A stretch of DNA of 64,000 nucleotides, from the NCBI GenBank assembly GCA_905612415.1, contig CAJQRW010000003.1:4845-68844 (forward strand), in the 5' to 3' direction. Source of the stretch: an uncultured Pelagibacteraceae bacterium. GTDB lineage: Bacteria; Pseudomonadota; Alphaproteobacteria; Pelagibacterales; Pelagibacteraceae. The notes beneath the pieces were generated by a model. It was not told where the DNA came from and made no database searches. It worked only from the letters and a program-made list of their open reading frames with translations. This document shows, piece by piece, positions 1 to 64,000 of this stretch (its first letter is position 1; each line of letters opens with the position of its first letter). Both the position numbers and the translations under genes were made by a program.

Positions 1-222
1 TGCCGACATTCCAGCAGCAGCTATTATTACTTCCATTTTATTTTTTTCAGCATCTTTCAGGAACTTGTGAAGTCTTTTCGGTGTTCTGTGAGCAGATATA
101 ATTTTTACATCATGCTTAATTCCAAATTGTTTTAGTGTATCACTGCAATGCTCCATGGTTCCTGCCCAATCAGATTTACTTCCCATGATAACGCCAACAA
201 GATTTTGTTTTTTAGTCTTCAT
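1..222 (-). CDS. purE: N5-carboxyaminoimidazole ribonucleotide mutase PurE, N-terminal part only (gene runs off the window edge)
   Basis: I translated the minus strand from the ATG at 220-222: MKTKKQNLVGVIMGSKSDWAGTMEHCSDTLKQFGIKHDVKIISAHRTPKRL...IIAAAGMSA. GSKSDW and SAHRTP are PurE hallmarks. It is truncated, so it is absent from the ORF track. Confidence 0.85.
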   Translation of the reverse strand, partial: MKTKKQNLVGVIMGSKSDWAGTMEHCSDTLKQFGIKHDVKIISAHRTPKRLHKFLKDAEKNKMEVIIAAAGMSA

Positions 223-793
223 TACTTTGAGTAATTTTTTTTTCTTTTGCTGCTTCTTTTCTTCTTTTTAGAATTTTTCTTTCTGCTTTATCTACTGCTT
301 TTTTAATATCTTCAACTGAACAAAAATTAAAAACCACAGGATCTTTTGGAGATAAGTTTGAAGAATTCCAATAACTTTTATTTCTTATTGCTGAAACAGT
401 ATTTGTTGTACTTCCTACAAGCTTTACAATTTGTCCGTCTGATAATTGTGGACAATTTTTTGTTAACCAAAGAACCGCTTCAGGTCTATCTTGTCTTTTT
501 GATAAAGGAATATATGTATTAGTTTTTTTTTCAGACTTTATGTCTAATGTTTTTTTATCTAGAACAAGAGCTCTATTAATATCTTTGGAACACTCTTCAA
601 TTTCTTCTCTTGTTAATTGACCAGCAAGGATTGGATTGTAAGCTTTTATCCCTTTTGCCACATCTCCGTCAGCTATACCTTTAATTTCAAGCTCATGGAG
701 ATCGCAGAATTGAGCTATTTGTTTAAAACTTATTTTTGTATTTTCCACTAACCAAACAGCAGTCGCTTTTGGCATAAAAGGTTTATCATTCAT
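212..793 (-). CDS. DUF1013 family protein (TrcR-like alphaproteobacterial cell-cycle regulator family)
   Basis: 193-aa ORF. The N-terminus PFMPKATAVWLVENTKISFKQIAQFCDLHELEIKGIADG matches the DUF1013 signature as I remember it. The stop overlaps the purE start by 11 nt. Confidence 0.8.
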   Translation of the reverse strand: MNDKPFMPKATAVWLVENTKISFKQIAQFCDLHELEIKGIADGDVAKGIKAYNPILAGQLTREEIEECSKDINRALVLDKKTLDIKSEKKTNTYIPLSKRQDRPEAVLWLTKNCPQLSDGQIVKLVGSTTNTVSAIRNKSYWNSSNLSPKDPVVFNFCSVEDIKKAVDKAERKILKRRKEAAKEKKITQSNED

Positions 794-1024
794 TTATTTT
801 TTTTCTTTTGATCTTAAGTTGTCAAATTTTTTTAAAAATTTACTTACCCTACCTTTGTCTGAGACTTTTTGACTTCCACCAACCCAAGCAGGATGTGATT
901 TTGAGTCAATATCAAGTTTTAACGTATCTCCCTCTTTACCCCAGGTAGACATAGTTTCAAACTTACTTCCGTCAGTCATGACTACGTTGATTTTGTGATA
1001 ATCAGGATGTATTTTTTTCTTCAT
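794..1024 (-). CDS. rpmE: 50S ribosomal protein L31
   Basis: [48 protein letters not shown] moved the start to the internal ATG at 1022-1024, because the track ORF adds 13 non-homologous residues. Confidence 0.9.
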
Positions 1025-1073
1025 AACGGACAATTTAATATAATAAAATAAATTAATTAACAACAGTAATTAA

Positions 1074-1859
1074 CTACTTTAAAACCTCAATCATTTCCTT
1101 ATTAATATTTGAATTAGTCACTAATATAGTTTTATTTTGTATATATTCGTTTTCTCCAGTAAAATCAGTCACAAACCCTCCAGCCTCCTTAACAAGAATA
1201 ATGCCTGCTGCTATATCCCAATAATTTAAATTCCTTTGCCAAAATCCGTCACATCTACCTGCAGCGACATACGCCATATCGAGTGACGCACTTCCTAATT
1301 TTCTAATGGGTATAAGCACCTTTGATGAAAAATTATTATATTCATTCAAAATTAAATCTTTATCTTTAGAATTAAATTTGGGACCACCAGTAAAAACAAT
1401 ACAGTCTTTTAATTTTGATCTTGAGGAAACTCTCATCCTTTGGTTATTTAAATATGATCCATTACCTTTTTCAGCTGTAAACATTTCATCTTTAATTGGA
1501 TCGTAAATAATTCCACAAATTATTTCGTTATCATGTTCTAAGCCAACTGATATAGCAAAATGAGGTATACCATGAAGAAAATTCGCAGTTCCATCTATAG
1601 GGTCAATAATCCATTTAAAAGAATCGTCGTTAGTTATTTTTCCAATCTCTTCACTTAAAATAGAATATTTAGGTCTAGCTTTTTGAAGTTCTTCAATAAG
1701 AATTGTTTCAACTTTTTTATCGGAAGCTGTAACAAAGTCTCCTGGCCCTTTAAGAGAGACTTGCAGATTTTCTATTTCTCCAAAATCTCTTATTATTACT
1801 TTAGCAGCTTTTCTGCAAGCATTTACCATCACATTTATATTTGCTGAAGATAGTTTCAT
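1074..1859 (-). CDS. suhB: Inositol monophosphatase family protein (SuhB-like)
   Basis: 261 aa with the IMPase motifs WIIDPIDGTANFLHG and WDIAAG. Confidence 0.9.
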   Translation of the reverse strand: MKLSSANINVMVNACRKAAKVIIRDFGEIENLQVSLKGPGDFVTASDKKVETILIEELQKARPKYSILSEEIGKITNDDSFKWIIDPIDGTANFLHGIPHFAISVGLEHDNEIICGIIYDPIKDEMFTAEKGNGSYLNNQRMRVSSRSKLKDCIVFTGGPKFNSKDKDLILNEYNNFSSKVLIPIRKLGSASLDMAYVAAGRCDGFWQRNLNYWDIAAGIILVKEAGGFVTDFTGENEYIQNKTILVTNSNINKEMIEVLK

Positions 1860-2423
1860 TTATTTAATTTTTTTAACATATTCTAGAGTTCTAGTATCCA
1901 AAATTATTTTATCGTCAGAATTTATAAATGGAGGAACCATAATTTTAATTCCATTTTCTAAAGTTGCAGGCTTATAAGATGAAGAGGCTGTTTGTCCTTT
2001 AATCGCCGCATCTGTGCTTTCAATTTTTAATTCAATTGAAGTAGGCAATTCAACTGATAGAGCGTCATCTTCATAAAACTGAACATTGACCTCAATATTT
2101 TCTTTTAATAATTTACTTTTTTCTCCAAGCAGGGATTTATTTATTTGAATTTGCTCAAAATTAACTTGGTCCATAAAATGACAATTTTTTTCATCTTCGT
2201 ATAAAAAGTTATATTTTTTATCATCTAAAATAGCTCTTTCAACTGAGTCACTAGATCTAAACCTTTCATTTAATTTAGTTCCTTTTTTTACACTTTTAAG
2301 TTCTACTTGGTTAAAAGCTCCACCTTTACCTGGCTTAACATGTTGCGCTTTTAAAACTGTCCATAAATCATCTTTATGCTCAATTATCATTCCTGGTTTA
2401 ATTTCATTACCTAATATTTTCAT
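1860..2423 (-). CDS. efp: Translation elongation factor P
   Basis: 187 aa with the HVKPGKGGAFNQVELKS loop and typical EF-P length. It abuts the suhB start with 0 nt between them. Confidence 0.95.
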   Translation of the reverse strand: MKILGNEIKPGMIIEHKDDLWTVLKAQHVKPGKGGAFNQVELKSVKKGTKLNERFRSSDSVERAILDDKKYNFLYEDEKNCHFMDQVNFEQIQINKSLLGEKSKLLKENIEVNVQFYEDDALSVELPTSIELKIESTDAAIKGQTASSSYKPATLENGIKIMVPPFINSDDKIILDTRTLEYVKKIK

Positions 2424-2426
2424 AAA

Positions 2427-3053
2427 TTATTTAAATTCTTTAATAGCATAAACAGGATCTAATTTTTTGTTATTCCAAACTGAACTGGAGCAAGCAACAT
2501 AATTTGCTCCACTATATAAAATTTTTTTATAATTAGAACTGTTTATTCCACCTATTGCAACAATTGGCATAGTAATTTTTTTTTTAGCCCAACGCAATAT
2601 ACCTAAGTTAGCCTTATAAGCAGATTTTTTTGTTGATGATTTAAAAAAAGCACCAAAGGCAATATAGTCCGCACCAGCATTTTTTGCTCTTAAAGCTAAT
2701 TTTTTTGAATTATGGCAAGTAACTCCAATAATTTTTTTATTCATCAATATTTTTCTACTATTAAAAAAACTCATATCTTTTTGGCCAATGTGGCAACCAT
2801 CAGCTTTTAATTTTTTTGCAAGTAGAGGTTCATCATTAATTAGAAATTTAACTCTATATTTTGTGCAGATTTTTTTTATTTTTTTTCCAATAAAAGTTTT
2901 ATTCTTAATTGTTTCTTTTTTTAATCTTAATTGAAAAAAACTTACTTTTTTTAATTTTAGTATTTTTTCTAGGTCAATATAAAATGATCTATTTTTAATT
3001 TTATTTGGTGAAATTAAATAAATAAATCTTTTATTGATTTTACTTTGTTTCAA
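2427..3053 (-). CDS. thiE: Thiamine-phosphate synthase
   Basis: The ThiE-like core is FIYLISP...INDEPLLAKKLKADGCHIGQKD...ADYIAFGAFFKSSTK...PIVAIGGIN. The longest ORF (to 3188) overlaps fba by 149 nt with non-homologous sequence. I prefer the in-frame TTG at 3051-3053 (14-nt overlap, about 208 aa). The start remains uncertain. Confidence 0.8.
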   Translation of the reverse strand: MKQSKINKRFIYLISPNKIKNRSFYIDLEKILKLKKVSFFQLRLKKETIKNKTFIGKKIKKICTKYRVKFLINDEPLLAKKLKADGCHIGQKDMSFFNSRKILMNKKIIGVTCHNSKKLALRAKNAGADYIAFGAFFKSSTKKSAYKANLGILRWAKKKITMPIVAIGGINSSNYKKILYSGANYVACSSSVWNNKKLDPVYAIKEFK

Positions 3054-4050
3054 TCTCTTCTGACCATTCTCCTTGAGCTGCAAGTGAACACATATTGGCT
3101 CTATGATTGAAAATTTCTTGTGTACCTTTAATGTTATTAATGTCTTTTGACCAGAACTTGAGAGCACTTTGTTGTAGGGCTCTACCATACGAGTAAGTCA
3201 TAATAAAGTTTGAATAATTTAGTTTATTAATTAAATTTAAGTTTTTTGTTGCTTCCATTTCAGTTTGTCCACCAGATAAAAAGGTTATTCCAGGCACCTC
3301 TGCTGGAACAGCATTTGTTAGACATTTTAAAGTTAGTTTGGCAACTTCCTCATTTGCAATTTTTTCACTAGAGTCAGATCCAGGTAAAATCATATTAGGT
3401 TTTAATATGGTGCCAGTTAAATCAACTTTATTAAAAATTAATTCTTCGTAACACTTTTGTATAACTTCTGAGGTTTTATTATAGCACTCTTCAGCCGAGT
3501 GATTTCCGTCCATTAATACCTCTGGTTCAACTATTGGCACCATCCCACACTCTTGCACAAGGGCAGCATATCTTGCTAATGCATGTGCATTTGAAAAAAT
3601 TGATAACTTACTTGGGTGTTCATCAGATATAACATAAACACCTCTCCATTTTGTAAATCTTGCTCCAAGCTTGTAGTATTCTTTTAATCTTTCTCGTAAA
3701 CCGTCTAGTCCCTCTGTAATTTTTTCTTTAGGTGAATTTGCTAAAACTTTTGCCCCAGTGTCGACCTTAATTCCAGGAACAGCACCAGATTTAGAAATTA
3801 GTTCTGGTATAGTTTTTTCTGAGCTTGTAGTCTGCTTAATCGTTTCGTCATATAAAATTACTCCACCTATACAAGTTTCCATGCTCTTAGAAGAAAAAAG
3901 GGTTTCTCTAAATAAAAGTCTATTTTTTGAAGTTGATGGAACACTTACACTTTCAAGTCTTTTTGTCATTGTGCCTGTACTCTCATCTGCAGCCAAGATG
4001 CCTTTTCCACTTGATAAAATTTTTAAGACGATGTTATTTAATTCAGACAT
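3040..4050 (-). CDS. fba: Fructose-bisphosphate aldolase, class I
   Basis: 336 aa. The N-terminal GKGILAADESTGTMTKRL is the class I FBA signature. Confidence 0.92.
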   Translation of the reverse strand: MSELNNIVLKILSSGKGILAADESTGTMTKRLESVSVPSTSKNRLLFRETLFSSKSMETCIGGVILYDETIKQTTSSEKTIPELISKSGAVPGIKVDTGAKVLANSPKEKITEGLDGLRERLKEYYKLGARFTKWRGVYVISDEHPSKLSIFSNAHALARYAALVQECGMVPIVEPEVLMDGNHSAEECYNKTSEVIQKCYEELIFNKVDLTGTILKPNMILPGSDSSEKIANEEVAKLTLKCLTNAVPAEVPGITFLSGGQTEMEATKNLNLINKLNYSNFIMTYSYGRALQQSALKFWSKDINNIKGTQEIFNHRANMCSLAAQGEWSEEIETK

Positions 4051-4051
4051 A

Positions 4052-5230
4052 TCAATTTAAAACCTTTATACCAGGAAGCTCTTTACCTTCAAGATATTCT
4101 AAAAAAGCACCACCCGCAGTTGAAACAAAACTAAAGTTATTAAAAATACCCATATTATTTAATAATGCAACAGTATCACCCCCGCCGATTACTGAATAAA
4201 TTGTTTTAGCTTTATTCTTTTCAATAATTTTATTAGCAATTTCATAACTTCCCTTGGCAAAATCAGGATTTTCAAAATAGCCAGCAGGACCATTCCAAAG
4301 AACAGTATTGCTAGCTTTAATTACATTATTGATAGTTTTTATTGTTTTAGGACCAATATCTAAAATTAATTCATCTTTTAAAACATTATTTAAATTTTTT
4401 ATTTCAGGCGAACCTCTAAAATTTTTTCCAACCACCACATCCTCAGGATAAATAATTTTACACGCTTCTTTTTTTGATAGAGTAAATATTTCTTCTATTA
4501 TTTGATCACAATTATCCTCTTTTACTGATTTCCCAATATGATAACCTTTATATTTAAGTATGTTATTGGCCATACCTCCAACAAGGATAATGTTATCAAA
4601 TTTGGGTATTAAATTTTTAATAATATTAATCTTTGAAGAGATTTTTGATCCCCCAATAATACATGTGATTGGTCTTTTGATTTCAGATGTTATCTTATTT
4701 AATGCATCAACTTCTAAATTTAATTGTAATCCAGAATAGGATGGAAGAAACTTAGCAATTTCTGAGATAGAAGCGTGAGCTCTATGAGAACATGAAAAAG
4801 CATCATTTACATAAATATCAGCAAGCGTAGCTAAGTGTTTTGCAAATTGAATATTATTTTTTTCTTCTTCTTCGTAAAATCTTAAATTTTCAAGCATAAT
4901 TATTTTATCTTCAAAATTGTTAAATAGGTCTTTTGAATTAATTTCTTTTAGGTTTTTTGTAATTAGTTTTATATTGATATCTAATTTTTTTTTTAGATCT
5001 TCACATATTGGTTTAAGAGAAAGCTTGTTTACCACCTTACCTTTAGGTCTTCCTACATGTGATAATATTATTATTTTTGTATTATTTTTTAGTAAAAAAT
5101 TTATAGTCGGAAGGATTTTATCTATGCGCGTTGTATCAGTTATCTTACCATTTTCTAACGGAACATTTAAATCGAGTCGTAACAAAACTTTTTTTTTATT
5201 GAGATCTAGCTGATCTATTATACTTTTCAT
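4052..5230 (-). CDS. pgk: Phosphoglycerate kinase
   Basis: 392 aa with LLRLDLNVP, FSCSHRAHAS and GGGDTVA-type motifs. Confidence 0.95.
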   Translation of the reverse strand: MKSIIDQLDLNKKKVLLRLDLNVPLENGKITDTTRIDKILPTINFLLKNNTKIIILSHVGRPKGKVVNKLSLKPICEDLKKKLDINIKLITKNLKEINSKDLFNNFEDKIIMLENLRFYEEEEKNNIQFAKHLATLADIYVNDAFSCSHRAHASISEIAKFLPSYSGLQLNLEVDALNKITSEIKRPITCIIGGSKISSKINIIKNLIPKFDNIILVGGMANNILKYKGYHIGKSVKEDNCDQIIEEIFTLSKKEACKIIYPEDVVVGKNFRGSPEIKNLNNVLKDELILDIGPKTIKTINNVIKASNTVLWNGPAGYFENPDFAKGSYEIANKIIEKNKAKTIYSVIGGGDTVALLNNMGIFNNFSFVSTAGGAFLEYLEGKELPGIKVLN

Positions 5231-6237
5231 TAAGAAATTTTATGAAGATGTTCAGCAATATCACACATTCTATTTGAAAAACCCCACTCATTATCATACC
5301 AGGCTGAAATTTTTACCATATTTTTACCAACGACACTTGTTAATGAAGAGTCAATAATAGCTGAAGCTGAATTGTGATTAAAGTCAATTGAGACTAGTTT
5401 TTCTGCTGTAACTTCTAAAATCTTTTTAGATTGTTTTCTAGAAGCGGAAGTAAATGCATCGTTAACTTTTTCTTTAGTTATTTCTTTTTTTGTACAAACA
5501 ACTAATTCTATTAAAGAAACATTGGGAGTAGGAACTCTCAACGCAATACCCTCAAGTTTTCCTTTTAGAGCAGGAATAATTTCACCAATAGCTTTTGATG
5601 CACCCGTGGAAGTTGGAACAATTGATTGACTGGCAGATCTTGCGCGTCTTGGGTCTTTATGAGAATTGTCTAAAATTCGTTGATCGCTAGTAAATGCATG
5701 AACAGTTGTCATGAAGCCTTTTTCAATTTCAAAGTTTTCATGTAAAACATTTGCAACTGGCGCCAAACAATTAGTTGTGCAAGATGCTGCAGATATAATA
5801 TTGTCACTTTCAGAAAGAACATTTTCGTTTACACCAAATACAATAGTTTTATCGGCATTTTTACAAGGAGCAGAAACGATAACTTTTTTAGCACCATTTT
5901 TTATATGTGATAATAATTTATCTTTAGAATTAAATTTACCTGTACACTCAAACACATAATCAACATTGAATTTTTCCCAATTAATATTTTTAATATCAGT
6001 TTCTTGTGAATAAGATATTTTTTTTTTATTTATAATTAAATTATTATTATCAAAATTTATATCTGCATCGAATTTTCCATGAATAGAATCGTACTTCATA
6101 AGTGAACAAGCAACCTCAGAGCTAGACCTATTATTAATATGATTGATTTCAATATTACTATTTTTGTCTTCAATAATAGCTCTAATTAACATTCTACCAA
6201 TTCTGCCTAAACCATTGATTCCGATTTTTATATTCAT
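5230..6237 (-). CDS. gap: Glyceraldehyde-3-phosphate dehydrogenase
   Basis: 335 aa with INGLGRIGR (NAD fold), the catalytic ASCTTNCLAP and WYDNEWGF. Confidence 0.95.
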   Translation of the reverse strand: MNIKIGINGLGRIGRMLIRAIIEDKNSNIEINHINNRSSSEVACSLMKYDSIHGKFDADINFDNNNLIINKKKISYSQETDIKNINWEKFNVDYVFECTGKFNSKDKLLSHIKNGAKKVIVSAPCKNADKTIVFGVNENVLSESDNIISAASCTTNCLAPVANVLHENFEIEKGFMTTVHAFTSDQRILDNSHKDPRRARSASQSIVPTSTGASKAIGEIIPALKGKLEGIALRVPTPNVSLIELVVCTKKEITKEKVNDAFTSASRKQSKKILEVTAEKLVSIDFNHNSASAIIDSSLTSVVGKNMVKISAWYDNEWGFSNRMCDIAEHLHKIS

Positions 6238-6240
6238 AAA

Positions 6241-8226
6241 TTATTTTTCTAACATTTTTTTAGCAAGACCAACAACATTGTCGCTAGTTAAATTAAAATG
6301 TTCATATAAATCTTTAATTGGAGCACTCTTTCCAAAAGATTGCATTCCTAAAGAAATCCCCTCTGATCCCACGTATTTTTCCCAACCGTATACACTGCTT
6401 GCTTCTATAGAAATTTTTATTGAATTTTTTTCAATTATCTTTTCCTTATACTCTTTAGATTGTTTATTAAACAATTCTTGGCATGGCATAGAAACTACTT
6501 TTGAATTAATATTAATATCTTTTAATTTTTTGAAAGCATCGACTGCAATCATAACTTCTGATCCAGAGGCAATTAAAGTTACTTCAGGATTAGGTTCGTT
6601 TTTTTTAATTTCATAAGCTCCAAAACTACTCATATTTTCTTTCACTAATGTTTCTGTAACAAATGGAAGTTTTTGTCTTGATAAGGCTATCACGCTGGGA
6701 GTATTGCTATTTTTTAAGGCTAATTCCCAACACTCAAGTGTCTCAATTGTGTCAGCAGGTCTAAACACATTTAAATTTGGTATTGCTCTGAGATGAGCAA
6801 GATGTTCGATGGGTTGGTGAGTAGGACCGTCTTCACCTAACCCAATGGAGTCGTGAGAAAATATATAAATTACTTTTAAACCCATTAAAGCAGATAGCCT
6901 TAAAGAGGGTTTGCAATAATCTAGAAAAACCAAAAAAGTTCCACCATAAGGGATAACACCTTTATGCAACGCCATGCCATTCATTATTCCTGCCATAGCA
7001 TGCTCTCTAACACCGTAGTGTATATAATTCCCTTTAAAGTTCGCTGGCTTAATTGCTTGTGAATATTTTGTATTGGTATTATTTGAACCACTTAAATCAG
7101 CTGATCCACCAATTAATTCAGGTAAAATATTTGTAATTCCTTCCAGCACAGAAGCAGATGATTGTCTTGAAGCTATATCAGGTTTTAAACTAAAAAATTT
7201 ACTTTTTTGTTCATATATAATTTTTCCAAAATTTTTTGGCAATTCATTATTCAATATTCTAAGCATTTCATCTTTTATTTTTTTACTTTTTTTGTTGTAA
7301 GTTGCATCCCATTTTTTTTCTTGCAAGACTCCTTTTTCCCCAATTTCTCTCCACTGATTAAGAATTTCTTTTGGTATTTCAAATGGTTTATGTTTCCATT
7401 TTAATTTTTTTCTAGTGAGTTCAACTTCAGCTTCACCAAGAGCCGCACCATGGGAAGATGATTTTCCAGCTTTATTTGGTGAGCCATAACCAATAATGGT
7501 TTTACAAGAAATTAATGTAGGTTTTTTTGAATTTAAACTTTTTTTAATAGCTTTTGATATTTCTTTTTCGCTGTGACCATTTATCTCTTGGAAAAACCAA
7601 CCATAACTTTCAAATCTTTTTTTATAGTTATCTGATATAGTTAAATTTGTTGGCCCATCAATAGAAATTTTATTGTTATCAAAAAAAACAATTAAATTTT
7701 TTAACTTTAAATGCCCAGCTAAGCTCATTGCTTCGTGGCTTATGCCTTCCATAAAATCTCCGTCACTCGCAATAACATATGTTTTATGGTTAATTAAATT
7801 AGCACCAAGATTCTTTTTCATAATTTCTTCAGCTATTGCCATTCCCACAGCATTTGCCAAACCTTGACCTAAAGGTCCTGTTGTTGTTTCTATTCCAGTA
7901 TTTTTCTCATACTCAGGGTGGCCAGCACAAATAGAATTTAATTTTCTAAAATTTTGAATATCTTTAATTGAGACACTTTTATATCCAGTTAAGTAAAGCA
8001 AAGAATAGAGAAGCATCGAACCATGACCAGCTGAAAGAATAAATCGATCTCTATCGACCCAATCAGGATTTTTAGGATTAAACCTTAGGTAGTATTTAAA
8101 TAGTACAGTTGCTACATCGGCCATACCCATGGGCAAACCGGGGTGACCCGAATTTGCTTTTTGAACAGCATCAATAGCAAGAAATCTTATTGCATTTGAT
8201 AAATCTTTGAAGGTTGGTCTCACCAT
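6241..8226 (-). CDS. tkt: Transketolase
   Basis: 661 aa with SGHPGLPMGMAD, GDGDFMEG (TPP motif) and HDSIGLGEDGPTHQPIEHL. Confidence 0.95.
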   Translation of the reverse strand: MVRPTFKDLSNAIRFLAIDAVQKANSGHPGLPMGMADVATVLFKYYLRFNPKNPDWVDRDRFILSAGHGSMLLYSLLYLTGYKSVSIKDIQNFRKLNSICAGHPEYEKNTGIETTTGPLGQGLANAVGMAIAEEIMKKNLGANLINHKTYVIASDGDFMEGISHEAMSLAGHLKLKNLIVFFDNNKISIDGPTNLTISDNYKKRFESYGWFFQEINGHSEKEISKAIKKSLNSKKPTLISCKTIIGYGSPNKAGKSSSHGAALGEAEVELTRKKLKWKHKPFEIPKEILNQWREIGEKGVLQEKKWDATYNKKSKKIKDEMLRILNNELPKNFGKIIYEQKSKFFSLKPDIASRQSSASVLEGITNILPELIGGSADLSGSNNTNTKYSQAIKPANFKGNYIHYGVREHAMAGIMNGMALHKGVIPYGGTFLVFLDYCKPSLRLSALMGLKVIYIFSHDSIGLGEDGPTHQPIEHLAHLRAIPNLNVFRPADTIETLECWELALKNSNTPSVIALSRQKLPFVTETLVKENMSSFGAYEIKKNEPNPEVTLIASGSEVMIAVDAFKKLKDININSKVVSMPCQELFNKQSKEYKEKIIEKNSIKISIEASSVYGWEKYVGSEGISLGMQSFGKSAPIKDLYEHFNLTSDNVVGLAKKMLEK

Positions 8227-8283
8227 AAAACCTATATAGACTTGGAGGCATCAAATCAATATTATGATTTTAAAATATATTAA

Positions 8284-8607
8284 ATGAAAAATTTCGAAGA
8301 AAAAGAAAAAAAATTAGATGGTGTTCTTGATAAATTAAACAGCATGTCAAACAAAGTCGAAAAAATGAGCAATGACATTGTTTCTTTAAATAATGAGAAA
8401 AATCAATTATTAAGGGAAAAAGAAGAATCAGAGAAAAACCACAAAAAACTTTTAAAACAACATCAACAGCTAAAATTAGATTTGGAAAAAATTGATACAG
8501 AAACAGATAGCAAGTTTGGTAATAGAGATAATTTTAATAAGAAAATTGATGAACTAAATCAAGAAACTGAAACTTTGATAGATGAAATTGATAAATGGCA
8601 AACATAA
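8284..8607 (+). CDS. Coiled-coil protein, possibly the DUF4164-type protein found next to zapA
   Basis: 107 aa, K/E/L-rich with a heptad-like pattern. It sits directly upstream of zapA and overlaps it by 13 nt, the position DUF4164 genes occupy in Alphaproteobacteria. I saw no strong motif. Confidence 0.6.
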   Translation: MKNFEEKEKKLDGVLDKLNSMSNKVEKMSNDIVSLNNEKNQLLREKEESEKNHKKLLKQHQQLKLDLEKIDTETDSKFGNRDNFNKKIDELNQETETLIDEIDKWQT

Positions 8608-9047
8608 ATATAAAATTTAACAATAAAGATTATTTGCTATCTTGCGATGATGGACAAGAAGAAAACCTTAAAGAATTAGCAAATCATCTTGATTCAAAAT
8701 ATAACACATTAAAAAAAGATTTAGGAAACCTTGGAGAAAACAAATTGTTATTAATAACAGCAATCCAAATGGTTGATGATTATTTTGATTTATTTAAAAA
8801 AGTTAAAGATAAAAAAAATGATTTTGAGAAATTATCGATTAAATTTAACGAACTTAAGTCTTTAGCAATAAATTATAAAAATGAAAAAGAGCACGAGATG
8901 GAAAAATTAAAGGAAGAGATGAATAAATTTGAAGAGACGGTAGAAAAAAATAAAAACTCGTACGAAGAAATTTTGGATAAAACAACAAAATCAATTGAAA
9001 AGTTTATTGAGAATGCTGGAATTGATAGCGAGACAAACATTCAATAA
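8595..9047 (+). CDS. zapA: Cell division protein ZapA with an extended K/E-rich C-terminal tail
   Basis: NIKFNNKDYLLSCDDGQEENLKELANHLDSKY...LLLITAIQMVDDY fits the ZapA fold pattern. It has the conserved position upstream of the 5-formyl-THF cyclo-ligase gene. Confidence 0.8.
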   Translation: MANINIKFNNKDYLLSCDDGQEENLKELANHLDSKYNTLKKDLGNLGENKLLLITAIQMVDDYFDLFKKVKDKKNDFEKLSIKFNELKSLAINYKNEKEHEMEKLKEEMNKFEETVEKNKNSYEEILDKTTKSIEKFIENAGIDSETNIQ

Positions 9048-9608
9048 ATGAAGTATGATAAATCATATTTAAGAAAAAAATATATACTTCAAAGAAAAAA
9101 AAAATACCTCTCTGAAAAAAATTTTAATTTTAGTTTGATTTTTGAACTGATAAAAAAAAAATTTTTTAGCAAAAAAATTACTATAGCAAGCTATTACCCA
9201 TCAAATTATGAAGTAAATATTCTACCATTTCTTGAAATTGCTAATAATAAAAAATTCAAAATCGCTTTACCCGTAACTAAACATTCAGGAAAAATGAGTT
9301 TTAAACCTTGGGTTTTTAATGAAACATTGTATGTGAGTTCATTTGGAACACTTGAACCTCTCAAATCAAAAAAAGATGTTATTCCAGATCTAATTTTGGT
9401 CCCACTAGTAGCATATGATACAAGATTAAATAGAATTGGATATGGAAAAGGTTATTACGACAGAATTTTACAAAAAATTAGTAAGATTAAAAAAAGAAAA
9501 GTTTTTTTAGGAATTGCACATTCATTTCAAAAATGTAAAAAAATACCAATTAACGAACATGATTTTAAATTGGACTATATTTTTACTGACCAGGGTATTA
9601 TAAAATAA
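9048..9608 (+). CDS. 5-formyltetrahydrofolate cyclo-ligase
   Basis: 186 aa. LILVPLVAYDTRLNRIGYGKGYYDRIL is the family signature. Confidence 0.88.
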   Translation: MKYDKSYLRKKYILQRKKKYLSEKNFNFSLIFELIKKKFFSKKITIASYYPSNYEVNILPFLEIANNKKFKIALPVTKHSGKMSFKPWVFNETLYVSSFGTLEPLKSKKDVIPDLILVPLVAYDTRLNRIGYGKGYYDRILQKISKIKKRKVFLGIAHSFQKCKKIPINEHDFKLDYIFTDQGIIK

Positions 9609-9620
9609 AATTAGCAAATT

Positions 9621-10430
9621 ATGAATATATTATTATTAGGAGATATTGTAGGACCATCTGGCAGAAGAGCTGTATTAGAAAAGTTGCCAATTCTTGTCAA
9701 AAAAAATAAAATAGATTTTGTTATTTTAAATGGTGAAAACGCAGCAGACCCCGGTGTAGGCATAACAAAAGAAATAGTTGAAGAATTTTTTAAAGTTGGA
9801 GCGGATGTTATAACAACAGGCAATCATATTTGGGATCAAAGGGAAATTGTAGACTTTATTGACACTGAAAAAAGATTATTGCGCCCTCAAAACTTAACTG
9901 CAGGTTCTCCAGGAAATGGTTTTGGTATTTATATTACTAAAAACAATAAAAAAGTGGCTGTCATTAATTTAATGGGAAATGTTTTTATGAAAAAGTGTGA
10001 AGATGTTTTTCAAGAAGCAAATAAAATAATACAAACTATTAAATTAAAAAAAGACGCAGATTTCATAATAGTAGATATGCACGGAGAAACAACAAGCGAG
10101 AAAATGGCTATGGGGTATTTATTTGATGGAAAAGCAACAATGGTAGTTGGTACTCATACACATATCCCAACATCAGATCATAGAATTATGGAACAAGGTA
10201 CTGCATATCAAACAGATGTTGGTATGTGTGGAGATTATAATTCAGTTATCGGCATGAATAGAGATACTTCTTTAAAAAAATTTTTAAAAGATCCTTCTGC
10301 TAAAAAACACCATCCTGCACTTGGTGAAGCAACAATTTCGGGTTTAATGGTAATTGCTGATAACGACACTGGTTTAGCAAAAAAAGTTCAACCAATTATT
10401 TATGGTGGAATATTAGAAAGTACAGTTTAA
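9621..10430 (+). CDS. YmdB-like metallophosphoesterase (TIGR00282 family)
   Basis: 269 aa with MNILLLGDIVGPSGRRAV, NGENAA and TGNHIWD, motifs typical of the YmdB family. Confidence 0.88.
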   Translation: MNILLLGDIVGPSGRRAVLEKLPILVKKNKIDFVILNGENAADPGVGITKEIVEEFFKVGADVITTGNHIWDQREIVDFIDTEKRLLRPQNLTAGSPGNGFGIYITKNNKKVAVINLMGNVFMKKCEDVFQEANKIIQTIKLKKDADFIIVDMHGETTSEKMAMGYLFDGKATMVVGTHTHIPTSDHRIMEQGTAYQTDVGMCGDYNSVIGMNRDTSLKKFLKDPSAKKHHPALGEATISGLMVIADNDTGLAKKVQPIIYGGILESTV

Positions 10431-10433
10431 TAC

Positions 10434-11183
10434 ATGGCGGGTCATTCTCACTGGGCAGGCATTAAACATAAAAAAAGTAAAGCAGACAAGCTGAGATCCA
10501 AAATTTTTTCTAAACTATCAAAAGAAATCACAGTAGCAGCAAAACTTGGATCAAAAGATTCAGATATGAATCCAAGATTAAGATCAGCCATTGAATCAGC
10601 AAAAGAGGCCAATATGCCAAAAGAAAATATTGAAAGAGCAGTCAAAAAATCTGAAATGAATCCAAATTTAAATTATAATAATATTATTTATGAAGGATTC
10701 GGACCAGAAAAAATTGCTGTGATTGTAGAAGCTTTAACTGATAATAAAAATAGAACAGCTTCAAACATAAGAACAATATTTCAAAAAAATGGGGGAAATC
10801 TTGGAGAATCGGGTGTAGCCACCCATCAGTTTAAACAGGTAGGGATAATAAAAATTGAGAAAAATTTAATTTCAGAAAATGATATTTTAGAACTAGCAAT
10901 AAATTGTGGGGCCGATGATTGTTTATCTGTTGGAGATTACCATGAAGTTATTACTGAAAAAGATAATTTTTATAAAGTTAAAATTGAAATAGGGAAAAAA
11001 ATAAAAAAATTTGTATCATCTGGAATTGAATGGTTGCCAATGAATAAAATTGTATTAGATAAAGAAAAAACAAAGTCCGTATTAAGTTTTCTTGAAGCAT
11101 TAGAGGAGGACGATGATGTTCAATATGTTTATGCTAACTTAGAAATTGATAATATATCTTCATTGAAAGTTTTAACAACATGA
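10434..11183 (+). CDS. yebC: YebC/PmpR family DNA-binding transcriptional regulator
   Basis: 249 aa starting MAGHSHWAGIKHKK. Length and position upstream of a ruvC-type gene are typical. Confidence 0.93.
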   Translation: MAGHSHWAGIKHKKSKADKLRSKIFSKLSKEITVAAKLGSKDSDMNPRLRSAIESAKEANMPKENIERAVKKSEMNPNLNYNNIIYEGFGPEKIAVIVEALTDNKNRTASNIRTIFQKNGGNLGESGVATHQFKQVGIIKIEKNLISENDILELAINCGADDCLSVGDYHEVITEKDNFYKVKIEIGKKIKKFVSSGIEWLPMNKIVLDKEKTKSVLSFLEALEEDDDVQYVYANLEIDNISSLKVLTT

Positions 11184-11659
11184 TTATTATTGGTGTGGAC
11201 CCGGGAATAAGCGGAGCTATTAGTGTTATAGAAAATAAAAAAATTTTGGAAGTATATGATACTCCTACTATGATCGATGGAAAAAAAAATAAAAAACAAA
11301 TAAATAGTGCCCACGTCACCAATATTATTAAGGAAAGATTGAATTCTAACAAGGAGGTTATTGTTGTTGTTGAGCAAGTTAATGCAATGCCTGGACAAGG
11401 TGTGACTAGCATGTTTAATTTTGGTCAATCTTTTGGAGTTATCAAAGGAATCTGTGCAGCTTTAAGTTTGCCTATATATTTTGTAAGACCTGCAAAATGG
11501 AAAAAACATTTTAATTTGATTAAAACAAACAAAGATGCAAGCAGGACAAAAGTAATCGAAGCTTATCCTGAAATATCAAGCAAACTCCATAGAAAAAAAG
11601 ACTCAAATAGAGCTGATGCTATTTTAATAGCTCTATATTTCAACGATACCCAGCTTTAA
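11180..11659 (+). CDS. Divergent RuvC-fold Holliday junction resolvase
   Basis: 159 aa. Acidic residues are spaced as in RuvC: MIIIGVDPG (D7), VVVEQV (E65) and KKDSNRADAILIA (D141/D146). The gene overlaps the yebC stop by 4 nt, which is the ruvC position. The rest of the sequence is unlike canonical RuvC. Confidence 0.65.
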   Translation: MIIIGVDPGISGAISVIENKKILEVYDTPTMIDGKKNKKQINSAHVTNIIKERLNSNKEVIVVVEQVNAMPGQGVTSMFNFGQSFGVIKGICAALSLPIYFVRPAKWKKHFNLIKTNKDASRTKVIEAYPEISSKLHRKKDSNRADAILIALYFNDTQL

Positions 11660-11742
11660 TTTCAGTATAAAACAAGTTTATATAGCAAAATTAACACTTA
11701 AAATGCCAAATTCATGACACATTTAGATGCAAATTAACCATA

Positions 11743-12423
11743 ATGGAACAAGAAGTAGCAACACAAGTTGTTGGATTAGGTGGATCAACAGATTTTTCTC
11801 TTATCCAACTTTTTCTTAGAGCAGATTTTATTGTTAAAGGAGTAATTATAATATTAATTGCAGCATCGATTTACTCTTGGGCTTTAATTTTTGAAAAGTA
11901 TAAACTTTTTAAAAAAATAGAAAAAAGTACTACTATTTTTGAAGAAAAATTTTGGAAATCAAAATCAGCAGAAAGTTTTTATAATAGTTTAAATAATAGA
12001 GATAAAGATCCAGCAACTAACATATTTCAATCAGCCATGGCTGAATTAATAAAAACTAAGTCTAAAACATCAGCAGTTCAGTCTGCTAGAGTAAGTAGGG
12101 TTATAGAAATTTCCGCAAATAGAGAAATTATATTAATTGAAAAACATTTTACTTTTTTAGCCACAGTCGGATCTACCGCTCCATTTATAGGTTTATTTGG
12201 AACAGTTTGGGGAATAATGAATTCTTTTCAATCCATTGCCATTTCAAGGAACACTAGCCTAGCTATTGTGGCTCCTGGAATAGCCGAAGCACTTTTTGCA
12301 ACTGCTTTAGGATTGTTAGCTGCGATACCTGCGGTAGTTGCATACAACAAATTTAATAGCGACTCTAAAAGATATAGCAGTCGTATAGAAAATTTTTCTA
12401 AAAGATTTTTATCAATTATTTAA
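11743..12423 (+). CDS. tolQ: Tol-Pal system protein TolQ
   Basis: 226 aa MotA/TolQ/ExbB channel. The motifs are GSTAPFIGLFGTVWGIM and IAEALFATALGLLAAIPAV. It is the first gene of the tol cluster. Confidence 0.93.
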   Translation: MEQEVATQVVGLGGSTDFSLIQLFLRADFIVKGVIIILIAASIYSWALIFEKYKLFKKIEKSTTIFEEKFWKSKSAESFYNSLNNRDKDPATNIFQSAMAELIKTKSKTSAVQSARVSRVIEISANREIILIEKHFTFLATVGSTAPFIGLFGTVWGIMNSFQSIAISRNTSLAIVAPGIAEALFATALGLLAAIPAVVAYNKFNSDSKRYSSRIENFSKRFLSII

Positions 12424-12430
12424 ATAATTT

Positions 12431-12844
12431 ATGGGCTTTCAACTTAATCGTTCATCCAAGGAACCAATGAGCGAAATAAATGTTACACCTTTTGTTGATG
12501 TGATGCTTGTTTTGCTTATTATCTTTATGGTAACCGCACCATTACTAACCGTTGGTGTTCAGGTAGATTTGCCAGAATCAGCAGCAGACTCCTTACCTGA
12601 CGATCAAGAACCTCTAACTTTATCAATTAATTCCAAAGGAGAAGTTTTTATTCAAGAGCATCAAATAGCATTTAATGAAATAATTCCAAAAATTTTAGCT
12701 ATATCTAACAACAGGACTGACACAAGAATATATGTTAGAGGAGATAAAACCATTAATTACGGAAGAGTACTTGAAGTAATGGGAATGTTATCGGGAGGAG
12801 GTTTTTCAAAAGTTGCTCTGATATCTGAGCCATATAAGAATTGA
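12431..12844 (+). CDS. tolR: Tol-Pal system protein TolR (ExbD family)
   Basis: 137 aa with EINVTPFVDVMLVLLIIFMV. Confidence 0.92.
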   Translation: MGFQLNRSSKEPMSEINVTPFVDVMLVLLIIFMVTAPLLTVGVQVDLPESAADSLPDDQEPLTLSINSKGEVFIQEHQIAFNEIIPKILAISNNRTDTRIYVRGDKTINYGRVLEVMGMLSGGGFSKVALISEPYKN

Positions 12845-12845
12845 T

Positions 12846-13658
12846 ATGAACAGAAGTATATTCTTATCTCTAGCTTTTCATTCAATTATGATTGTTCTAA
12901 CTGCCCTAAGCTTACCTTTTATGATGAAATCACCAATTGATGTTCCCCCAATTTTAACAATTGATTTAATTCAAATTACTGACAAAACCAGTATTCCATT
13001 TGCAGCCAAAGCATCAAAAATTCTTGAAAAACTAAAAAAAGAAGAGGAAAAAAGGATAGTCTCACAACAAGCTCCTCCATCAGAGAAAAAAAAAGAAAAG
13101 CCAGATAGAATTGCTTTACCTGATGATTTAAATAAAGAAAAGAAAAAAATAGTCAAAAAAAAACAAAACCCAAAAGAAGTCAAAGATGAAATTAGACAAG
13201 CATCTGAATTTGAAAAAAAAGAACTTTTTGACCCAAGTCAAATAGCGGCTCTAATCGACAAATCTAAAGAAGATAATGCAGAAACTCTAAAGAAAAATAA
13301 TAAACTTACTCAAAACAGTGTTAAAAATGCATTTAGCAATGCATTAACTTTAAGCCAAGAAGATGCTTTAAAAGCCCAAATTTTTGGTTGTTGGAGTTTG
13401 CCTTTAGGTTTACCTTATCAAAAAAATTTAATGGTAAAAATTAAACTTAAACTAAAACCAGATGGAACAGTGCTGAGATCAGAGATATTAGATCATGCTA
13501 GAATGAATCAACCAGGACAAGGTTTTTATAAAGTTTTAGCCGAAAGCGCTCTAAGAGCAATTAGAATTTGTCAACCACTTAGAGTTCCGCCTACCGGATA
13601 TGAAAAATGGAAAGATTTACAATTGAACTTTGATGCTAACGAAATGTTGAAAGGATAA
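12846..13658 (+). CDS. tolA: TolA-like envelope-spanning protein
   Basis: 270 aa with an N-terminal TM helix, a K/E-rich linker (KKEEEKR...KKKEKP...[15 protein letters not shown]) and a C-terminal globular domain. It lies between tolR and tolB. Confidence 0.8.
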
Positions 13659-13660
13659 CT

Positions 13661-15004
13661 ATGAAAAAAATATTATTAATTATTTTTTATTTATTTGCTT
13701 TTAACAATTCTCTTTATGCAATAGTTGAAGTTGACATAACTAGAGGAAACCTTGACCCTTTACCAATTGCTGTTTCACCTCTTTATATTGAGCCTGGCTC
13801 AGAAGACATTACACAAAACGGAAAAATAATAAAGAATATTGGAGAAGAGATTGCAAAAGTTATTGAAAAAAATTTTAAAAGGTCTGGACTATTTAACCCT
13901 CTTAAAAAAGAATCTTTTGTTCAAAATCCAGATGTGGCCCACATCAAACCAAGATTTGAAGATTGGAGATTAATAAAAGCTCAAGCTTTAGTAACTGGCA
14001 AAGTGACAATCTCAGAAGATAAACTAAGAGCAGAGTTTAGATTATGGGATGTGGTGGCAGCAAAAGAAATGGTTGCTCTTGCGTTTTCCACAACACCAGA
14101 TAACTGGAGAAGAGTAGCTCATATAATTTCAGATAAAATTTATCAAAGACTAACCGGTGAAGAAGGTTATTTCGATACACGTATTATTTATGTTTCTGAA
14201 ACTGGAGAGAAAACTCAAAGAGTAAAAAAATTAGCAATCATGGATCAAGATGGCGCTAATATTAAATATTTAACTTTAGGAAACGAGCTAGTGCTAACTC
14301 CACGATTTAGTCCAAAAAATCAGTTAGTAACTTATTTATCTTATTTTAAAAATTTACCACGTGTATATTTACTTGATATAGAAACTGGTGTTCAAGAAGT
14401 TGTTGGTGATTTTCCAGGAATGACTTTTGCTCCAAGATTTTCTCCTAATGGAGAAAAAATTATTATGAGTTTTGCAAAAGACGGAAACTCAGATATTTAT
14501 ACAATGAATTTAAAGGATCGTGTTGTTGAAAAAATTACAGACCATACATCTATTGACACTTCTCCTTCTTATTCTCCAGACGGCAAATATATCTGCTTTA
14601 ACTCTGACAGAAGTGGTTTACAACAAATTTATGTAATGAGAAGTGATGGTTCCCAAGTTAAAAGAATAACATTTGGAAAAGGATTATATGGAACGCCTGT
14701 GTGGTCCCCAAGAGGAGATCTTATTGCATTTACAAAAGTTCATAAAGGAAAGTTTTTTATCGGAGTTATGAGACCCGATGGTAGTGGAGAAAGACTATTA
14801 ACTGAAAATTTTTACCAGGAGGCGCCTTCTTGGTCTCCAAACGGAAGAGTTTTAGTTTTTTATAGAGAAACAAAAACAGATTCTGATGGCAAAGGATTTT
14901 CAACTAAATTATGGTCCATTGACCTAACCGGGTACAATGAAAGACTAATTAAGACTGAAACTGACGGTTCAGACCCATCTTGGTCCTCTTTATTGTCAAA
15001 GTAA
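13661..15004 (+). CDS. tolB: Tol-Pal system beta-propeller protein TolB
   Basis: 447 aa with a signal peptide and repeated P.(F/W)SP(D/N)G propeller motifs ([34 protein letters not shown]). Confidence 0.95.
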
Positions 15005-15108
15005 GCATTAATAGCGCAAAAATTAGACTTGCAACTTGAACGGTATTTTGAAATGTTGTATTAGAACTAAATCAGATAGATTAAAAAATAATAATTAGGA
15101 GAAATTTT

Positions 15109-15576
15109 ATGAATTTAAAAAAGTTTTTAATAATAATTGCTGCGGGTTTAACTTTAACTGCTTGCGCTTCTGGGACAAAAAAATCTGGAAAAATGCAAGG
15201 GGATGTTTATACGGGAAGTGCTACTATTGAATATTTAGCAACAGGGGTTGCTGATAGAGTTTTCTTCGCATCTAATAAATCGACTTTAACAACAGCAGCT
15301 CGAGATATACTAAGAAAACAAGCTGCTTGGATGAGAAAGAAAAAAGATCTTACTTTTACAATTGAAGGTCATGCTGATGAAAGAGGCACAAGAGAATATA
15401 ACTTAGCGCTTGGCGAAAGAAGAGCTAATGCAGCTAAAGATTATTTAATGACTTATGGTATTTCTGGAAGCAGACTATCAGTTATTAGTTATGGAAAAGA
15501 AAGACCAGTAAATTCTGGTTCAACTCCATTAGCTTGGTCTCAAAATAGAAGATCAGTTACAGTCAAAGCTAACTAA
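15109..15576 (+). CDS. pal: Peptidoglycan-associated lipoprotein Pal
   Basis: 155 aa with the lipobox LTLTAC and an OmpA-like domain (GHADERGTREYNLALGERRANA). AGGAG lies upstream of the ATG. Confidence 0.93.
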   Translation: MNLKKFLIIIAAGLTLTACASGTKKSGKMQGDVYTGSATIEYLATGVADRVFFASNKSTLTTAARDILRKQAAWMRKKKDLTFTIEGHADERGTREYNLALGERRANAAKDYLMTYGISGSRLSVISYGKERPVNSGSTPLAWSQNRRSVTVKAN

Positions 15577-15597
15577 TATAAAAATAAAATTTAAAAA

Positions 15598-15632
15598 GAC
15601 CTGCAAAATTAAATTTTGCGGGTCTTTTTTTT
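15598..15632 (+). terminator. Rho-independent terminator after pal
   Basis: GACCTGCAAAAT (15598-15609), a 3-nt loop, then ATTTTGCGGGTC (15613-15624). This gives a 12-bp stem with one G-U pair, followed by T8 (15625-15632). Confidence 0.8.
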
Positions 15633-15663
15633 GCCTTATTTTTTATTAAACATCACATAATCT

Positions 15664-16620
15664 ATGAACAAAATTATTAAATTAACCATTAATACAATTT
15701 TAATTTTTTTACTAATTATTTTGAATTCACACAAAGTTTATTCTGATGAGATAGAGACGGTACTAAAACAATTAAAAGATGATTTAAAAACTTTAGAAAA
15801 AGCTGTTTATAGCGAAGATTTAAGAAGTGGCTCTAAAAGTATAAATTTATCAGATGGAAGCAACGATGTTTTGACAAAGCATTTATTAAAACTTTCAGAA
15901 TTAGAAGAGCAGTTTCAGATTTTAACAAATAACTTTGAAGAAATTAACTTTAAATTAGATAAAATATCTAGCAGAATTACAAAAGTTCAATCAGATAATC
16001 AGATACGTTTTCAAGATTTAGAAACAAATGGAATTAATAGCGATAACAGTTTAGTTAAAAATAAAATTAAAAAATTACCAGGCAGCAGTGAAGCTCAAGA
16101 TTTAGGAGGTGTATCAGATTCAGATTTAGCCGCATTAGAGAAAGTTCAGCAAACTCAGTCAGTAGAATCTGCCGGCACAGTAATAACTGAAAGTGCTTCT
16201 AGAGCAGAAAAAATTCTGCCAGACACCACTCCAGAAGAACAGTATAAATTTGCAGTAAGTTTTGTAAAAGTGGGAGATTATGAAACTGCAGAAATAGCCT
16301 TAAGAGAGTTTGTTGATGGAAATCCAAATCATGAATTGGCAGGAAATGCACAATATTGGTATGGTGAAACTTTTAGAGTCAGGCAACTTTATCAAGATGC
16401 AGCAACAGCATATTTAAATGGATATCAAAAATACCCAAAGAGTAGCAAGGCGCCAGTCAATTTACTTAAACTAGGCGTTATGCTGGTTCAGATTGGTGAA
16501 AAAGAACAGGGGTGCTCAATGATTCTAGGAGTAAAAAAGCAATATCCGAAAGCAAATCAATCTGTTATTCAAAAATCTGAATATGAAAAGAAAAAATTCA
16601 ATTGCGATAAAAAAAGTTAA
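15664..16620 (+). CDS. cpoB: Tol-Pal associated cell division coordinator CpoB/YbgF
   Basis: 318 aa with a signal peptide, a coiled coil and C-terminal TPR repeats (YKFAVSFVKVGDYETAEIALREF...AQYWYGETF). It lies downstream of pal. Confidence 0.88.
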   Translation: MNKIIKLTINTILIFLLIILNSHKVYSDEIETVLKQLKDDLKTLEKAVYSEDLRSGSKSINLSDGSNDVLTKHLLKLSELEEQFQILTNNFEEINFKLDKISSRITKVQSDNQIRFQDLETNGINSDNSLVKNKIKKLPGSSEAQDLGGVSDSDLAALEKVQQTQSVESAGTVITESASRAEKILPDTTPEEQYKFAVSFVKVGDYETAEIALREFVDGNPNHELAGNAQYWYGETFRVRQLYQDAATAYLNGYQKYPKSSKAPVNLLKLGVMLVQIGEKEQGCSMILGVKKQYPKANQSVIQKSEYEKKKFNCDKKS

Positions 16621-17656
16621 AAGTAATAAATTATTATTTAAAAACTCTAAAATTCTAAATTTTTACGAAAAATTTAAACACGAACTCTTTAAAAATATTA
16701 AAGTTAAAGATTTTGCTTTAGCTGTGTCTGGTGGTGCAGACAGCTTGTGTTTAGCTTATTTTAGTAAAATTTATTCACAGGAGTTCAGAATCAAAATTCA
16801 TGTTTTGATAGTAGACCACAATCTTAGAAAAGAATCTCATAAAGAAGCGTTAAAAGTTAAGACCATTTTAAAAAAAAATAAAATTTCTAGTGTAATATTA
16901 AAATGGAAAGGAAATGTTCCAATAAAAAATATACAAAAAAATGCAAGGGATTTAAGGTATTTTTTAATATCCAATTACTGTATAAAAAATAAAATCAAGT
17001 ATTTAACTACTGCCCACCATGAAGATGATCAAATAGAAAATTTTTTTATAAGATTGTTAAGAGGCAGTGGTTTAACTGGTTTATCATCTATGGCGACTGA
17101 AGTGAATTATAGTAAAAGTCTAAAAATTATAAGACCTTTTTTGATGTTTCAAAAAAAGGATTTAAAATATGTTACTTTAAATTATTTTAAAAATTATATT
17201 AAGGATCCCTCAAATAAAGATGAAAAATTTTTACGCGTAAGAGTAAGAAAATATAAAAGAAGCATGGAGAAAGAAGGTTTGGATACTAGAAAAATTATTA
17301 AAACGGTGAATAATCTTATATCTGCAAACCAAGCAATAAATTTTTATAAAAATGAATCATTAAATAAGCATGCTTCTTTTTCCTCTAAAAACATATGCAC
17401 AATAAGTAAAAAAATATTTAAGCAGGAAGCTGGAGAAGTTATTTTTAAATCCTTTTCTGACGTCTTGTCACTTGTGTCAGGCACATATTATCCACCAAGA
17501 TCTAAAAAAATTGTAAGCTTAATTGAGAGGTTAAAAAGAAAAAATTTTATAAAATCAACTTTAGGTGGGTGCACTATTGAAGAAAGAAATAATTCTATTG
17601 TAATTATAAAAGAGTTAAAAAATAAGAAAAACCCACAATCAACCTCAAAAATATGA
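16583..17656 (+). CDS. tilS: tRNA(Ile)-lysidine synthetase
   Basis: 357 aa with the PP-loop LAVSGGADSLCL. The ATG at 16583 overlaps cpoB by 38 nt, and there is no later canonical start before the PP-loop. Confidence 0.88.
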   Translation: MKRKNSIAIKKVKSNKLLFKNSKILNFYEKFKHELFKNIKVKDFALAVSGGADSLCLAYFSKIYSQEFRIKIHVLIVDHNLRKESHKEALKVKTILKKNKISSVILKWKGNVPIKNIQKNARDLRYFLISNYCIKNKIKYLTTAHHEDDQIENFFIRLLRGSGLTGLSSMATEVNYSKSLKIIRPFLMFQKKDLKYVTLNYFKNYIKDPSNKDEKFLRVRVRKYKRSMEKEGLDTRKIIKTVNNLISANQAINFYKNESLNKHASFSSKNICTISKKIFKQEAGEVIFKSFSDVLSLVSGTYYPPRSKKIVSLIERLKRKNFIKSTLGGCTIEERNNSIVIIKELKNKKNPQSTSKI

Positions 17657-17724
17657 GTTTTATTAATATATGGTACCAAATACCCACTTGTTTACTTAAA
17701 AATAATGATTATCTTTAAAGTAAT

Positions 17725-19614
17725 ATGAATTTAAAAAATTTGATGATGTGGGGAGTTATAGTTGCCCTCGTTATGGGGCTTTTTCAATTATTCCAAAACC
17801 CTAAAAATACTACGATTTCAGACAAAATGACTTTCTCTGAATTTTTAACAAATATTGATAATGGCAGAGTTGTTCAAGTAGAAATTCAAGGTAATAATAT
17901 TAATGGGCTATTATCAGATGGAAAAGTCTTTAAAACTTACGCTCCAAACGATCCAAATTTAGTTGAAAAATTAACTTCAAAAGGTGTGAGTATAACAGCG
18001 GCACCGCTTGAAGATAAAATGCCTTCAATATTAGGAGTTTTGCTTTCATGGTTTCCAATGCTTTTACTTATTGCTGTATGGATATTTTTTATGCGTCAAA
18101 TGCAAGGTGGAAAAGGGGGAGCGATGGGCTTTGGAAAATCCAAAGCAAAACTTTTATCTGAGGCTAGAGGAAAGGTAACATTTAATGATGTTGCTGGAAT
18201 TGATGAAGCAAAGGAAGAAGTTGAAGAAATAATAGAATTTTTGAGAGACCCTAGAAAATTTAAAAGACTTGGTGGAAAAATTCCAAAAGGAGCACTTTTA
18301 ATTGGTCCTCCAGGCACTGGAAAAACTTTACTTGCAAAAGCAATAGCGGGCGAAGCGGATGTGCCTTTTTTTACAATCTCAGGTTCAGATTTTGTTGAAA
18401 TGTTTGTTGGTGTAGGAGCTGCAAGAGTAAGAGATATGATGGAGCAAGGAAAAAAAAATGCACCTTGCATAATTTTTATAGACGAGATAGATGCCGTGGG
18501 AAGAAGTAGAGGAGCTGGCCTTGGAGGAGGAAACGATGAGAGAGAACAAACATTAAATCAATTACTTGTTGAAATGGATGGCTTTGAAACAAACGAAGGT
18601 GTAATAATAATTGCGGCAACTAACAGACCTGATGTTTTAGACCCTGCTTTGCTTAGACCAGGAAGATTTGATAGGCAAGTTGTGGTCGCTAATCCTGATA
18701 TAATTGGAAGAGAAGCGATTTTAAAAGTACATATTAAAAAAATAAATGTTGGACCAGATGTTAAGTTAAGAACTATAGCAAGAGGAACACCAGGTTTTTC
18801 AGGAGCAGATTTAGCAAATTTATGTAATGAGTCAGCTTTATTAGCTGCTAGAAAAAATAAAAGAATTGTTACTATGATCGACATTGAAGAGGCAAAAGAT
18901 AAAGTGATGATGGGCGCCGAAAGAAGATCAATGGTTATGACAGATGATGATAAAAAATTAACTGCATATCATGAAGGGGGTCACGCAATTATTGCTTTAA
19001 ACGAAAAAGCTTCTGATCCAATTCACAAAGCAACAATCATTCCAAGAGGAAGAGCTTTAGGCGTAGTCTGGACTTTGCCAGAAAGAGATAAATATTCTCA
19101 TACTAGAGAATATATGGAAGCAAACATCTCAAAAGCTATGGGTGGTAGAGTAGCTGAAGAAATGATCTTTGGTCATGAAAAAGTGACATCAGGAGCTTCT
19201 TCAGATATATCAATGGCAACAAAGTTAGCAAAAGATATGGTAACAAAATATGGAATGAGCGCTGAGTTAGGACCTTTATCATATGGAGACAATGAGGATG
19301 AAGTTTTCCTAGGAAGACAAATTGCAAGACAAACACACATGTCGGAAGATACTTCAAGAAAAGTTGATATCGAAATTAAAAAAATTGTAGATACAGGCTA
19401 CCAAAGAGCAAAAAAAATACTTACTGAAAAGATTGATGATTTGCATAAATTAGCTAAAGCACTTCTTATGTACGAAACTTTGAGCGGTGATGAGATAAAG
19501 GATTTAATATTAAAAAATATTGAACCAAAAAGAACAGTTGATAAAGATGTTTACAATAAAGAGGAAACTTCATCCTTAGGGTCATTAGGTTTAAAGCCAA
19601 AAACTGCACATTAA
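17725..19614 (+). CDS. ftsH: ATP-dependent zinc metalloprotease FtsH
   Basis: 629 aa with Walker A GPPGTGKT, Walker [10 protein letters not shown], the SRH region and the zinc site HEGGHA. Confidence 0.97.
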
Positions 19615-19620
19615 CTTTTA

Positions 19621-20697
19621 ATGCAAAAATATTACACAAGACCGTGTAATTTCTATTATGGGAATAATGCAAAAAAACTTATTAATAATAAAAAAGCTTT
19701 ATCACTAGCAGGAAACCCAAAAATAGCTTTTGATCAAGTCGAAATAATTATAAGAAATAAAAAAAAGTTAATTAAAAGCAGCTATCATTCTATTAAAAAT
19801 ATAAAAAAGTTTAAAAAATTATTACTTAATAGCGTAAAACAAGATTTAAAAAAAATAACATCGAAACGAAAAACTTCTTTAGGGATAAAATTTAACAATC
19901 CACAAATTATGGGTATTCTTAATATAACTCCTGACAGTTTTTCCGACGGAGGTTTGTATTTTAATAAATCAAAAGCCTTTAAACAAGCTTTACATATGAT
20001 AAAAAGTGGAGCACAAATTATTGATGTAGGTGGAGAGTCGACTAAGCCAGGATCAAAAACCATTAGTAAAAAAAAAGAATGGAGTAGAGTCAAAAATTTT
20101 ATTATAAAATTTAAAAAATATTTTTCAAATATACCGTTATCTTTAGATACAAGAAAATCTTATGTTATGGAAAAAGGAATAGAAAATAATGTTGATATTA
20201 TTAATGATGTTTCTGGGTTAAATTTTGATAAAAAATCTTTCAAAGTTATAAATGAAAAAAAAATTCCTTTTATTTTACATCACATGCAAGGCGCTCCCCA
20301 AACAATGCAAAAAAATCCAAGGTATGACGATGCTTTACTTGATGTTTATGATTTCTTTGAAGAAAAAATTAATTCGCTAATAAAAAAAAAATATGACAAG
20401 AATCTTATTATAATAGATCCTGGTATAGGATTTGGAAAAAATTTAAAACATAATCTAAGAATTATGTCTAAAATTTCATTACTTCATAGTCTAGGCTGTC
20501 CTATATTGATTGGAACTTCACGAAAAAGATTTATAGAACATATTGTAACAAAATTTGACACAGCAGATCGAACAGGAGGTACTATTGCCTCAGTGTTGTA
20601 TGGACTTTCACAAGGAGTTCAGTTATTCAGAGTTCATAATGTTAAAGAAATTAATCAAGGAATATTAGTTTTTAATAAAATTTTAAATACAAATTAA
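19621..20697 (+). CDS. folP: Dihydropteroate synthase with an N-terminal extension of about 95 aa
   Basis: The core starts at MGILNITPDSFSDGG (residue 97), with DVGGESTKPG and a GIGFGK-type motif. I kept the extension because YYTRP...LSLAGNPKIAFDQVEI resembles the N-terminal region I recall in other alphaproteobacterial DHPS proteins. Confidence 0.88.
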   Translation: MQKYYTRPCNFYYGNNAKKLINNKKALSLAGNPKIAFDQVEIIIRNKKKLIKSSYHSIKNIKKFKKLLLNSVKQDLKKITSKRKTSLGIKFNNPQIMGILNITPDSFSDGGLYFNKSKAFKQALHMIKSGAQIIDVGGESTKPGSKTISKKKEWSRVKNFIIKFKKYFSNIPLSLDTRKSYVMEKGIENNVDIINDVSGLNFDKKSFKVINEKKIPFILHHMQGAPQTMQKNPRYDDALLDVYDFFEEKINSLIKKKYDKNLIIIDPGIGFGKNLKHNLRIMSKISLLHSLGCPILIGTSRKRFIEHIVTKFDTADRTGGTIASVLYGLSQGVQLFRVHNVKEINQGILVFNKILNTN

Positions 20698-20700
20698 TTC

Positions 20701-22041
20701 ATGGCTAAAAAATATTTTGGAACAGACGGTATCAGAGGAACCGTCAATCAAGGCAACATCACTGGAGAAAAATTTTTCAAGTTTGGATTAGCAGCAGCAA
20801 CTTATTTTAAAAATCAAAAGAAAAATAAACAGATAGCAATAATAGCAAAAGATACAAGATTATCTGGGTATACGCTAGAACCAGCTCTTGTGTCAGGTCT
20901 GACTTCCGGAGGCATGCACATATTCACATTGGGTCCACTTCCGACAAATGGACTAGCAATGTTAACTAAATCAATGAAAGCAAATATGGGTATTATGATA
21001 ACTGCATCTCACAATCCTTTTTTTGATAATGGTCTCAAATTGTTTGGACCTGACGGAATGAAGTTATCAGATTCAATAGAAAAAAAGATAGAAAAACTTA
21101 TAGATGCTAAAAGCACAAAACAACTCACAAATCCTAGATTACTGGGTAGAGTTAAAAGATTGGAAGATGGCAATAATAAATACATTAAAATTTTAAAAAA
21201 AAATTTTCCAAATAATTTTAATTTGAGAGGCACAAAAATAGTTTTAGATTGTGGAAATGGAGCAAGTTATATAGCTGCTCCTAAATTACTTAAAACGCTT
21301 GGGGCAAAAGTAATTACAATTGGTGTAGAGCCTAATGGATTTAATATTAATGAAAAGTGTGGATCAACTTTTCCGGAAAGGATTCAGTCAGCAGTTAAAA
21401 AAAATAAAGCACATGTTGGCATTGCATTTGATGGTGACGCTGACAGAATTATTATGTGTGATGAAAATGGTAAAATTATAGATGGTGATCAAATTATTGC
21501 TATGCTAGCACGAAGATGGAAATTAAAAAAAATATTAAAGGGAGGAGTGATTGGAACTTTGATGTCAAATTATGGGTTAGAGAGTTTTTTAAAAAATGAA
21601 AAAATTAAATTTGTTAGATCTAAAGTTGGCGATAGATATGTAAAAGAAAAAATGAAAAAGCTAAATTTTAATTTAGGTGGAGAACAATCTGGACATATAA
21701 TACTTGGAAAGTTTGCTACAACCGGCGACGGACTAATGGTAGCCCTAGAAGTTTTGTTTTCATTAAGAAAAGGAAAAAAAGCTAGTAAAGTATTTAATCT
21801 TTTTACTCCCCTTCCTCAAATATTAGAAAATGTAGATATTGCAAATAAAAACATAATTAACAAAATTCATTGTAAGAGAGCAATTAAGAAAGCTAATAAA
21901 ATTATGAATAATTATGGAAGATTGTTAATAAGAAAATCAGGAACTGAACCTAAAATACGGATCATGGGTGAGTCTGAAGATAAAGATTTAATTTATAAGT
22001 GCATAAATATAATTAAGAGATCTATAAAAAGTGAAAATTAA
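20701..22041 (+). CDS. glmM: Phosphoglucosamine mutase
   Basis: 446 aa with MAKKYFGTDGIRG, the phosphoserine loop TASHNP, and FDGDADR. Confidence 0.95.
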   Translation: MAKKYFGTDGIRGTVNQGNITGEKFFKFGLAAATYFKNQKKNKQIAIIAKDTRLSGYTLEPALVSGLTSGGMHIFTLGPLPTNGLAMLTKSMKANMGIMITASHNPFFDNGLKLFGPDGMKLSDSIEKKIEKLIDAKSTKQLTNPRLLGRVKRLEDGNNKYIKILKKNFPNNFNLRGTKIVLDCGNGASYIAAPKLLKTLGAKVITIGVEPNGFNINEKCGSTFPERIQSAVKKNKAHVGIAFDGDADRIIMCDENGKIIDGDQIIAMLARRWKLKKILKGGVIGTLMSNYGLESFLKNEKIKFVRSKVGDRYVKEKMKKLNFNLGGEQSGHIILGKFATTGDGLMVALEVLFSLRKGKKASKVFNLFTPLPQILENVDIANKNIINKIHCKRAIKKANKIMNNYGRLLIRKSGTEPKIRIMGESEDKDLIYKCINIIKRSIKSEN

Positions 22042-22843
22042 GTCAAAAGTGTTGATTATTGCTGGCTCTGATTCTTCAGGTGGCGCAGGCATTCAAGCAG
22101 ACATTAAAACAGTAACAGCTCTTGGCAGCTACGCAATGACAGCGGTAACTGCTGTGACGTGTCAAAATACTATAGGTGTAAAAGCTATTAATTCTATTCC
22201 TGTGCAGAACCTTCAAAAGCAAATCACAATGGTATTAGATGATATTGGAGCAAATGCAATAAAAATTGGCATGCTTCATAACACTAATGTAATAAAATGT
22301 GTTTATAAAATCTTAAAAAATTACAAAATAAAAAATATAGTCCTTGATCCAGTGATGGTTGCTAAGGGAGGATCTAGGTTAGTTAATGGAAATTCAATTA
22401 AATTTTTAAAAAAATTACTCATACCTCTATGCGATGTTATTACACCAAACATCCCAGAAGCAGAAGTTTTAACAGGATACAAAATTTCAAATGAAAGAGA
22501 TATGATAAAGGCTGCAAAAAAAATAATCAACATGGGAGCAAAAAATGTGTTATTAAAAGGTGGTCATCTTAAAAAAAAAATGATTTTTGATATTTTGGTT
22601 TCTAAAAAAAAAATAAAAGTTTTTCCAAAAAGAAAAATTAAAACTAAACATACTCATGGTACTGGCTGCACATTATCTTCTGCAATAGCTACATGTTTGT
22701 CACAAAAAATAAATATTTATAAGTCATGTAAAATTTCTCTTAAATATGTGGATCAAGCCATATCAACAGCACCAGGATATGGCAAAGGTTTTGGACCTTT
22801 AAATCATTTAGTTTCATTCAATTTAAGGAAAATCAATGCCTAA
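22031..22843 (+). CDS. thiD: Hydroxymethylpyrimidine/phosphomethylpyrimidine kinase
   Basis: 270 aa from a GTG start. The motifs are IAGSDSSGGAGIQADIKT and HGTGCTLSSAIA. Confidence 0.93.
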   Translation: MKIKSKVLIIAGSDSSGGAGIQADIKTVTALGSYAMTAVTAVTCQNTIGVKAINSIPVQNLQKQITMVLDDIGANAIKIGMLHNTNVIKCVYKILKNYKIKNIVLDPVMVAKGGSRLVNGNSIKFLKKLLIPLCDVITPNIPEAEVLTGYKISNERDMIKAAKKIINMGAKNVLLKGGHLKKKMIFDILVSKKKIKVFPKRKIKTKHTHGTGCTLSSAIATCLSQKINIYKSCKISLKYVDQAISTAPGYGKGFGPLNHLVSFNLRKINA

Positions 22844-24131
22844 CGTAACAGTAGTAGGAGCTCAATGGGGAGATGAAGGAAAAGGCAAGATTGTAGACTG
22901 GCTTTCGGAAAAAGCTGATGTAATAGTTAGATTTCAAGGTGGTCACAATGCTGGTCATACACTTGTAGTAAATGGAATTACATATAAATTAAAATTATTA
23001 CCTTCAGGAATCGTAAGGAAAAATAAAATTTCAATTATTGGTAATGGAGTAGTAGTTGATCCTTGGGCTCTTTTAGATGAAATTAAACAAATAGAAAAGC
23101 AAGGGATAAAAATTACTGAAAAAAATTTGTATATAGCTGAAAATGCAACGTTAATTTTACCACTACATAGCGAGCTTGATAGAATTAGAGAAGATGCAAA
23201 AAATACTGACAAAATAGGAACCACACGAAGAGGTATAGGTCCTGCATACGAAGATAAGGTTGGCAGAAGGGGAATCCGATTAATGGATCTTAAAAATAAA
23301 GCAAGTTTATCAAAAAAAATTGACATGATTTTATTCCATCACAATTCTATAAGAAAAGGTTTAAACACAAAACTAGTAAATAAAAAAAAATTAATGAATG
23401 ATTTAAAAAAAATTTCTTTAAAAATATTGAAATATTCTAAACCAACGTGGAAAAAAATAAATGAGTTTAAAAAGAAAAAGAAAACAATTGTGTTTGAAGG
23501 AGCGCAAGGGATGCTTCTTGATATAGATCATGGAACATATCCATTTGTAACATCTTCTAATACAGTAGCTGGAGCAGCCGCTACTGGATCGGGGTGTGGC
23601 CCTGATACCATCAACTATATATTAAGTATAGTCAAAGCTTATACAACACGAGTAGGAGAAGGTCCTTTTCCAACAGAATTAAAAAATGCAATTGGAAATC
23701 AAATTGGAAAAAAAGGAAAAGAATTTGGTACTGTTACTAATAGAAAAAGGAGATGTGGATGGTTTGATGCTGTTCTGGTTAAGCAATCTTGTACGATATC
23801 TGGAACAAAAGGAATTGCTTTAACTAAAATTGATGTTTTAGATGAGCTCAAAGATCTGTATGTTTGTGTTGCTTATAAGCTCAATGGAAAAAAAATTGAT
23901 TACTTTCCAAGTTCTTTAGAAGATCAAACTAGAGCAAAACCTGTTTATAAGAAATTTAATGGTTGGTTAACTAACACAAGTGGAACAAAAAAATGGAAAG
24001 ACCTTCCAAGAAATGCACAAAAATATATTAAATTTATTAAAAGTTATTGTGGCGTGAAAATATCTAGCATTTCAACTAGCCCAAGACGAGAAGATACTAT
24101 CCTTTTAGAAAATCCTTTTAAAAAAAACTAG
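22836..24131 (+). CDS. purA: Adenylosuccinate synthase
   Basis: 431 aa with VVGAQWGDEGKGK, GGHNAGHT and GIGPAYEDK. Confidence 0.96.
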   Translation: MPNVTVVGAQWGDEGKGKIVDWLSEKADVIVRFQGGHNAGHTLVVNGITYKLKLLPSGIVRKNKISIIGNGVVVDPWALLDEIKQIEKQGIKITEKNLYIAENATLILPLHSELDRIREDAKNTDKIGTTRRGIGPAYEDKVGRRGIRLMDLKNKASLSKKIDMILFHHNSIRKGLNTKLVNKKKLMNDLKKISLKILKYSKPTWKKINEFKKKKKTIVFEGAQGMLLDIDHGTYPFVTSSNTVAGAAATGSGCGPDTINYILSIVKAYTTRVGEGPFPTELKNAIGNQIGKKGKEFGTVTNRKRRCGWFDAVLVKQSCTISGTKGIALTKIDVLDELKDLYVCVAYKLNGKKIDYFPSSLEDQTRAKPVYKKFNGWLTNTSGTKKWKDLPRNAQKYIKFIKSYCGVKISSISTSPRREDTILLENPFKKN

Positions 24132-25051
24132 TATTTTTGGAGAAGATTGTTTGATTTAGTTGCATTAAGCATAGTTTTTTGTAATTTTTCAAAAGCTTTT
24201 GTTTCAATTTGTCTAACTCTTTCTCTACTAATATTATATTTTTTACTCAAATCTTCTAAGGTTGCTGCATTATCCGAAAGTTTTCTCGCAGTTAATATTT
24301 CTTTTTCTCTTGTGTTTAAAACGCTTATTGAATTATCCATAAGTTTTTTTCTTTGATTAAATTCTTGTTCATGAGATAATACTAATTCTTGATCAATTTT
24401 TTCATCTACTAACCAGTCCATCCATTCTCCACCATTTTCATCATTTATTGGATCGTTTAAAGATTTTTCTTTTCCTAACATTCTTCTATTCATTGATACT
24501 ACTTCTTCTTTTTTAACACTTAATATTTTTGAAATTTCTTCAATGTGTTCATTTTTTAAATCCCCAGTAGAGTTTGATGATAATTGGTTTTTTATTTTTT
24601 TTAAATTAAAAAAAAGTTTTTTTTGTGCTGTAGTAGTTCCCATTTTTACTAAACTCCACGATCTTAATACATATTCTTGTATAGAAGCTTTTATCCACCA
24701 CATTGCATAAGTTGCTAGACGAAAACCTTTTTCTGGTTCAAATTTTTTTACAGCTTGCATCAACCCAATGCTTCCTTCAGAAATCATTTCATTAACAGGC
24801 AAACCATAACCTCTATATCCCATTGCTATTTTTGCTACTAATCTTAAATGACTAGTAACCAACTTTTGAGCAGCTTTAACGTCTCCTCGTTCTTTCCAAC
24901 TTTTGGCTAGCATATATTCTTCTTCTTTTTCTAAAATAGGAAATTTTTTAATCTGAGTTAGGTAGTTATTTAGACTTCCTTCAGAACTTAAAGTTGGTAA
25001 GTTTGTGTTAGTTGTTTTTGTACTCATGTTTTGTAACTTATGTAGTATCAA
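24128..25051 (-). CDS. rpoH: RNA polymerase sigma-32 heat-shock factor
   Basis: 307 aa with sigma-70 regions 2-4 and the RpoH box QKKLFFNLKK. Confidence 0.93.
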   Translation of the reverse strand: MILHKLQNMSTKTTNTNLPTLSSEGSLNNYLTQIKKFPILEKEEEYMLAKSWKERGDVKAAQKLVTSHLRLVAKIAMGYRGYGLPVNEMISEGSIGLMQAVKKFEPEKGFRLATYAMWWIKASIQEYVLRSWSLVKMGTTTAQKKLFFNLKKIKNQLSSNSTGDLKNEHIEEISKILSVKKEEVVSMNRRMLGKEKSLNDPINDENGGEWMDWLVDEKIDQELVLSHEQEFNQRKKLMDNSISVLNTREKEILTARKLSDNAATLEDLSKKYNISRERVRQIETKAFEKLQKTMLNATKSNNLLQKY

Positions 25052-25072
25052 ATTATGGCAAATACAAGGTAT

Positions 25073-26056
25073 CTAAATACTAGCTTTTTTGAGGCTTTTA
25101 ATCAATAAATCAAAGTCTTGGGGTCTTCTTGCTTCAAAAATAATTTTTTTTCCTGTTGTTGGGTGAAAAAATCCTAAAATTTTTGCATGTAGAGCTTGTC
25201 TTGTAAAATTGCTTAATTTTTTTTCAATACTAGGGTCAATTGTTTTAAATCTCTTTCTTTTTTTACCATACGATTTGTCTCCCAAAATAGAGTTGCCTTT
25301 AAAGTTCATATGTACTCTTATTTGGTGCGTTCTTCCAGTTTCTAATTGACATTCTATATGACTAATTTTCGGTAGGTTTAAATTTTGATAAATTTCTAAG
25401 GTTTTATAATTTGTTATAGAAGTTTTTCCTTTTTCTTTTCTAACAGACATCAACTGCCGATTTTTTATACTTCTTGATATTTTTTCATTTATTTTTCCAC
25501 TTTGTGGTTTTAGAACGCCCCACACCAAAGCTTCATATATTCTTGTAATAGAATGATTGCTAAATTGTTCAGAGAGTTTTGCGTGCGCATTATCATTTTT
25601 TGCCACAACAATTACTCCACTTGTGTCTTTGTCAATTCTATGAACTATTCCTGGTCTAGATCTACCGCCCACGCTTGAGAGATTATTTTTATATTTGTAT
25701 AGAAGACCATTTACTATTGTTTTTTCGTAATTTCCTGCACCAGGGTGGACAACTACTCCAGGAGATTTATTAATTACAATTATGTCTTCATCATCGTATA
25801 ATATATCTAAAGGTATTTTATTTGGTTTAATTAAAGTTTCTTTTGGAGGGGGAAAATTAACTTTTACTTTGTCATCTTCTTTTATTTTTTTTGAAGCATT
25901 TTTTGTTACAATATTATTAATCTTTACTTCACCGTCGTGTATTAATCCTTGAAGTCTAGTTCTACTCAGTTCCACCACTTGTGCTTGTAAGAACTTATCA
26001 ATTCTATACCCATTAAAATTAGTGGGCACAGTTATATTAAATATATTTTTTTTCAT
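25073..26056 (-). CDS. rluD: 23S rRNA pseudouridine synthase, RluD/RluA family
   Basis: It has an S4 domain and the catalytic HRIDKDTSG. I moved the start to the ATG at 26054-26056 because the longest ORF runs into the tRNA-Arg gene. Confidence 0.9.
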   Translation of the reverse strand: MKKNIFNITVPTNFNGYRIDKFLQAQVVELSRTRLQGLIHDGEVKINNIVTKNASKKIKEDDKVKVNFPPPKETLIKPNKIPLDILYDDEDIIVINKSPGVVVHPGAGNYEKTIVNGLLYKYKNNLSSVGGRSRPGIVHRIDKDTSGVIVVAKNDNAHAKLSEQFSNHSITRIYEALVWGVLKPQSGKINEKISRSIKNRQLMSVRKEKGKTSITNYKTLEIYQNLNLPKISHIECQLETGRTHQIRVHMNFKGNSILGDKSYGKKRKRFKTIDPSIEKKLSNFTRQALHAKILGFFHPTTGKKIIFEARRPQDFDLLIKSLKKASI

Positions 26057-26091
26057 TAATTGTATTATATACTCTAAACAATATACGTAAT

Positions 26092-26168
26092 GCGCCGCTA
26101 GCTCAATTGGATAGAGCACCAGATTTCGAATCTGGGGGTTATAGGTTCGACTCCTATGTGGCGCACCA
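26092..26168 (+). tRNA. tRNA-Arg (anticodon UCG), CCA encoded
   Basis: Cloverleaf folded by hand. Acceptor GCGCCGC/GTGGCGC, D arm GCTC-AATTGGATA-GAGC, anticodon arm CCAGA-TTTCGAA-TCTGG, T arm ATAGG-TTCGACT-CCTAT, then ACCA. Confidence 0.9.
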
Positions 26169-26172
26169 GCAA

Positions 26173-26964
26173 TTATTCACCAACATTTATTAGCGTACCT
26201 TTTCTCCTTGCTTCATCAAAAGCGGAATAAAACACAAAAACAGATAATAAAAAATAAATAAGATTTAATATCAATGCTGACATAATATTTGAATAGTTTA
26301 CTATGTTATTTAATAAAATAGATCGAACTTCTTCAAATATATAAACCAACGGTAGTCCCTTAGCTATTATTTGTAACCAGTCTGGCAAAATAGATAATGG
26401 ATAATAAATGCACCCAAGTGGTGCTAGAAGGAAAAGTGAAGACCAAGCAACATTTTCAAAAGCAGGTCCATACCTAAGAAGACCCGAAACCACAAGAAGT
26501 CCTAGCGTCATTCCAAAAGTATACAAGCTTAACAAAAGTAGTATTAAAGCAGGTCCCAAGTTGAATAGCGAAATACCAAAAAAGGGCGAAGCAAGAAGTA
26601 TTGCGGGAATTATTCCAATTAAAGTTCTTATTAATGCTGTAGCTGTGAGAGCAGCTATTATTTCATTAACTTTAAGTGGGGCAATAAATAGGTTGGTAAA
26701 ATTTCTACTCCAAATTTCTTCAAGAAATAACATATTAAAACTTATGCTTGAACGGAACAAAAAATCATAGAGAATCGCAGCACTCAAAATTATACCAGCA
26801 GTATGGTTATAAAAGTCACTATGCAGTGTAAAAAACTTTGAAATAAACCCCCAAAGAATAATTTGTATAGTTGGCCAATAAATTAGATCCAACAATCTAG
26901 GCAAGGAACCTTTGATTAAATAAAAGTGCCTGAGAAATAATGCATAAACTCTATAAAATCTCAT
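26173..26964 (-). CDS. ABC-2 type transporter permease
   Basis: 263 aa with about 6 TM helices. It overlaps the upstream ABC ATPase gene by 14 nt. Confidence 0.85.
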   Translation of the reverse strand: MRFYRVYALFLRHFYLIKGSLPRLLDLIYWPTIQIILWGFISKFFTLHSDFYNHTAGIILSAAILYDFLFRSSISFNMLFLEEIWSRNFTNLFIAPLKVNEIIAALTATALIRTLIGIIPAILLASPFFGISLFNLGPALILLLLSLYTFGMTLGLLVVSGLLRYGPAFENVAWSSLFLLAPLGCIYYPLSILPDWLQIIAKGLPLVYIFEEVRSILLNNIVNYSNIMSALILNLIYFLLSVFVFYSAFDEARRKGTLINVGE

Positions 26965-27691
26965 TTTTTTCCCTTACAATTTTTAAAAAGAATTCTTCTA
27001 GGTTTTTTCTTCCATGCTTACTAATTAAATCAGAGCTTTTACCTTTATCAATTATTTCACCATTCTTCATCATCATTACTTCGTCACACAATCTTTCAAC
27101 TTCAATCATATTATGTGAAGCAATTAAAATAGTTTTTTGTTTTTTAGATGAAAAATTTTCAATAATACCTCTAACATAGTCACCAACATCAGGGTCAAGA
27201 CTAGCTGTTGGTTCATCTAAAAGAAGTATTTCTGGATCATTTATAAGTGCTTTAGCTAAAGAAACCCTATTTTTTTGTCCAGATGATAGTTCACCTGTTT
27301 TTCTTTTTTTAAAATTCATTAAATTTAATGTTTCCATTAATTCTAAAATTTTATGTTTTAAATTTTTAACTCCATACATTCTGCCATAAACTTTAAGATT
27401 TTCTTCAATAGTTAATTTTTTTGGAAGCTCTATATAAGGAGAAATAAAATTCATTTTTTGCAAAAGATTAGTTCTATTACTTTCCATATTTTTTCCATTA
27501 ATTATTACATCACCTGTCGTAGGTTTTATTAAACCTAATAGCATGCCAATGGTTGTCGATTTTCCACATCCATTAGGACCTAGCAGCCCAATTGTTTGAC
27601 CTTTATTAATTTTAAAGTTCATGTTTTTTACAGCTAAAGAATTTTTATATCTTTTATTTAAATTACTTACTTCTATTGTTATTTTTTCCAT
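26951..27691 (-). CDS. ABC transporter ATP-binding protein
   Basis: 246 aa with Walker A GPNGCGKST, signature LSSGQKNRVSLA and Walker B LLLDEPT. Confidence 0.93.
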   Translation of the reverse strand: MEKITIEVSNLNKRYKNSLAVKNMNFKINKGQTIGLLGPNGCGKSTTIGMLLGLIKPTTGDVIINGKNMESNRTNLLQKMNFISPYIELPKKLTIEENLKVYGRMYGVKNLKHKILELMETLNLMNFKKRKTGELSSGQKNRVSLAKALINDPEILLLDEPTASLDPDVGDYVRGIIENFSSKKQKTILIASHNMIEVERLCDEVMMMKNGEIIDKGKSSDLISKHGRKNLEEFFLKIVREKNEIL

Positions 27692-28644
27692 TTATATGAT
27701 GCTTTTTTTAATCTTTCATTAATTGCGTTTCCTATTCCACGATTAGGAATTTTACAAATTGATATTGAGTTAAATCGTTTTTTTTTTATTTTTCTCATAG
27801 TTTTATACAAATTATTAGCAGCTTCATTTAAATTACCATTTAAACTTAGATTGAAGGTATTTTTAGCATTTTTAAACTTTTTACCAAAAGTAATAAATGC
27901 CTCATCAGTATTTGATGTTTTCCTATTCATATAAACAGGTATCCCAGGAGAATAATGTGATTTAAGATGCCCAGGACTAATAATTTTTTTTAATTTATAA
28001 TTAAAATTTATTTTTTTTTTTAATATTTTTTTAATTCTTCCAGTCGTAATTGACCCCTGCCTAAGGATTGTGGGTTCACCTGTTAAGTCAATAATAGTTG
28101 ATTCTAATCCAATTTTACATCTTCCTCCGTCTAATATAAATTTAATTTTTCCACCAAATTCATCAACCACATCTGGGGCGCTTGTTGAACTAAGTTTTGA
28201 GGATATATTTGCACTTGGTGCAGCGAGAGGAACTTTCAAAATTTTAAGTAGCTTTCTTGCGACAGGATGTTTGGGAAACCTTACAGCAATAGTTCCTCCT
28301 TTAGCGCATGCAAACTTTGAAATTTTTGAATTAGGATTTTTTTTTAGTATAAAAGTTATTGGTCCAGGACATAAAATTTTATATAGTTTTATAAATGAAT
28401 CATTAACCACAACATCATTTTTTAAATCATTTAAATTTTCAAAATGAATTATCAAAGGATTAAAAGCTGGCCTTTTTTTTAAGTAAAATATTTTTTTTAC
28501 TGATTTATTAGAATAAGCATTTCCAGCCAGCCCATAAACAGTTTCAGTCGGCAAGCCAATTACATTATTATTTTCTAAGCTTTTTTTTGCTTTTTTTAAG
28601 CTCTTCGAATTTGGCTTATATATATTTAAATAGATATTTTTCAT
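27679..28644 (-). CDS. tsaC: L-threonylcarbamoyladenylate synthase (Sua5/YwlC type, YrdC plus Sua5 domains)
   Basis: 321 aa with VIGLPTETVYGLAGNA and APSANISS, and a C-terminal Sua5-like extension. Confidence 0.9.
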   Translation of the reverse strand: MKNIYLNIYKPNSKSLKKAKKSLENNNVIGLPTETVYGLAGNAYSNKSVKKIFYLKKRPAFNPLIIHFENLNDLKNDVVVNDSFIKLYKILCPGPITFILKKNPNSKISKFACAKGGTIAVRFPKHPVARKLLKILKVPLAAPSANISSKLSSTSAPDVVDEFGGKIKFILDGGRCKIGLESTIIDLTGEPTILRQGSITTGRIKKILKKKINFNYKLKKIISPGHLKSHYSPGIPVYMNRKTSNTDEAFITFGKKFKNAKNTFNLSLNGNLNEAANNLYKTMRKIKKKRFNSISICKIPNRGIGNAINERLKKASYKWKK

Positions 28645-28669
28645 AAATTAATTACTATACGGATATATT

Positions 28670-28912
28670 ATGAAATCAAAAAATATTCCAGACGATATAA
28701 AATCAAAATCAATAAAAGAAGCTCAAAATGAGATTAAAGACATAATATCAAATTTAGAAAATACAGAAACTGATCTGAAACAATCAATTGATCAATATAA
28801 TAGGATGATTCAATTAAATCATTATATACAGGAAAAATTTAAAGAAAAGTTAGGTAAAATTAGAAGTCCGAAATTAGATACAATTAATAAACCTTTAAAA
28901 AAAAATAACTAA
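28670..28912 (+). CDS. xseB: Exodeoxyribonuclease VII small subunit
   Basis: 80 aa, helical, in the classic xseB-ispA-dxs arrangement. Confidence 0.85.
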   Translation: MKSKNIPDDIKSKSIKEAQNEIKDIISNLENTETDLKQSIDQYNRMIQLNHYIQEKFKEKLGKIRSPKLDTINKPLKKNN

Positions 28913-28915
28913 ATT

Positions 28916-29800
28916 ATGGATAATTTTTCTCAAAAACTAAGCATTATTGCGAATGACACAAATGTTTATTTAAAAAAAATTTTTTCTAAACAAAAAAAAT
29001 ATGAGTATTTAATTAAACCCATGAGATATGGTCTTTTTTCAGGTGGAAAAAGATTTAGATCAGCTATTATAATTAATACAGGTAAAATCTACAATATTAA
29101 CTATAAAAAACTCATAATCATTGGTGCTGCAGTCGAGTGTATTCATGCTTACTCATTAATACATGACGATTTACCATCAATGGATAATGACGATTTGAGA
29201 AGAGGAAAATTATCTACACATAAAAAATTTAATGAATTTACAGCAATACTTGCTGGAAATTCTTTGCTTACATTAGCATTTGAAATATTAACAAGTAGTG
29301 ATTTAAAGCTTTCTTCAAGAGTAAAAAATGATTTAGTTAAAACATTAGCAATTTATTCTGGTTTTTCGGGACTTGCAGGTGGACAATATTTTGATCTTAC
29401 TTTAGAAAATAAAAAAAGTACAAAAAAAAAGGTTATAGATATTCAAAATAATAAAACTGGAAAATTGTTCGCATTTTGTTGTGAAAGCGTAGGAATTATT
29501 AAAAACCAAAGCATCAAAAAAAGAAAAAAATTAAAAATTATAGGTTTAGATATAGGATTGTTGTTTCAAGTTGCTGATGACTTAATTGATTTTCAAGGAG
29601 ATAGTAAAATTGTTGGTAAACCTACTAAAAGAGATAAAAATAAAGGAAAACCAAACCTTGTTAATGTTATGGGATATAAAAAAACTTTAAACTTTGCAAG
29701 TATTTTGCAAAATAAAATTAATAAAAAAATTAAAAATTATGGTATTAAATCACAGGATTTATTACAATCAGTAGAATTTATATTAAAAAGAGAGTTTTAA
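28916..29800 (+). CDS. ispA: Farnesyl diphosphate synthase
   Basis: 294 aa with the first Asp-rich motif [17 protein letters not shown] and the second, QVADDLID. Confidence 0.92.
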
Positions 29801-31725
29801 TGAATGAAACAAAATTGCTAGATCAGGTTAAGTACCCTTCTGATTTAAGAAAATTATCAAAAGAAGATTTACCAAAGTTAGCAAAAGAACTTAGAGAAGA
29901 ATTAATAGATGTAGTTTCAACAACTGGTGGACATTTGGGTGCTGGTTTAGGTGTTGTGGAATTAACTATTGCGCTACACTATGTTTTCGATACACCAAAA
30001 GATAAGTTGGTATGGGATGTTGGTCACCAAACTTACCCACATAAAATAATAACTGGTAGAAGAGACAGAATTAGAACCTTAAGAAAAGGTGAGGGTCTAT
30101 CTGGTTTTACTAAGAGGTCTGAAAGTGAGTATGATCCTTTTGGTGCCGCCCATAGTTCAACTTCTATTTCTTCTACGTTGGGGATGGCTGTTGCAAAAAA
30201 TTTATCAAATAATTCTAACCATGTTGTTGCGGTAATTGGAGATGGAGCAATGAGTGCAGGCATGGCCTACGAAGCAATGAATAATGCTGGAGCTATGAAA
30301 TCAAAACTAATAGTAATACTTAATGATAACGACATGTCTATTGCGCCACCAGTAGGAGCAATGAGTTCATATTTAGTTAGATTGCTTTCAGGAAAAACTT
30401 ATTTTAATTTAAGAGAAACTGTAAAAATGGTTACTTCAGCTTTCTCAAAAAGATTTAAAGATAAAGCAGGAAAAGCTGAAGAATTCTTAAGAGATATTGT
30501 TTCTGGAGGAACACTCTTTAACGAATTAGGGTTCTATTATGTTGGACCGATAGATGGACATAATTTAAATACTTTGATTCCAGTTTTAAAAAATATAAAA
30601 AATTCTAAACATAATGGTCCTATTCTAATCCATACTGTAACTAAAAAAGGCAAAGGGTATAAACCAGCTGAGGATTCTAGAGATAAATATCATGGTGTTA
30701 ATAAATTTAATGTTGTTACTGGAGAACAAACTAAATCCAAGACTGATATTCCATCCTACACTAAAGTTTTTGCAAACACTTTAGTTAAACATGCTGAAAA
30801 TGATACTAAAATTGTAGGAATAACTGGTGCTATGCCAGGAGGAACAGGAATGGATATTTTTGGAAAAAAATTTCCTGACAGAATGTTTGACGTAGGAATA
30901 GCAGAACAGCATGCGGTAACATTTGCCGCTGGATTGGCTACAGAATCTTATAAACCTTTTGTTGCAATATATTCCACTTTTCTTCAAAGAGCGTATGACC
31001 AAGTTGTTCATGATGTAGCTATTCAAAATCTTCCTGTGCGTTTTGCAATTGATAGGGCGGGTTTGGTTGGAGCGGACGGACCAACACATGCTGGATCATT
31101 TGATATTACTTATTTATCTACATTACCAAATTTTGTTGTGATGGGCGCTAGCGATGAAGCTGAATTAGTTAAAATGATAAATACATCAGTAAGTATTAAT
31201 GATAGACCGTCAGCATTCAGATATCCAAGAGGAAATGGGTTAGGAGTTAAGCTTCCTGATATAAATGAAATTTTAAAAATTGGAGAAGGTAAAATTGTTA
31301 AAGAGGGAAAAAAAGTTGCAATATTAAGTTTTGGAGGAAGGTTGATGGAAAGCCTTAAAGCTGCAGAGATATTAGAGATTAAAGGAATTTCAACAACTGT
31401 TGCCGACGCCAGGTTTGCAAAACCCCTGGACAAAAAATTAATTATGGATCTTTGTTTAAATCACGAAGTTTTAATTACTATTGAAGAAGGTTCTATCGGT
31501 GGTTTTGGATCCCATGTATTTCAGATGCTTGCTGAAAGAGGGATTTTTGATAAAGGATTAAAAATAAGATCTATGATTTTGCCCGATCAATTTATTAATC
31601 AAGATACTCCAGAAAATATGTATAAAGTTGCTGGTCTTGATGCTAAAGCAATAGAACAAAAAGTTATAGATGCACTAAAATCAAATATTGTGATTCCAAA
31701 AATAAAAAATATAAATAATAAATAA
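29800..31725 (+). CDS. dxs: 1-deoxy-D-xylulose-5-phosphate synthase
   Basis: 641 aa with [27 protein letters not shown] and GADGPTHAG. The start overlaps the ispA stop (TAATG). Confidence 0.96.
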
Positions 31726-31726
31726 A

Positions 31727-32065
31727 ATGAGTGTTACAACATCATATTTATTTTTAGTATTAGCAGTTTTTTTAGGAGTTACCTCAAATAGCTTTGCAAA
31801 AAGTGCAGAAGGTTTTACTATTTTAATGCCAAGTATTGTTACAGCAATAACAATAGTTTTATGCATGTATGCATTATCCATGGTTATGAAAACATTACCT
31901 ATAGGAATCACTTATGCATCGTTTGCAGGATTGGCAATTATAGCAACTGTAGTCGTTGGAATTATTAAATATAATCAAATACCAAACATTTTTACCATAG
32001 TTGGTTTAGCATTGATTGTAGCTGGAGTATTAATGGTTAATTTAATGGGCAATGCAAATTCTTAG
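31727..32065 (+). CDS. SMR-family small membrane transporter homolog lacking the canonical TM1 glutamate
   Basis: 112 aa with 4 TM helices. KSAEGFT and LPIGITYA align by eye with EmrE KFSEGFT and IPTGIAYA. The position equivalent to E14 is Gly17. Confidence 0.85.
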
Positions 32066-33144
32066 CTACACTGAGCTTTGTTTAATAAATAGTGATCTAA
32101 TATAACGCAAGACATCATAGCTTCACCAATAGGCACTGCTCTGATCCCAACACATGGATCGTGCCTACCTTTTACAGAAATTTTAGTATTTTTTCCTTTT
32201 TTATTAATGGTTTCTCTACTATTTAAAATTGAAGAGGTTGGTTTAACTGCAAAAGAAGCTACGATTTCCTGACCTGATGAAATTCCTCCTAATATACCTC
32301 CAGAATTATTAGACTTAAATTTTATCTTACCAGAAACCTTTTTCATTTCATCAGAATTTTCTTCTCCACTTAAAAAAGCTGCACTCATACCCGCTCCTAC
32401 ATTTACTCCCTTAACAGCATTAATGCTCATTAATGCACCTGCGAGATCAGCATCTAGTTTTGAGTAAATAGGTGCACCTAATCCTGCAGGAATGCCTGAA
32501 GCTCTTAGTTCAATTATTGCACCACATGAAGATCCAGATTTTCTAACTGTCAGTAAATACTTTTCCCAAAGTTTTACAGATTTTTTGTCAGGACAAAAAA
32601 ATGAATTTTTTCTTATTTCTTTTTCATTCCAATTACTTTTATCACAACCCAGCAGTCCTAATTGAGTAACAGCTCCAACTACTTTAAATTTTTTACCAAT
32701 TAATTTATTTAACGTTATTCTTGCAACAGCACCAGCAGCCACTCTGGCAGCAGTTTCTCTTGCTGATTGTCGTCCTCCACCTCTATAATCTCTTATTCCA
32801 TATTTTAGAAGATATGTATAATCTGCATGACCAGGTCTAAATTTGTTTTTAATACTTTCATAATCCCTTGACTTAGCATCTTCATTATAAATTATCATAG
32901 AAATTGGAGCGCCAGTTGTCTTACCTTGAAATACTCCTGATAAAATTTTAACAGAATCAGATTCTTTTCTTTGGGTTGTGAATTTTGACTGTCCTGGCCG
33001 TCTTCGGCTCATATCTTTCATAATATCCTTTTCTGATAAGGATATATTTGGAGGACACCCATCCACTACGCATCCTATGGCAGGGCCATGAGATTCTCCC
33101 CATGTTGTAAATCGAAATATCTTTCCAAAAGTGTTAAATGACAT
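32062..33144 (-). CDS. aroC: Chorismate synthase
   Basis: 360 aa with [15 protein letters not shown] and RPGHADYTY. Confidence 0.96.
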
Positions 33145-33178
33145 TAGATTGTATTATATAGAATATTTTGACTGTTTT

Positions 33179-33802
33179 ATGAATCAAAAAAACTTATTAG
33201 GATTAGACTCTTGCTTTATGGATATGGACGATCCTATAGAATTGTTTAAAATATGGATGTTAGAGGCTGAAAAAAAGGAGATAAATGATCCAAACGCCTT
33301 GTCTTTAGCTACAGTAAATAAAAAAAACGAACCTAATGTAAGAATGGTTCTTTTAAAGGGGTTAAGCTCAAAAGGATTCGTTTTTTATACAAACTTTAAC
33401 AGCCCAAAAAGCCAGGATCTTAAAAACCATCCAGAAGCAGCTATGTGCTTTCATTGGAAAAGTCTTCAAAGGCAAGTAAGGATTAAAGGTGGGGTAAAAC
33501 AAATAGAAGATAATGAGGCAGATCTTTATTTTAACAGCAGACCATATGAAAGTAGAATAGGAGCGTGGGCATCAGATCAATCAAAAGTTATGAAGGTAAG
33601 AAAAGAATTTTTAGATAAAATAAATGAATTTAAACAAAAATATAAAGATGAAAAAATTTTACCACGACCCAAGCATTGGTCTGGATGGTGCCTAAAGCCT
33701 TCTTCAGTAGAGTTTTGGTTAGGAGACCAATATAGAATACATGAAAGATTGAAGTATAATAAAATTAAAAATGATTGGAAAAAAGAAATTTTATATCCTT
33801 AA
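33179..33802 (+). CDS. pdxH: Pyridoxamine 5'-phosphate oxidase
   Basis: Motifs: DPIELFKIWMLEA...ALSLATV...RMVLLKG...FYTNFNSPK...VEFWLGDQYRIHERL. The GTG start of the track ORF (33131) would overlap the aroC start. I prefer the ATG at 33179, but the start is uncertain. Confidence 0.9.
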   Translation: MNQKNLLGLDSCFMDMDDPIELFKIWMLEAEKKEINDPNALSLATVNKKNEPNVRMVLLKGLSSKGFVFYTNFNSPKSQDLKNHPEAAMCFHWKSLQRQVRIKGGVKQIEDNEADLYFNSRPYESRIGAWASDQSKVMKVRKEFLDKINEFKQKYKDEKILPRPKHWSGWCLKPSSVEFWLGDQYRIHERLKYNKIKNDWKKEILYP

Positions 33803-34812
33803 AAAGACCTGTTAAGACTGAAACTAGTTAAATTTTGTAGAATTTTTTTCTCCTTGCCGTCTTGAAATATACCTAGAGCATCATAAGAAACATTAACAAA
33901 ATACTCCGCCCTTTTTAAACTAACTTCAACTGCTTTATATTTATTTATTAGAGCTAATGTTTCGCTAAAATCATCCTCATTTCTTTCTTCCTTTTTAAAT
34001 AGATCTGTAAGAAATTTCTTCTCTTCGCTATTAGCTTTTTGAAAAATAATAACTAAAGGTAATGTAGTTTTTCCTTCAAAAAAATCTTTTCCAATCTCTT
34101 TTCCAAAAATTGTTTTTGTAGATAAATAATCTAAAGCATCATCAGCAATTTGAAATGCTAAGCCAAGATTTTTTCCATAAGACTCCAAAGCATCTTTTTC
34201 TTTTTTACTTCTATTTCCAATACACGCTCCAACTCTAGTTGCGGCAGCAAATAGAGCAGCGGTTTTCATACTTATTATATTAAAATAAGTTTCTTCAAGT
34301 AAATCTATTTCACCTTTATGTTCTAATTGCAAAACCTCGCCTTGAGCTATGGTCGACGATGTTGATGATAGTAGCTTTAATATTTCATTAGAACCATCTT
34401 CAACCATCATTTCAAAACAACGGCTAAATAAATAGTCTCCAACTAATATAGAAGATTGATTTCCCCAAATTGAATTTGAAGTTTTAACTCCTCTTCTAAG
34501 TTCACTGCTGTCTATTACATCATCGTGCAGCAATGTTGCACTATGAATTAATTCAACACAAGCAGCTAAATTAATATCTCTATCACCATCTCTGTAACCA
34601 CATAATTTTGATGAAGCTAAAGTTAATAAAGGTCTGATTCTTTTTCCACCTGATTTTAATTGGTAGTCTGTCATTTTGTGGATCAAACTTATTTTACTTT
34701 CTAGTTTGTATTTTATTACCTGGCTAACATCGTCCAGCCTGTTTCCAACTAGATTTTTAAGATCCATGTAAGAATTATTCAATTCTTTTTTTAAAGGTAT
34801 TACTAAGCCCAT
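33799..34812 (-). CDS. ispB: Polyprenyl (octaprenyl-type) diphosphate synthase
   Basis: 337 aa with LLHDDVIDSSELRRG and QIADDALDY. Confidence 0.9.
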   Translation of the reverse strand: MGLVIPLKKELNNSYMDLKNLVGNRLDDVSQVIKYKLESKISLIHKMTDYQLKSGGKRIRPLLTLASSKLCGYRDGDRDINLAACVELIHSATLLHDDVIDSSELRRGVKTSNSIWGNQSSILVGDYLFSRCFEMMVEDGSNEILKLLSSTSSTIAQGEVLQLEHKGEIDLLEETYFNIISMKTAALFAAATRVGACIGNRSKKEKDALESYGKNLGLAFQIADDALDYLSTKTIFGKEIGKDFFEGKTTLPLVIIFQKANSEEKKFLTDLFKKEERNEDDFSETLALINKYKAVEVSLKRAEYFVNVSYDALGIFQDGKEKKILQNLTSFSLNRSF

Positions 34813-34964
34813 TTAACAGATTATAGCTTTTATTTTTTATTAAAAAAAACTTTTTTAATCACTAATGACGCACCTAAAAAATTACAACCTAAGGTAGCTT
34901 TTAAAACTTTACTTAAACTTTTAAAGAATCTAAAAACTATGATAATTAGAATATATATCTTCAA

Positions 34965-35786
34965 ATGTTTTCAATTTTAAAAATTTTTAAAAAGAAAAAA
35001 ATAGTTCCTCATATTAGGTTGTCTGGAGTTATAGGGTCAGTTGGTAGATTTAAACAAGGCATAAACTTTGTTGGCCAACAAGAAATTATTGATAAAGCTT
35101 TTGCGTATAAAAAAGCTTTGGCAATTGCAATATCAATAAATTCGCCTGGAGGGTCGCCAGTACAATCACACTTAATATACAGTTATATAAAAAAGCTAGC
35201 CAAAAAAAATAAGAAAAAAGTTTTAGTTTTTGCTGAAGATGTAGCCGCGTCCGGAGGTTATTTAATTGCATGTGCAGGCGATGAAATTTATGCAAACTCG
35301 AGTTCAATTGTTGGATCAATTGGTGTAATTTCTGCATCTTTTGGATTTCAGGATGCTATTAAAAAAATAGGAATTGAAAGAAGAGTTTATACTGCAGGCA
35401 AAAACAAAAGTACTCTCGATCCTTTTGTGGCAGAAAAAGAAGAAGATATTGAAAGATTAAAAAAAATACAATTAGAACTACATTCAGATTTTATAAACGT
35501 TGTTAAAGCTAGCAGATCTTCAAAGCTAATAGATATTGAAAAAAACAACACTTTTACAGGTGAGTTTTGGTCTGGATCCACTTCTTTAAAATTAGGATTA
35601 ATAGATGGAATTGGAAATGCTGATGAAATTTTAAAAGAAAAATTTGGAGAAGATGTTTTAATTCAAAAACTCGAAAAACCAAAAGGTTTTATAGAAAAAA
35701 AATTATCTGCATCTGTCAATAATCAAGTTGATAGTATTGCAAATATTTTAGAAGAAAGATCCCAATGGCAAAAATTTGGTTTATAA
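34965..35786 (+). CDS. sppA: S49 family signal peptide peptidase (SppA 36K type)
   Basis: 273 aa with INSPGGSPVQS and AASGGYLIACAGDEIYA. Confidence 0.88.
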   Translation: MFSILKIFKKKKIVPHIRLSGVIGSVGRFKQGINFVGQQEIIDKAFAYKKALAIAISINSPGGSPVQSHLIYSYIKKLAKKNKKKVLVFAEDVAASGGYLIACAGDEIYANSSSIVGSIGVISASFGFQDAIKKIGIERRVYTAGKNKSTLDPFVAEKEEDIERLKKIQLELHSDFINVVKASRSSKLIDIEKNNTFTGEFWSGSTSLKLGLIDGIGNADEILKEKFGEDVLIQKLEKPKGFIEKKLSASVNNQVDSIANILEERSQWQKFGL

Positions 35787-36680
35787 ATGTCTAAAACAAA
35801 AGAATTAAAAAAGAAAAAAATTAAACCAACTCCAGTAAATTTTCAAGAAACAATATTGAATTTACAAAAATTTTGGGGAAACTATGGATGTGTGCTCTTG
35901 CAACCTTATGACATTGAGGTGGGAGCTGGCACTTTTCATCCCGCCACCACATTACGGTCATTAGGCACAAAACCCTGGAAAGCTGCTTATGTCCAACCTT
36001 CACGAAGACCAACAGATGGAAGATACGGAAAGAATCCTAATCGTTTACAACACTATTATCAATTTCAAGTCATAATTAAACCTTCTCCCGATGAAATAAA
36101 AAAAATTTTTTTAAAAAGTTTGTCAACAATAGGAATTAATCATACCGAACACGATATAAGATTTGTTGAAGATGATTGGGAAAGTCCTACTCTTGGAGCA
36201 GCAGGACGTGGTTGGGAAGTATGGTGTGATGGAATGGAAATAACACAATTTACTTATTTTCAACAAATGACAGGTATTGAGTGTAACCCAATTTCTGTAG
36301 AGCTTACTTATGGATTAGAAAGAATATGCATGTTCACTCAGGGAAAAAATAATGTATTTGATCTTGTTTGGAACAACGAAGGAATAAAATATAAAGACGT
36401 TTTTTACCAAGCAGAAAAAGAATTTTCATCATATAATTTTGAATTTGCTAACACAGACAGTTTGTTAAAAAATTTTCAAATTGCTGAAGCTGAATGTAAA
36501 AACTTATTAGAAAAGAAACTTTCTTTGCCAGCTTATGACCAATGTTTGAAAGCTAGCCATATTTTTAATTTATTAGATGCACGAGGTGTTATAGGCGTAG
36601 CTCAAAGAACAGAATATATTTCAAGAATAAGAGAATTAGCTAAAGGGTCAGGAAAAAGCTGGCTAGAAAGCCAAAAGTAG
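35787..36680 (+). CDS. glyQ: Glycine--tRNA ligase alpha subunit
   Basis: 297 aa with [24 protein letters not shown] and GLERICM. Confidence 0.96.
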
Positions 36681-36682
36681 AA

Positions 36683-38743
36683 ATGGCTGAATTGTTTATT
36701 GAGCTATTTAGTGAAGAAATTCCTGGAAAATTACAATCAGATTTTAGAGAAAAAGGTAAGAGGATACTAGAAGAAAAATTAAGCAAAAAAAATATTAGCT
36801 TTAAATCATGCAAAACTTTTTCAACACCCACAAGACTTGTTTTTTTTGCGGAAGGAATTCCTGAAAAAGTTGAACAAAAAGGAAAAGTTATAAAAGGACC
36901 AAAAACAGAATCTTCAGAACTAGCTTTAACTGGTTTTATAAAATCTAATAATTTAAAAAAAACAGATGTTTATAAAAAAGAAATAGATAAAGGAGAATTT
37001 TATTTTGCAGAGACTCCATCTCAAAATATAGATGTTTTGACAGAATTAAAATCCATTATACCAGAAACATTCAAATCTTACTCTTGGAAAAAGTCAATGA
37101 AATGGTCGACTTATGATTTAAATTGGGGAAGGCCCTTAAAATCTATTGTAGCATTATTTAATAGTCAAATAGTAGAGTTTAAATTTTTTCATTTAAAAAG
37201 TAGTAATTTAATATCTTTAGATTCAGTGGATGATTTAAAATTAAAAAAAATAGAAAGTTTTAAGTCTTATTTAGATGTTCTTAAATCTCAAAGTATTATT
37301 TTAGATCAGGAAAAAAGAAAAATTTTAATAATTAAAAAAACGAATAATATTTGTAATATTAGAGGTTTAAAGAGCGACTTTAATGAAAAGTTAGTTGATG
37401 AAGTAGTTAATTTAGTTGAGAATCCAAATATTATATTATGTAAATTTGATGAAATTTATTTAAATGTTCCACAAGAAATTTTAATTGTTACGATGCAACA
37501 ACATCAAAAGTATTTTCCAATTTTTGAAAAAAATAACAAATTAACAAACCTATTTTTAATCGTTGCGAATTTACCTGATACCAAAGGGTTTATTAAAACT
37601 GGAAATCAAAGAGTGATCGAAGCAAGACTATCTGATGCTAAATTTTTTTGGGATAAAAATAAGAATCAAAATCTTGTAAAACAAGTAGGAAAATTAAAAA
37701 ATTTATCGTTTTTTAATCAACTAGGTTCTTTTTACGATAAAACTCAACGATTGCGTAATCTTGCTGGGTTAATTTCGGATGAGTTAAATTTAAGTAAAGA
37801 AAAAACTGAAATAGCTTCATCAATTTGTAAAGCTGACTTAGTTTCTGATCTCGTGGGAGAATATCCTGAACTGCAAGGAGTGATGGGCAAATACTTTGCT
37901 GCTGAACAAGGTTTTGATAAGGATATTTCATTAGCAATAAGTGAACATTATTTGCCCAACGGACCACATAGCGAGATTCCAAAAAAGCCCATTAGTATAG
38001 CTGTGTCACTAATCGACAAAATTGATATGTTAGTTGGATTTTTTGGCATTAATGAAAAACCAACAAGCTCTAAAGATCCGTTTGCATTGAGAAGAACTGC
38101 TATAGGTTTATTAAGAATAATAATTGAGAATAAAATAATAATTGACTTAAAATCTTTAATTAACAATTCTATCACCATTTATGAAAAACAAAATACAAAA
38201 TTTACAAATGATTCAATCACAAAAGAAGTTTTGATTTTTTTAAGCGAAAGATTTAAAAATATTTTAAAGGAAAAAAAAATAAGGAATGATATTATTGATG
38301 CGGTAGACGCTTCAAGAACTGGTAATAATTTTTTAGCACTTTATAAAAAGTGTTCAATTGTAAATAAGAATATTTCCAAAGATGTATGTAAAAATATTAT
38401 TGGTTCGTATAAAAGAGCATCCAATATTATTGGGCAAGAGTTAAATAACAAAAAATTTTCAGGACAGCCAGACCCTCTATTTTTCCTAAAAGATGAAGAA
38501 AAAAATTTATATAAAAAAGTAAGTGAAATCCAAAATTATTTTTTGAGTACAAAAAAAATTGAAAATTATGAAGAAACTTTAAAAATACTAGGTGAAGCTA
38601 AACCTATTACAGATGTTTTTTTTGATAAAGTAATTGTAAATGATGATAATTTAAATATAAAAAAAAATCGTTTAGAATTGTTGCAAATGTTTTGTAAGAC
38701 ATATAATAACTTTATTGACTTTTCAAAATTAGAAGGAGCATAG
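36683..38743 (+). CDS. glyS: Glycine--tRNA ligase beta subunit
   Basis: 686 aa starting AELFIELFSEEIP, with KDPFALRR. It immediately follows glyQ. Confidence 0.94.
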   Translation: MAELFIELFSEEIPGKLQSDFREKGKRILEEKLSKKNISFKSCKTFSTPTRLVFFAEGIPEKVEQKGKVIKGPKTESSELALTGFIKSNNLKKTDVYKKEIDKGEFYFAETPSQNIDVLTELKSIIPETFKSYSWKKSMKWSTYDLNWGRPLKSIVALFNSQIVEFKFFHLKSSNLISLDSVDDLKLKKIESFKSYLDVLKSQSIILDQEKRKILIIKKTNNICNIRGLKSDFNEKLVDEVVNLVENPNIILCKFDEIYLNVPQEILIVTMQQHQKYFPIFEKNNKLTNLFLIVANLPDTKGFIKTGNQRVIEARLSDAKFFWDKNKNQNLVKQVGKLKNLSFFNQLGSFYDKTQRLRNLAGLISDELNLSKEKTEIASSICKADLVSDLVGEYPELQGVMGKYFAAEQGFDKDISLAISEHYLPNGPHSEIPKKPISIAVSLIDKIDMLVGFFGINEKPTSSKDPFALRRTAIGLLRIIIENKIIIDLKSLINNSITIYEKQNTKFTNDSITKEVLIFLSERFKNILKEKKIRNDIIDAVDASRTGNNFLALYKKCSIVNKNISKDVCKNIIGSYKRASNIIGQELNNKKFSGQPDPLFFLKDEEKNLYKKVSEIQNYFLSTKKIENYEETLKILGEAKPITDVFFDKVIVNDDNLNIKKNRLELLQMFCKTYNNFIDFSKLEGA

Positions 38744-41406
38744 TGGAGAAATTAGTTTACAGATTTAATAACCAAAATAAGCAAGGAATTTTAAATTCGA
38801 AGGAAGTGCTTGGTGGTAAGGGAGCAAATTTAGCTCAAATGGCAAAGCTGGGTTTACCTGTGCCTCCAGGATTTACAATATCAACTAAAGTTTGTGACTA
38901 TTTTTATAGAAATAACAGAAAAATACCTAAAAAAATTGTGAGGCAAACAGAAAAGGAAATAAAGATTATTGAAAAAATTACTAAAAAAAAATTTGGTGAC
39001 TTGTCAAATCCTTTATTAGTTTCAGTTAGATCAGGCTCAAAAGTTTCAATGCCAGGAATGATGGACACAATTTTAAACTTAGGCTTAAATGATAAAACTG
39101 TAATTGCTCTTAAAAACAAAACATCTAACGGAAGATTTGCAAAAGATAGTTACAGAAGATTTATTCAAATGTATGGAAATGTTGTTTTGGGTATTGAGGG
39201 ATACCATTTTGAGGAATTAATAGATAATTACAAATTAACCAAAGGAGTTATACAAGACACCGAGTTAGAAGAAAAAGATTGGGATGGTTTAATTATAAAT
39301 TTTAAAGATATAATTAGAAAAAAAACTAAAAAAAATTTTCCTCAGGATATTAATGAACAATTGTGGGGAGCAATAAGCGCTGTTTTTTTATCTTGGAATA
39401 GTAAAAGAGCAAAGATTTATAGAAAAATAAATTATATACCAGATGAGTGGGGAACAGCTGTAAATATACAAGCAATGGTTTTTGGCAATATGGGGGAAAA
39501 CTGTGCAACTGGTGTAGCTTTTACAAGAAATCCTTCAACAGGTGAAAAGGAATTATTTGGTGAATATTTAATAAATGCTCAGGGAGAAGATGTCGTAGCA
39601 GGAACACGAACGCCACAGTATATATCAAAAAAATTAAAAAATAGAGCTAACTCCAAAGGTCTATCAATGGAAGAATCTTTGCCTAGTAATTTTAAAGAAT
39701 TAAAAAAAATATTCAATTTATTAGAAAAAAAATACCGAGATATGCAAGATATAGAATTTACTGTTGAAAATAAAAAATTATGGATGCTGCAAACTAGATC
39801 GGGTAAAAGAACTGCCAGAGCTGCCATTAAAATAGCAGTAGATATGGTAAGTGAAAAATTAATTTCAAACAAAGAGGCAGTGCTAAGAGTTGATGCTAAT
39901 ATTCTTGACACCTTACTGCACCCAACTTTAGATGAAAAAGCAGAAAAAAAAATAATTGCATCTGGCTTGCCTGCGTCACCCGGAGCCGCCAGTGGAAAAG
40001 TAACTTTTTCTGCAGATCAAGCTGAAAGACTAAAAGAACAGCAACAAAATAGTATTTTAGTTAGAATAGAAACTTCACCAGAAGATATTAATGGTATGAA
40101 TGCAGCAAATGGAATTCTTACTGCAAGAGGAGGAATGACAAGTCACGCGGCTGTTGTTGCGCGAGGAATGGGAAAGCCATGCGTTTCTGGTACAAGTGAA
40201 ATTAAAATAGAATATGAAAATAAATTGTTTAGTTCAAATGGTTTTATAGTAAAAGAGGGTGATATTATTACAATAGATGGAGGAAGTGGAAAGGTTATGT
40301 TAGGTGAGGTTCCTACCGTAAAACCAAATATATCAGGAGATTTTTCTAAATTGATGAGTTGGGCAGATAAATTTAGAAAACTCAAGGTAAGAACTAATTC
40401 CGAAACTCCAAAAGATACTAAAGTAGCAAGGGATTTTGGTGCTGAAGGTATAGGTTTATGCCGGACAGAACATATGTTTTTTGACGAACAAAGAATTGTT
40501 TCAGTCAGACAAATGATTCTTTCTAAAACTTTAGATGATAGAAAAGATGCTTTAGAAAAAATTCTTCCTTATCAAAAAAGTGATTTTTTTGAGATATTTA
40601 AAATTATGAGTGGTTTGCCAGTAACAGTAAGACTTTTAGACCCACCATTACATGAATTTTTACCTAAAACAGAAAAAGGCATTGATAATGTTGCTAAAGA
40701 ATTAAATATATCTAATAAAGATATTAAAGATAGAATTCTTGATTTGCATGAGGAAAATCCCATGCTAGGTCATAGAGGGTGTAGATTAGGAATATCTTTT
40801 CCTGATATTTATAGCATGCAATGTAGAGCTATATTTGAGGCATTGATTGAATGTAAAAAGAAAAAAATTAAATTAGTTATTCCAGAAATAATGATACCAC
40901 TGGTATCTACAGCAGCAGAAATTGAGATATTAAGAAAACTGGTTGATAAAACTGCTTATGAAGTTCAAAAGGAATATAAAGTTAAAATAAAATACTTTGT
41001 TGGAACCATGATTGAGTTACCAAGAGCAGCTTTGAGAGCAAAAGATATAGCAAAACATGCCGATTTTTTTAGTTTTGGAACCAACGATTTAACCCAAACA
41101 ACATTCGGTATCAGCAGAGATGATTCGGGAAAATTTTTAAACGACTATGTAGATAATAAAATATTTTTTAAAGATCCATTTGTGAGCATAGACGACAAAG
41201 GAGTAGGAGAACTAATTAAAATTGCTGTTGAACGTGGCAGAAAGCAAAAAAAATCAATTAAACTTGGGATTTGTGGAGAGCATGGTGGCGATCCTTCTAG
41301 TATAGAGTTTTGTGAAAATGCCAAGCTAGATTACGTATCGTGTTCACCTTATAGAGTGCCGATAGCAAGATTAGCAGCAGCACAAGCTTATTTAAGAAAA
41401 AAATAA
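38743..41406 (+). CDS. ppdK: Pyruvate, phosphate dikinase
   Basis: 887 aa from a GTG start overlapping the glyS stop. It has the phospho-His loop GGMTSHAAVVARGMGKPCV and GICGEHGGDP. Confidence 0.96.
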   Translation: MEKLVYRFNNQNKQGILNSKEVLGGKGANLAQMAKLGLPVPPGFTISTKVCDYFYRNNRKIPKKIVRQTEKEIKIIEKITKKKFGDLSNPLLVSVRSGSKVSMPGMMDTILNLGLNDKTVIALKNKTSNGRFAKDSYRRFIQMYGNVVLGIEGYHFEELIDNYKLTKGVIQDTELEEKDWDGLIINFKDIIRKKTKKNFPQDINEQLWGAISAVFLSWNSKRAKIYRKINYIPDEWGTAVNIQAMVFGNMGENCATGVAFTRNPSTGEKELFGEYLINAQGEDVVAGTRTPQYISKKLKNRANSKGLSMEESLPSNFKELKKIFNLLEKKYRDMQDIEFTVENKKLWMLQTRSGKRTARAAIKIAVDMVSEKLISNKEAVLRVDANILDTLLHPTLDEKAEKKIIASGLPASPGAASGKVTFSADQAERLKEQQQNSILVRIETSPEDINGMNAANGILTARGGMTSHAAVVARGMGKPCVSGTSEIKIEYENKLFSSNGFIVKEGDIITIDGGSGKVMLGEVPTVKPNISGDFSKLMSWADKFRKLKVRTNSETPKDTKVARDFGAEGIGLCRTEHMFFDEQRIVSVRQMILSKTLDDRKDALEKILPYQKSDFFEIFKIMSGLPVTVRLLDPPLHEFLPKTEKGIDNVAKELNISNKDIKDRILDLHEENPMLGHRGCRLGISFPDIYSMQCRAIFEALIECKKKKIKLVIPEIMIPLVSTAAEIEILRKLVDKTAYEVQKEYKVKIKYFVGTMIELPRAALRAKDIAKHADFFSFGTNDLTQTTFGISRDDSGKFLNDYVDNKIFFKDPFVSIDDKGVGELIKIAVERGRKQKKSIKLGICGEHGGDPSSIEFCENAKLDYVSCSPYRVPIARLAAAQAYLRKK

Positions 41407-41410
41407 TTTA

Positions 41411-42220
41411 CTAAATTTCAAGGCTAAAATTTACCGCAGGAGCACTATGTGTAATTTGTCCAATAGAAATTCTGTTAACTCCAGAAGAAGCAATTTTCTT
41501 AATATTTTTTAAATTAACACCACCTGATGCTTCAGTTTCATAAAATTTATTCGATAGTTTGACTGCCTTTTTGAGATTTTTGATATTCATATTATCAAAG
41601 AGAGCTCTATTAAATTTTAAACCTATAATTTTTTTTAGTTGATTTATTGTATCAACCTCAACTGTTATTTTTTTTTTTTTATTTTTTTTTATAGCTCTTT
41701 CAACCAGTTGACGAATATTTCCATCCACAACTATATGATTATCTTTAATTAAAATTTCATCACTCAGATTAAATCTATGATTGTGCCCACCTCCTAATCT
41801 TACTCCATACTTTTGAATTAGCCTTAAATTTGGAATAGTTTTTCTAGTGCAACAAACTTTACAAGTTTTATTGTTAATTTTTTTTACAAAAGCATTAGTT
41901 ATGGTAGCAACACCTGAAATAAGACTTAAAAAATTAAGAGCTACTCTTTCACTTTTTAAAATTGCTTTAGGTTTTCCATATATTGTTGCAATAATTTTAC
42001 CTTTATTTATTTTTTTTCCATCCTTAGTTTTAAATTTAAAAATAATTTTTTTATCTGAATATTTAAAAGTTTTTTTAGCAAAGTTTAGTCCTCCAACAAT
42101 ACAGTCTTGTTGCGCCACAATTTTTGCTTTTATTTTTTTATTACTTTTAATTAAATCAGTAGTTATATCTCCTGATGGTTTTAAATCCTCGGACATAGCT
42201 TGTTTAATAATGTTTATCAC
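41411..42220 (-). CDS. nadC: Nicotinate-nucleotide pyrophosphorylase (carboxylating)
   Basis: 269 aa with TRKTIPNLR and GGGHNHRFNLSD. It contains an A9-T-A13 run encoding KKNKKKK. Confidence 0.92.
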   Translation of the reverse strand: MINIIKQAMSEDLKPSGDITTDLIKSNKKIKAKIVAQQDCIVGGLNFAKKTFKYSDKKIIFKFKTKDGKKINKGKIIATIYGKPKAILKSERVALNFLSLISGVATITNAFVKKINNKTCKVCCTRKTIPNLRLIQKYGVRLGGGHNHRFNLSDEILIKDNHIVVDGNIRQLVERAIKKNKKKKITVEVDTINQLKKIIGLKFNRALFDNMNIKNLKKAVKLSNKFYETEASGGVNLKNIKKIASSGVNRISIGQITHSAPAVNFSLEI

Positions 42221-42229
42221 TTTTTATGA

Positions 42230-43219
42230 TTAACGACCTATAGATGCCATACGTTCTACTGACAATCTTGCTCTATGCATCAAATTGTTTGGAATTATAA
42301 TTTCATTATTCTCTTTTTCTAAACAGTCTAGTATTTTAGGTAATGTAATTTTTTTCATATGCGGGCATAAATTACATGGTCGTATAAATTGAACATTTGG
42401 ATTCTCAACTTGAACATTATCGCTCATGGAACATTCTGTAACCATCATGACTTTTTTAGGCTGGTTTTTTTTAACATAATCACTCATGCCGCTAGTTGAT
42501 CCAGCAAAATCAGCGGCATCAATTACATCTGGAGGACATTCTGGATGAGCAATAACAACAATCCCTGGGTTTAGTTCTTTTATCTCATTAATTTCTTTAG
42601 CAGTAAATTGTTCATGAACCATGCATGTTCCTTTCCATGAAACAATTTCAACACTTGTCTTTGATGCAACATATTTTGCTAAGTATTCATCTGGTAAAAA
42701 AATAACTTTTTCAACGCCAAGTGACTCAACGACCTTAACAGCATTAGCAGATGTACAACAAACATCTGTTTCAGCTTTTACATCAGCAGAAGTATTCACA
42801 TAAGATACCACTGGAACATTTGGGTATTTTTTCTTAAGCAACCTAACATCTTCACCTGTAATTGATGATGATAGAGAGCACCCAGCATCCATGTCAGGTA
42901 ATAAAACTTTTTTATTTGGACTCATTAATTTTGCAGTTTCAGCCATAAAGTGAACTCCACACATTACGATTATATCTGCTTTAGTTTTTGATGCTTCAAT
43001 AGCTAACGCAAGAGAGTCCGCAGCAAAATCCGCTATCCCATGATATATTTCTGGTGTTTGGTAATTATGAGCAAGTATAAGAGCATTTTTTTCTTTTTTT
43101 AGTTTGTTAATTTTGTGAATAAGAGGAGCATGAATTTTCCACTCCATTTCAGGCATAACTTTAGAAATTCTTCTAAAAATAGGATCTGTAGAAATTTTAA
43201 TTTCAGTATTTAATTCCAT
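42230..43219 (-). CDS. nadA: Quinolinate synthase
   Basis: 329 aa with ALILAHNYQ, VHFMAETAK and AHPECPP. It is adjacent to nadC. Confidence 0.94.
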   Translation of the reverse strand: MELNTEIKISTDPIFRRISKVMPEMEWKIHAPLIHKINKLKKEKNALILAHNYQTPEIYHGIADFAADSLALAIEASKTKADIIVMCGVHFMAETAKLMSPNKKVLLPDMDAGCSLSSSITGEDVRLLKKKYPNVPVVSYVNTSADVKAETDVCCTSANAVKVVESLGVEKVIFLPDEYLAKYVASKTSVEIVSWKGTCMVHEQFTAKEINEIKELNPGIVVIAHPECPPDVIDAADFAGSTSGMSDYVKKNQPKKVMMVTECSMSDNVQVENPNVQFIRPCNLCPHMKKITLPKILDCLEKENNEIIIPNNLMHRARLSVERMASIGR

Positions 43220-43275
43220 AATTAAAATGTATCAACTTGCAGATAAATTGTCATTCATTTATTGTGACGCACAAA

Positions 43276-43361
43276 GCGGCTATGTTGGAATTGGTAGACA
43301 AGCTTGGTTGAGGGCCAAGTGGGAAATCCCAGTGACAGTTCGAGTCTGTCTAGCCGCACCA
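43276..43361 (+). tRNA. tRNA-Leu (anticodon GAG), long variable arm, CCA encoded
   Basis: Folded by hand. Acceptor GCGGCTA/TAGCCGC, anticodon arm CTTGG-TTGAGGG-CCAAG, variable arm GGGA..TCCC, T arm GACAG-TTCGAGT-CTGTC, then ACCA. Confidence 0.9.
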
Positions 43362-43401
43362 TAAAAATTATTAATCAAAAATTGGGAATTAAGTAGTTTG
43401 A

Positions 43402-44001
43402 TTAAATAATTTTACCAATAATTATAAAATTAGACTTAAAATTCATTAATTTTATATGGTGTATTTTATACTCAATATTTTTAAAATGACTTAACAGAAA
43501 TTCTAAATTATTTTTAGAAAGTAGATTTAGATTTTCCTCTTTAGCAAAAAAATTTAAACCTAATAAAGATAATATCTTTCTATGAATTTTTTTTGGAAAC
43601 CAATGAATTAATGGAATTTTAGTATGAAAGTCTATTGGATGATATCTATTAGGAGTGGTAATTATAAAAATTTTTTTACTTAATTTAATAGTATTAGATA
43701 TTTTTTTTAGTTGATTTTTTACATTTCCTACATGTTCTATAGTTGCATTTGATATCACCACATCAGAACTAAATGTTGAAATATCATGATCATTTAGCTC
43801 CTTTGTAATCGACTTATTTAAAGTTTTTTGAAAATTTTTTGAATAAATTTTTTGATTAGATAAAGATTTAAAAATTTTAATATTTTTGATATTTTTCACT
43901 AAATAATTACTACTTTCATTTTCCAAGTCATTAGTAGTGCCTATATCTAATACACTTGAAAGAGAGTAATTTTCTAAGTGGTTATTAATTATGTCCACCA
44001 T
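43402..44001 (-). CDS. Class I SAM-dependent methyltransferase-like protein with a degenerate motif I
   Basis: 199 aa. The Methyltransf_11-like core is SDVVISNATIEHVGN...KIFIITTPN. The glycine-rich motif I is VLDIGTTND rather than the usual GxGxG. A 26-codon ORF in another frame lies just upstream (see findings). Confidence 0.6.
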   Translation of the reverse strand: MVDIINNHLENYSLSSVLDIGTTNDLENESSNYLVKNIKNIKIFKSLSNQKIYSKNFQKTLNKSITKELNDHDISTFSSDVVISNATIEHVGNVKNQLKKISNTIKLSKKIFIITTPNRYHPIDFHTKIPLIHWFPKKIHRKILSLLGLNFFAKEENLNLLSKNNLEFLLSHFKNIEYKIHHIKLMNFKSNFIIIGKII

Positions 44002-44175
44002 CTCTTTTCTTTTTTGATAACAACTCTATCAATAAATTTGGGGTGCGCTGTTGCATAAATTAAACTCATGTATTTTATAAACTTTCTTGCATGACAATTT
44101 TAAGTTAACAGTATAATATTTTATGTTTAATACTCTACTAATGTTTTGTCAAAGTTTGTCTAAGAAATTTAAGCA

Positions 44176-44796
44176 ATGAGTTATATAATTTTAGGTTTTG
44201 TTACAGGAATGAGTTTAATCCTAGCGTTAGGAGCACAAAATATTTTTGTAATAGAGCAAGGTTTAAAAAAGAATTTTGTTTTTTATGTTTGTTTAATTTG
44301 CTCCTTATCAGACTTTTTATTAATTTTTTTAGGAATTTTTATATTTTATTACTTCCAAATTTTTTTTACACCCTTAATTGAATTTTTATTAAATCTACTA
44401 CTTTTAACTTTTTTATTACATTTTATATGGAATAAAATTCGCAGTGAAATACAAAATCTAAACTTAAACATTAAACAAAATAATTATTCCTTATCACAAA
44501 CTGTATTCAAAACATTAGGTTTTACGTATCTTAATCCACATGTATATTCAGACACTGTTTTTTTCTTAGGAAATTTTTCTAAAGATTTTATATTAGAGCA
44601 AAAAATATTTTTCGGTATAGGTGCATCTCTATCTTCAATATTATTTTTTTTTATAGTTGGTTATGCTTCTAAATATTTATCTAATTATCTAATGACCAAA
44701 AAAATTTGGAAAATTATAAATTTAGTAATTGTAATATTTATGTTTTTTTTATCTACTTACGTTTTGATAAATATAATTAACTTTTTAATTTCTTAA
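44176..44796 (+). CDS. LysE/ArgO family basic amino acid exporter
   Basis: 206 aa with about 6 TM helices. The N-terminus ILGFVTGMSLILALGAQNIFVIEQGLKKN resembles ArgO (LPLGPQNAFVMNQGIRR). Confidence 0.82.
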   Translation: MSYIILGFVTGMSLILALGAQNIFVIEQGLKKNFVFYVCLICSLSDFLLIFLGIFIFYYFQIFFTPLIEFLLNLLLLTFLLHFIWNKIRSEIQNLNLNIKQNNYSLSQTVFKTLGFTYLNPHVYSDTVFFLGNFSKDFILEQKIFFGIGASLSSILFFFIVGYASKYLSNYLMTKKIWKIINLVIVIFMFFLSTYVLINIINFLIS

Positions 44797-45495
44797 CTAT
44801 AAGCTTTTATATTTTTTCATAGAAACGTTAGCTAATATTAGATTAGGATCTAAAAAAACCTTAGAAAGTTTAATTTTTTTAAAAGATTTAAAAGCAAAAA
44901 TGGCTATAGGTAATTCGGTGCAACCAAGTATTATTTTATCACATTTCATCTTTATTAAATAATTTATTGCAGGTTTTATAGCTCTTTCAGCGTTTTTGAT
45001 TTTTCCCATTTTTACATATTTTATTGCTTTATTAACACTTTTAGTCTGTAAAGATTTTTTTGGACTTACTAACTTAAAGTCCTTATCAAAAAATCTATTA
45101 TACACATCAGTTTTTAAAGTTCCTTCTGTAGCCAAAATTCCTATTTTAGATTTTTTTTTGCATTTATTTTTGACATAAAGGTAAACTTCTTTTGGCATGC
45201 TTATTATTGGAATATCGGTTTTCTTCTGTAAGTCGTCATACCAATAATGAGCTGTATTGCATGGAATAACAATAAATTTACATTTATTTTTTTGTAGCAG
45301 ATGGCAACCTGCAACTAAACTTTTAAGTACTTTATTGTATTTATTTAAATTTTCAGGTCTTCCTGGAATATTTGATTTATTATATAAAATAAAAAGTGGA
45401 TATTTTTGATCAACTTTACCCCGACTTAACATGGCTAATTTATTACAGAAGTCGAGGCCGGCTTGCGTCCCCATTCCACCCAAAATTCCGATCAT
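44797..45495 (-). CDS. Aspartate/glutamate racemase family protein
   Basis: 232 aa with MIGILGGMGTQAG and two catalytic Cys motifs, IPCNTAHYW and LGCTELP. Confidence 0.88.
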   Translation of the reverse strand: MIGILGGMGTQAGLDFCNKLAMLSRGKVDQKYPLFILYNKSNIPGRPENLNKYNKVLKSLVAGCHLLQKNKCKFIVIPCNTAHYWYDDLQKKTDIPIISMPKEVYLYVKNKCKKKSKIGILATEGTLKTDVYNRFFDKDFKLVSPKKSLQTKSVNKAIKYVKMGKIKNAERAIKPAINYLIKMKCDKIILGCTELPIAIFAFKSFKKIKLSKVFLDPNLILANVSMKKYKSL

Positions 45496-45534
45496 ATTAA
45501 TGCAATTGTATAAAAATTTTCCAGAATTATTAAT

Positions 45535-45879
45535 TTAAGAAGGTTTATTGATACCTCTCATAAAAGTTAGAATTAAGCAACCCTTTTTAGTATGTGAAGA
45601 ATGTTTGCTCCCTGGTTCAAAAGTTACAAAATCTCCTTTTTTAAAAACAGTACCATCTGAATCTATAAGCTCACCTTCTAAAATTAAAAATTCTTCAAAA
45701 CCAAGATGTGTATGTGGTATTGTTTTTGTTCCAGGTTGTAATTTAGATATATAGGACCCATAACCATTTTTTTTATCAAAACTTATTTTATGCCAACTCA
45801 TACCTGGTATTACAGAACCGTAGCGATCAAATGGTTCAAATTTTAGATTTGAGGTGTTAGTTATTTTTCTTTTGCTCAT
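45535..45879 (-). CDS. Stand-alone metal-binding cupin (ChrR C-terminal, cupin_7-like)
   Basis: 114 aa. Cupin motif 1 is GTKTIPHTHLGFEEFLILEG and motif 2 is GDFVTFEPGSKH. Confidence 0.75.
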   Translation of the reverse strand: MSKRKITNTSNLKFEPFDRYGSVIPGMSWHKISFDKKNGYGSYISKLQPGTKTIPHTHLGFEEFLILEGELIDSDGTVFKKGDFVTFEPGSKHSSHTKKGCLILTFMRGINKPS

Positions 45880-45918
45880 ATAAATAATATATTATCTAAG
45901 TATTAAATTATTACAATT

Positions 45919-46674
45919 ATGCAAGATATATATGTAGGTGATATTGGAAAAGGATTTCCTTTTGTGTTGGTGCATGGTTTTTTAGGTTCATCACAGATGT
46001 GGGAGCCTCAAATTGAATATTTTAAAAAAAATTATAGGGTGATAACGCCTGATCTTCCAGGTTTTGGAAAAAGCAATAAGTCTGAATCTTACAATAGCAT
46101 TACTTCAATGGCGCAAATTATAATTGAATGTTTAAAAAAAAAAAAAGTGGAAAAATTTTATTTATTAGGTCATTCAATGGGCGGTATGATTGTTCAGGAA
46201 ATTGTAAATATAGTTGGAAATCAAGTATCTAAACTAATTTGTTATGGAACAGGACCGATTGGTGAAGTGCCAGGCAGGTTTGAGACCATGGATCAGTCTA
46301 AAGAAAAACTACAAAAAGAAGGATTGAAAATAACATCACACAGAATTGCTAAAACATGGTTTGTCAGAGAAGAAAAAGCTAAATATTTTTATCTTTGCCT
46401 TGACGCGGGAAGATCAACCAATTTAGAGTCAGCAAATAATGCTTTATTAGCTATGCAAAATTGGAATGGATTAAAAAAATTAAAAAATATAAAAAATCAA
46501 ACTCTTATAATTTGGGGAGATCAAGATAAATCATATAACTTTGATCAAGCAGACGTTCTAAATCAAAATATAAAAAATAGTGAATTAAAAATATTTAAGG
46601 GATGTTCTCATAATACACATCTTGAAAAACCAGACGAATTTAATGATTATGTTGAAAAATTTTTACAAAAATAA
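45919..46674 (+). CDS. Alpha/beta hydrolase fold protein
   Basis: 251 aa with VLVHGFLGSS, the nucleophile elbow GHSMGG, and a C-terminal catalytic His region (CSHNTHLEKP). Confidence 0.85.
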   Translation: MQDIYVGDIGKGFPFVLVHGFLGSSQMWEPQIEYFKKNYRVITPDLPGFGKSNKSESYNSITSMAQIIIECLKKKKVEKFYLLGHSMGGMIVQEIVNIVGNQVSKLICYGTGPIGEVPGRFETMDQSKEKLQKEGLKITSHRIAKTWFVREEKAKYFYLCLDAGRSTNLESANNALLAMQNWNGLKKLKNIKNQTLIIWGDQDKSYNFDQADVLNQNIKNSELKIFKGCSHNTHLEKPDEFNDYVEKFLQK

Positions 46675-46717
46675 GTCATTATTACTATACCTTCATATAT
46701 GATAAGCTAACTTTCAA

Positions 46718-47686
46718 ATGAAAAAAAAAGATAACGCTAAAAATCCAATTCAACCAGTCAGTGGTACAAAAGTTCCTCGATTTGCTGGTCCAGCAACATT
46801 CGCTAGACTTCCTGAAATAAGAGATGTTGAAAGTTGTGATGTAGCGATAGTTGGAATCCCCTTTGATGCAGGAACTAGCTATAGACCGGGAGCCAGATTT
46901 GGCCCTCAAAGTATTAGACAAGCTTCCAGACATCTCAGAACCAATTATCATCCTAGTTATGATGTTGAACCATTTAAAGTTCAGCAAGTAGCTGACGCTG
47001 GCGATATAACCTGTAACCCTTTTAATATTAATGAAGCAATAAAACAAATAGAAGAAGGAGCATTAGAACTTTTAAACAAAGTTAAAGGAATAATAAGTTT
47101 AGGTGGAGATCATACAATTGCATTTCCTCTACTAAGAGCTATTAATAAAATTAATAATGGACCAGTAGCGTTAGTGCACTTTGATGCTCATTTGGATACA
47201 TGGGATACATATTTTGGAGCTCCGTATACTCATGGAACACCTTTTAGAAGAGCAAGAGAAGAAAATTTATTTTTGGACGATGCCTCAATGCATGTAGGGA
47301 TTAGAGGTCCACTTTATAGTAGAGATGATATAAAAAATGATGAAAGTTTTGGTTTTAAAATTATTCATTGTGATGAATTTCAAACACAAGGAACTGATAA
47401 AATAGCTGAAAGAATAAAAAAAAGAGTTGGTAATAAACCACTTTATCTTTCAATAGATATAGATGTTTTAGATCCTGCTTTTGCGCCTGGAACAGGTACA
47501 CCAGAAATAGCTGGAATGACAACTAGAGAAATGGTTAATGTTATAAGAGGTTTATCAGGTTTAAACCTAATTTCAGCAGACGTTGTAGAAGTTTCTCCAG
47601 CATATGATCACGCAGAAATAACCTCTTTAGCTGCCGCAACTATAGTTTATGAATTAACTAATTTATTTGCAAAAGTTAAAAGATAA
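46718..47686 (+). CDS. Ureohydrolase of the agmatinase/guanidinobutyrase/guanidinopropionase type
   Basis: 322 aa with the Mn-binding motifs GGDHTIAFP, DAHLDTWD and SIDIDVLDPAFAPGTGTPE. The substrate cannot be assigned by eye. Confidence 0.9.
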   Translation: MKKKDNAKNPIQPVSGTKVPRFAGPATFARLPEIRDVESCDVAIVGIPFDAGTSYRPGARFGPQSIRQASRHLRTNYHPSYDVEPFKVQQVADAGDITCNPFNINEAIKQIEEGALELLNKVKGIISLGGDHTIAFPLLRAINKINNGPVALVHFDAHLDTWDTYFGAPYTHGTPFRRAREENLFLDDASMHVGIRGPLYSRDDIKNDESFGFKIIHCDEFQTQGTDKIAERIKKRVGNKPLYLSIDIDVLDPAFAPGTGTPEIAGMTTREMVNVIRGLSGLNLISADVVEVSPAYDHAEITSLAAATIVYELTNLFAKVKR

Positions 47687-47700
47687 GATATTTTGCTTGC

Positions 47701-49137
47701 ATGATAGATAGAAAACTTTTTTATATTAATGGCAAATGGGCTTCTCCAAAAAGTTCTAAAGAAATTAAAATAATAGATCCTGCAACAGAAAAAGAATGTG
47801 CAGTCATATCTTTGGGAGGTAAAGACGATGTTAATGATGCAGTTATTGCAGCAAAAAATGCATTTGAATCGTGGTCATTTACAACGAAGAGCCAAAGAGT
47901 AGAATTATTAGAAAAACTTTATGTTGTTTATAAAAAAAGATGGGCTGATGTAGCTGAAGCTATTACTTTGGAAATGGGTGCTCCAAAGGATTTTTCATCT
48001 CAACTTCAAGCAGGTGCTGGAGCAAGTCATATAAAATCATTTATTAAATATTTAAAAGAATTTAATTTTGAAAAAGTGCTTGGGGATCATGCTAAAAATC
48101 AAAAGATTCTTTATGAACCCAAAGGAGTTTGTGCGCTTATTACTCCTTGGAACTGGCCAATGAACCAAACTTGTCTTAAAGTAATTCCAGCACTCGCTGC
48201 CGGATGCACAATGGTTTTAAAGCCATCTGAATTAGCACCTTTATCATCAATGATACTTGCTGAAATGATTGATGAAGTAAAATTTCCAGCGGGTGTATTT
48301 AATTTAGTTAACGGCGATGGTGCTACAACTGGTGATACTTTAACAAGTCACCCAGATGTAAATATGATTTCATTTACTGGCTCGACTAGAGCAGGAGCTT
48401 TAATTTCTCAAAATGCAGCAAGAGATTTTAAAAGAATAAGTTTAGAACTAGGTGGAAAAGGAGCTAATATAATTTTTAAAGATGCAGATCCTGAAGCTGT
48501 TGAAAGAGGGGCCTTAAGATGTTTTAGAAACTCCGGACAATCATGTAATGCCCCAACAAGAATGTTGGTTGAAAAATCAATGTATAATGAAGCTGTTGAA
48601 AGAGTAAAGAATTATGCCAATAAAACAAAAGTTGATTTACCAGAAAAAGAAGGTGATCATATAGGTCCAGTAATCTCTGAGACTCAATATAATAAAATTC
48701 AAACCTTAATTCAAAAAGGAATAGACGAAGGAGCAAAATTAGTTGCGGGAGGAGTTGGAAAACCAGAAGGTTTAGAAAAAGGTTATTTTGTTAAACCAAC
48801 AGCTTTTGCTGATGTTAATAATCAAATGGAAATAGCTAGAACAGAAATATTTGGACCAGTCTTATCAATTATTCCTTTTGAAACAGAGGAAGAAGCAATT
48901 AAAATTGCAAATGACACTCCTTACGGTTTGACAAACTATATTCAAACTCAAGACCAGAAAAAAGCAAATAGAGTTGCAAGAAAATTGAGGTCAGGAATGG
49001 TTGATGTTAATGGTGCAGGTATAGCAGTCGATGCTCCATTTGGAGGGTACAAACATTCTGGGATTGGCCGAGAAGCTGGAGCTATTGGTATAGAAGAATT
49101 TTTAGAAGTCAAAACAGTTGGTGGCTGGAACGACTAA
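47701..49137 (+). CDS. NAD(P)-dependent aldehyde dehydrogenase
   Basis: 478 aa with the catalytic Glu in LELGGKG, the catalytic Cys in RNSGQSCNAPTR, and the PFGGYKHSGIGRE tail. Confidence 0.92.
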   Translation: MIDRKLFYINGKWASPKSSKEIKIIDPATEKECAVISLGGKDDVNDAVIAAKNAFESWSFTTKSQRVELLEKLYVVYKKRWADVAEAITLEMGAPKDFSSQLQAGAGASHIKSFIKYLKEFNFEKVLGDHAKNQKILYEPKGVCALITPWNWPMNQTCLKVIPALAAGCTMVLKPSELAPLSSMILAEMIDEVKFPAGVFNLVNGDGATTGDTLTSHPDVNMISFTGSTRAGALISQNAARDFKRISLELGGKGANIIFKDADPEAVERGALRCFRNSGQSCNAPTRMLVEKSMYNEAVERVKNYANKTKVDLPEKEGDHIGPVISETQYNKIQTLIQKGIDEGAKLVAGGVGKPEGLEKGYFVKPTAFADVNNQMEIARTEIFGPVLSIIPFETEEEAIKIANDTPYGLTNYIQTQDQKKANRVARKLRSGMVDVNGAGIAVDAPFGGYKHSGIGREAGAIGIEEFLEVKTVGGWND

Positions 49138-49340
49138 CTAATTTTATTTTTATTTTTAATAATTTTAATCCAAGCCAGTTCATATAAAATATAAAAAAAA
49201 ATACCTAAAATCACCAATATTAGACTAAAAGATAACGATCTTAACCAACTACCAAACCATATATAAGATAGTATTGAAATCCATGATAAACCTATAATTT
49301 GCCAAATAATTGCTTTGTAAAACAATTCTTTCTTATTCAT
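49134..49340 (-). CDS. Small two-TM membrane protein (DUF2061-like)
   Basis: 68 aa with two hydrophobic helices, a YELAW motif and AAGGAG upstream of the ATG. Confidence 0.6.
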   Translation of the reverse strand: MNKKELFYKAIIWQIIGLSWISILSYIWFGSWLRSLSFSLILVILGIFFYILYELAWIKIIKNKNKIS

Positions 49341-49487
49341 AAAAACTCCTTTTTAATTTTTAAATTACGTCTAAAAAATAAAAAGATTTTTATTGATCGG
49401 TACTGTAGATAGCTTTAACGAAGAGAGAGCAATTCCAATTACTATGGAAGTTAAATATCATTGCTAAAATTAGAATTGATTTATTGC

Positions 49488-50714
49488 TCATATTTTGATT
49501 TTCTTTATTCTACTCTTTACACCATACTCTTCTTTTTCATTAAAGTCTTTACTATTTAACTTAGAAAGTTCTTCAATTCTGAGACCCTTAGTATCTATAG
49601 TAGGTGAACCACTTTTTTTCATTCCTTGGTGTCTTGCATACACTGCTTTCTTTTTATTTACCTGATGAGGTTGAAAATCATTAATGTGATCGATGTTCAA
49701 TTTATCCCCAACATGTATGTAGCCAGCTTTAGTTGCTTGATTTATTAAATCCAAACCTTTTTTTGTTCTAGTGATTACAGCATTAAAACCTTCATCTTCA
49801 CCTTTGGGTGAACCACCACTCCAAGTATCTAAAGCAGCTATGTCTGCACTTTCTCCAATTGCATCAGGACAGATTTTACATCTAAAAAGAACTCGCCAAG
49901 TAGACTCTTCACCCCAAAAATCATTATAAGCTTGTTGGTGCTCGCGATCATCTTTTGTTTTAATATACATTTTTCCAGGATTTCCATAACCTCTATACCT
50001 AAATGTAGATAATTCATTTTCCTTTACTTTAAAACTTTCAATAAAATCTTGCGATTTTGTAAACTCTGGAATTCCCCCGCATACTAAAGTTAGTAAATAT
50101 TTACAAAGATTATTAACTCTAGAATCTATTTTAGATAATTGTCTGATAGCACTAATATCACAAGGTTTACCAACGAAAGCAAAAGGTTCGTTTAAATCAA
50201 GAGCTTTATGAAAAGCGTCTAATGATGAAGCTGGACCGTATCTTGAACCACTTTCACAATTAACTATTTCTTCCTTAGAGTAACTAAATTTTGGAATGCT
50301 GCGCATAGGTTTTTTTGGATCTGCAACAGTATGTAGAATAAATTTGATTTTTTTAGTTTCAAGCAAGTAAATAGACAAACCATTTAACAGACCACCTGTT
50401 GAGCTCTGAAATCTAATTTTATCATCAGTAGACCAGGTATAATTTAAAGATAAATAGTAACCCCAAATTTGATCATGCTTAGACTCTTCATGAACATCTG
50501 CTTTAGGTAAACCTTCCACTATTGTACCGGGACAAATACTTTTGATTTTTTCAAAAACATCAGGGCTAATTTTATTAATTTCTTTTGGTTCAAGCCTGCC
50601 CTTGGGAGACATCATTACTTCAATTTTATCCTTACCAGCAATACTTTGACAAACACCGCAACCAATACAAAGACCATTATTTACAATGTCACTTAATTTA
50701 TTTATTTGTGTCAT
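49488..50714 (-). CDS. FrhB/FdhB-family flavo-iron-sulfur protein (coenzyme F420 hydrogenase/dehydrogenase beta subunit-like)
   Basis: 408 aa with CIGCGVCQS plus CPG (Fe-S), SSTGGLLNGL, FVGKPCDISAIRQL and CKICPDAIGESADIAALDTW, all typical of the family. Confidence 0.8.
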   Translation of the reverse strand: MTQINKLSDIVNNGLCIGCGVCQSIAGKDKIEVMMSPKGRLEPKEINKISPDVFEKIKSICPGTIVEGLPKADVHEESKHDQIWGYYLSLNYTWSTDDKIRFQSSTGGLLNGLSIYLLETKKIKFILHTVADPKKPMRSIPKFSYSKEEIVNCESGSRYGPASSLDAFHKALDLNEPFAFVGKPCDISAIRQLSKIDSRVNNLCKYLLTLVCGGIPEFTKSQDFIESFKVKENELSTFRYRGYGNPGKMYIKTKDDREHQQAYNDFWGEESTWRVLFRCKICPDAIGESADIAALDTWSGGSPKGEDEGFNAVITRTKKGLDLINQATKAGYIHVGDKLNIDHINDFQPHQVNKKKAVYARHQGMKKSGSPTIDTKGLRIEELSKLNSKDFNEKEEYGVKSRIKKIKI

Positions 50715-50716
50715 GT

Positions 50717-51118
50717 CTAGTTTTTTGGATACTTATTAAATTTTGGGAGCCTATCAGTAATTTTATAAAAATCTGATTTACTACCGATAAATATATTTCT
50801 CATGGTCTTAAGCTTAGTAGGTTTATCAAACATACCGGCGGCTATTGAAATGTTATCGGTATTTTTAAACTTAAAAAAAATACTGGCTCCACATTTGTTA
50901 CAAAAACCTCTTTTTGCATTCTTTGAAGATTTAAACCATGTAAGAGTTTTTTTATTGAGATACTTAATATCTTTGTCTTTTACATTTGAATATGCTCCAT
51001 AAATTCCATGGGTTTTACGACACTGGATACAATGACAATTTGAAACATTCCTATGTCTTCCATTAGTTTTAATTTTTACCCCTTTACAAAGACAGCTTGC
51101 TGTTAAAGATTTTTTCAT
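50717..51118 (-). CDS. GFA family (glutathione-dependent formaldehyde-activating / CENP-V-like) zinc protein
   Basis: 133 aa with the Cys pattern CLC...CHCIQCRK...FCNKCGASIF. Confidence 0.82.
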   Translation of the reverse strand: MKKSLTASCLCKGVKIKTNGRHRNVSNCHCIQCRKTHGIYGAYSNVKDKDIKYLNKKTLTWFKSSKNAKRGFCNKCGASIFFKFKNTDNISIAAGMFDKPTKLKTMRNIFIGSKSDFYKITDRLPKFNKYPKN

Positions 51119-52065
51119 TATTTTCTTATTTTATTTTCGTATTTTTTTCTTAACTTTTGAAGATTAACTAAATATTCATCTCTAATGTTTGATAGCATAG
51201 CAACTGATTTACCTTTTGCTTGTTGATTGGTACCAGCAATCACTCTAGATGATAATTTTTTAGAAAGAGTGGGAGCCTTAAGTTTTGTCCATGGTAGTTT
51301 TAAAGCAGGTCCAAATTGTTCTAACATATGCTTCATTCCAGCTTTACCTCCAGCCAAATGATAAGTTAAAAAAACTCCCATCAACGACCATCTTAATCCA
51401 GGTCCATCCTCAATAGCTCTATCTAAATCTTTAGTTGATGCGTAACCTTCATTAACTATGTGTAGGGCTTCTCTCCATAGAGCTTCTTGAAGTCTATCAG
51501 CCAGATATCCTGGTAGTTCTTTTTTAACCATGATTGGATTCATTGATATTGATTTATAAAATTTATTAGCTTTATTTAGGAATTTTTTTTTAGTTTTTTT
51601 ACCGGGGACAATTTCTACTCCTGGACACATATAAACAGGATTAAAGGGGTGTCCAATCATAGTTCGCGCTGGATTTTTACATTTAGAATATATTCTTGTT
51701 GGAAGCAGTCCAGATGAACTTGACGAAATTATAGCATTAGGTTTTGAGTACTTTCCAATAATACTCATTATTTTAGTTTTTATTTTATAATTTTCGGTTG
51801 CACATTCTTGTATAAAATCAGCTTCTTTCAAAGCTTCTTCTATTGAAGTAACGTATTTAAAGTTTTTTAAATTAATTTTTTTTTTATTGAATAATTTTTT
51901 TACATAGGGCCAAGTACGTTTTATCTCAGCAACTAGTTTTTTTTTTAATTTTAGATCTTTGTCAAATGCAACAACTTTTTTATTATGAGCTAAGCATCTA
52001 ATAATCCATCCAGCACCAATAACCCCAGTTCCTATAACAGTTACTTTATTTATACTATTCGACAT
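51118..52065 (-). CDS. 3-hydroxyacyl-CoA dehydrogenase family protein, L-carnitine dehydrogenase-like
   Basis: 315 aa. The Rossmann motif VTVIGTGVIGAGWIIRCLAH resembles the N-terminus of carnitine dehydrogenases as I remember them (GSGVIGSGWVARALAH). An HADH C-terminal domain is present. Confidence 0.8.
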   Translation of the reverse strand: MSNSINKVTVIGTGVIGAGWIIRCLAHNKKVVAFDKDLKLKKKLVAEIKRTWPYVKKLFNKKKINLKNFKYVTSIEEALKEADFIQECATENYKIKTKIMSIIGKYSKPNAIISSSSSGLLPTRIYSKCKNPARTMIGHPFNPVYMCPGVEIVPGKKTKKKFLNKANKFYKSISMNPIMVKKELPGYLADRLQEALWREALHIVNEGYASTKDLDRAIEDGPGLRWSLMGVFLTYHLAGGKAGMKHMLEQFGPALKLPWTKLKAPTLSKKLSSRVIAGTNQQAKGKSVAMLSNIRDEYLVNLQKLRKKYENKIRK

Positions 52066-52067
52066 AA

Positions 52068-52799
52068 TTATTCCTTATACGATGGATCTATAGTATCGTA
52101 TCTTCTGAGTAAGGCTGGCCATTCATTTGGTCCTGGAGCAAAAGCGTCATATGCCTTTACAGTTTTTTGCCATAAAGATTTTTCTGGTGTTTTTAATTTT
52201 AAACCTGAACCTTGGGCTTGCACCGCAACTTCACACATTCTTATGGCATAATACATATTCATGAATGATTCTCCTGCTGTTTCTCCAACAGTTAAAAGCC
52301 CATGATTTCTCATGATTAAAACTTTATTTTCTCCAAGATTCTCTGCTATTCTAAATCTTTCATCTTTATCTACTGAGACACCTTCCCAGTCATGATAACC
52401 AACTTTTCCATAAAGCATTGCTGAATCCTGAACTAAATATGGTATCCCATCTTTTAATGATGTTGCGGCCAACGCTTTGGGTGGATGTGCATGAAAAACA
52501 AATTTATTTTTTGGGTGATTTAAATGAACCGCACTATGAATTATAAAACCTGCTGTATTTACATTTTCTGGGCCTTCTAAAACTTTACCGTTTTCATCTA
52601 CTTTAATTAAATTAGAAGCTTTCACTTCTTCATAAACAAGCCCAAATTCATGCATAAAAAAAGTATGGTCTGTTCCAGGCGTTCTTGCGGTTATATGATT
52701 CCAAACTGTATCATCCCAACCCATCATATGAGTTAGTCTAAACATGGCAGCAAGATCAACTCTTACTTTCCATTCAGCTTCATTAATATTTTTTTTAAT
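52068..52799 (-). CDS. Class II aldolase/adducin-fold protein
   Basis: Motifs NHITAR, IHSAVH, HAHPP and RNHGLLTVG. The conserved N-terminal helix (EAEWKVRVDLAAMFRL) lies upstream of the only canonical start (ATG at 52745). I tentatively place the start at ATT 52797-52799 or CTG 52800-52802. Confidence 0.8.
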   Translation of the reverse strand: MKKNINEAEWKVRVDLAAMFRLTHMMGWDDTVWNHITARTPGTDHTFFMHEFGLVYEEVKASNLIKVDENGKVLEGPENVNTAGFIIHSAVHLNHPKNKFVFHAHPPKALAATSLKDGIPYLVQDSAMLYGKVGYHDWEGVSVDKDERFRIAENLGENKVLIMRNHGLLTVGETAGESFMNMYYAIRMCEVAVQAQGSGLKLKTPEKSLWQKTVKAYDAFAPGPNEWPALLRRYDTIDPSYKE

Positions 52800-53646
52800 C
52801 AGCTAAACCATCCAATCTAGGTTTATTTCTTTCAATATGAATGGGTAATACTTTTCCATATATAGCTTTTGAATGTTCAGGAGTATTTACTCTCCAAGGA
52901 TCCAGAACATAAGCTGGTATACAAAGGTATCTTGCGCGGCTTCCTTCTATTTTTGTAACACGATGAAGTGTAAAACGCCCTTTAAATATTTGTAAATCAC
53001 CTGGCTCTAACTTTAATTGACGAACTCTTTTACGGTTTCCATTAAGTACTTTTTTAACCTCTTCTAAATTTTCATTTCCTGGTTCACGTATATTAGGACA
53101 GTATTCAAATATTCCACCGTTTTCTGGCTTTTGTATCATGAAACTTAAAGTAAATTCACAACTATCGAAGTGCCAAGGAAGAATTCCTTCAGGTTTCATA
53201 ACATTGTAAGCATGACAAGCTAAAGGATCAGCCCATCTGTAGATTGGTGATACTCCAAGACAAGCAGAGACAAACTTTAAAAGTTCATCTTGTTCATAAA
53301 GAAATTTCATTTCTGAATCTTTATCAAAGACATCTGAATTTAAATAACCATTATAACGATCCATAAATATTCTTTTTGGGTGCTCTTTAGGTAGAGAAAG
53401 ATCATCTTTAGAATATAAATAAGCATTGATACTTTGTTTTGACATATAAACTTCATCGAGTTGTTTTTCTAACTCTGAGTTCATGATTTTTAAAGATTTA
53501 GGTAAAATAAAATCAGGAATAGTTGCACAACTAAACTGGTCTAAATCTTTTTTACATTTTTGGATTACTTCTTTTATTAATGAGGAGTTTAGATCCTGAA
53601 TTGGATACTTTTGTAGATCAACAATAGTCTCTAATCTATTATTCAT
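52795..53646 (-). CDS. Putative Fe(II)/2-oxoglutarate-dependent oxygenase-like protein
   Basis: 283 aa with a possible facial triad WHFD ... LHRV and a downstream Arg (GSRARY). I recognise no closer family. Confidence 0.55.
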   Translation of the reverse strand: MNNRLETIVDLQKYPIQDLNSSLIKEVIQKCKKDLDQFSCATIPDFILPKSLKIMNSELEKQLDEVYMSKQSINAYLYSKDDLSLPKEHPKRIFMDRYNGYLNSDVFDKDSEMKFLYEQDELLKFVSACLGVSPIYRWADPLACHAYNVMKPEGILPWHFDSCEFTLSFMIQKPENGGIFEYCPNIREPGNENLEEVKKVLNGNRKRVRQLKLEPGDLQIFKGRFTLHRVTKIEGSRARYLCIPAYVLDPWRVNTPEHSKAIYGKVLPIHIERNKPRLDGLAD

Positions 53647-53654
53647 AATTTTAA

Positions 53655-54890
53655 TTATACATCCTCTAGTGGATGGTGGGACATGAGCTCAAGTCCATTT
53701 TCACCAACTAAATATTGTTGTTCTAATTTTACACCTTCTTTTCCAGCAGCTTTTCCAATATAGCTTTCAATTGTAATAGTCATATTTTTTTCAAAAAATC
53801 CATCTCTTTGGCCACCGTCCGTTGGATATCTAATCATTGGCCATTCATCACAAAGACCAATTCCATGAACCATACAAGAATATCTATTTCCATAATATTC
53901 CTCTGGGAGTTTCCATGATTTTTCTGTAAATTCTTTAAAAGACATTCCGGGTTTTATTAATCTAGAATTGTGGTTTATATGCTCAACAGCCATTTGATAT
54001 AATTTCTTCTGTTCCTCATTAAACTTATGCCCTTCAACAAAAGCTCGAGATATATCTGCGCAATAACCGTAAGGACCAACCATATCAGTATCAAAAGATA
54101 CTATTTCACCACTTTGAATAATTTTATTACTACTTTCTTGCATCCAAGGATTTGTTCTTTCTCCTGATGATAAAATTCTACATTCAATCCACTCTCCACC
54201 ATGTTCAATATTAGTTTTATGTAAGATTGACCAAAGCTCATCTTCAGTCATTCCTGCTTTTAGTTCTTCTCTCATTTTATTAATACCAATTTCACAAACT
54301 TCAATTGAAGCTTTCATACATTTTAATTCTTCTGGTGATTTAATAACTCTAGCTTGTTCTAAAACTAATTTAGCATCAACTACTTCAATACCCGATTTAT
54401 TTAAAGCTGTTATCGCTGGACCATTAATAACATCAATAGCCAGTTTTTTGCTTTTAAAATAGGAGTTTGATAAATCTTTTACTTCATTGATCCATTTTTC
54501 TAATTGGACCCCAGCCTGATCACCATTACTAAAATAATCCCAAGTTATTGCTGGTCTTATTTCATCAATTAAACTTAAATGGTTAGATAATCCTTCACAA
54601 TTAAAGTATTCATAAAGAATTGCTGGCCCATTAACGGGAACAAAGCAGTAACGAGTTAAATTGTGCATGTTATAAACACTCATATTAACTGTATCTAATG
54701 CATATCTAGCATTTACCGGATCAAACAATATACAAGCTTCAAGATTATTTTTTTCTAACTCTTTTTTAACTCTATCTAATCGATAAGATCGAAGTGTAGT
54801 AAAGTTTATTTCATCTTCTTTTAATCTTTTCTTTGTTATAAAATTTGAAAGCGGTTTGGAATTTGGTGATATTTTTCTTTTAAATTTCAT
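53655..54890 (-). CDS. M24 family metallohydrolase (creatinase/prolidase N-domain plus pita-bread domain)
   Basis: 411 aa. All five pita-bread metal ligands are visible: FDTD, CADISR, VHGIG, TIESY and KLEQQ. Confidence 0.85.
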   Translation of the reverse strand: MKFKRKISPNSKPLSNFITKKRLKEDEINFTTLRSYRLDRVKKELEKNNLEACILFDPVNARYALDTVNMSVYNMHNLTRYCFVPVNGPAILYEYFNCEGLSNHLSLIDEIRPAITWDYFSNGDQAGVQLEKWINEVKDLSNSYFKSKKLAIDVINGPAITALNKSGIEVVDAKLVLEQARVIKSPEELKCMKASIEVCEIGINKMREELKAGMTEDELWSILHKTNIEHGGEWIECRILSSGERTNPWMQESSNKIIQSGEIVSFDTDMVGPYGYCADISRAFVEGHKFNEEQKKLYQMAVEHINHNSRLIKPGMSFKEFTEKSWKLPEEYYGNRYSCMVHGIGLCDEWPMIRYPTDGGQRDGFFEKNMTITIESYIGKAAGKEGVKLEQQYLVGENGLELMSHHPLEDV

Positions 54891-54891
54891 A

Positions 54892-56088
54892 TTAAACTAA
54901 ATTTGTTGCTATCCATTTATGAAAATTGTGAGTAGGGTTATCCATAACAGGTGAAAAATTACCACCATTATATGAAGGAGAATTTCTTCCTTCTTGCATT
55001 CCCTCAATGATACCAATATCTTCTACTTGTACACCATACCAAAGTTTTAAATTTTGTTTCCTTAGATTTTTATATTTTTTTGAATTTGCTGCTGCATTTC
55101 CTACATAATAAATTTCCATATGCTCAATCGTTAATTCATGACTAACTGGTTCCAGCCAATAAGCGTAATAGTGATCTTTATGAATTCCTAGCATTACATT
55201 TGGAAACAGAGCAACATACTCGGCAATATTTAATTTATCTTTAGGCCAATTAGGAAAGCATGGAAATTTAAGCTTACCTTTGAGTCTTGGATTATAAACA
55301 ATGGTACCTTGTCCAGCAAATCTATTAGGTAAACCTTCGATGTGATAATGATCGTTAATTTTAGAGTAAGAATTTAATCCTGGGTGAACCCATGGAAGGT
55401 GATAACTTTCACAATAATTTTCTATTGCAAACTTCCAATTACATTTTGCTGTTAGTTTAAAGTAACCTAAATCTTTTGAATGTTGAATTAGTTTCTGATC
55501 TTTTTTTTGCCAAAACTTAGACCAACGATCTTGTAAAGGTTTGACATATTGTTCAAAAGGTATTTCGTTGTTAGAAATATTAACCATAATCAAATCTAAC
55601 CAAACGTAAGAACGAACTTCTTTAAGTCCATTAACAGATTTGTCAAAATCTTTAGAATTATGTTTATTCATCCCACCTAAATGGGGTGTGGCTACTAGCT
55701 TTCCCTCAAGATTATAAGACCAAGAATGATAAGGACATCTTAATACATTTTTAATAGAACATTTTTTTTGTAAAATTTTATAACCTCTATGACTACATAC
55801 GTTATGGTATACTTTTATTATATTACTTTTGGTTCTTAATAAAATTAGAGGAATTCCAAGTATATCAAAAGGTTTTGCATCTCCAGGTTTAGAGATTGAA
55901 CTAGCAACTCCAACAACTATCCATTTGTCTTCAAATATTTTCTTTCTTTCAATGCTTGTATATTCCTTACTATTATAACATTCGTTAGGAAGACCGTGAG
56001 CTTTACTTATAGGTTGATTAACAACGTCTAATTTCCTTTTTTTTACAACGTCATATATATTTCTGTGACCATTAAGCTTAGAAGTCAT
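54892..56088 (-). CDS. Rieske [2Fe-2S] non-heme iron oxygenase, alpha subunit type (GbcA/CMO-like)
   Basis: 398 aa with the Rieske motif CSHRG...x17...CPYHSW and the mononuclear iron motif ENYCESYHLPWVH. Confidence 0.88.
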   Translation of the reverse strand: MTSKLNGHRNIYDVVKKRKLDVVNQPISKAHGLPNECYNSKEYTSIERKKIFEDKWIVVGVASSISKPGDAKPFDILGIPLILLRTKSNIIKVYHNVCSHRGYKILQKKCSIKNVLRCPYHSWSYNLEGKLVATPHLGGMNKHNSKDFDKSVNGLKEVRSYVWLDLIMVNISNNEIPFEQYVKPLQDRWSKFWQKKDQKLIQHSKDLGYFKLTAKCNWKFAIENYCESYHLPWVHPGLNSYSKINDHYHIEGLPNRFAGQGTIVYNPRLKGKLKFPCFPNWPKDKLNIAEYVALFPNVMLGIHKDHYYAYWLEPVSHELTIEHMEIYYVGNAAANSKKYKNLRKQNLKLWYGVQVEDIGIIEGMQEGRNSPSYNGGNFSPVMDNPTHNFHKWIATNLV

Positions 56089-56176
56089 ATTAAAAACCCT
56101 AACATTTCAGTAAAAATAGGCAATAGAATTAAGATAAAATTACTGGACATCCACCCGAGTCCGCTGATATATCCCG
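56089..56176. promoter_or_regulatory. Divergent control region between the Rieske operon and the MTHFR-like/aminomethyltransferase pair
   Basis: This is an 88-bp spacer between divergent start codons, so it must hold both promoters. It contains a locally GC-rich element, GGACATCCACCCGAGTCC (GGAC-N10-GTCC). I cannot assign any -35/-10 boxes with confidence. Confidence 0.4.
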
Positions 56177-56911
56177 ATGATTATGAATTTTTCTTTAGAG
56201 ATAGGACTTAAGACTGACCTTAGCACATTACCAAATATTAAAGATGTGTACATAACTCTTTTAAGAGGAGACCAATATAAAGATGTAGCTAACAAAGCCA
56301 AAGAACTTGTAAAGCTTGGCAAGAACCCTGTTCCACATTTCCCCGCTAGATCAATTAAAAATGAAAATGAGCTTAAAGACTACACCAATATGTGTAAAGA
56401 TTTCGGCGTGAAACAAGCTCTTGTAATAGGAGGTGGAGCACAACCTATTGGAGATTTTCACTGTTCTCTTCAACTATTTGAGACGGGATTATTCGAAGAT
56501 TTTAAGATAGGAATCGCTGGACATCCAGAGGGTTCCCCTGATATATCCGACTCTGAAATAGAAAAAGCTATGATAGATAAAAAACCATTCGCAGATTATA
56601 TAGTTACCCAGTGGCTAATGGAAACTTCTCCAATAGTAGATTTTATTTCAAAACAAAGTTTACCAGTACATGTAGGGATAGCTGGGCCAGCCAAAATTAC
56701 AAGCTTACTTAAGTTCGCTAGTATAGTGGGTGCAAAAAATTCTCTTAGCTTTTTAAAATCAAATGCTAGTAAAGCAGTTGATTTATTTAAACCAAGAAAA
56801 CCAGATGATATGATTGAGAAAATTAAGAGTGTTTCTCAAAATTTCCATATCTATACATTTGGTGGCCTTAATGAAACAAACAAATGGTTATTGGAGAACA
56901 ACTATGCCTAA
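56177..56911 (+). CDS. Short methylenetetrahydrofolate reductase-like protein
   Basis: 244 aa. It has an MTHFR-family pattern, GIAGHPEGSPD...YIVTQWLME, and an N-terminal FSLEI strand. It is shorter than canonical MetF (about 290 aa). Confidence 0.75.
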   Translation: MIMNFSLEIGLKTDLSTLPNIKDVYITLLRGDQYKDVANKAKELVKLGKNPVPHFPARSIKNENELKDYTNMCKDFGVKQALVIGGGAQPIGDFHCSLQLFETGLFEDFKIGIAGHPEGSPDISDSEIEKAMIDKKPFADYIVTQWLMETSPIVDFISKQSLPVHVGIAGPAKITSLLKFASIVGAKNSLSFLKSNASKAVDLFKPRKPDDMIEKIKSVSQNFHIYTFGGLNETNKWLLENNYA

Positions 56912-56942
56912 AAAAAAGAAAACTATGCCTAAAAAAAAGAAA
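56901..56942 (+). repeat. Perfect 21-bp tandem duplication (2 copies of ACTATGCCTAAAAAAAAGAAA)
   Basis: Copy 1 is 56901-56921 and copy 2 is 56922-56942, identical base for base. Copy 1 contains the stop codon of the MTHFR-like gene. Each copy contains an ATG in the aminomethyltransferase frame. Confidence 0.95.
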
Positions 56943-58361
56943 AAGTCTAAAAAAATTAAATCTAAAAAAATTAAAATTAAAATTAAAAAAGTAAAAAAAG
57001 CTAAATCAGTTTCTTTAAAACCTGAAAAAGTTGATTACAGCAAAGTTAGACACGAAACATCTGTAGATCAATCAGATAGACATGTGCCTTATAATTTAAG
57101 ACAAAGTGGTTCTACAAAAGTTGAACTGTTAATCTCAACAAGAGTAAGAAAATCACCTTATTGGCATCTATCAATGAAAGCAGGATGTTGGAGAGCTACA
57201 GTTTATAACCGTATCTATCACCCACGTGGTTATGTAAGACCTGAAAAAGGTGGTGCTATGGTCGAGTATGAAGCAATTAAAAAACATGTAACAATGTGGA
57301 ACGTTGCTGTTGAAAGACAAATACGTGTTAAAGGACCTGATGCTGAAAAATTTACAGATTATGTAATAACACGTGATGCTACTAAAATTTCAACAATGAG
57401 AGGACGTTATGTTATTCTTTGTAACTACAAAGGTGGAGTATTAAACGATCCTGTGTTGTTAAGAGTGGCGGAAGATGAGTTTTGGTTTAGTTTATCAGAT
57501 TCAGATATAGGTTTATATTTGCAAGGAGTTAATGCAGATAAAAAATTTAATGTTGAAATCGATGAAATTGATGCTTGTCCAGTTCAAATTCAAGGCCCTA
57601 AATCAAAAGCTTTAATGAAAGATTTAATTGGAGATCAAGTTGATTTAGATAACATGCCTTTTTATGGTTTGGCAGAAGCTAAAGTTGGAGGAAGAAGTTG
57701 TGTAATTTCACAATCTGGTTTTTCAGGTGAAGCTGGCTATGAAATTTATCTTCGTAATGCAACTTTATATGCTGAAGATATGTGGAATGCTGTACTTAAG
57801 GCAGGAAAAAAACATAAGTTAATGGTTATTGCTCCAGCACACCATAGAAGAATTCAAGCTGGAATATTATCTTGGGGTCAAGATATGGATAACGAACATA
57901 ATCCTTTTCAGTGTAATTTAGGTTATCAAGTTTCTTTATCTGGAAAAGGTGAATGGAACAAATCAGCTGACTACATTGGGAAAGAGGCTTTAGAGAAAAT
58001 GAAAAGCCAAATTTCTAATGGAGATAAACCTTACAAACTCCAACTTGTTGGTATGGAATTAGGTGGAAAACCAATTGAAGAATATGCTCCAGATTTCTGG
58101 TTAGTATCAGGCGCTGACGGAGGTAAACCAGTTGGTTACATTACTTCTCCTTGGTATCACCCAGAAAAAGGTAAAAATATTGCAATGGGATACGTTCCGT
58201 ATGAAGGACATACGAACGCTAAAGGTTTCCCAATTGCTAATTTTGGAAAGAAATATAAAGTTCATTTGCCAGCAAAATATTCTAGTAAACCAGTTGATGC
58301 CGTAGTGGTGCCAGTTCCGTTTACAGAATCGTTTAATGCAAATACTCGAGAGGTAAAATAA
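56904..58361 (+). CDS. GcvT-family aminomethyltransferase (DmdA/LigM-like THF-dependent demethylase) with a poly-lysine N-terminal tail
   Basis: The core is KHVTMWNVAVERQIRVKGPDAEKF...GGVLNDPVLLRVAEDEFWFSLSDSD...ISQSGFSGEAGYEIY. I placed the start at the ATG at 56904, which overlaps the upstream stop by 8 nt. The alternative is the ATG at 56925. The track ORF start at 56814 lies inside the upstream gene. Confidence 0.88.
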   Translation: MPKKKKTMPKKKKKSKKIKSKKIKIKIKKVKKAKSVSLKPEKVDYSKVRHETSVDQSDRHVPYNLRQSGSTKVELLISTRVRKSPYWHLSMKAGCWRATVYNRIYHPRGYVRPEKGGAMVEYEAIKKHVTMWNVAVERQIRVKGPDAEKFTDYVITRDATKISTMRGRYVILCNYKGGVLNDPVLLRVAEDEFWFSLSDSDIGLYLQGVNADKKFNVEIDEIDACPVQIQGPKSKALMKDLIGDQVDLDNMPFYGLAEAKVGGRSCVISQSGFSGEAGYEIYLRNATLYAEDMWNAVLKAGKKHKLMVIAPAHHRRIQAGILSWGQDMDNEHNPFQCNLGYQVSLSGKGEWNKSADYIGKEALEKMKSQISNGDKPYKLQLVGMELGGKPIEEYAPDFWLVSGADGGKPVGYITSPWYHPEKGKNIAMGYVPYEGHTNAKGFPIANFGKKYKVHLPAKYSSKPVDAVVVPVPFTESFNANTREVK

Positions 58362-58365
58362 GCTA

Positions 58366-58992
58366 TTAAATATTAAAGCTTACTTTAATACCGTCGATTA
58401 TAAACTGTGTTGCTAATGCAGCTAGAATAAAAGCAAATACTCTAGATGTAGCATGTAATATTTGTGGAGGTACATACTTTGTTGAAAAATTTGTTCCAAT
58501 CATTAAAAACAAACTTACAATTAATGCAGCTATTAATCCAAAAATAACAATCATCTGCGATTCAATTGAATCAGAGTAATTACCCATCAACAGTATAATT
58601 GTTGCTAATGTAGAAGGTCCTGCAATAAAGGGTATTGCCATTGGGAACACAATAATTTCATCAAAGTTTTTTTCATCAAGAGCTGTTTCTACTTTTTTTT
58701 CTCTTCTAATTTTTCTTTTCTCAAACAATATATCTATTGCTATAAACATAAGAATAATTCCACCAGCTATTTTTAACGAATCTAAAGAAACACCGATTGC
58801 ATCCAGCAAATATTTACCCAAGTAAGCAAATAGTATTGTTATTAAAAATGCTATAATTACACTTTTTATAGCTATCTGGTTCTTTTTTTTTATATCAGCG
58901 CCTTCTGTTAAACTAATAAAAAAAGGAAGGTTTCCTATGATGTCAATAGTGATAAAGAACAAAATAAAGGAATTAAAAAAAATTGCTGACAT
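58366..58992 (-). CDS. MarC family (UPF0056) integral membrane protein
   Basis: 208 aa with 6 TM helices. The pattern is IDIIGNLPFFISLT ... FPMAIPFIAGPS. Confidence 0.82.
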   Translation of the reverse strand: MSAIFFNSFILFFITIDIIGNLPFFISLTEGADIKKKNQIAIKSVIIAFLITILFAYLGKYLLDAIGVSLDSLKIAGGIILMFIAIDILFEKRKIRREKKVETALDEKNFDEIIVFPMAIPFIAGPSTLATIILLMGNYSDSIESQMIVIFGLIAALIVSLFLMIGTNFSTKYVPPQILHATSRVFAFILAALATQFIIDGIKVSFNI

Positions 58993-59013
58993 AGTGTTAT
59001 TTCATATATTTTA

Positions 59014-59562
59014 ATGGCAAGAATATGGTATAGAGAAAAAATGAATTCAGTGTTTGTAAATAGAATTATAAGAGCCTGCAAGCTTGACGTTAGTTTATAT
59101 GAAGAAGTTGAAGCTGATCAATCAGCCACTCTCCAAGCTGCTCTTGTTGTAATTCTTTCTAGTATTGCTGCAGGTATTGGAGCTATATCACTTGGTGCAT
59201 CAAATTTTTTTATTGCACCATTATTATCTCTAGTTAGTTGGTATATTTGGGCTTATTTAATTTATTTTATTGGAGCTAAACTTTTTCCCGAAAAAAATAC
59301 GGAAGCAGACCACGGTCAACTTTTAAGAACTATAGGGTTTTCAAGTGCACCAGGATTAATTAGAATATTTGGTTTTACACCTGAATTGATGAGCATAACA
59401 TTTATTGGCTCAGGTATATGGATGTTAGTTGCAATGGTTGTGGCTGTAAGACAAGCCCTAGATTATGAAAGTACATGGAGAGCAATTGGAGTTGTCGTAA
59501 TAGGTTTTTTAGTTCAAGCTTTTGTTTTAATTATGATTATAAGAATTTTTGGACCAGCTTAA
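59014..59562 (+). CDS. Yip1-domain membrane protein
   Basis: 182 aa with an N-terminal LDVSLYEEVEADQSATLQAALVV followed by 4-5 TM helices. The start could instead be Met10 (59041). Confidence 0.7.
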   Translation: MARIWYREKMNSVFVNRIIRACKLDVSLYEEVEADQSATLQAALVVILSSIAAGIGAISLGASNFFIAPLLSLVSWYIWAYLIYFIGAKLFPEKNTEADHGQLLRTIGFSSAPGLIRIFGFTPELMSITFIGSGIWMLVAMVVAVRQALDYESTWRAIGVVVIGFLVQAFVLIMIIRIFGPA

Positions 59563-59711
59563 ATTGGAAAAATAGTTTTTGATATTCTACAAGATTCACA
59601 AATTTTATATCCATACATAATTAAGTTTTGAGAAACGCTCTCATTTTCTTTTTTACATTCTTCGCAAAAATTATTGAATTCATCTTTATTATTCTCAATT
59701 TTATTTTTCAT
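59559..59711 (-). CDS. Small zinc-ribbon protein (50 aa, CxxC-x18-CxxC), missing from the ORF track
   Basis: My translation: MKNKIENNKDEFNNFCEECKKENESVSQNLIMYGYKICESCRISKTIFPI. AGGAG lies 7 nt upstream of the ATG. The ATG overlaps the TGA of the upstream gene (ATGA). Confidence 0.6.
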   Translation of the reverse strand: MKNKIENNKDEFNNFCEECKKENESVSQNLIMYGYKICESCRISKTIFPI

Positions 59712-60289
59712 ATAACTTCTCCTAAAAAATCAGGTGGTGAAACGCTAGTAGTCATCCAACAACCTTTTAAATCACCCTCAATTTCAACTTTTTCAATTTG
59801 CCAAATATAGGAATACCTTTTTTTATCACTTGAGAGAATATAAATTTTATAAACTAATCTATTTGCATCTTCGCTTAAAATTGTAATTTCGCTATTTTCA
59901 TGTTTAATTAACATTTGATAACTTTTACTATAAATCATTTTCTTAAATTTTTCTAAAGGTCCTGTTACTCTTTTATTATTTGGATGAGCAAATTCCCACA
60001 CTTGTTCAATGCCAGCATCCTTAAATGGAATATTATTCCTTTGAAGAGAATTTAACTGAATTGATATAACGTCAATTGGTTTTAAAGATATATTTGGTTT
60101 AGTTAAGGAAGGTGAATAATTGTCATAAAGTCTTAAAGATCCCAAGCTAGCAACAATCAGAACAACACTAATTAGAGAAAGTATTTTTATAGGGTATTTT
60201 TTTTTATTAAGCTTCATGAGTCGCATATATAAAAAATACGCTACAAAAGGACCCACTATAGCAAGCAAAAGTATAATCTTTTTAGTCAT
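59708..60289 (-). CDS. Membrane-anchored DUF4864-like (NTF2-fold) protein
   Basis: 193 aa with an N-terminal TM helix. The region IQLNSLQRNNIPFKDAGIEQVWEFAHPNN...FKKMIYSKSYQML fits the DUF4864 pattern as I recall it. Confidence 0.65.
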   Translation of the reverse strand: MTKKIILLLAIVGPFVAYFLYMRLMKLNKKKYPIKILSLISVVLIVASLGSLRLYDNYSPSLTKPNISLKPIDVISIQLNSLQRNNIPFKDAGIEQVWEFAHPNNKRVTGPLEKFKKMIYSKSYQMLIKHENSEITILSEDANRLVYKIYILSSDKKRYSYIWQIEKVEIEGDLKGCWMTTSVSPPDFLGEVI

Positions 60290-60354
60290 TTAATTTTGTT
60301 GACGTATTATATCCTTCCATTTAGTAATTACATAATTTTAATCATATTTATTTT

Positions 60355-62787
60355 ATGAAATCAAAAGCTAAAGTTGTCGTAATAGGAGGAGGAGTGGTTG
60401 GAGTTAGTATGCTCTACCATTTAGCTAAAAAGGGTTGGTCTGACGTTGTTTGTGTTGAAAGAAAAGAATTAACATCTGGGTCAACTTGGCACGCAGCTGG
60501 ATTATTGCCTCTATTTAATATGAGTTACTCCGTAGGACAGTTACATAAGTATGCTGTTGATTTTTATAAAACTTTAGAAAAAGAAACTGGTAAAAGCGTT
60601 GGTTTTAGCGTGGTTTCAAATATTCGTTTAGCTAGTACAAAAGATAGAATGGATGAGTATCATCAGTATGCAGGCGTTGCCCAAACTATTGGAGTTGATG
60701 TAAAATTTTTAAAACCCGAACAAGTAAAAGAAATTTGGCCTTTATGTAATATAAAAGATTTAGTAGGAGCTATTCAACACCCTGAGGACGGATACATTCA
60801 GCCAGCAGATTTAACGCAAGCTTTAGCTACAGGTGCCAGAAATAGAGGGGCAGAGATTTATAGAAACACTGCAGTAATCGGAATCAAACAAACCAAAAGT
60901 GGTTGGGCTGTAGAAACAGATAAAGGAACAATCGAATGTGAGCATGTTGTTTCATCTACTGGAAATTTTGCTAGACAAACTGGAAAAATGGTTGGTCTTG
61001 ATATTCCTGCGATTCCTGTGGAACATCAATATATAGTTACCGAACCACATCCTGAAATTCAAAAAAGAAAAAAAGATGGCTTACCAGAAATGGGAGTACT
61101 AAGGGATAGTGACAGCAGATGGTACATGAGAGAAGAAGCTGGGGGATTACTTTTAGGTCCTTACGAAGATGGAGCTCCAGCTTGTTATGTTGACGGACCT
61201 TCAAAAGATTCAGAGTATGAATTGTTTCAAGAAGATCTAGATAGACTAGCTCCACATATAGAAGGTGCAATTCATCGTGTTCCAGCTTTTGGAGAGGTAG
61301 GAGTTAAAAAAGTTTATAACGGTGCTATCTCGTATACTCCTGATGGAAACCCAATTGTTGGTCCTGCTTGGGGGTTAAAAAATTTTTGGATTAATGAAGG
61401 GCATAGTTTTGGTATTACTGCAGCAGGTGGAGCGGGTTGGCAACTTGCAGAATGGATAGTTGATGGCGAACCAACAATAGATATGCTTGGCGTTGAACCA
61501 AGAAGATATGGTGACTACGCAACTAAAGCTTATCTTAAAGAAAAAAACGAAGAAGCTTATTCAAAAGTATTTATTATTCATTATCCAGATGAAGAAAGAG
61601 AAGCAGCAAGAACTCTCAGAACATCACCTTGTTACGACAGAATGAAAAATCTTGGTGCTGTTTTTGGTCAAAAATTTGGTTGGGAACGACCAAACTTTTT
61701 TGCGACTGATGGAATGGAACAAAAAGATGACTGGTCTTTTAGAAGATCGAAATGGTTCAAAGCAATAGAAAAAGAATGCAAAAATGTGAAAGAAAACGTT
61801 GGTTTATTAGATATGACTGCATTTGCAAAATGTAGAATAAAAGGACCAGGAGCAGAAAAATTTTTAGATTACTTAGTAGCTAATAAACTACCTAAAAAAA
61901 TAGGAAGAATAGGTTTATGTCACGCTTTAAATACAAAAGGTGGAGTTCATTCTGAGTTTACAATTATGAGGGAGTCAGAAGATAGTTTTTATTTAGTTTC
62001 TGCTGGAGCCTTTCAAAGATTAGACCATGATTGGATATACAAATGGATGCCAACAGACGGAAGTGTTCAATTTGAAAACCTAACTAACAGCATGGGAGTT
62101 TTAGTAGTATCAGGACCAAAAGCCAGAGAACTGATGTCTAGAGTTTCAAAAGACGACTTTTCAAATGATAATTTTAAATGGTTAAGTGCAAAAAATATTA
62201 ATGTTGGAAATGCACCGGTTAATGCCATGAGAGTAAATTTTGTTGGTGAATTAGGATGGGAATTACATCATTCAATTGAATATCAAAACCATATTTTTGA
62301 CAAGCTTATGGAAGCTGGAAAAGATTTAGGTATCAAACCTTATGGGATTAGAGCTATGAATAGCTTAAGAGTTGAAAAATCTTACAAGTTAGTTGGAACC
62401 GAATTATCAATTGAATATTCTCCTTATGAATCTGGATTAGATAGATTTATCCATCCGAACAAAGGAAGTTTTATAGGCTTAGAAGCTTTGAATAAATGGA
62501 GAGAAAAAGGCTTCAATAATAAATTGGTGACTATGGAAATTCATAATATTAAAGATGCAGATGTATTAGGAAATAATCCTATTTATGATAATGAAAAAGT
62601 TGTTGGTCGAGCAACTGGTGGAGATTTTGGTTTCAGATTAGGTAAATCAATAGCTTTAGGAATGGTTACGCCAGCAATTGCGACAACAGGACAAAAATTG
62701 AAAATTGATATTCTTGGAAAAATGTATGATGCTACTATTTTAGAAGAGAGTCCTTACGATCCAGAAAATAAAATAATAAGAGCATAA
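60355..62787 (+). CDS. Dimethylglycine/sarcosine dehydrogenase family flavoprotein (FAD oxidoreductase fused to a GcvT-like THF domain)
   Basis: 810 aa with [11 protein letters not shown] (FAD), [10 protein letters not shown] (the covalent-FAD His context in DMGDH/SARDH) and a C-terminal aminomethyltransferase fold. Confidence 0.9.
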
Positions 62788-63536
62788 TGAAAATATTAGT
62801 AGCCGTTAAAAGAGTTATTGATTACAACGTACAAATCAGAATAAAAGAAGATGGTAGTGGCATTAATACAGATAATGTTAAAATGTCAACAAATCCGCCA
62901 GATGATAATGCTATTGAAGAAGCAGTAAAATTAAAAGAATCTGGTAAAGCAAAAGAAATTGTTGCTGTTACAATAGGGGAAGAAAAAGCTCAGGAAACAG
63001 TTCGAAAAGCTTTAGCGGTTGGAGCTGATAGAGGTATACATATTAAATCTGAGAATTATATAGAACCATTGGGTATAGCAAAAATTTTAAAAAAAATAGT
63101 AGAAAAAGAAAAACCTGATTTAGTTTTTTTAGGAAAACAAGCTATCGATGATGATTGTAATCAAACTGGGCAAATGCTAGCTGCTTTATTAGGTTGGCCA
63201 CAAGGAACTTTTGCCTCTAAGATTGAACATAAAAATAAAGTTATTGAGGTAACAAGAGAGGTAGATGAAGGTTTGGAGACTATAGAAATTAATTTACCAG
63301 CGATAATAACATGTGATTTAAGACTAAATGAACCACGCTTTGCTTCATTGCCAAATATTATGAAAGCAAAAAAAAAACCAATTGAACAGCTAAATGTAAA
63401 AGATCTTAGTGTTGATATTTCAAATCGAATCCAACAAATAAAAGTAGAAGAGCCTCCAAAAAGAAAAGCGGGAATAAAAGTAGCTAGCGTCTCTGAACTA
63501 GTTAGCAAACTTAAAAATGAGGCTAAGGTAATATAA
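62787..63536 (+). CDS. etfB: Electron transfer flavoprotein beta subunit
   Basis: 249 aa starting [15 protein letters not shown]. The start overlaps the upstream stop (TAATG). Confidence 0.94.
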
Positions 63537-64000
63537 TGTCTATTTTATTGATTGCTGAACATAACAATTTAAATTTAAAAGTTTTTACTTTAAATGCAAT
63601 TACAGCTGCATCAAAAATTGATAATGAAATACATGTGCTAGTTGCTGGAAATAAATGTGAGAATGTAGCAAAAGAAGTGTCTGCAATTCCACTAGTAAAA
63701 AAAGTTTTATACAGTGATTCAGAAAATTATGAAAATTTTTTACCAGAGAACTTAACACCTTTAATAGTTAAATTATCAGAATCACATTCACATATTATTG
63801 CTGCGGCTAATACTTTTGGAAAAAATTTTATGCCTAGAGTCGCTGCTTTATTAGATGTGAGTCAAATAAGTGATGTAATTAAAATTAATAGTTCAGATGA
63901 ATTTTTAAGACCTATTTATGCAGGAAATGCATTCGCTAGTGTTAAAAGCAATGATAAAAAAAAATGTATTACTATTAGACCCACTTCATTCGAGCCAGCT
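63536..64000 (+). CDS. etfA: Electron transfer flavoprotein alpha subunit, N-terminal part (runs off the window)
   Basis: My translation from the ATG at 63536: [28 protein letters not shown]...FGKNFMPRVAALLDVSQISDV...RPIYAGNA. The start overlaps the etfB stop (TAATG). Confidence 0.9.
   Translation, partial: MSILLIAEHNNLNLKVFTLNAITAASKIDNEIHVLVAGNKCENVAKEVSAIPLVKKVLYSDSENYENFLPENLTPLIVKLSESHSHIIAAANTFGKNFMPRVAALLDVSQISDVIKINSSDEFLRPIYAGNAFASVKSNDKKKCITIRPTSFEPA

What the first reader, a model, noticed from the sequence alone, without database searches (positions are those of the whole stretch)
49488..58361. Divergent nine-gene cluster mixing oxidative and THF-linked demethylation with hydroxy-acid chemistry: a candidate uncharacterised pathway for a methylated osmolyte
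Seen in the sequence:
- Seven minus-strand genes are packed together, from a 5-nt overlap to an 8-nt gap (taking the ATT start for the aldolase-fold gene). They are Rieske oxygenase (54892-56088), M24 metallohydrolase (53655-54890), HxD..H oxygenase-like (52795-53646), class II aldolase fold (52068-52799), carnitine-dehydrogenase-like HADH (51118-52065), GFA family (50717-51118) and FrhB-like flavo-FeS (49488-50714).
- Across an 88-bp spacer they face an MTHFR-like gene that is translationally overlapped with a DmdA/LigM-like GcvT-family aminomethyltransferase.

Established knowledge:
- Rieske monooxygenases of the GbcA, CntA and Stc2 type attack quaternary amines and release formaldehyde or trimethylamine.
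- GFA proteins act on formaldehyde-thiol adducts.
- GcvT-family demethylases pass methyl groups to THF.
- Carnitine dehydrogenases belong to the HADH family.

Inference: the set fits stepwise breakdown of an N-, S- or O-methylated hydroxy or oxo acid. Carnitine or gamma-butyrobetaine-type compounds are one guess. The product would feed the DMGDH/ETF genes 2 kb away. The combination matches no pathway I can name: an aldolase fold instead of a BKACE, an FrhB-like protein instead of a reductase, two demethylation chemistries side by side, and no regulator or transporter.
Basis: partly seen in the sequence, partly recalled or inferred. Interest (0 to 1): 0.8.

Follow-up and report, generated by a model that had tools for sequence, protein, structure and literature searches.

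The report
SAR11 osmolyte-breakdown island, mosaic gene run
The nine genes are real, but they are a strain-specific patchwork inside the variable betaine and methyl-compound breakdown island of the ocean bacterium SAR11, and four of them belong to a widespread enzyme set that nobody has characterised and that probably degrades a carnitine-like solute.

Summary
All nine ORFs, their family assignments and their spacings are confirmed. The tight packing is ordinary for this 96%-coding SAR11 window.

The run is not a fixed nine-gene pathway:
- None of 81 related Pelagibacteraceae genomes carries all seven minus-strand genes, and none of about 47 SAR11-like metagenome contigs shows all seven either, though most of those are short. 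One genome has six.
- The genes lie in a flexible island between a conserved MTHFR-like/GcvT-like pair and DMGDH/ETF.
- In most strains that island also holds ProXW, BHMT and a sarcosine-DH-like gene.

The run is a mosaic of three parts:
1. A quaternary-amine-type Rieske oxygenase that belongs with the THF pair.
2. A core conserved far beyond SAR11, in a Pseudomonas plasmid and in mid- and high-GC marine contigs. It comprises a HalD/BesD-type Fe/2OG hydroxylase, a DddP-like M24 enzyme, a PRK07044 aldolase-fold protein, an NAD-dependent hydroxy-acid dehydrogenase and an FrhB-like protein. Betaine transporters and GbdR/CdhR-type regulators usually sit nearby.
3. A GFA accessory gene.

In this window the hydroxylase paralog that normally precedes the aldolase gene (HalD2) is missing, and the aldolase ATG is replaced by ATT.

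The best reading is hydroxylation, then dehydrogenation, then C-C cleavage of a γ-butyrobetaine/carnitine-like solute without BKACE. The substrate is inferred, not shown.

The parts
49488..50714 (-). FrhB/FdhB-like flavin and Fe-S protein (408 aa), the last gene of the run
   Evidence: Pfam FrhB_FdhB_N and _C. The best solved relative is 8riu_B at 62 bits. It is 45% identical to the FrhB-like gene of the HalD-like/M24/FrhB operon on Pseudomonas sp. MPC6 plasmid pMPC6-328K. It recurs after the aldolase or HADH gene in SAR11 contigs and in mid-GC marine operons.
50717..51118 (-). GFA-family Zn protein (133 aa), an accessory gene
   Evidence: PF04828 at 71 bits. It is far below the S-(hydroxymethyl)glutathione synthase equivalog, 20.5 against 234. 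This subfamily occurs in only one of 81 related genomes (L066). Two other GFA subfamilies (f28, f74) sit next to the HADH or HalD genes in 11 further loci.
51118..52065 (-). Carnitine-dehydrogenase-like 3-hydroxyacid dehydrogenase (315 aa)
   Evidence: NF005471 L-carnitine dehydrogenase at 351 bits (cutoff 414), against 217 bits for generic HADH. The best solved relative is lambda-crystallin, a free-acid 3-hydroxyacid dehydrogenase. It follows HalD directly in 19 of 78 SAR11 loci. It is never found together with the alternative NAD_binding_2 dehydrogenase in 18 cassettes.
52068..52799 (-). Class II aldolase-fold protein of the PRK07044 subfamily (243 aa from ATT 52799; the first ATG is at 52745)
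   Evidence: PRK07044 at 271 bits, above 207. It is 57-75% identical to copies in Pseudomonas, Sulfitobacter and unidentified marine bacteria. The HxH and NHG motifs are kept, and relatives include the decarboxylase NovR and TqaM. The ATG is present in L005 and L007 and replaced by ATT in the window and L004.
52795..53646 (-). HalD/BesD-family Fe(II)/2-oxoglutarate hydroxylase, paralog 'HalD1' (283 aa)
   Evidence: PF23169 at 47 bits. H159-x-D161...H228 and R239 are invariant in 19 relatives. The AF2 model has pLDDT 94.8, and its best PDB folds are HalD, HalB, BesD and Hydrox at TM 0.6-0.75. Relatives occur in more than 576 species genomes, and the best 80 are all Pelagibacteraceae. It is the sister of HalD2, the paralog that normally precedes the aldolase gene.
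53655..54890 (-). DddP-like M24 metalloenzyme (411 aa)
   Evidence: NF043017 DddP at 358 bits, below 600. It scores 284 bits against DddP structures 4rzy and 4b28. All six DddP metal ligands and both proposed catalytic residues (Y366, D377) are conserved. It is 38-49% identical to the M24 genes next to HalD-like genes in Pseudomonas MPC6, Halomonas and L086. It lies within four genes upstream of HalD in 61 of 73 SAR11 loci.
54892..56088 (-). Rieske non-haem iron oxygenase alpha subunit of the quaternary-amine type (398 aa)
   Evidence: Pfam Rieske plus Ring_hydroxyl_A. The best solved relative is carnitine monooxygenase CntA at 114 bits, followed by Stc2-type entries. GbcA scores 120 bits, below 670. 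Orthologs at 44-47% identity in Pseudomonas MPC6 and Cupriavidus plasmids lie in an operon of Rieske, ALDH, two FAD oxidoreductases and EutQ. It is present in 63 of 81 SAR11 loci. In every locus that shows both genes it lies on the far side of the MTHFR-like gene, divergently oriented and often with ProX/ProW between them.
56089..56176 (.). 88-bp divergent spacer between the Rieske and MTHFR-like genes
   Evidence: Read directly. No Rfam match. The promoter scan was uninformative in this AT-rich DNA. In most relatives ProX/ProW genes are inserted here.
56177..56911 (+). MTHFR-like protein (244 aa; 242 aa in relatives)
   Evidence: Only weak TIGR00677 at 24 bits. It is 26% identical, E 5e-28, to an annotated haloarchaeal MTHFR that lies next to a GcvT-like gene. 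It is paired with the GcvT-like gene in all 11 loci that reach that far.
56904..58361 (+). GcvT-family, DmdA-like methyltransferase with a variable poly-lysine N-terminal tail (485 aa from ATG 56904)
   Evidence: GCV_T plus GCV_T_C. DmdA PRK12486 scores 242 bits, below 410. There is an 8-nt overlap with the MTHFR-like stop. It is 54-58% identical to haloarchaeal plasmid genes that lie beside MTHFR, DHFR and DMGDH-like genes.
60355..64000 (+). DMGDH, ETF-beta and the start of ETF-alpha: the conserved right-hand border of the island (context)
   Evidence: Pfam DAO, FAO_M and GCV_T. The order DUF4864-DMGDH-ETFb-ETFa-ETF-QO is found in about 57-61 of the related loci.
46718..49137 (+). Arginase-family ureohydrolase plus aldehyde dehydrogenase, convergent on the run: the left border in this subclade (context)
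   Evidence: Pfam Arginase at 324 bits and Aldedh at 518 bits. The pair is kept in L004, and the ALDH alone in L007-L009 and L120. The ALDH is only about 35% identical to the ALDH of the Pseudomonas Rieske operon, so it is not its ortholog.

Best explanation
The locus is one strain's configuration of the flexible N-osmolyte and methyl-group catabolic island of SAR11. It is not a dedicated nine-gene pathway. Three layers are juxtaposed.

**1. Demethylation border (shown by conservation).** This comprises the MTHFR-like gene, the DmdA-like GcvT-family gene, the divergently placed Rieske oxygenase, and DMGDH/ETF 2 kb away. Inferred function: the Rieske enzyme attacks a quaternary amine oxidatively. 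The GcvT-like enzyme passes a methyl group to THF. The MTHFR-like enzyme oxidises 5-methyl-THF to methylene-THF.

**2. A conserved but uncharacterised core (co-occurrence shown across Alpha- and Gammaproteobacteria and unidentified marine bacteria).** It comprises a HalD/BesD-type Fe/2OG hydroxylase, a DddP-like M24 metalloenzyme, a PRK07044 aldolase-fold enzyme, an NAD-dependent 3-hydroxyacid dehydrogenase (here carnitine-DH-like) and an FrhB-like flavo-FeS protein. The proposed chemistry is inferred from the order and identity of the families:
- The hydroxylase installs a hydroxyl on an unactivated CH2 of a betaine-type onium carboxylate, such as γ-butyrobetaine or a close analogue. This gives a carnitine-like 3-hydroxy acid.
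- The dehydrogenase oxidises that product to the 3-oxo acid.
- The aldolase-fold enzyme decarboxylates or cleaves the 3-oxo acid. It takes the place that BKACE holds in the known carnitine pathway.
- The M24 enzyme (hydrolase, or DddP-type lyase) and the FrhB-like reductase process the remaining onium fragment.

**3. A GFA-family protein**, an accessory that may deal with an aldehyde-thiol adduct.

In this window the core is a reduced derivative. The hydroxylase paralog HalD2, which is the ortholog of the non-SAR11 copies, has been lost. The aldolase gene therefore abuts paralog HalD1 and starts with ATT.
For: **Island and variability**
- The HalD-like gene has relatives in more than 576 species genomes, and the best 80 are all Pelagibacteraceae.
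- The consensus layout is MTHFR-like / ProW / ProX | Rieske, BHMT-like, SarDH-like, MTase, M24, kinase-like, nucleotidyltransferase-like, HalD1, ECH, CoA-binding, BT1, flavodoxin-like, DUF4864, DMGDH, ETF, ETF-QO.
- No locus has all seven window genes. L007 has six.

**Core conserved outside SAR11**
- Pseudomonas sp. MPC6 plasmid: an operon of HalD-like (52%), M24 (49%) and FrhB-like (45%), with the aldolase (61%), a GBT-type ABC transporter, a GlxA-family regulator, ETF-QO, FolD and PurU nearby.
- L086: M24 (38%) divergent from HalD-like (48%), with the aldolase (67%) and two dehydrogenases.
- Eight mid-GC marine contigs: MR_MLE and LysR divergent from Aldo (68-75%), HalD (44-47%), NAD_binding_2 dehydrogenase, [FrhB], M24 and 2-hydroxyacid dehydrogenase.
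- 12 of 24 non-SAR11 metagenome loci have the aldolase next to the hydroxylase.

**Hydroxylate-then-oxidise logic**
- HalD is followed directly by the HADH in 19 of 78 loci.
- The HADH and the NAD_binding_2 dehydrogenase are mutually exclusive in 18 cassettes.
- The hydroxylase has HxD, not HxG/A.
- Relatives of the aldolase-fold protein include decarboxylases.

**Carnitine-type hints**
- The best NCBIfam hit of the HADH is L-carnitine dehydrogenase.
- Its homolog at 77-80% identity lies in the CDH-BKACE-aldolase-thioesterase island.
- A carnitine acyltransferase gene follows HalD-like genes in 3 of 3 actinobacterial contexts.
- CntA is the best solved relative of the Rieske enzyme.
- Carnitine-to-trimethylaminoacetone-to-betaine activity is reported, with its enzymes still unknown.

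**Reduced derivative**
- HalD2 precedes the aldolase in about 21 of 25 SAR11-like loci and is closer to the non-SAR11 copies.
- The ATG has become ATT.
Against: - No substrate is shown for any of the nine proteins. Every specific family equivalog cutoff is missed: DddP 358 against 600, CDH 351 against 414, GbcA 120 against 670, DmdA 242 against 410.
- The carnitine acyltransferase link concerns a distant hydroxylase clade, only 34-38% identical to HalD1 and HalD2.
- Characterised HalD/BesD members act on lysine and ornithine, not betaines.
- Non-SAR11 clusters regularly include an MR_MLE enzyme. The Pseudomonas plasmid also has AcnX and D-hydroxyproline-dehydrogenase-like genes. These point equally well to proline- or hydroxyproline-betaine-type substrates.
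- The M24 enzyme keeps every DddP catalytic residue, which would suit a sulfonium substrate.
- No role can be assigned with any confidence to the M24, FrhB-like or GFA proteins.
- Loss of HalD2 and of the ATG may mean the cassette is decaying in this strain.
- Gene proximity in a 96%-coding genome is weak evidence of co-function.
Confidence: 0.5

Rival explanations
1. All nine genes form one co-evolved, co-transcribed pathway that degrades a single methylated osmolyte step by step. The Rieske enzyme, with the FrhB-like protein as its reductase, carries out oxidative demethylation. GFA captures the formaldehyde.
For: The seven genes share one strand with gaps of -5 to +8 nt, and no terminator-like site lies inside the run. 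The closest relatives L005-L009 keep Rieske-M24-HalD contiguous, and L004 keeps Rieske directly followed by HalD.
Against: - No relative holds all seven genes, and modules drop out even at 90-96% protein identity: L004 lacks M24 and GFA, L008 lacks Aldo, HADH and FrhB, and L009 lacks Aldo and FrhB.
- In most strains the Rieske gene is separated from M24 by BHMT-like, SarDH-like and MTase genes.
- The FrhB-like gene accompanies HalD, M24 and Aldo in operons with no adjacent Rieske gene.
- The packing equals the genome background.
Confidence: 0.1
2. The module works on sulfonium rather than ammonium solutes, such as DMSP, DMSOP or gonyol-type compounds. The M24 enzyme is a DddP-type lyase that releases DMS or DMSO. 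The GcvT-like enzyme is a DmdA-type S-demethylase that makes 5-methyl-THF, which the MTHFR-like enzyme recycles. The dehydrogenase and aldolase-fold enzymes handle a hydroxy-acid backbone.
For: - All six DddP metal ligands plus Y366 and D377 are conserved.
- The best NCBIfam hit of the GcvT-family protein is DmdA.
- In some SAR11 loci an SBP56 (methanethiol-oxidase-like) gene with a ferredoxin gene, an MsrA gene, and YeeE/YedE genes are inserted in the same island.
- An ECH gene follows HalD1 in 49 of 78 loci, as would suit acryloyl-CoA hydration.
- A DddL-type lyase gene lies 4 kb from the Halomonas pair.
Against: - The DddP and DmdA equivalog cutoffs are missed by wide margins.
- Neighbours outside SAR11 are betaine/carnitine/choline-type transporters, GbdR/CdhR-type regulators and an MttB-family methyltransferase.
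- The Halomonas M24 copy has Gly at the D377 position.
- A hydroxylase has no evident role in DMSP cleavage.
Confidence: 0.17
3. The conserved core degrades a proline-, hydroxyproline- or other amino-acid-derived betaine, or a basic amino acid. The HalD-like enzyme hydroxylates the amino acid skeleton, as BesD-family hydroxylases do with lysine. The M24 enzyme acts as a prolidase- or creatinase-like C-N hydrolase.
For: - The fold and family are those of lysine and ornithine hydroxylases and halogenases.
- MR_MLE genes (the family of hydroxyproline-betaine epimerase, from my own knowledge) recur next to the module.
- The Pseudomonas plasmid adds AcnX plus DUF126 and a set of FAD oxidoreductase, 2Fe-2S protein, FAD oxidoreductase and RidA.
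- The M24 family includes Xaa-Pro peptidases and creatinase.
- An arginase-family gene and an ALDH gene flank the window's run.
Against: - SAR11 loci contain no MR_MLE gene.
- The dehydrogenase chosen in SAR11 is carnitine-DH-like.
- Carnitine acyltransferase genes adjoin distant family members.
- The M24 enzyme keeps the DddP-specific Asp297-equivalent ligand and catalytic Asp.
Confidence: 0.15
4. There is no functional link. The run is a chance juxtaposition of unrelated accessory genes in a hypervariable region, and it is partly decaying in this strain.
For: Gene content here differs between strains at the species level. HalD2 has been lost and the aldolase start codon is non-canonical. Tight packing is the genomic background.
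Against: The same four or five families recur together, in different orders, in Pseudomonas, in unidentified mid- and high-GC marine bacteria, and in other SAR11 lineages such as L082 and L083. Chance does not produce that. All ORFs are intact, and the ATT variant is shared by two independent genomes.
Confidence: 0.08

Closest known systems
Carnitine catabolism through carnitine dehydrogenase plus BKACE and thioesterase (Pseudomonas aeruginosa cdh genes; the annotated 'glycine betaine island' of Arctic SAR11, PMC12421898)
   Same: There is a carnitine-DH-like free-acid 3-hydroxyacid dehydrogenase, 77-80% identical to the HADH of the SDR-HADH-BKACE-aldolase-thioesterase layout in L082 and L083. 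That layout matches the published island. A class II aldolase-fold gene accompanies the dehydrogenase. The setting is next to betaine transport and C1 genes.
   Different: The 64-kb window has no BKACE (DUF849), no thioesterase, no TauD-type BBOX and no ABC transporter. The window's aldolase-fold protein is only about 31% identical to the island's. The hydroxylase belongs to a different 2OG-oxygenase family.
γ-Butyrobetaine hydroxylase (BBOX, TauD/TfdA-type)
   Same: The proposed role is the same: Fe/2OG hydroxylation that creates the hydroxyl the dehydrogenase then oxidises. Adjacency to the CDH-like gene supports this.
   Different: The fold family is unrelated, HalD/BesD PF23169 rather than TauD. 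L082 and L083 carry both a BBOX-like gene (TIGR02409, 320 bits) and a HalD-like gene, so the two are not simply redundant. The activity has not been tested.
DddP, the M24-family DMSP lyase
   Same: The two share about 284 bits over the full length with solved DddP structures. All six metal ligands and the proposed catalytic Tyr and Asp are kept, and the GLCDEWP motif is identical.
   Different: The score is 358 bits against an equivalog cutoff of 600. This M24 is consistently paired with a 2OG hydroxylase and betaine-type transporters, which DddP is not known to be.
BesD/HalB/HalD radical halogenases and the BesD-like lysine hydroxylase
   Same: They share a Pfam family and a fold, with TM 0.6-0.75. 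2OG-binding Arg and Fe-binding His residues are present.
   Different: Sequence identity is 13-17%. The motif is HxD (a carboxylate ligand, so a hydroxylase) rather than HxG/A. The context is catabolic and betaine-linked rather than natural-product biosynthesis.
Quaternary-amine Rieske oxygenases CntA, GbcA/BmoA and Stc2
   Same: It has a Rieske domain and a catalytic domain. CntA and the Stc2-type entries are the closest solved relatives. It lies beside betaine catabolic genes.
   Different: It falls far below the GbcA equivalog (120 against 670 bits). No reductase partner gene is adjacent. Its own orthologs at 44-47% identity form an uncharacterised operon with ALDH, two FAD oxidoreductases and EutQ.
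DmdA or LigM with MetF: a THF-dependent demethylase coupled to methylene-THF reductase
   Same: A GcvT-family enzyme is translationally coupled to an MTHFR-like protein. MetF2 induced on N-osmolytes in Ruegeria is a parallel case.
   Different: DmdA scores 242 bits against a cutoff of 410, and LigM and DesA score below 45 bits. The protein has an extra roughly 100-residue N-terminal region with a variable poly-Lys tail. The MTHFR-like partner is too divergent for Pfam.

Membership tests
DddP DMSP lyase (NCBIfam NF043017) | Binuclear-metal M24 fold with ligands D295, D297, D307, H371, E406 and E421 | tested here: met
   All six ligands are aligned and identical against 4rzy. The residue list comes from PMC4108388.
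DddP DMSP lyase (NCBIfam NF043017) | Proposed catalytic residues Tyr366 and Asp377 | tested here: met
   Both are conserved, and the GLCDEWP motif is identical.
DddP DMSP lyase (NCBIfam NF043017) | Score at or above the curated equivalog cutoff (600 bits) | tested here: not met
   358 bits.
DddP DMSP lyase (NCBIfam NF043017) | Releases DMS and acrylate from DMSP | not testable with these tools
   This needs an enzyme assay.
L-carnitine dehydrogenase (NF005471) | 3HCDH_N plus 3HCDH domains, and best similarity to CDH rather than to acyl-CoA dehydrogenases | tested here: met
   CDH scores 351 bits and the next non-CDH model 217 bits. Lambda-crystallin, a free-acid 3-hydroxyacid dehydrogenase, is the best solved relative.
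L-carnitine dehydrogenase (NF005471) | Score at or above the curated cutoff (414 bits) | tested here: not met
   351 bits.
L-carnitine dehydrogenase (NF005471) | Genomic partnership with BKACE and a thioesterase | tested here: not met
   Both are absent from the window. They are present next to the homolog at 77-80% identity in L082 and L083.
HalD/BesD Fe/2OG family (PF23169) | Pfam gathering score and the fold | tested here: met
   47 bits, above 26. Foldseek top hits are HalD, HalB and BesD at TM 0.6-0.75 on a model with pLDDT 94.8.
HalD/BesD Fe/2OG family (PF23169) | Halogenase signature HxG/A in place of the carboxylate ligand | tested here: not met
   H159-F-D161 is invariant in 19 relatives, which marks a hydroxylase.
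HalD/BesD Fe/2OG family (PF23169) | Binds a free basic alpha-amino acid (carboxylate-binding Arg such as HalB R83, plus amine-binding residues) | tested here: inconclusive
   An Arg (R97) is conserved among close relatives but not across the family. No residue-level structural superposition is available.
GbcA / CntA quaternary-amine Rieske oxygenases | Rieske 2Fe-2S domain plus a mononuclear-iron catalytic domain | tested here: met
   PF00355 at 63 bits and PF00848 at 136 bits.
GbcA / CntA quaternary-amine Rieske oxygenases | Equivalog-level similarity (GbcA cutoff 670 bits) | tested here: not met
   GbcA scores 120 bits over the N-terminal half only. CntA scores 114 bits.
GbcA / CntA quaternary-amine Rieske oxygenases | Adjacent reductase gene (GbcB or CntB type) | tested here: not met
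   There is none in the window, and none among the island's common gene families in SAR11 loci. The association of the FrhB-like gene is with HalD, M24 and Aldo.
DmdA DMSP demethylase (PRK12486) | GCV_T fold and a score at or above 410 bits | tested here: not met
   The fold is present (PF01571 at 139 bits), but the score is 242 bits.
MTHFR (MetF) | Detectable homology to methylene-THF reductase | tested here: inconclusive
   There is no Pfam hit, and TIGR00677 scores 24 bits against a cutoff of 310. Pairwise identity to an annotated haloarchaeal MTHFR is 26%, E 5e-28, and a precomputed weak PF02219 hit exists for a SAR11 ortholog.
[quoted passage not shown] | GFA domain, and equivalog score at or above 234 bits | tested here: not met
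   The domain is present at 71 bits, but the equivalog scores only 20.5 bits.
Class II aldolase/adducin, PRK07044 subfamily | Subfamily cutoff (207 bits) and metal-binding His motifs | tested here: met
   271 bits. The HAH and NHG motifs align with 3ocr, 4xxf and TqaM. The sugar-phosphate aldolase and epimerase equivalogs all score below 45 bits.
Arctic SAR11 'glycine betaine' genomic island (PMC12421898) | Ordered set of ABC transporter, TauD-type BBOX, SDR, CDH, BKACE, class II aldolase, thioesterase, CHDH and ALDH | tested here: not met
   Only a CDH homolog and a different aldolase subfamily (31% identity) are present in the window.
Single operon | Same strand, short gaps, no internal terminator | tested here: inconclusive
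   These conditions are met, but such spacing is the genome-wide norm. Co-transcription cannot be tested here.

The most novel reading that the evidence does not exclude
The set of HalD-type hydroxylase, NAD-dependent 3-hydroxyacid dehydrogenase and PRK07044 aldolase-fold enzyme, with the DddP-like M24 and the FrhB-like protein, would be the missing BKACE-independent route for γ-butyrobetaine/carnitine-type solutes. Its first step would use a second, non-TauD kind of γ-butyrobetaine hydroxylase. The route would pass through 3-dehydrocarnitine and trimethylaminoacetone, an activity reported decades ago in Pseudomonas sp. AK1 extracts whose enzymes were never identified (as cited in PMC12482172).

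HalD-type genes occur in more than 576 species genomes (the best 80 all Pelagibacteraceae), and the core recurs in other marine bacteria. The route would therefore be a major, unrecognised oceanic sink for quaternary amines and a source of TMA or glycine betaine.
Probability: 0.2. Interest if true: 0.8.

Novelty: new variant of a known kind. Interest (0 to 1): 0.58.

Why it matters
SAR11 is the most abundant heterotroph in the surface ocean, and methylated osmolytes are a large part of the labile carbon, nitrogen and sulfur it consumes. Only the betaine-to-glycine demethylation steps are assigned in SAR11, and those by prediction.

**What this locus adds**
- The island around those genes is a strain-variable toolbox.
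- At least four of its families travel together across distant bacteria, next to betaine transporters. They are the HalD-type hydroxylase, the DddP-like M24, the PRK07044 aldolase-fold protein and the FrhB-like protein. None has a characterised member in this setting.

**Consequences**
- Assigning the substrate would add a pathway to marine N- or S-osmolyte budgets.
- It could identify the orphan enzymes of the trimethylaminoacetone route.
- It would show whether DddP-like genes of this type are miscounted as DMSP lyases in metagenome surveys.
- Pseudomonas sp. MPC6 carries the same modules on plasmid pMPC6-328K and offers a practical genetic test bed.

Tried and rejected
- **Exact-sequence look-up** of the window's M24 protein: not on record.
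- **Locus search with the 19-sequence alignment A1:** too diverse to give search patterns. Repeated with six sequences.
- **Rfam E-value scan of 40000-64000:** no riboswitch or other RNA.
- **Promoter and terminator scan:** fewer promoter-like sites than in shuffles, and one plus-strand terminator-like site inside the HADH gene. Uninformative.
- **Literature searches.** Searches for SAR11 with Rieske, DddP, aldolase, carnitine or butyrobetaine, and for BesD-type hydroxylases in catabolism, found no paper on this module. The only related paper found is the annotation-level Arctic island.
- **Window = Arctic island:** rejected. BKACE, BBOX, the thioesterase and the transporter are absent, and the aldolase belongs to a different subfamily.
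- **FrhB-like protein as the Rieske reductase:** rejected on its distribution.
- **The flanking ALDH as ortholog of the ALDH in the Pseudomonas and Cupriavidus Rieske operon:** rejected at about 35% identity.
- **The haloarchaeal Rieske next to the GcvT-like gene as an ortholog:** rejected at 23% identity.
- **The window's HalD as a HalD1/HalD2 recombinant:** rejected. It is 92% identical over the full length to the L007 HalD1.
- **Tight gene spacing as evidence of an operon:** rejected as genome background.

Full report
**1. The observation**

The window has about 30% G+C, and the closest proteins are from 'Candidatus Pelagibacter'.

- The minus-strand junctions are +2, -1, +2, -5, +8 and +1 nt.
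- The Rieske and MTHFR-like start codons are 88 bp apart.
- The GcvT-family gene most plausibly starts at ATG 56904, overlapping the MTHFR-like stop by 8 nt.
- The family calls are right: FrhB_N/C, GFA, carnitine-DH-like HADH (351 bits, cutoff 414), class II aldolase PRK07044 (271 bits, above 207), HalD-family 2OG oxygenase (47 bits, above 26), DddP-like M24 (358 bits, below 600), Rieske oxygenase, and DmdA-like GcvT (242 bits, below 410).
- The MTHFR-like protein has no Pfam hit but aligns with a haloarchaeal MTHFR at E 5e-28.

Tight spacing is not evidence here. The window is about 96% coding, the median same-strand gap is 2.5 nt, and 32 of 48 gaps are 10 nt or less.

**2. The individual proteins**

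*Hydroxylase.* It has an invariant H159-x-D161...H228 triad and R239. The AlphaFold model is confident (pLDDT 94.8). Its nearest solved folds are HalD, HalB, BesD, HalA and the BesD-like lysine hydroxylase, at TM 0.6-0.75 and 13-17% identity. It is therefore a hydroxylase of that family, not a halogenase.

*M24 protein.* It aligns over its full length with the DddP structures (284 bits). It keeps all six metal ligands and both proposed catalytic residues named in PMC4108388.

*Rieske protein.* CntA is the closest solved relative, followed by Stc2-type enzymes.

*HADH.* Lambda-crystallin, a free-acid 3-hydroxyacid dehydrogenase, is the closest solved relative.

*Aldolase-fold protein.* It keeps the HxH and NHG motifs. 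Its relatives include adducin, a protein of unknown function (3ocr), the decarboxylase NovR and TqaM.

*FrhB-like protein.* It matches 8riu_B and the F420-enzyme beta subunits only weakly.

**3. Where the locus sits**

A scan of one genome per species found relatives of the hydroxylase in more than 576 genomes. The best 80 are all Pelagibacteraceae. I called and clustered ORFs in these loci and annotated the families.

The consensus layout is: MTHFR-like / ProW / ProX, divergent from Rieske, BHMT-like, sarcosine-DH-like, SAM methyltransferase, M24, APS-kinase-like, nucleotidyltransferase-like, HalD, enoyl-CoA hydratase, CoA-binding protein, BT1 transporter, flavodoxin-like, DUF4864, DMGDH, ETF-beta, ETF-alpha and ETF-QO.

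Between the two conserved borders the content varies from strain to strain. Inserts include an autotransporter, SBP56 with a ferredoxin, MsrA, YeeE/YedE, a TauD gene with an HD-domain gene, and a CDH-BKACE-aldolase-thioesterase block.

That last block matches the 'glycine betaine island' described at annotation level for Arctic SAR11 (PMC12421898). The window is not that island. BKACE, the TauD-type BBOX, the thioesterase and the transporter are absent from all 64 kb, and the window's aldolase-fold protein is only about 31% identical to the island's.

**4. The nine genes are not a unit**

Among 81 related genomes none has all seven minus-strand genes.
- Only L007 has six.
- L004, at 94-97% protein identity, lacks M24 and GFA.
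- L008 goes from HalD straight to the ALDH gene.
- L009 lacks the aldolase and FrhB-like genes.

The immediate neighbours of HalD are usually the nucleotidyltransferase-like gene upstream (70 of 80 loci) and the ECH gene downstream (49 of 78). The HADH follows it in 19 loci.

Metagenome contigs add a second hydroxylase paralog, HalD2, at 50-54% identity. It heads a cassette of HalD2, [NAD_binding_2 dehydrogenase], aldolase-fold, [HADH] and FrhB-like.
- The two dehydrogenases never occur together in 18 cassettes.
- About 21 of 25 SAR11-like loci with the aldolase gene keep HalD2 in front of it.
- The window, L004, L005 and L150 do not.

In the window and L004 the aldolase ATG seen in L005 and L007 is replaced by ATT, which overlaps the HalD stop. 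The encoded N-terminus is otherwise the same. The window therefore carries a reduced derivative of the cassette.

**5. A core conserved outside SAR11**

- *Plasmid pMPC6-328K of an Antarctic Pseudomonas.* It has LysR divergent from HalD-like (52%), M24 (49%) and FrhB-like (45%) as one operon. The aldolase-fold gene (61%), an SDR, MR_MLE, a 2-hydroxyacid dehydrogenase, a glycine-betaine-type ABC transporter, a GlxA-family regulator, ETF-QO, FolD and PurU lie within 30 kb. A Rieske ortholog (47%) lies in a separate operon with an ALDH, two FAD oxidoreductases, EutQ, a second M24 (47%) and BCCT.
- *A 4.4-Mb metagenomic chromosome (L086).* M24 (38%) lies divergent from HalD-like (48%), with the aldolase-fold gene (67%) and two dehydrogenases.
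- *Halomonas nitroreducens and L095.* Both have HalD-like, M24 and OpuAC. One also has BCCT and the other a GbdR/CdhR-type regulator.
- *A Sulfitobacter plasmid.* It has the aldolase-fold gene (57%) between two dehydrogenases, under a GlxA-family regulator and next to a betaine-type ABC transporter.
- *Eight marine contigs of 38-48% G+C.* They share MR_MLE and LysR divergent from Aldo (68-75%), HalD (44-47%), NAD_binding_2 dehydrogenase, [FrhB-like], M24 and 2-hydroxyacid dehydrogenase. Three high-G+C contigs share HalD, dehydrogenase, Aldo and MR_MLE.

These non-SAR11 hydroxylases are closer to HalD2 (50-58%) than to the window's HalD1 (44-52%).

A more distant clade (34-39%) includes actinobacterial copies. 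Each is followed by a carnitine/choline acyltransferase gene in 3 of 3 contexts examined. It also includes a roseobacter copy beside an MttB-family methyltransferase and two DMGDH-like genes.

The GcvT-like protein is 54-58% identical to haloarchaeal plasmid genes. In the one haloarchaeal context examined, Haloarcula marismortui pHMA411, it sits with MTHFR, DHFR and DMGDH-like genes.

**6. How it most likely works**

*Shown.* The run is a mosaic. The MTHFR-like/GcvT-like pair, with the Rieske gene, forms the island's conserved border. The hydroxylase, M24, aldolase-fold, dehydrogenase and FrhB-like genes form a recurrent set that keeps company with betaine-type transporters and regulators.

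*Inferred.* The order hydroxylase, then NAD-dependent 3-hydroxyacid dehydrogenase, then aldolase-fold enzyme suggests three steps: C-H hydroxylation, oxidation to a 3-oxo acid, and decarboxylation or C-C cleavage. This is the logic of γ-butyrobetaine to carnitine to 3-dehydrocarnitine, with the aldolase-fold enzyme in place of BKACE.

A carnitine-to-trimethylaminoacetone-to-betaine activity with unidentified enzymes is on record, as cited in PMC12482172, and would fit. The roles of the M24 enzyme (hydrolase or DddP-type lyase), the FrhB-like protein (reductase) and GFA remain guesses. Methyl groups and formaldehyde would enter THF through the GcvT-like, MTHFR-like and DMGDH/ETF proteins. MetF2 induction on N-osmolytes in Ruegeria is a parallel case.

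**7. Rivals**

- A sulfonium reading is supported by the DddP-type active site, the DmdA-like partner, and the sulfur genes inserted in some strains.
- A proline/hydroxyproline-betaine or basic-amino-acid reading is supported by the MR_MLE and AcnX neighbours and by the known substrates of the BesD family.
- Neither can be excluded.
- The single nine-gene pathway and pure chance are both unlikely, for the reasons in sections 4 and 5.

**8. Novelty**

The held literature describes the Arctic island only by annotation. It assigns SAR11 betaine demethylation to Bhmt (PMC12478193; PMC3160333). I found nothing on the HalD-type/M24/aldolase-fold/FrhB-like set. It is best filed as a new variant of a known kind, an osmolyte catabolic cluster whose core enzymes are uncharacterised.

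Interest is moderate to high because of the abundance of SAR11 and the breadth of the core. It is tempered because the window's own copy is a reduced, strain-specific arrangement and no substrate is shown.

Noticed in passing
window 56904-57010 (+): The GcvT-family protein begins with a lysine-rich, A-tract-encoded tail: MPKKKKTMPKKKKKSKKIKSKKIKIKIKKVKKAKS, with an internal MPKKKK duplication. In the closest relatives the tail varies from about 10 to about 35 residues. In other SAR11 lineages, which start MSNEFDY, it is absent.
   Followed up: partly
window 52795-52805 (-): The aldolase-fold gene lacks an ATG at the conserved N-terminus. An ATT overlaps the TAA stop of the hydroxylase gene (GATTAA). 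L005 and L007 have ATG at the same codon, and L004 shares the ATT. The junction is where relatives carry a second hydroxylase paralog (HalD2), so it looks like a deletion scar, possibly with termination-reinitiation coupling.
   Followed up: yes
window 46718-49137 (+), and 44176-46674: An arginase-family ureohydrolase and an aldehyde dehydrogenase converge on the run, which suggests a guanidino-compound step. Further left lie an alpha/beta hydrolase, a ChrR-like cupin, an Asp/Glu racemase-family gene and a LysE exporter. Only L004 keeps the arginase-ALDH pair.
   Followed up: partly
window 49134-49340 (-) and 49390-49491 (-): A 68-aa ORF with two hydrophobic stretches and a 33-aa ORF lie downstream of the FrhB-like gene on the same strand, in the 350-bp gap before the convergent ALDH gene. 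They may be the tail of the transcription unit.
   Followed up: no
L010-L083 (for example L012 2711, L022 2723): At the same position SAR11 strains carry one of two Rieske variants, either 57-60% or 73-94% identical to the window's protein. These could be alleles with different substrates.
   Followed up: no
L001, L012 and others, between M24 and HalD1: In 59-64 of 73 loci a 136-aa APS-kinase-like P-loop protein and a 124-aa HxGH nucleotidyltransferase-like protein sit between M24 and HalD1. An enoyl-CoA hydratase (PRK08139) and a CoA-binding protein follow HalD1. The function is unknown, and all four genes are absent from the window.
   Followed up: partly
L026, L042, L044, L061 (after the ECH gene): An SBP56 gene (methanethiol-oxidase-like, 681 bits) with a 2Fe-2S ferredoxin gene is inserted in the island in some strains. 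Others carry MsrA or YeeE/YedE genes there. These are sulfur-related accessories in the same variable region.
   Followed up: no
L018, L045, L082 (families f48 and f51; L083 has f48 only): A TauD-family dioxygenase next to an HD-domain protein resembles the TmpA/TmpB or PhnY/PhnZ oxidative C-P cleavage pairs. That resemblance is from my own knowledge. The pair lies beside the CDH-BKACE block.
   Followed up: no
L088 and L091 (Pseudomonas sp. MPC6 plasmid pMPC6-328K, 172-245 kb): A conjugative Antarctic Pseudomonas plasmid gathers many of the SAR11 island families. These include two HalD-like genes, two M24 genes, an FrhB-like gene, the PRK07044 aldolase, a Rieske gene, M19 dipeptidase with a 570-aa protein and DUF3726, ProVWX, four BCCT transporters, ETF-QO, FolD and PurU. 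It would be a culturable test bed.
   Followed up: partly
L092 (Haloarcula marismortui pHMA411), hits H51-H62: The SAR11 GcvT-like protein is 54-58% identical to genes on haloarchaeal megaplasmids. In the one context examined, Haloarcula marismortui pHMA411, it lies next to MTHFR, DHFR and DMGDH-like genes. That is unusually high conservation across domains for an uncharacterised demethylase.
   Followed up: partly
window 56177-56185 (+): The MTHFR-like ORF is two codons longer than in all relatives (244 against 242 aa; it starts MIMNFSL). The real start may be the ATG at 56183.
   Followed up: no
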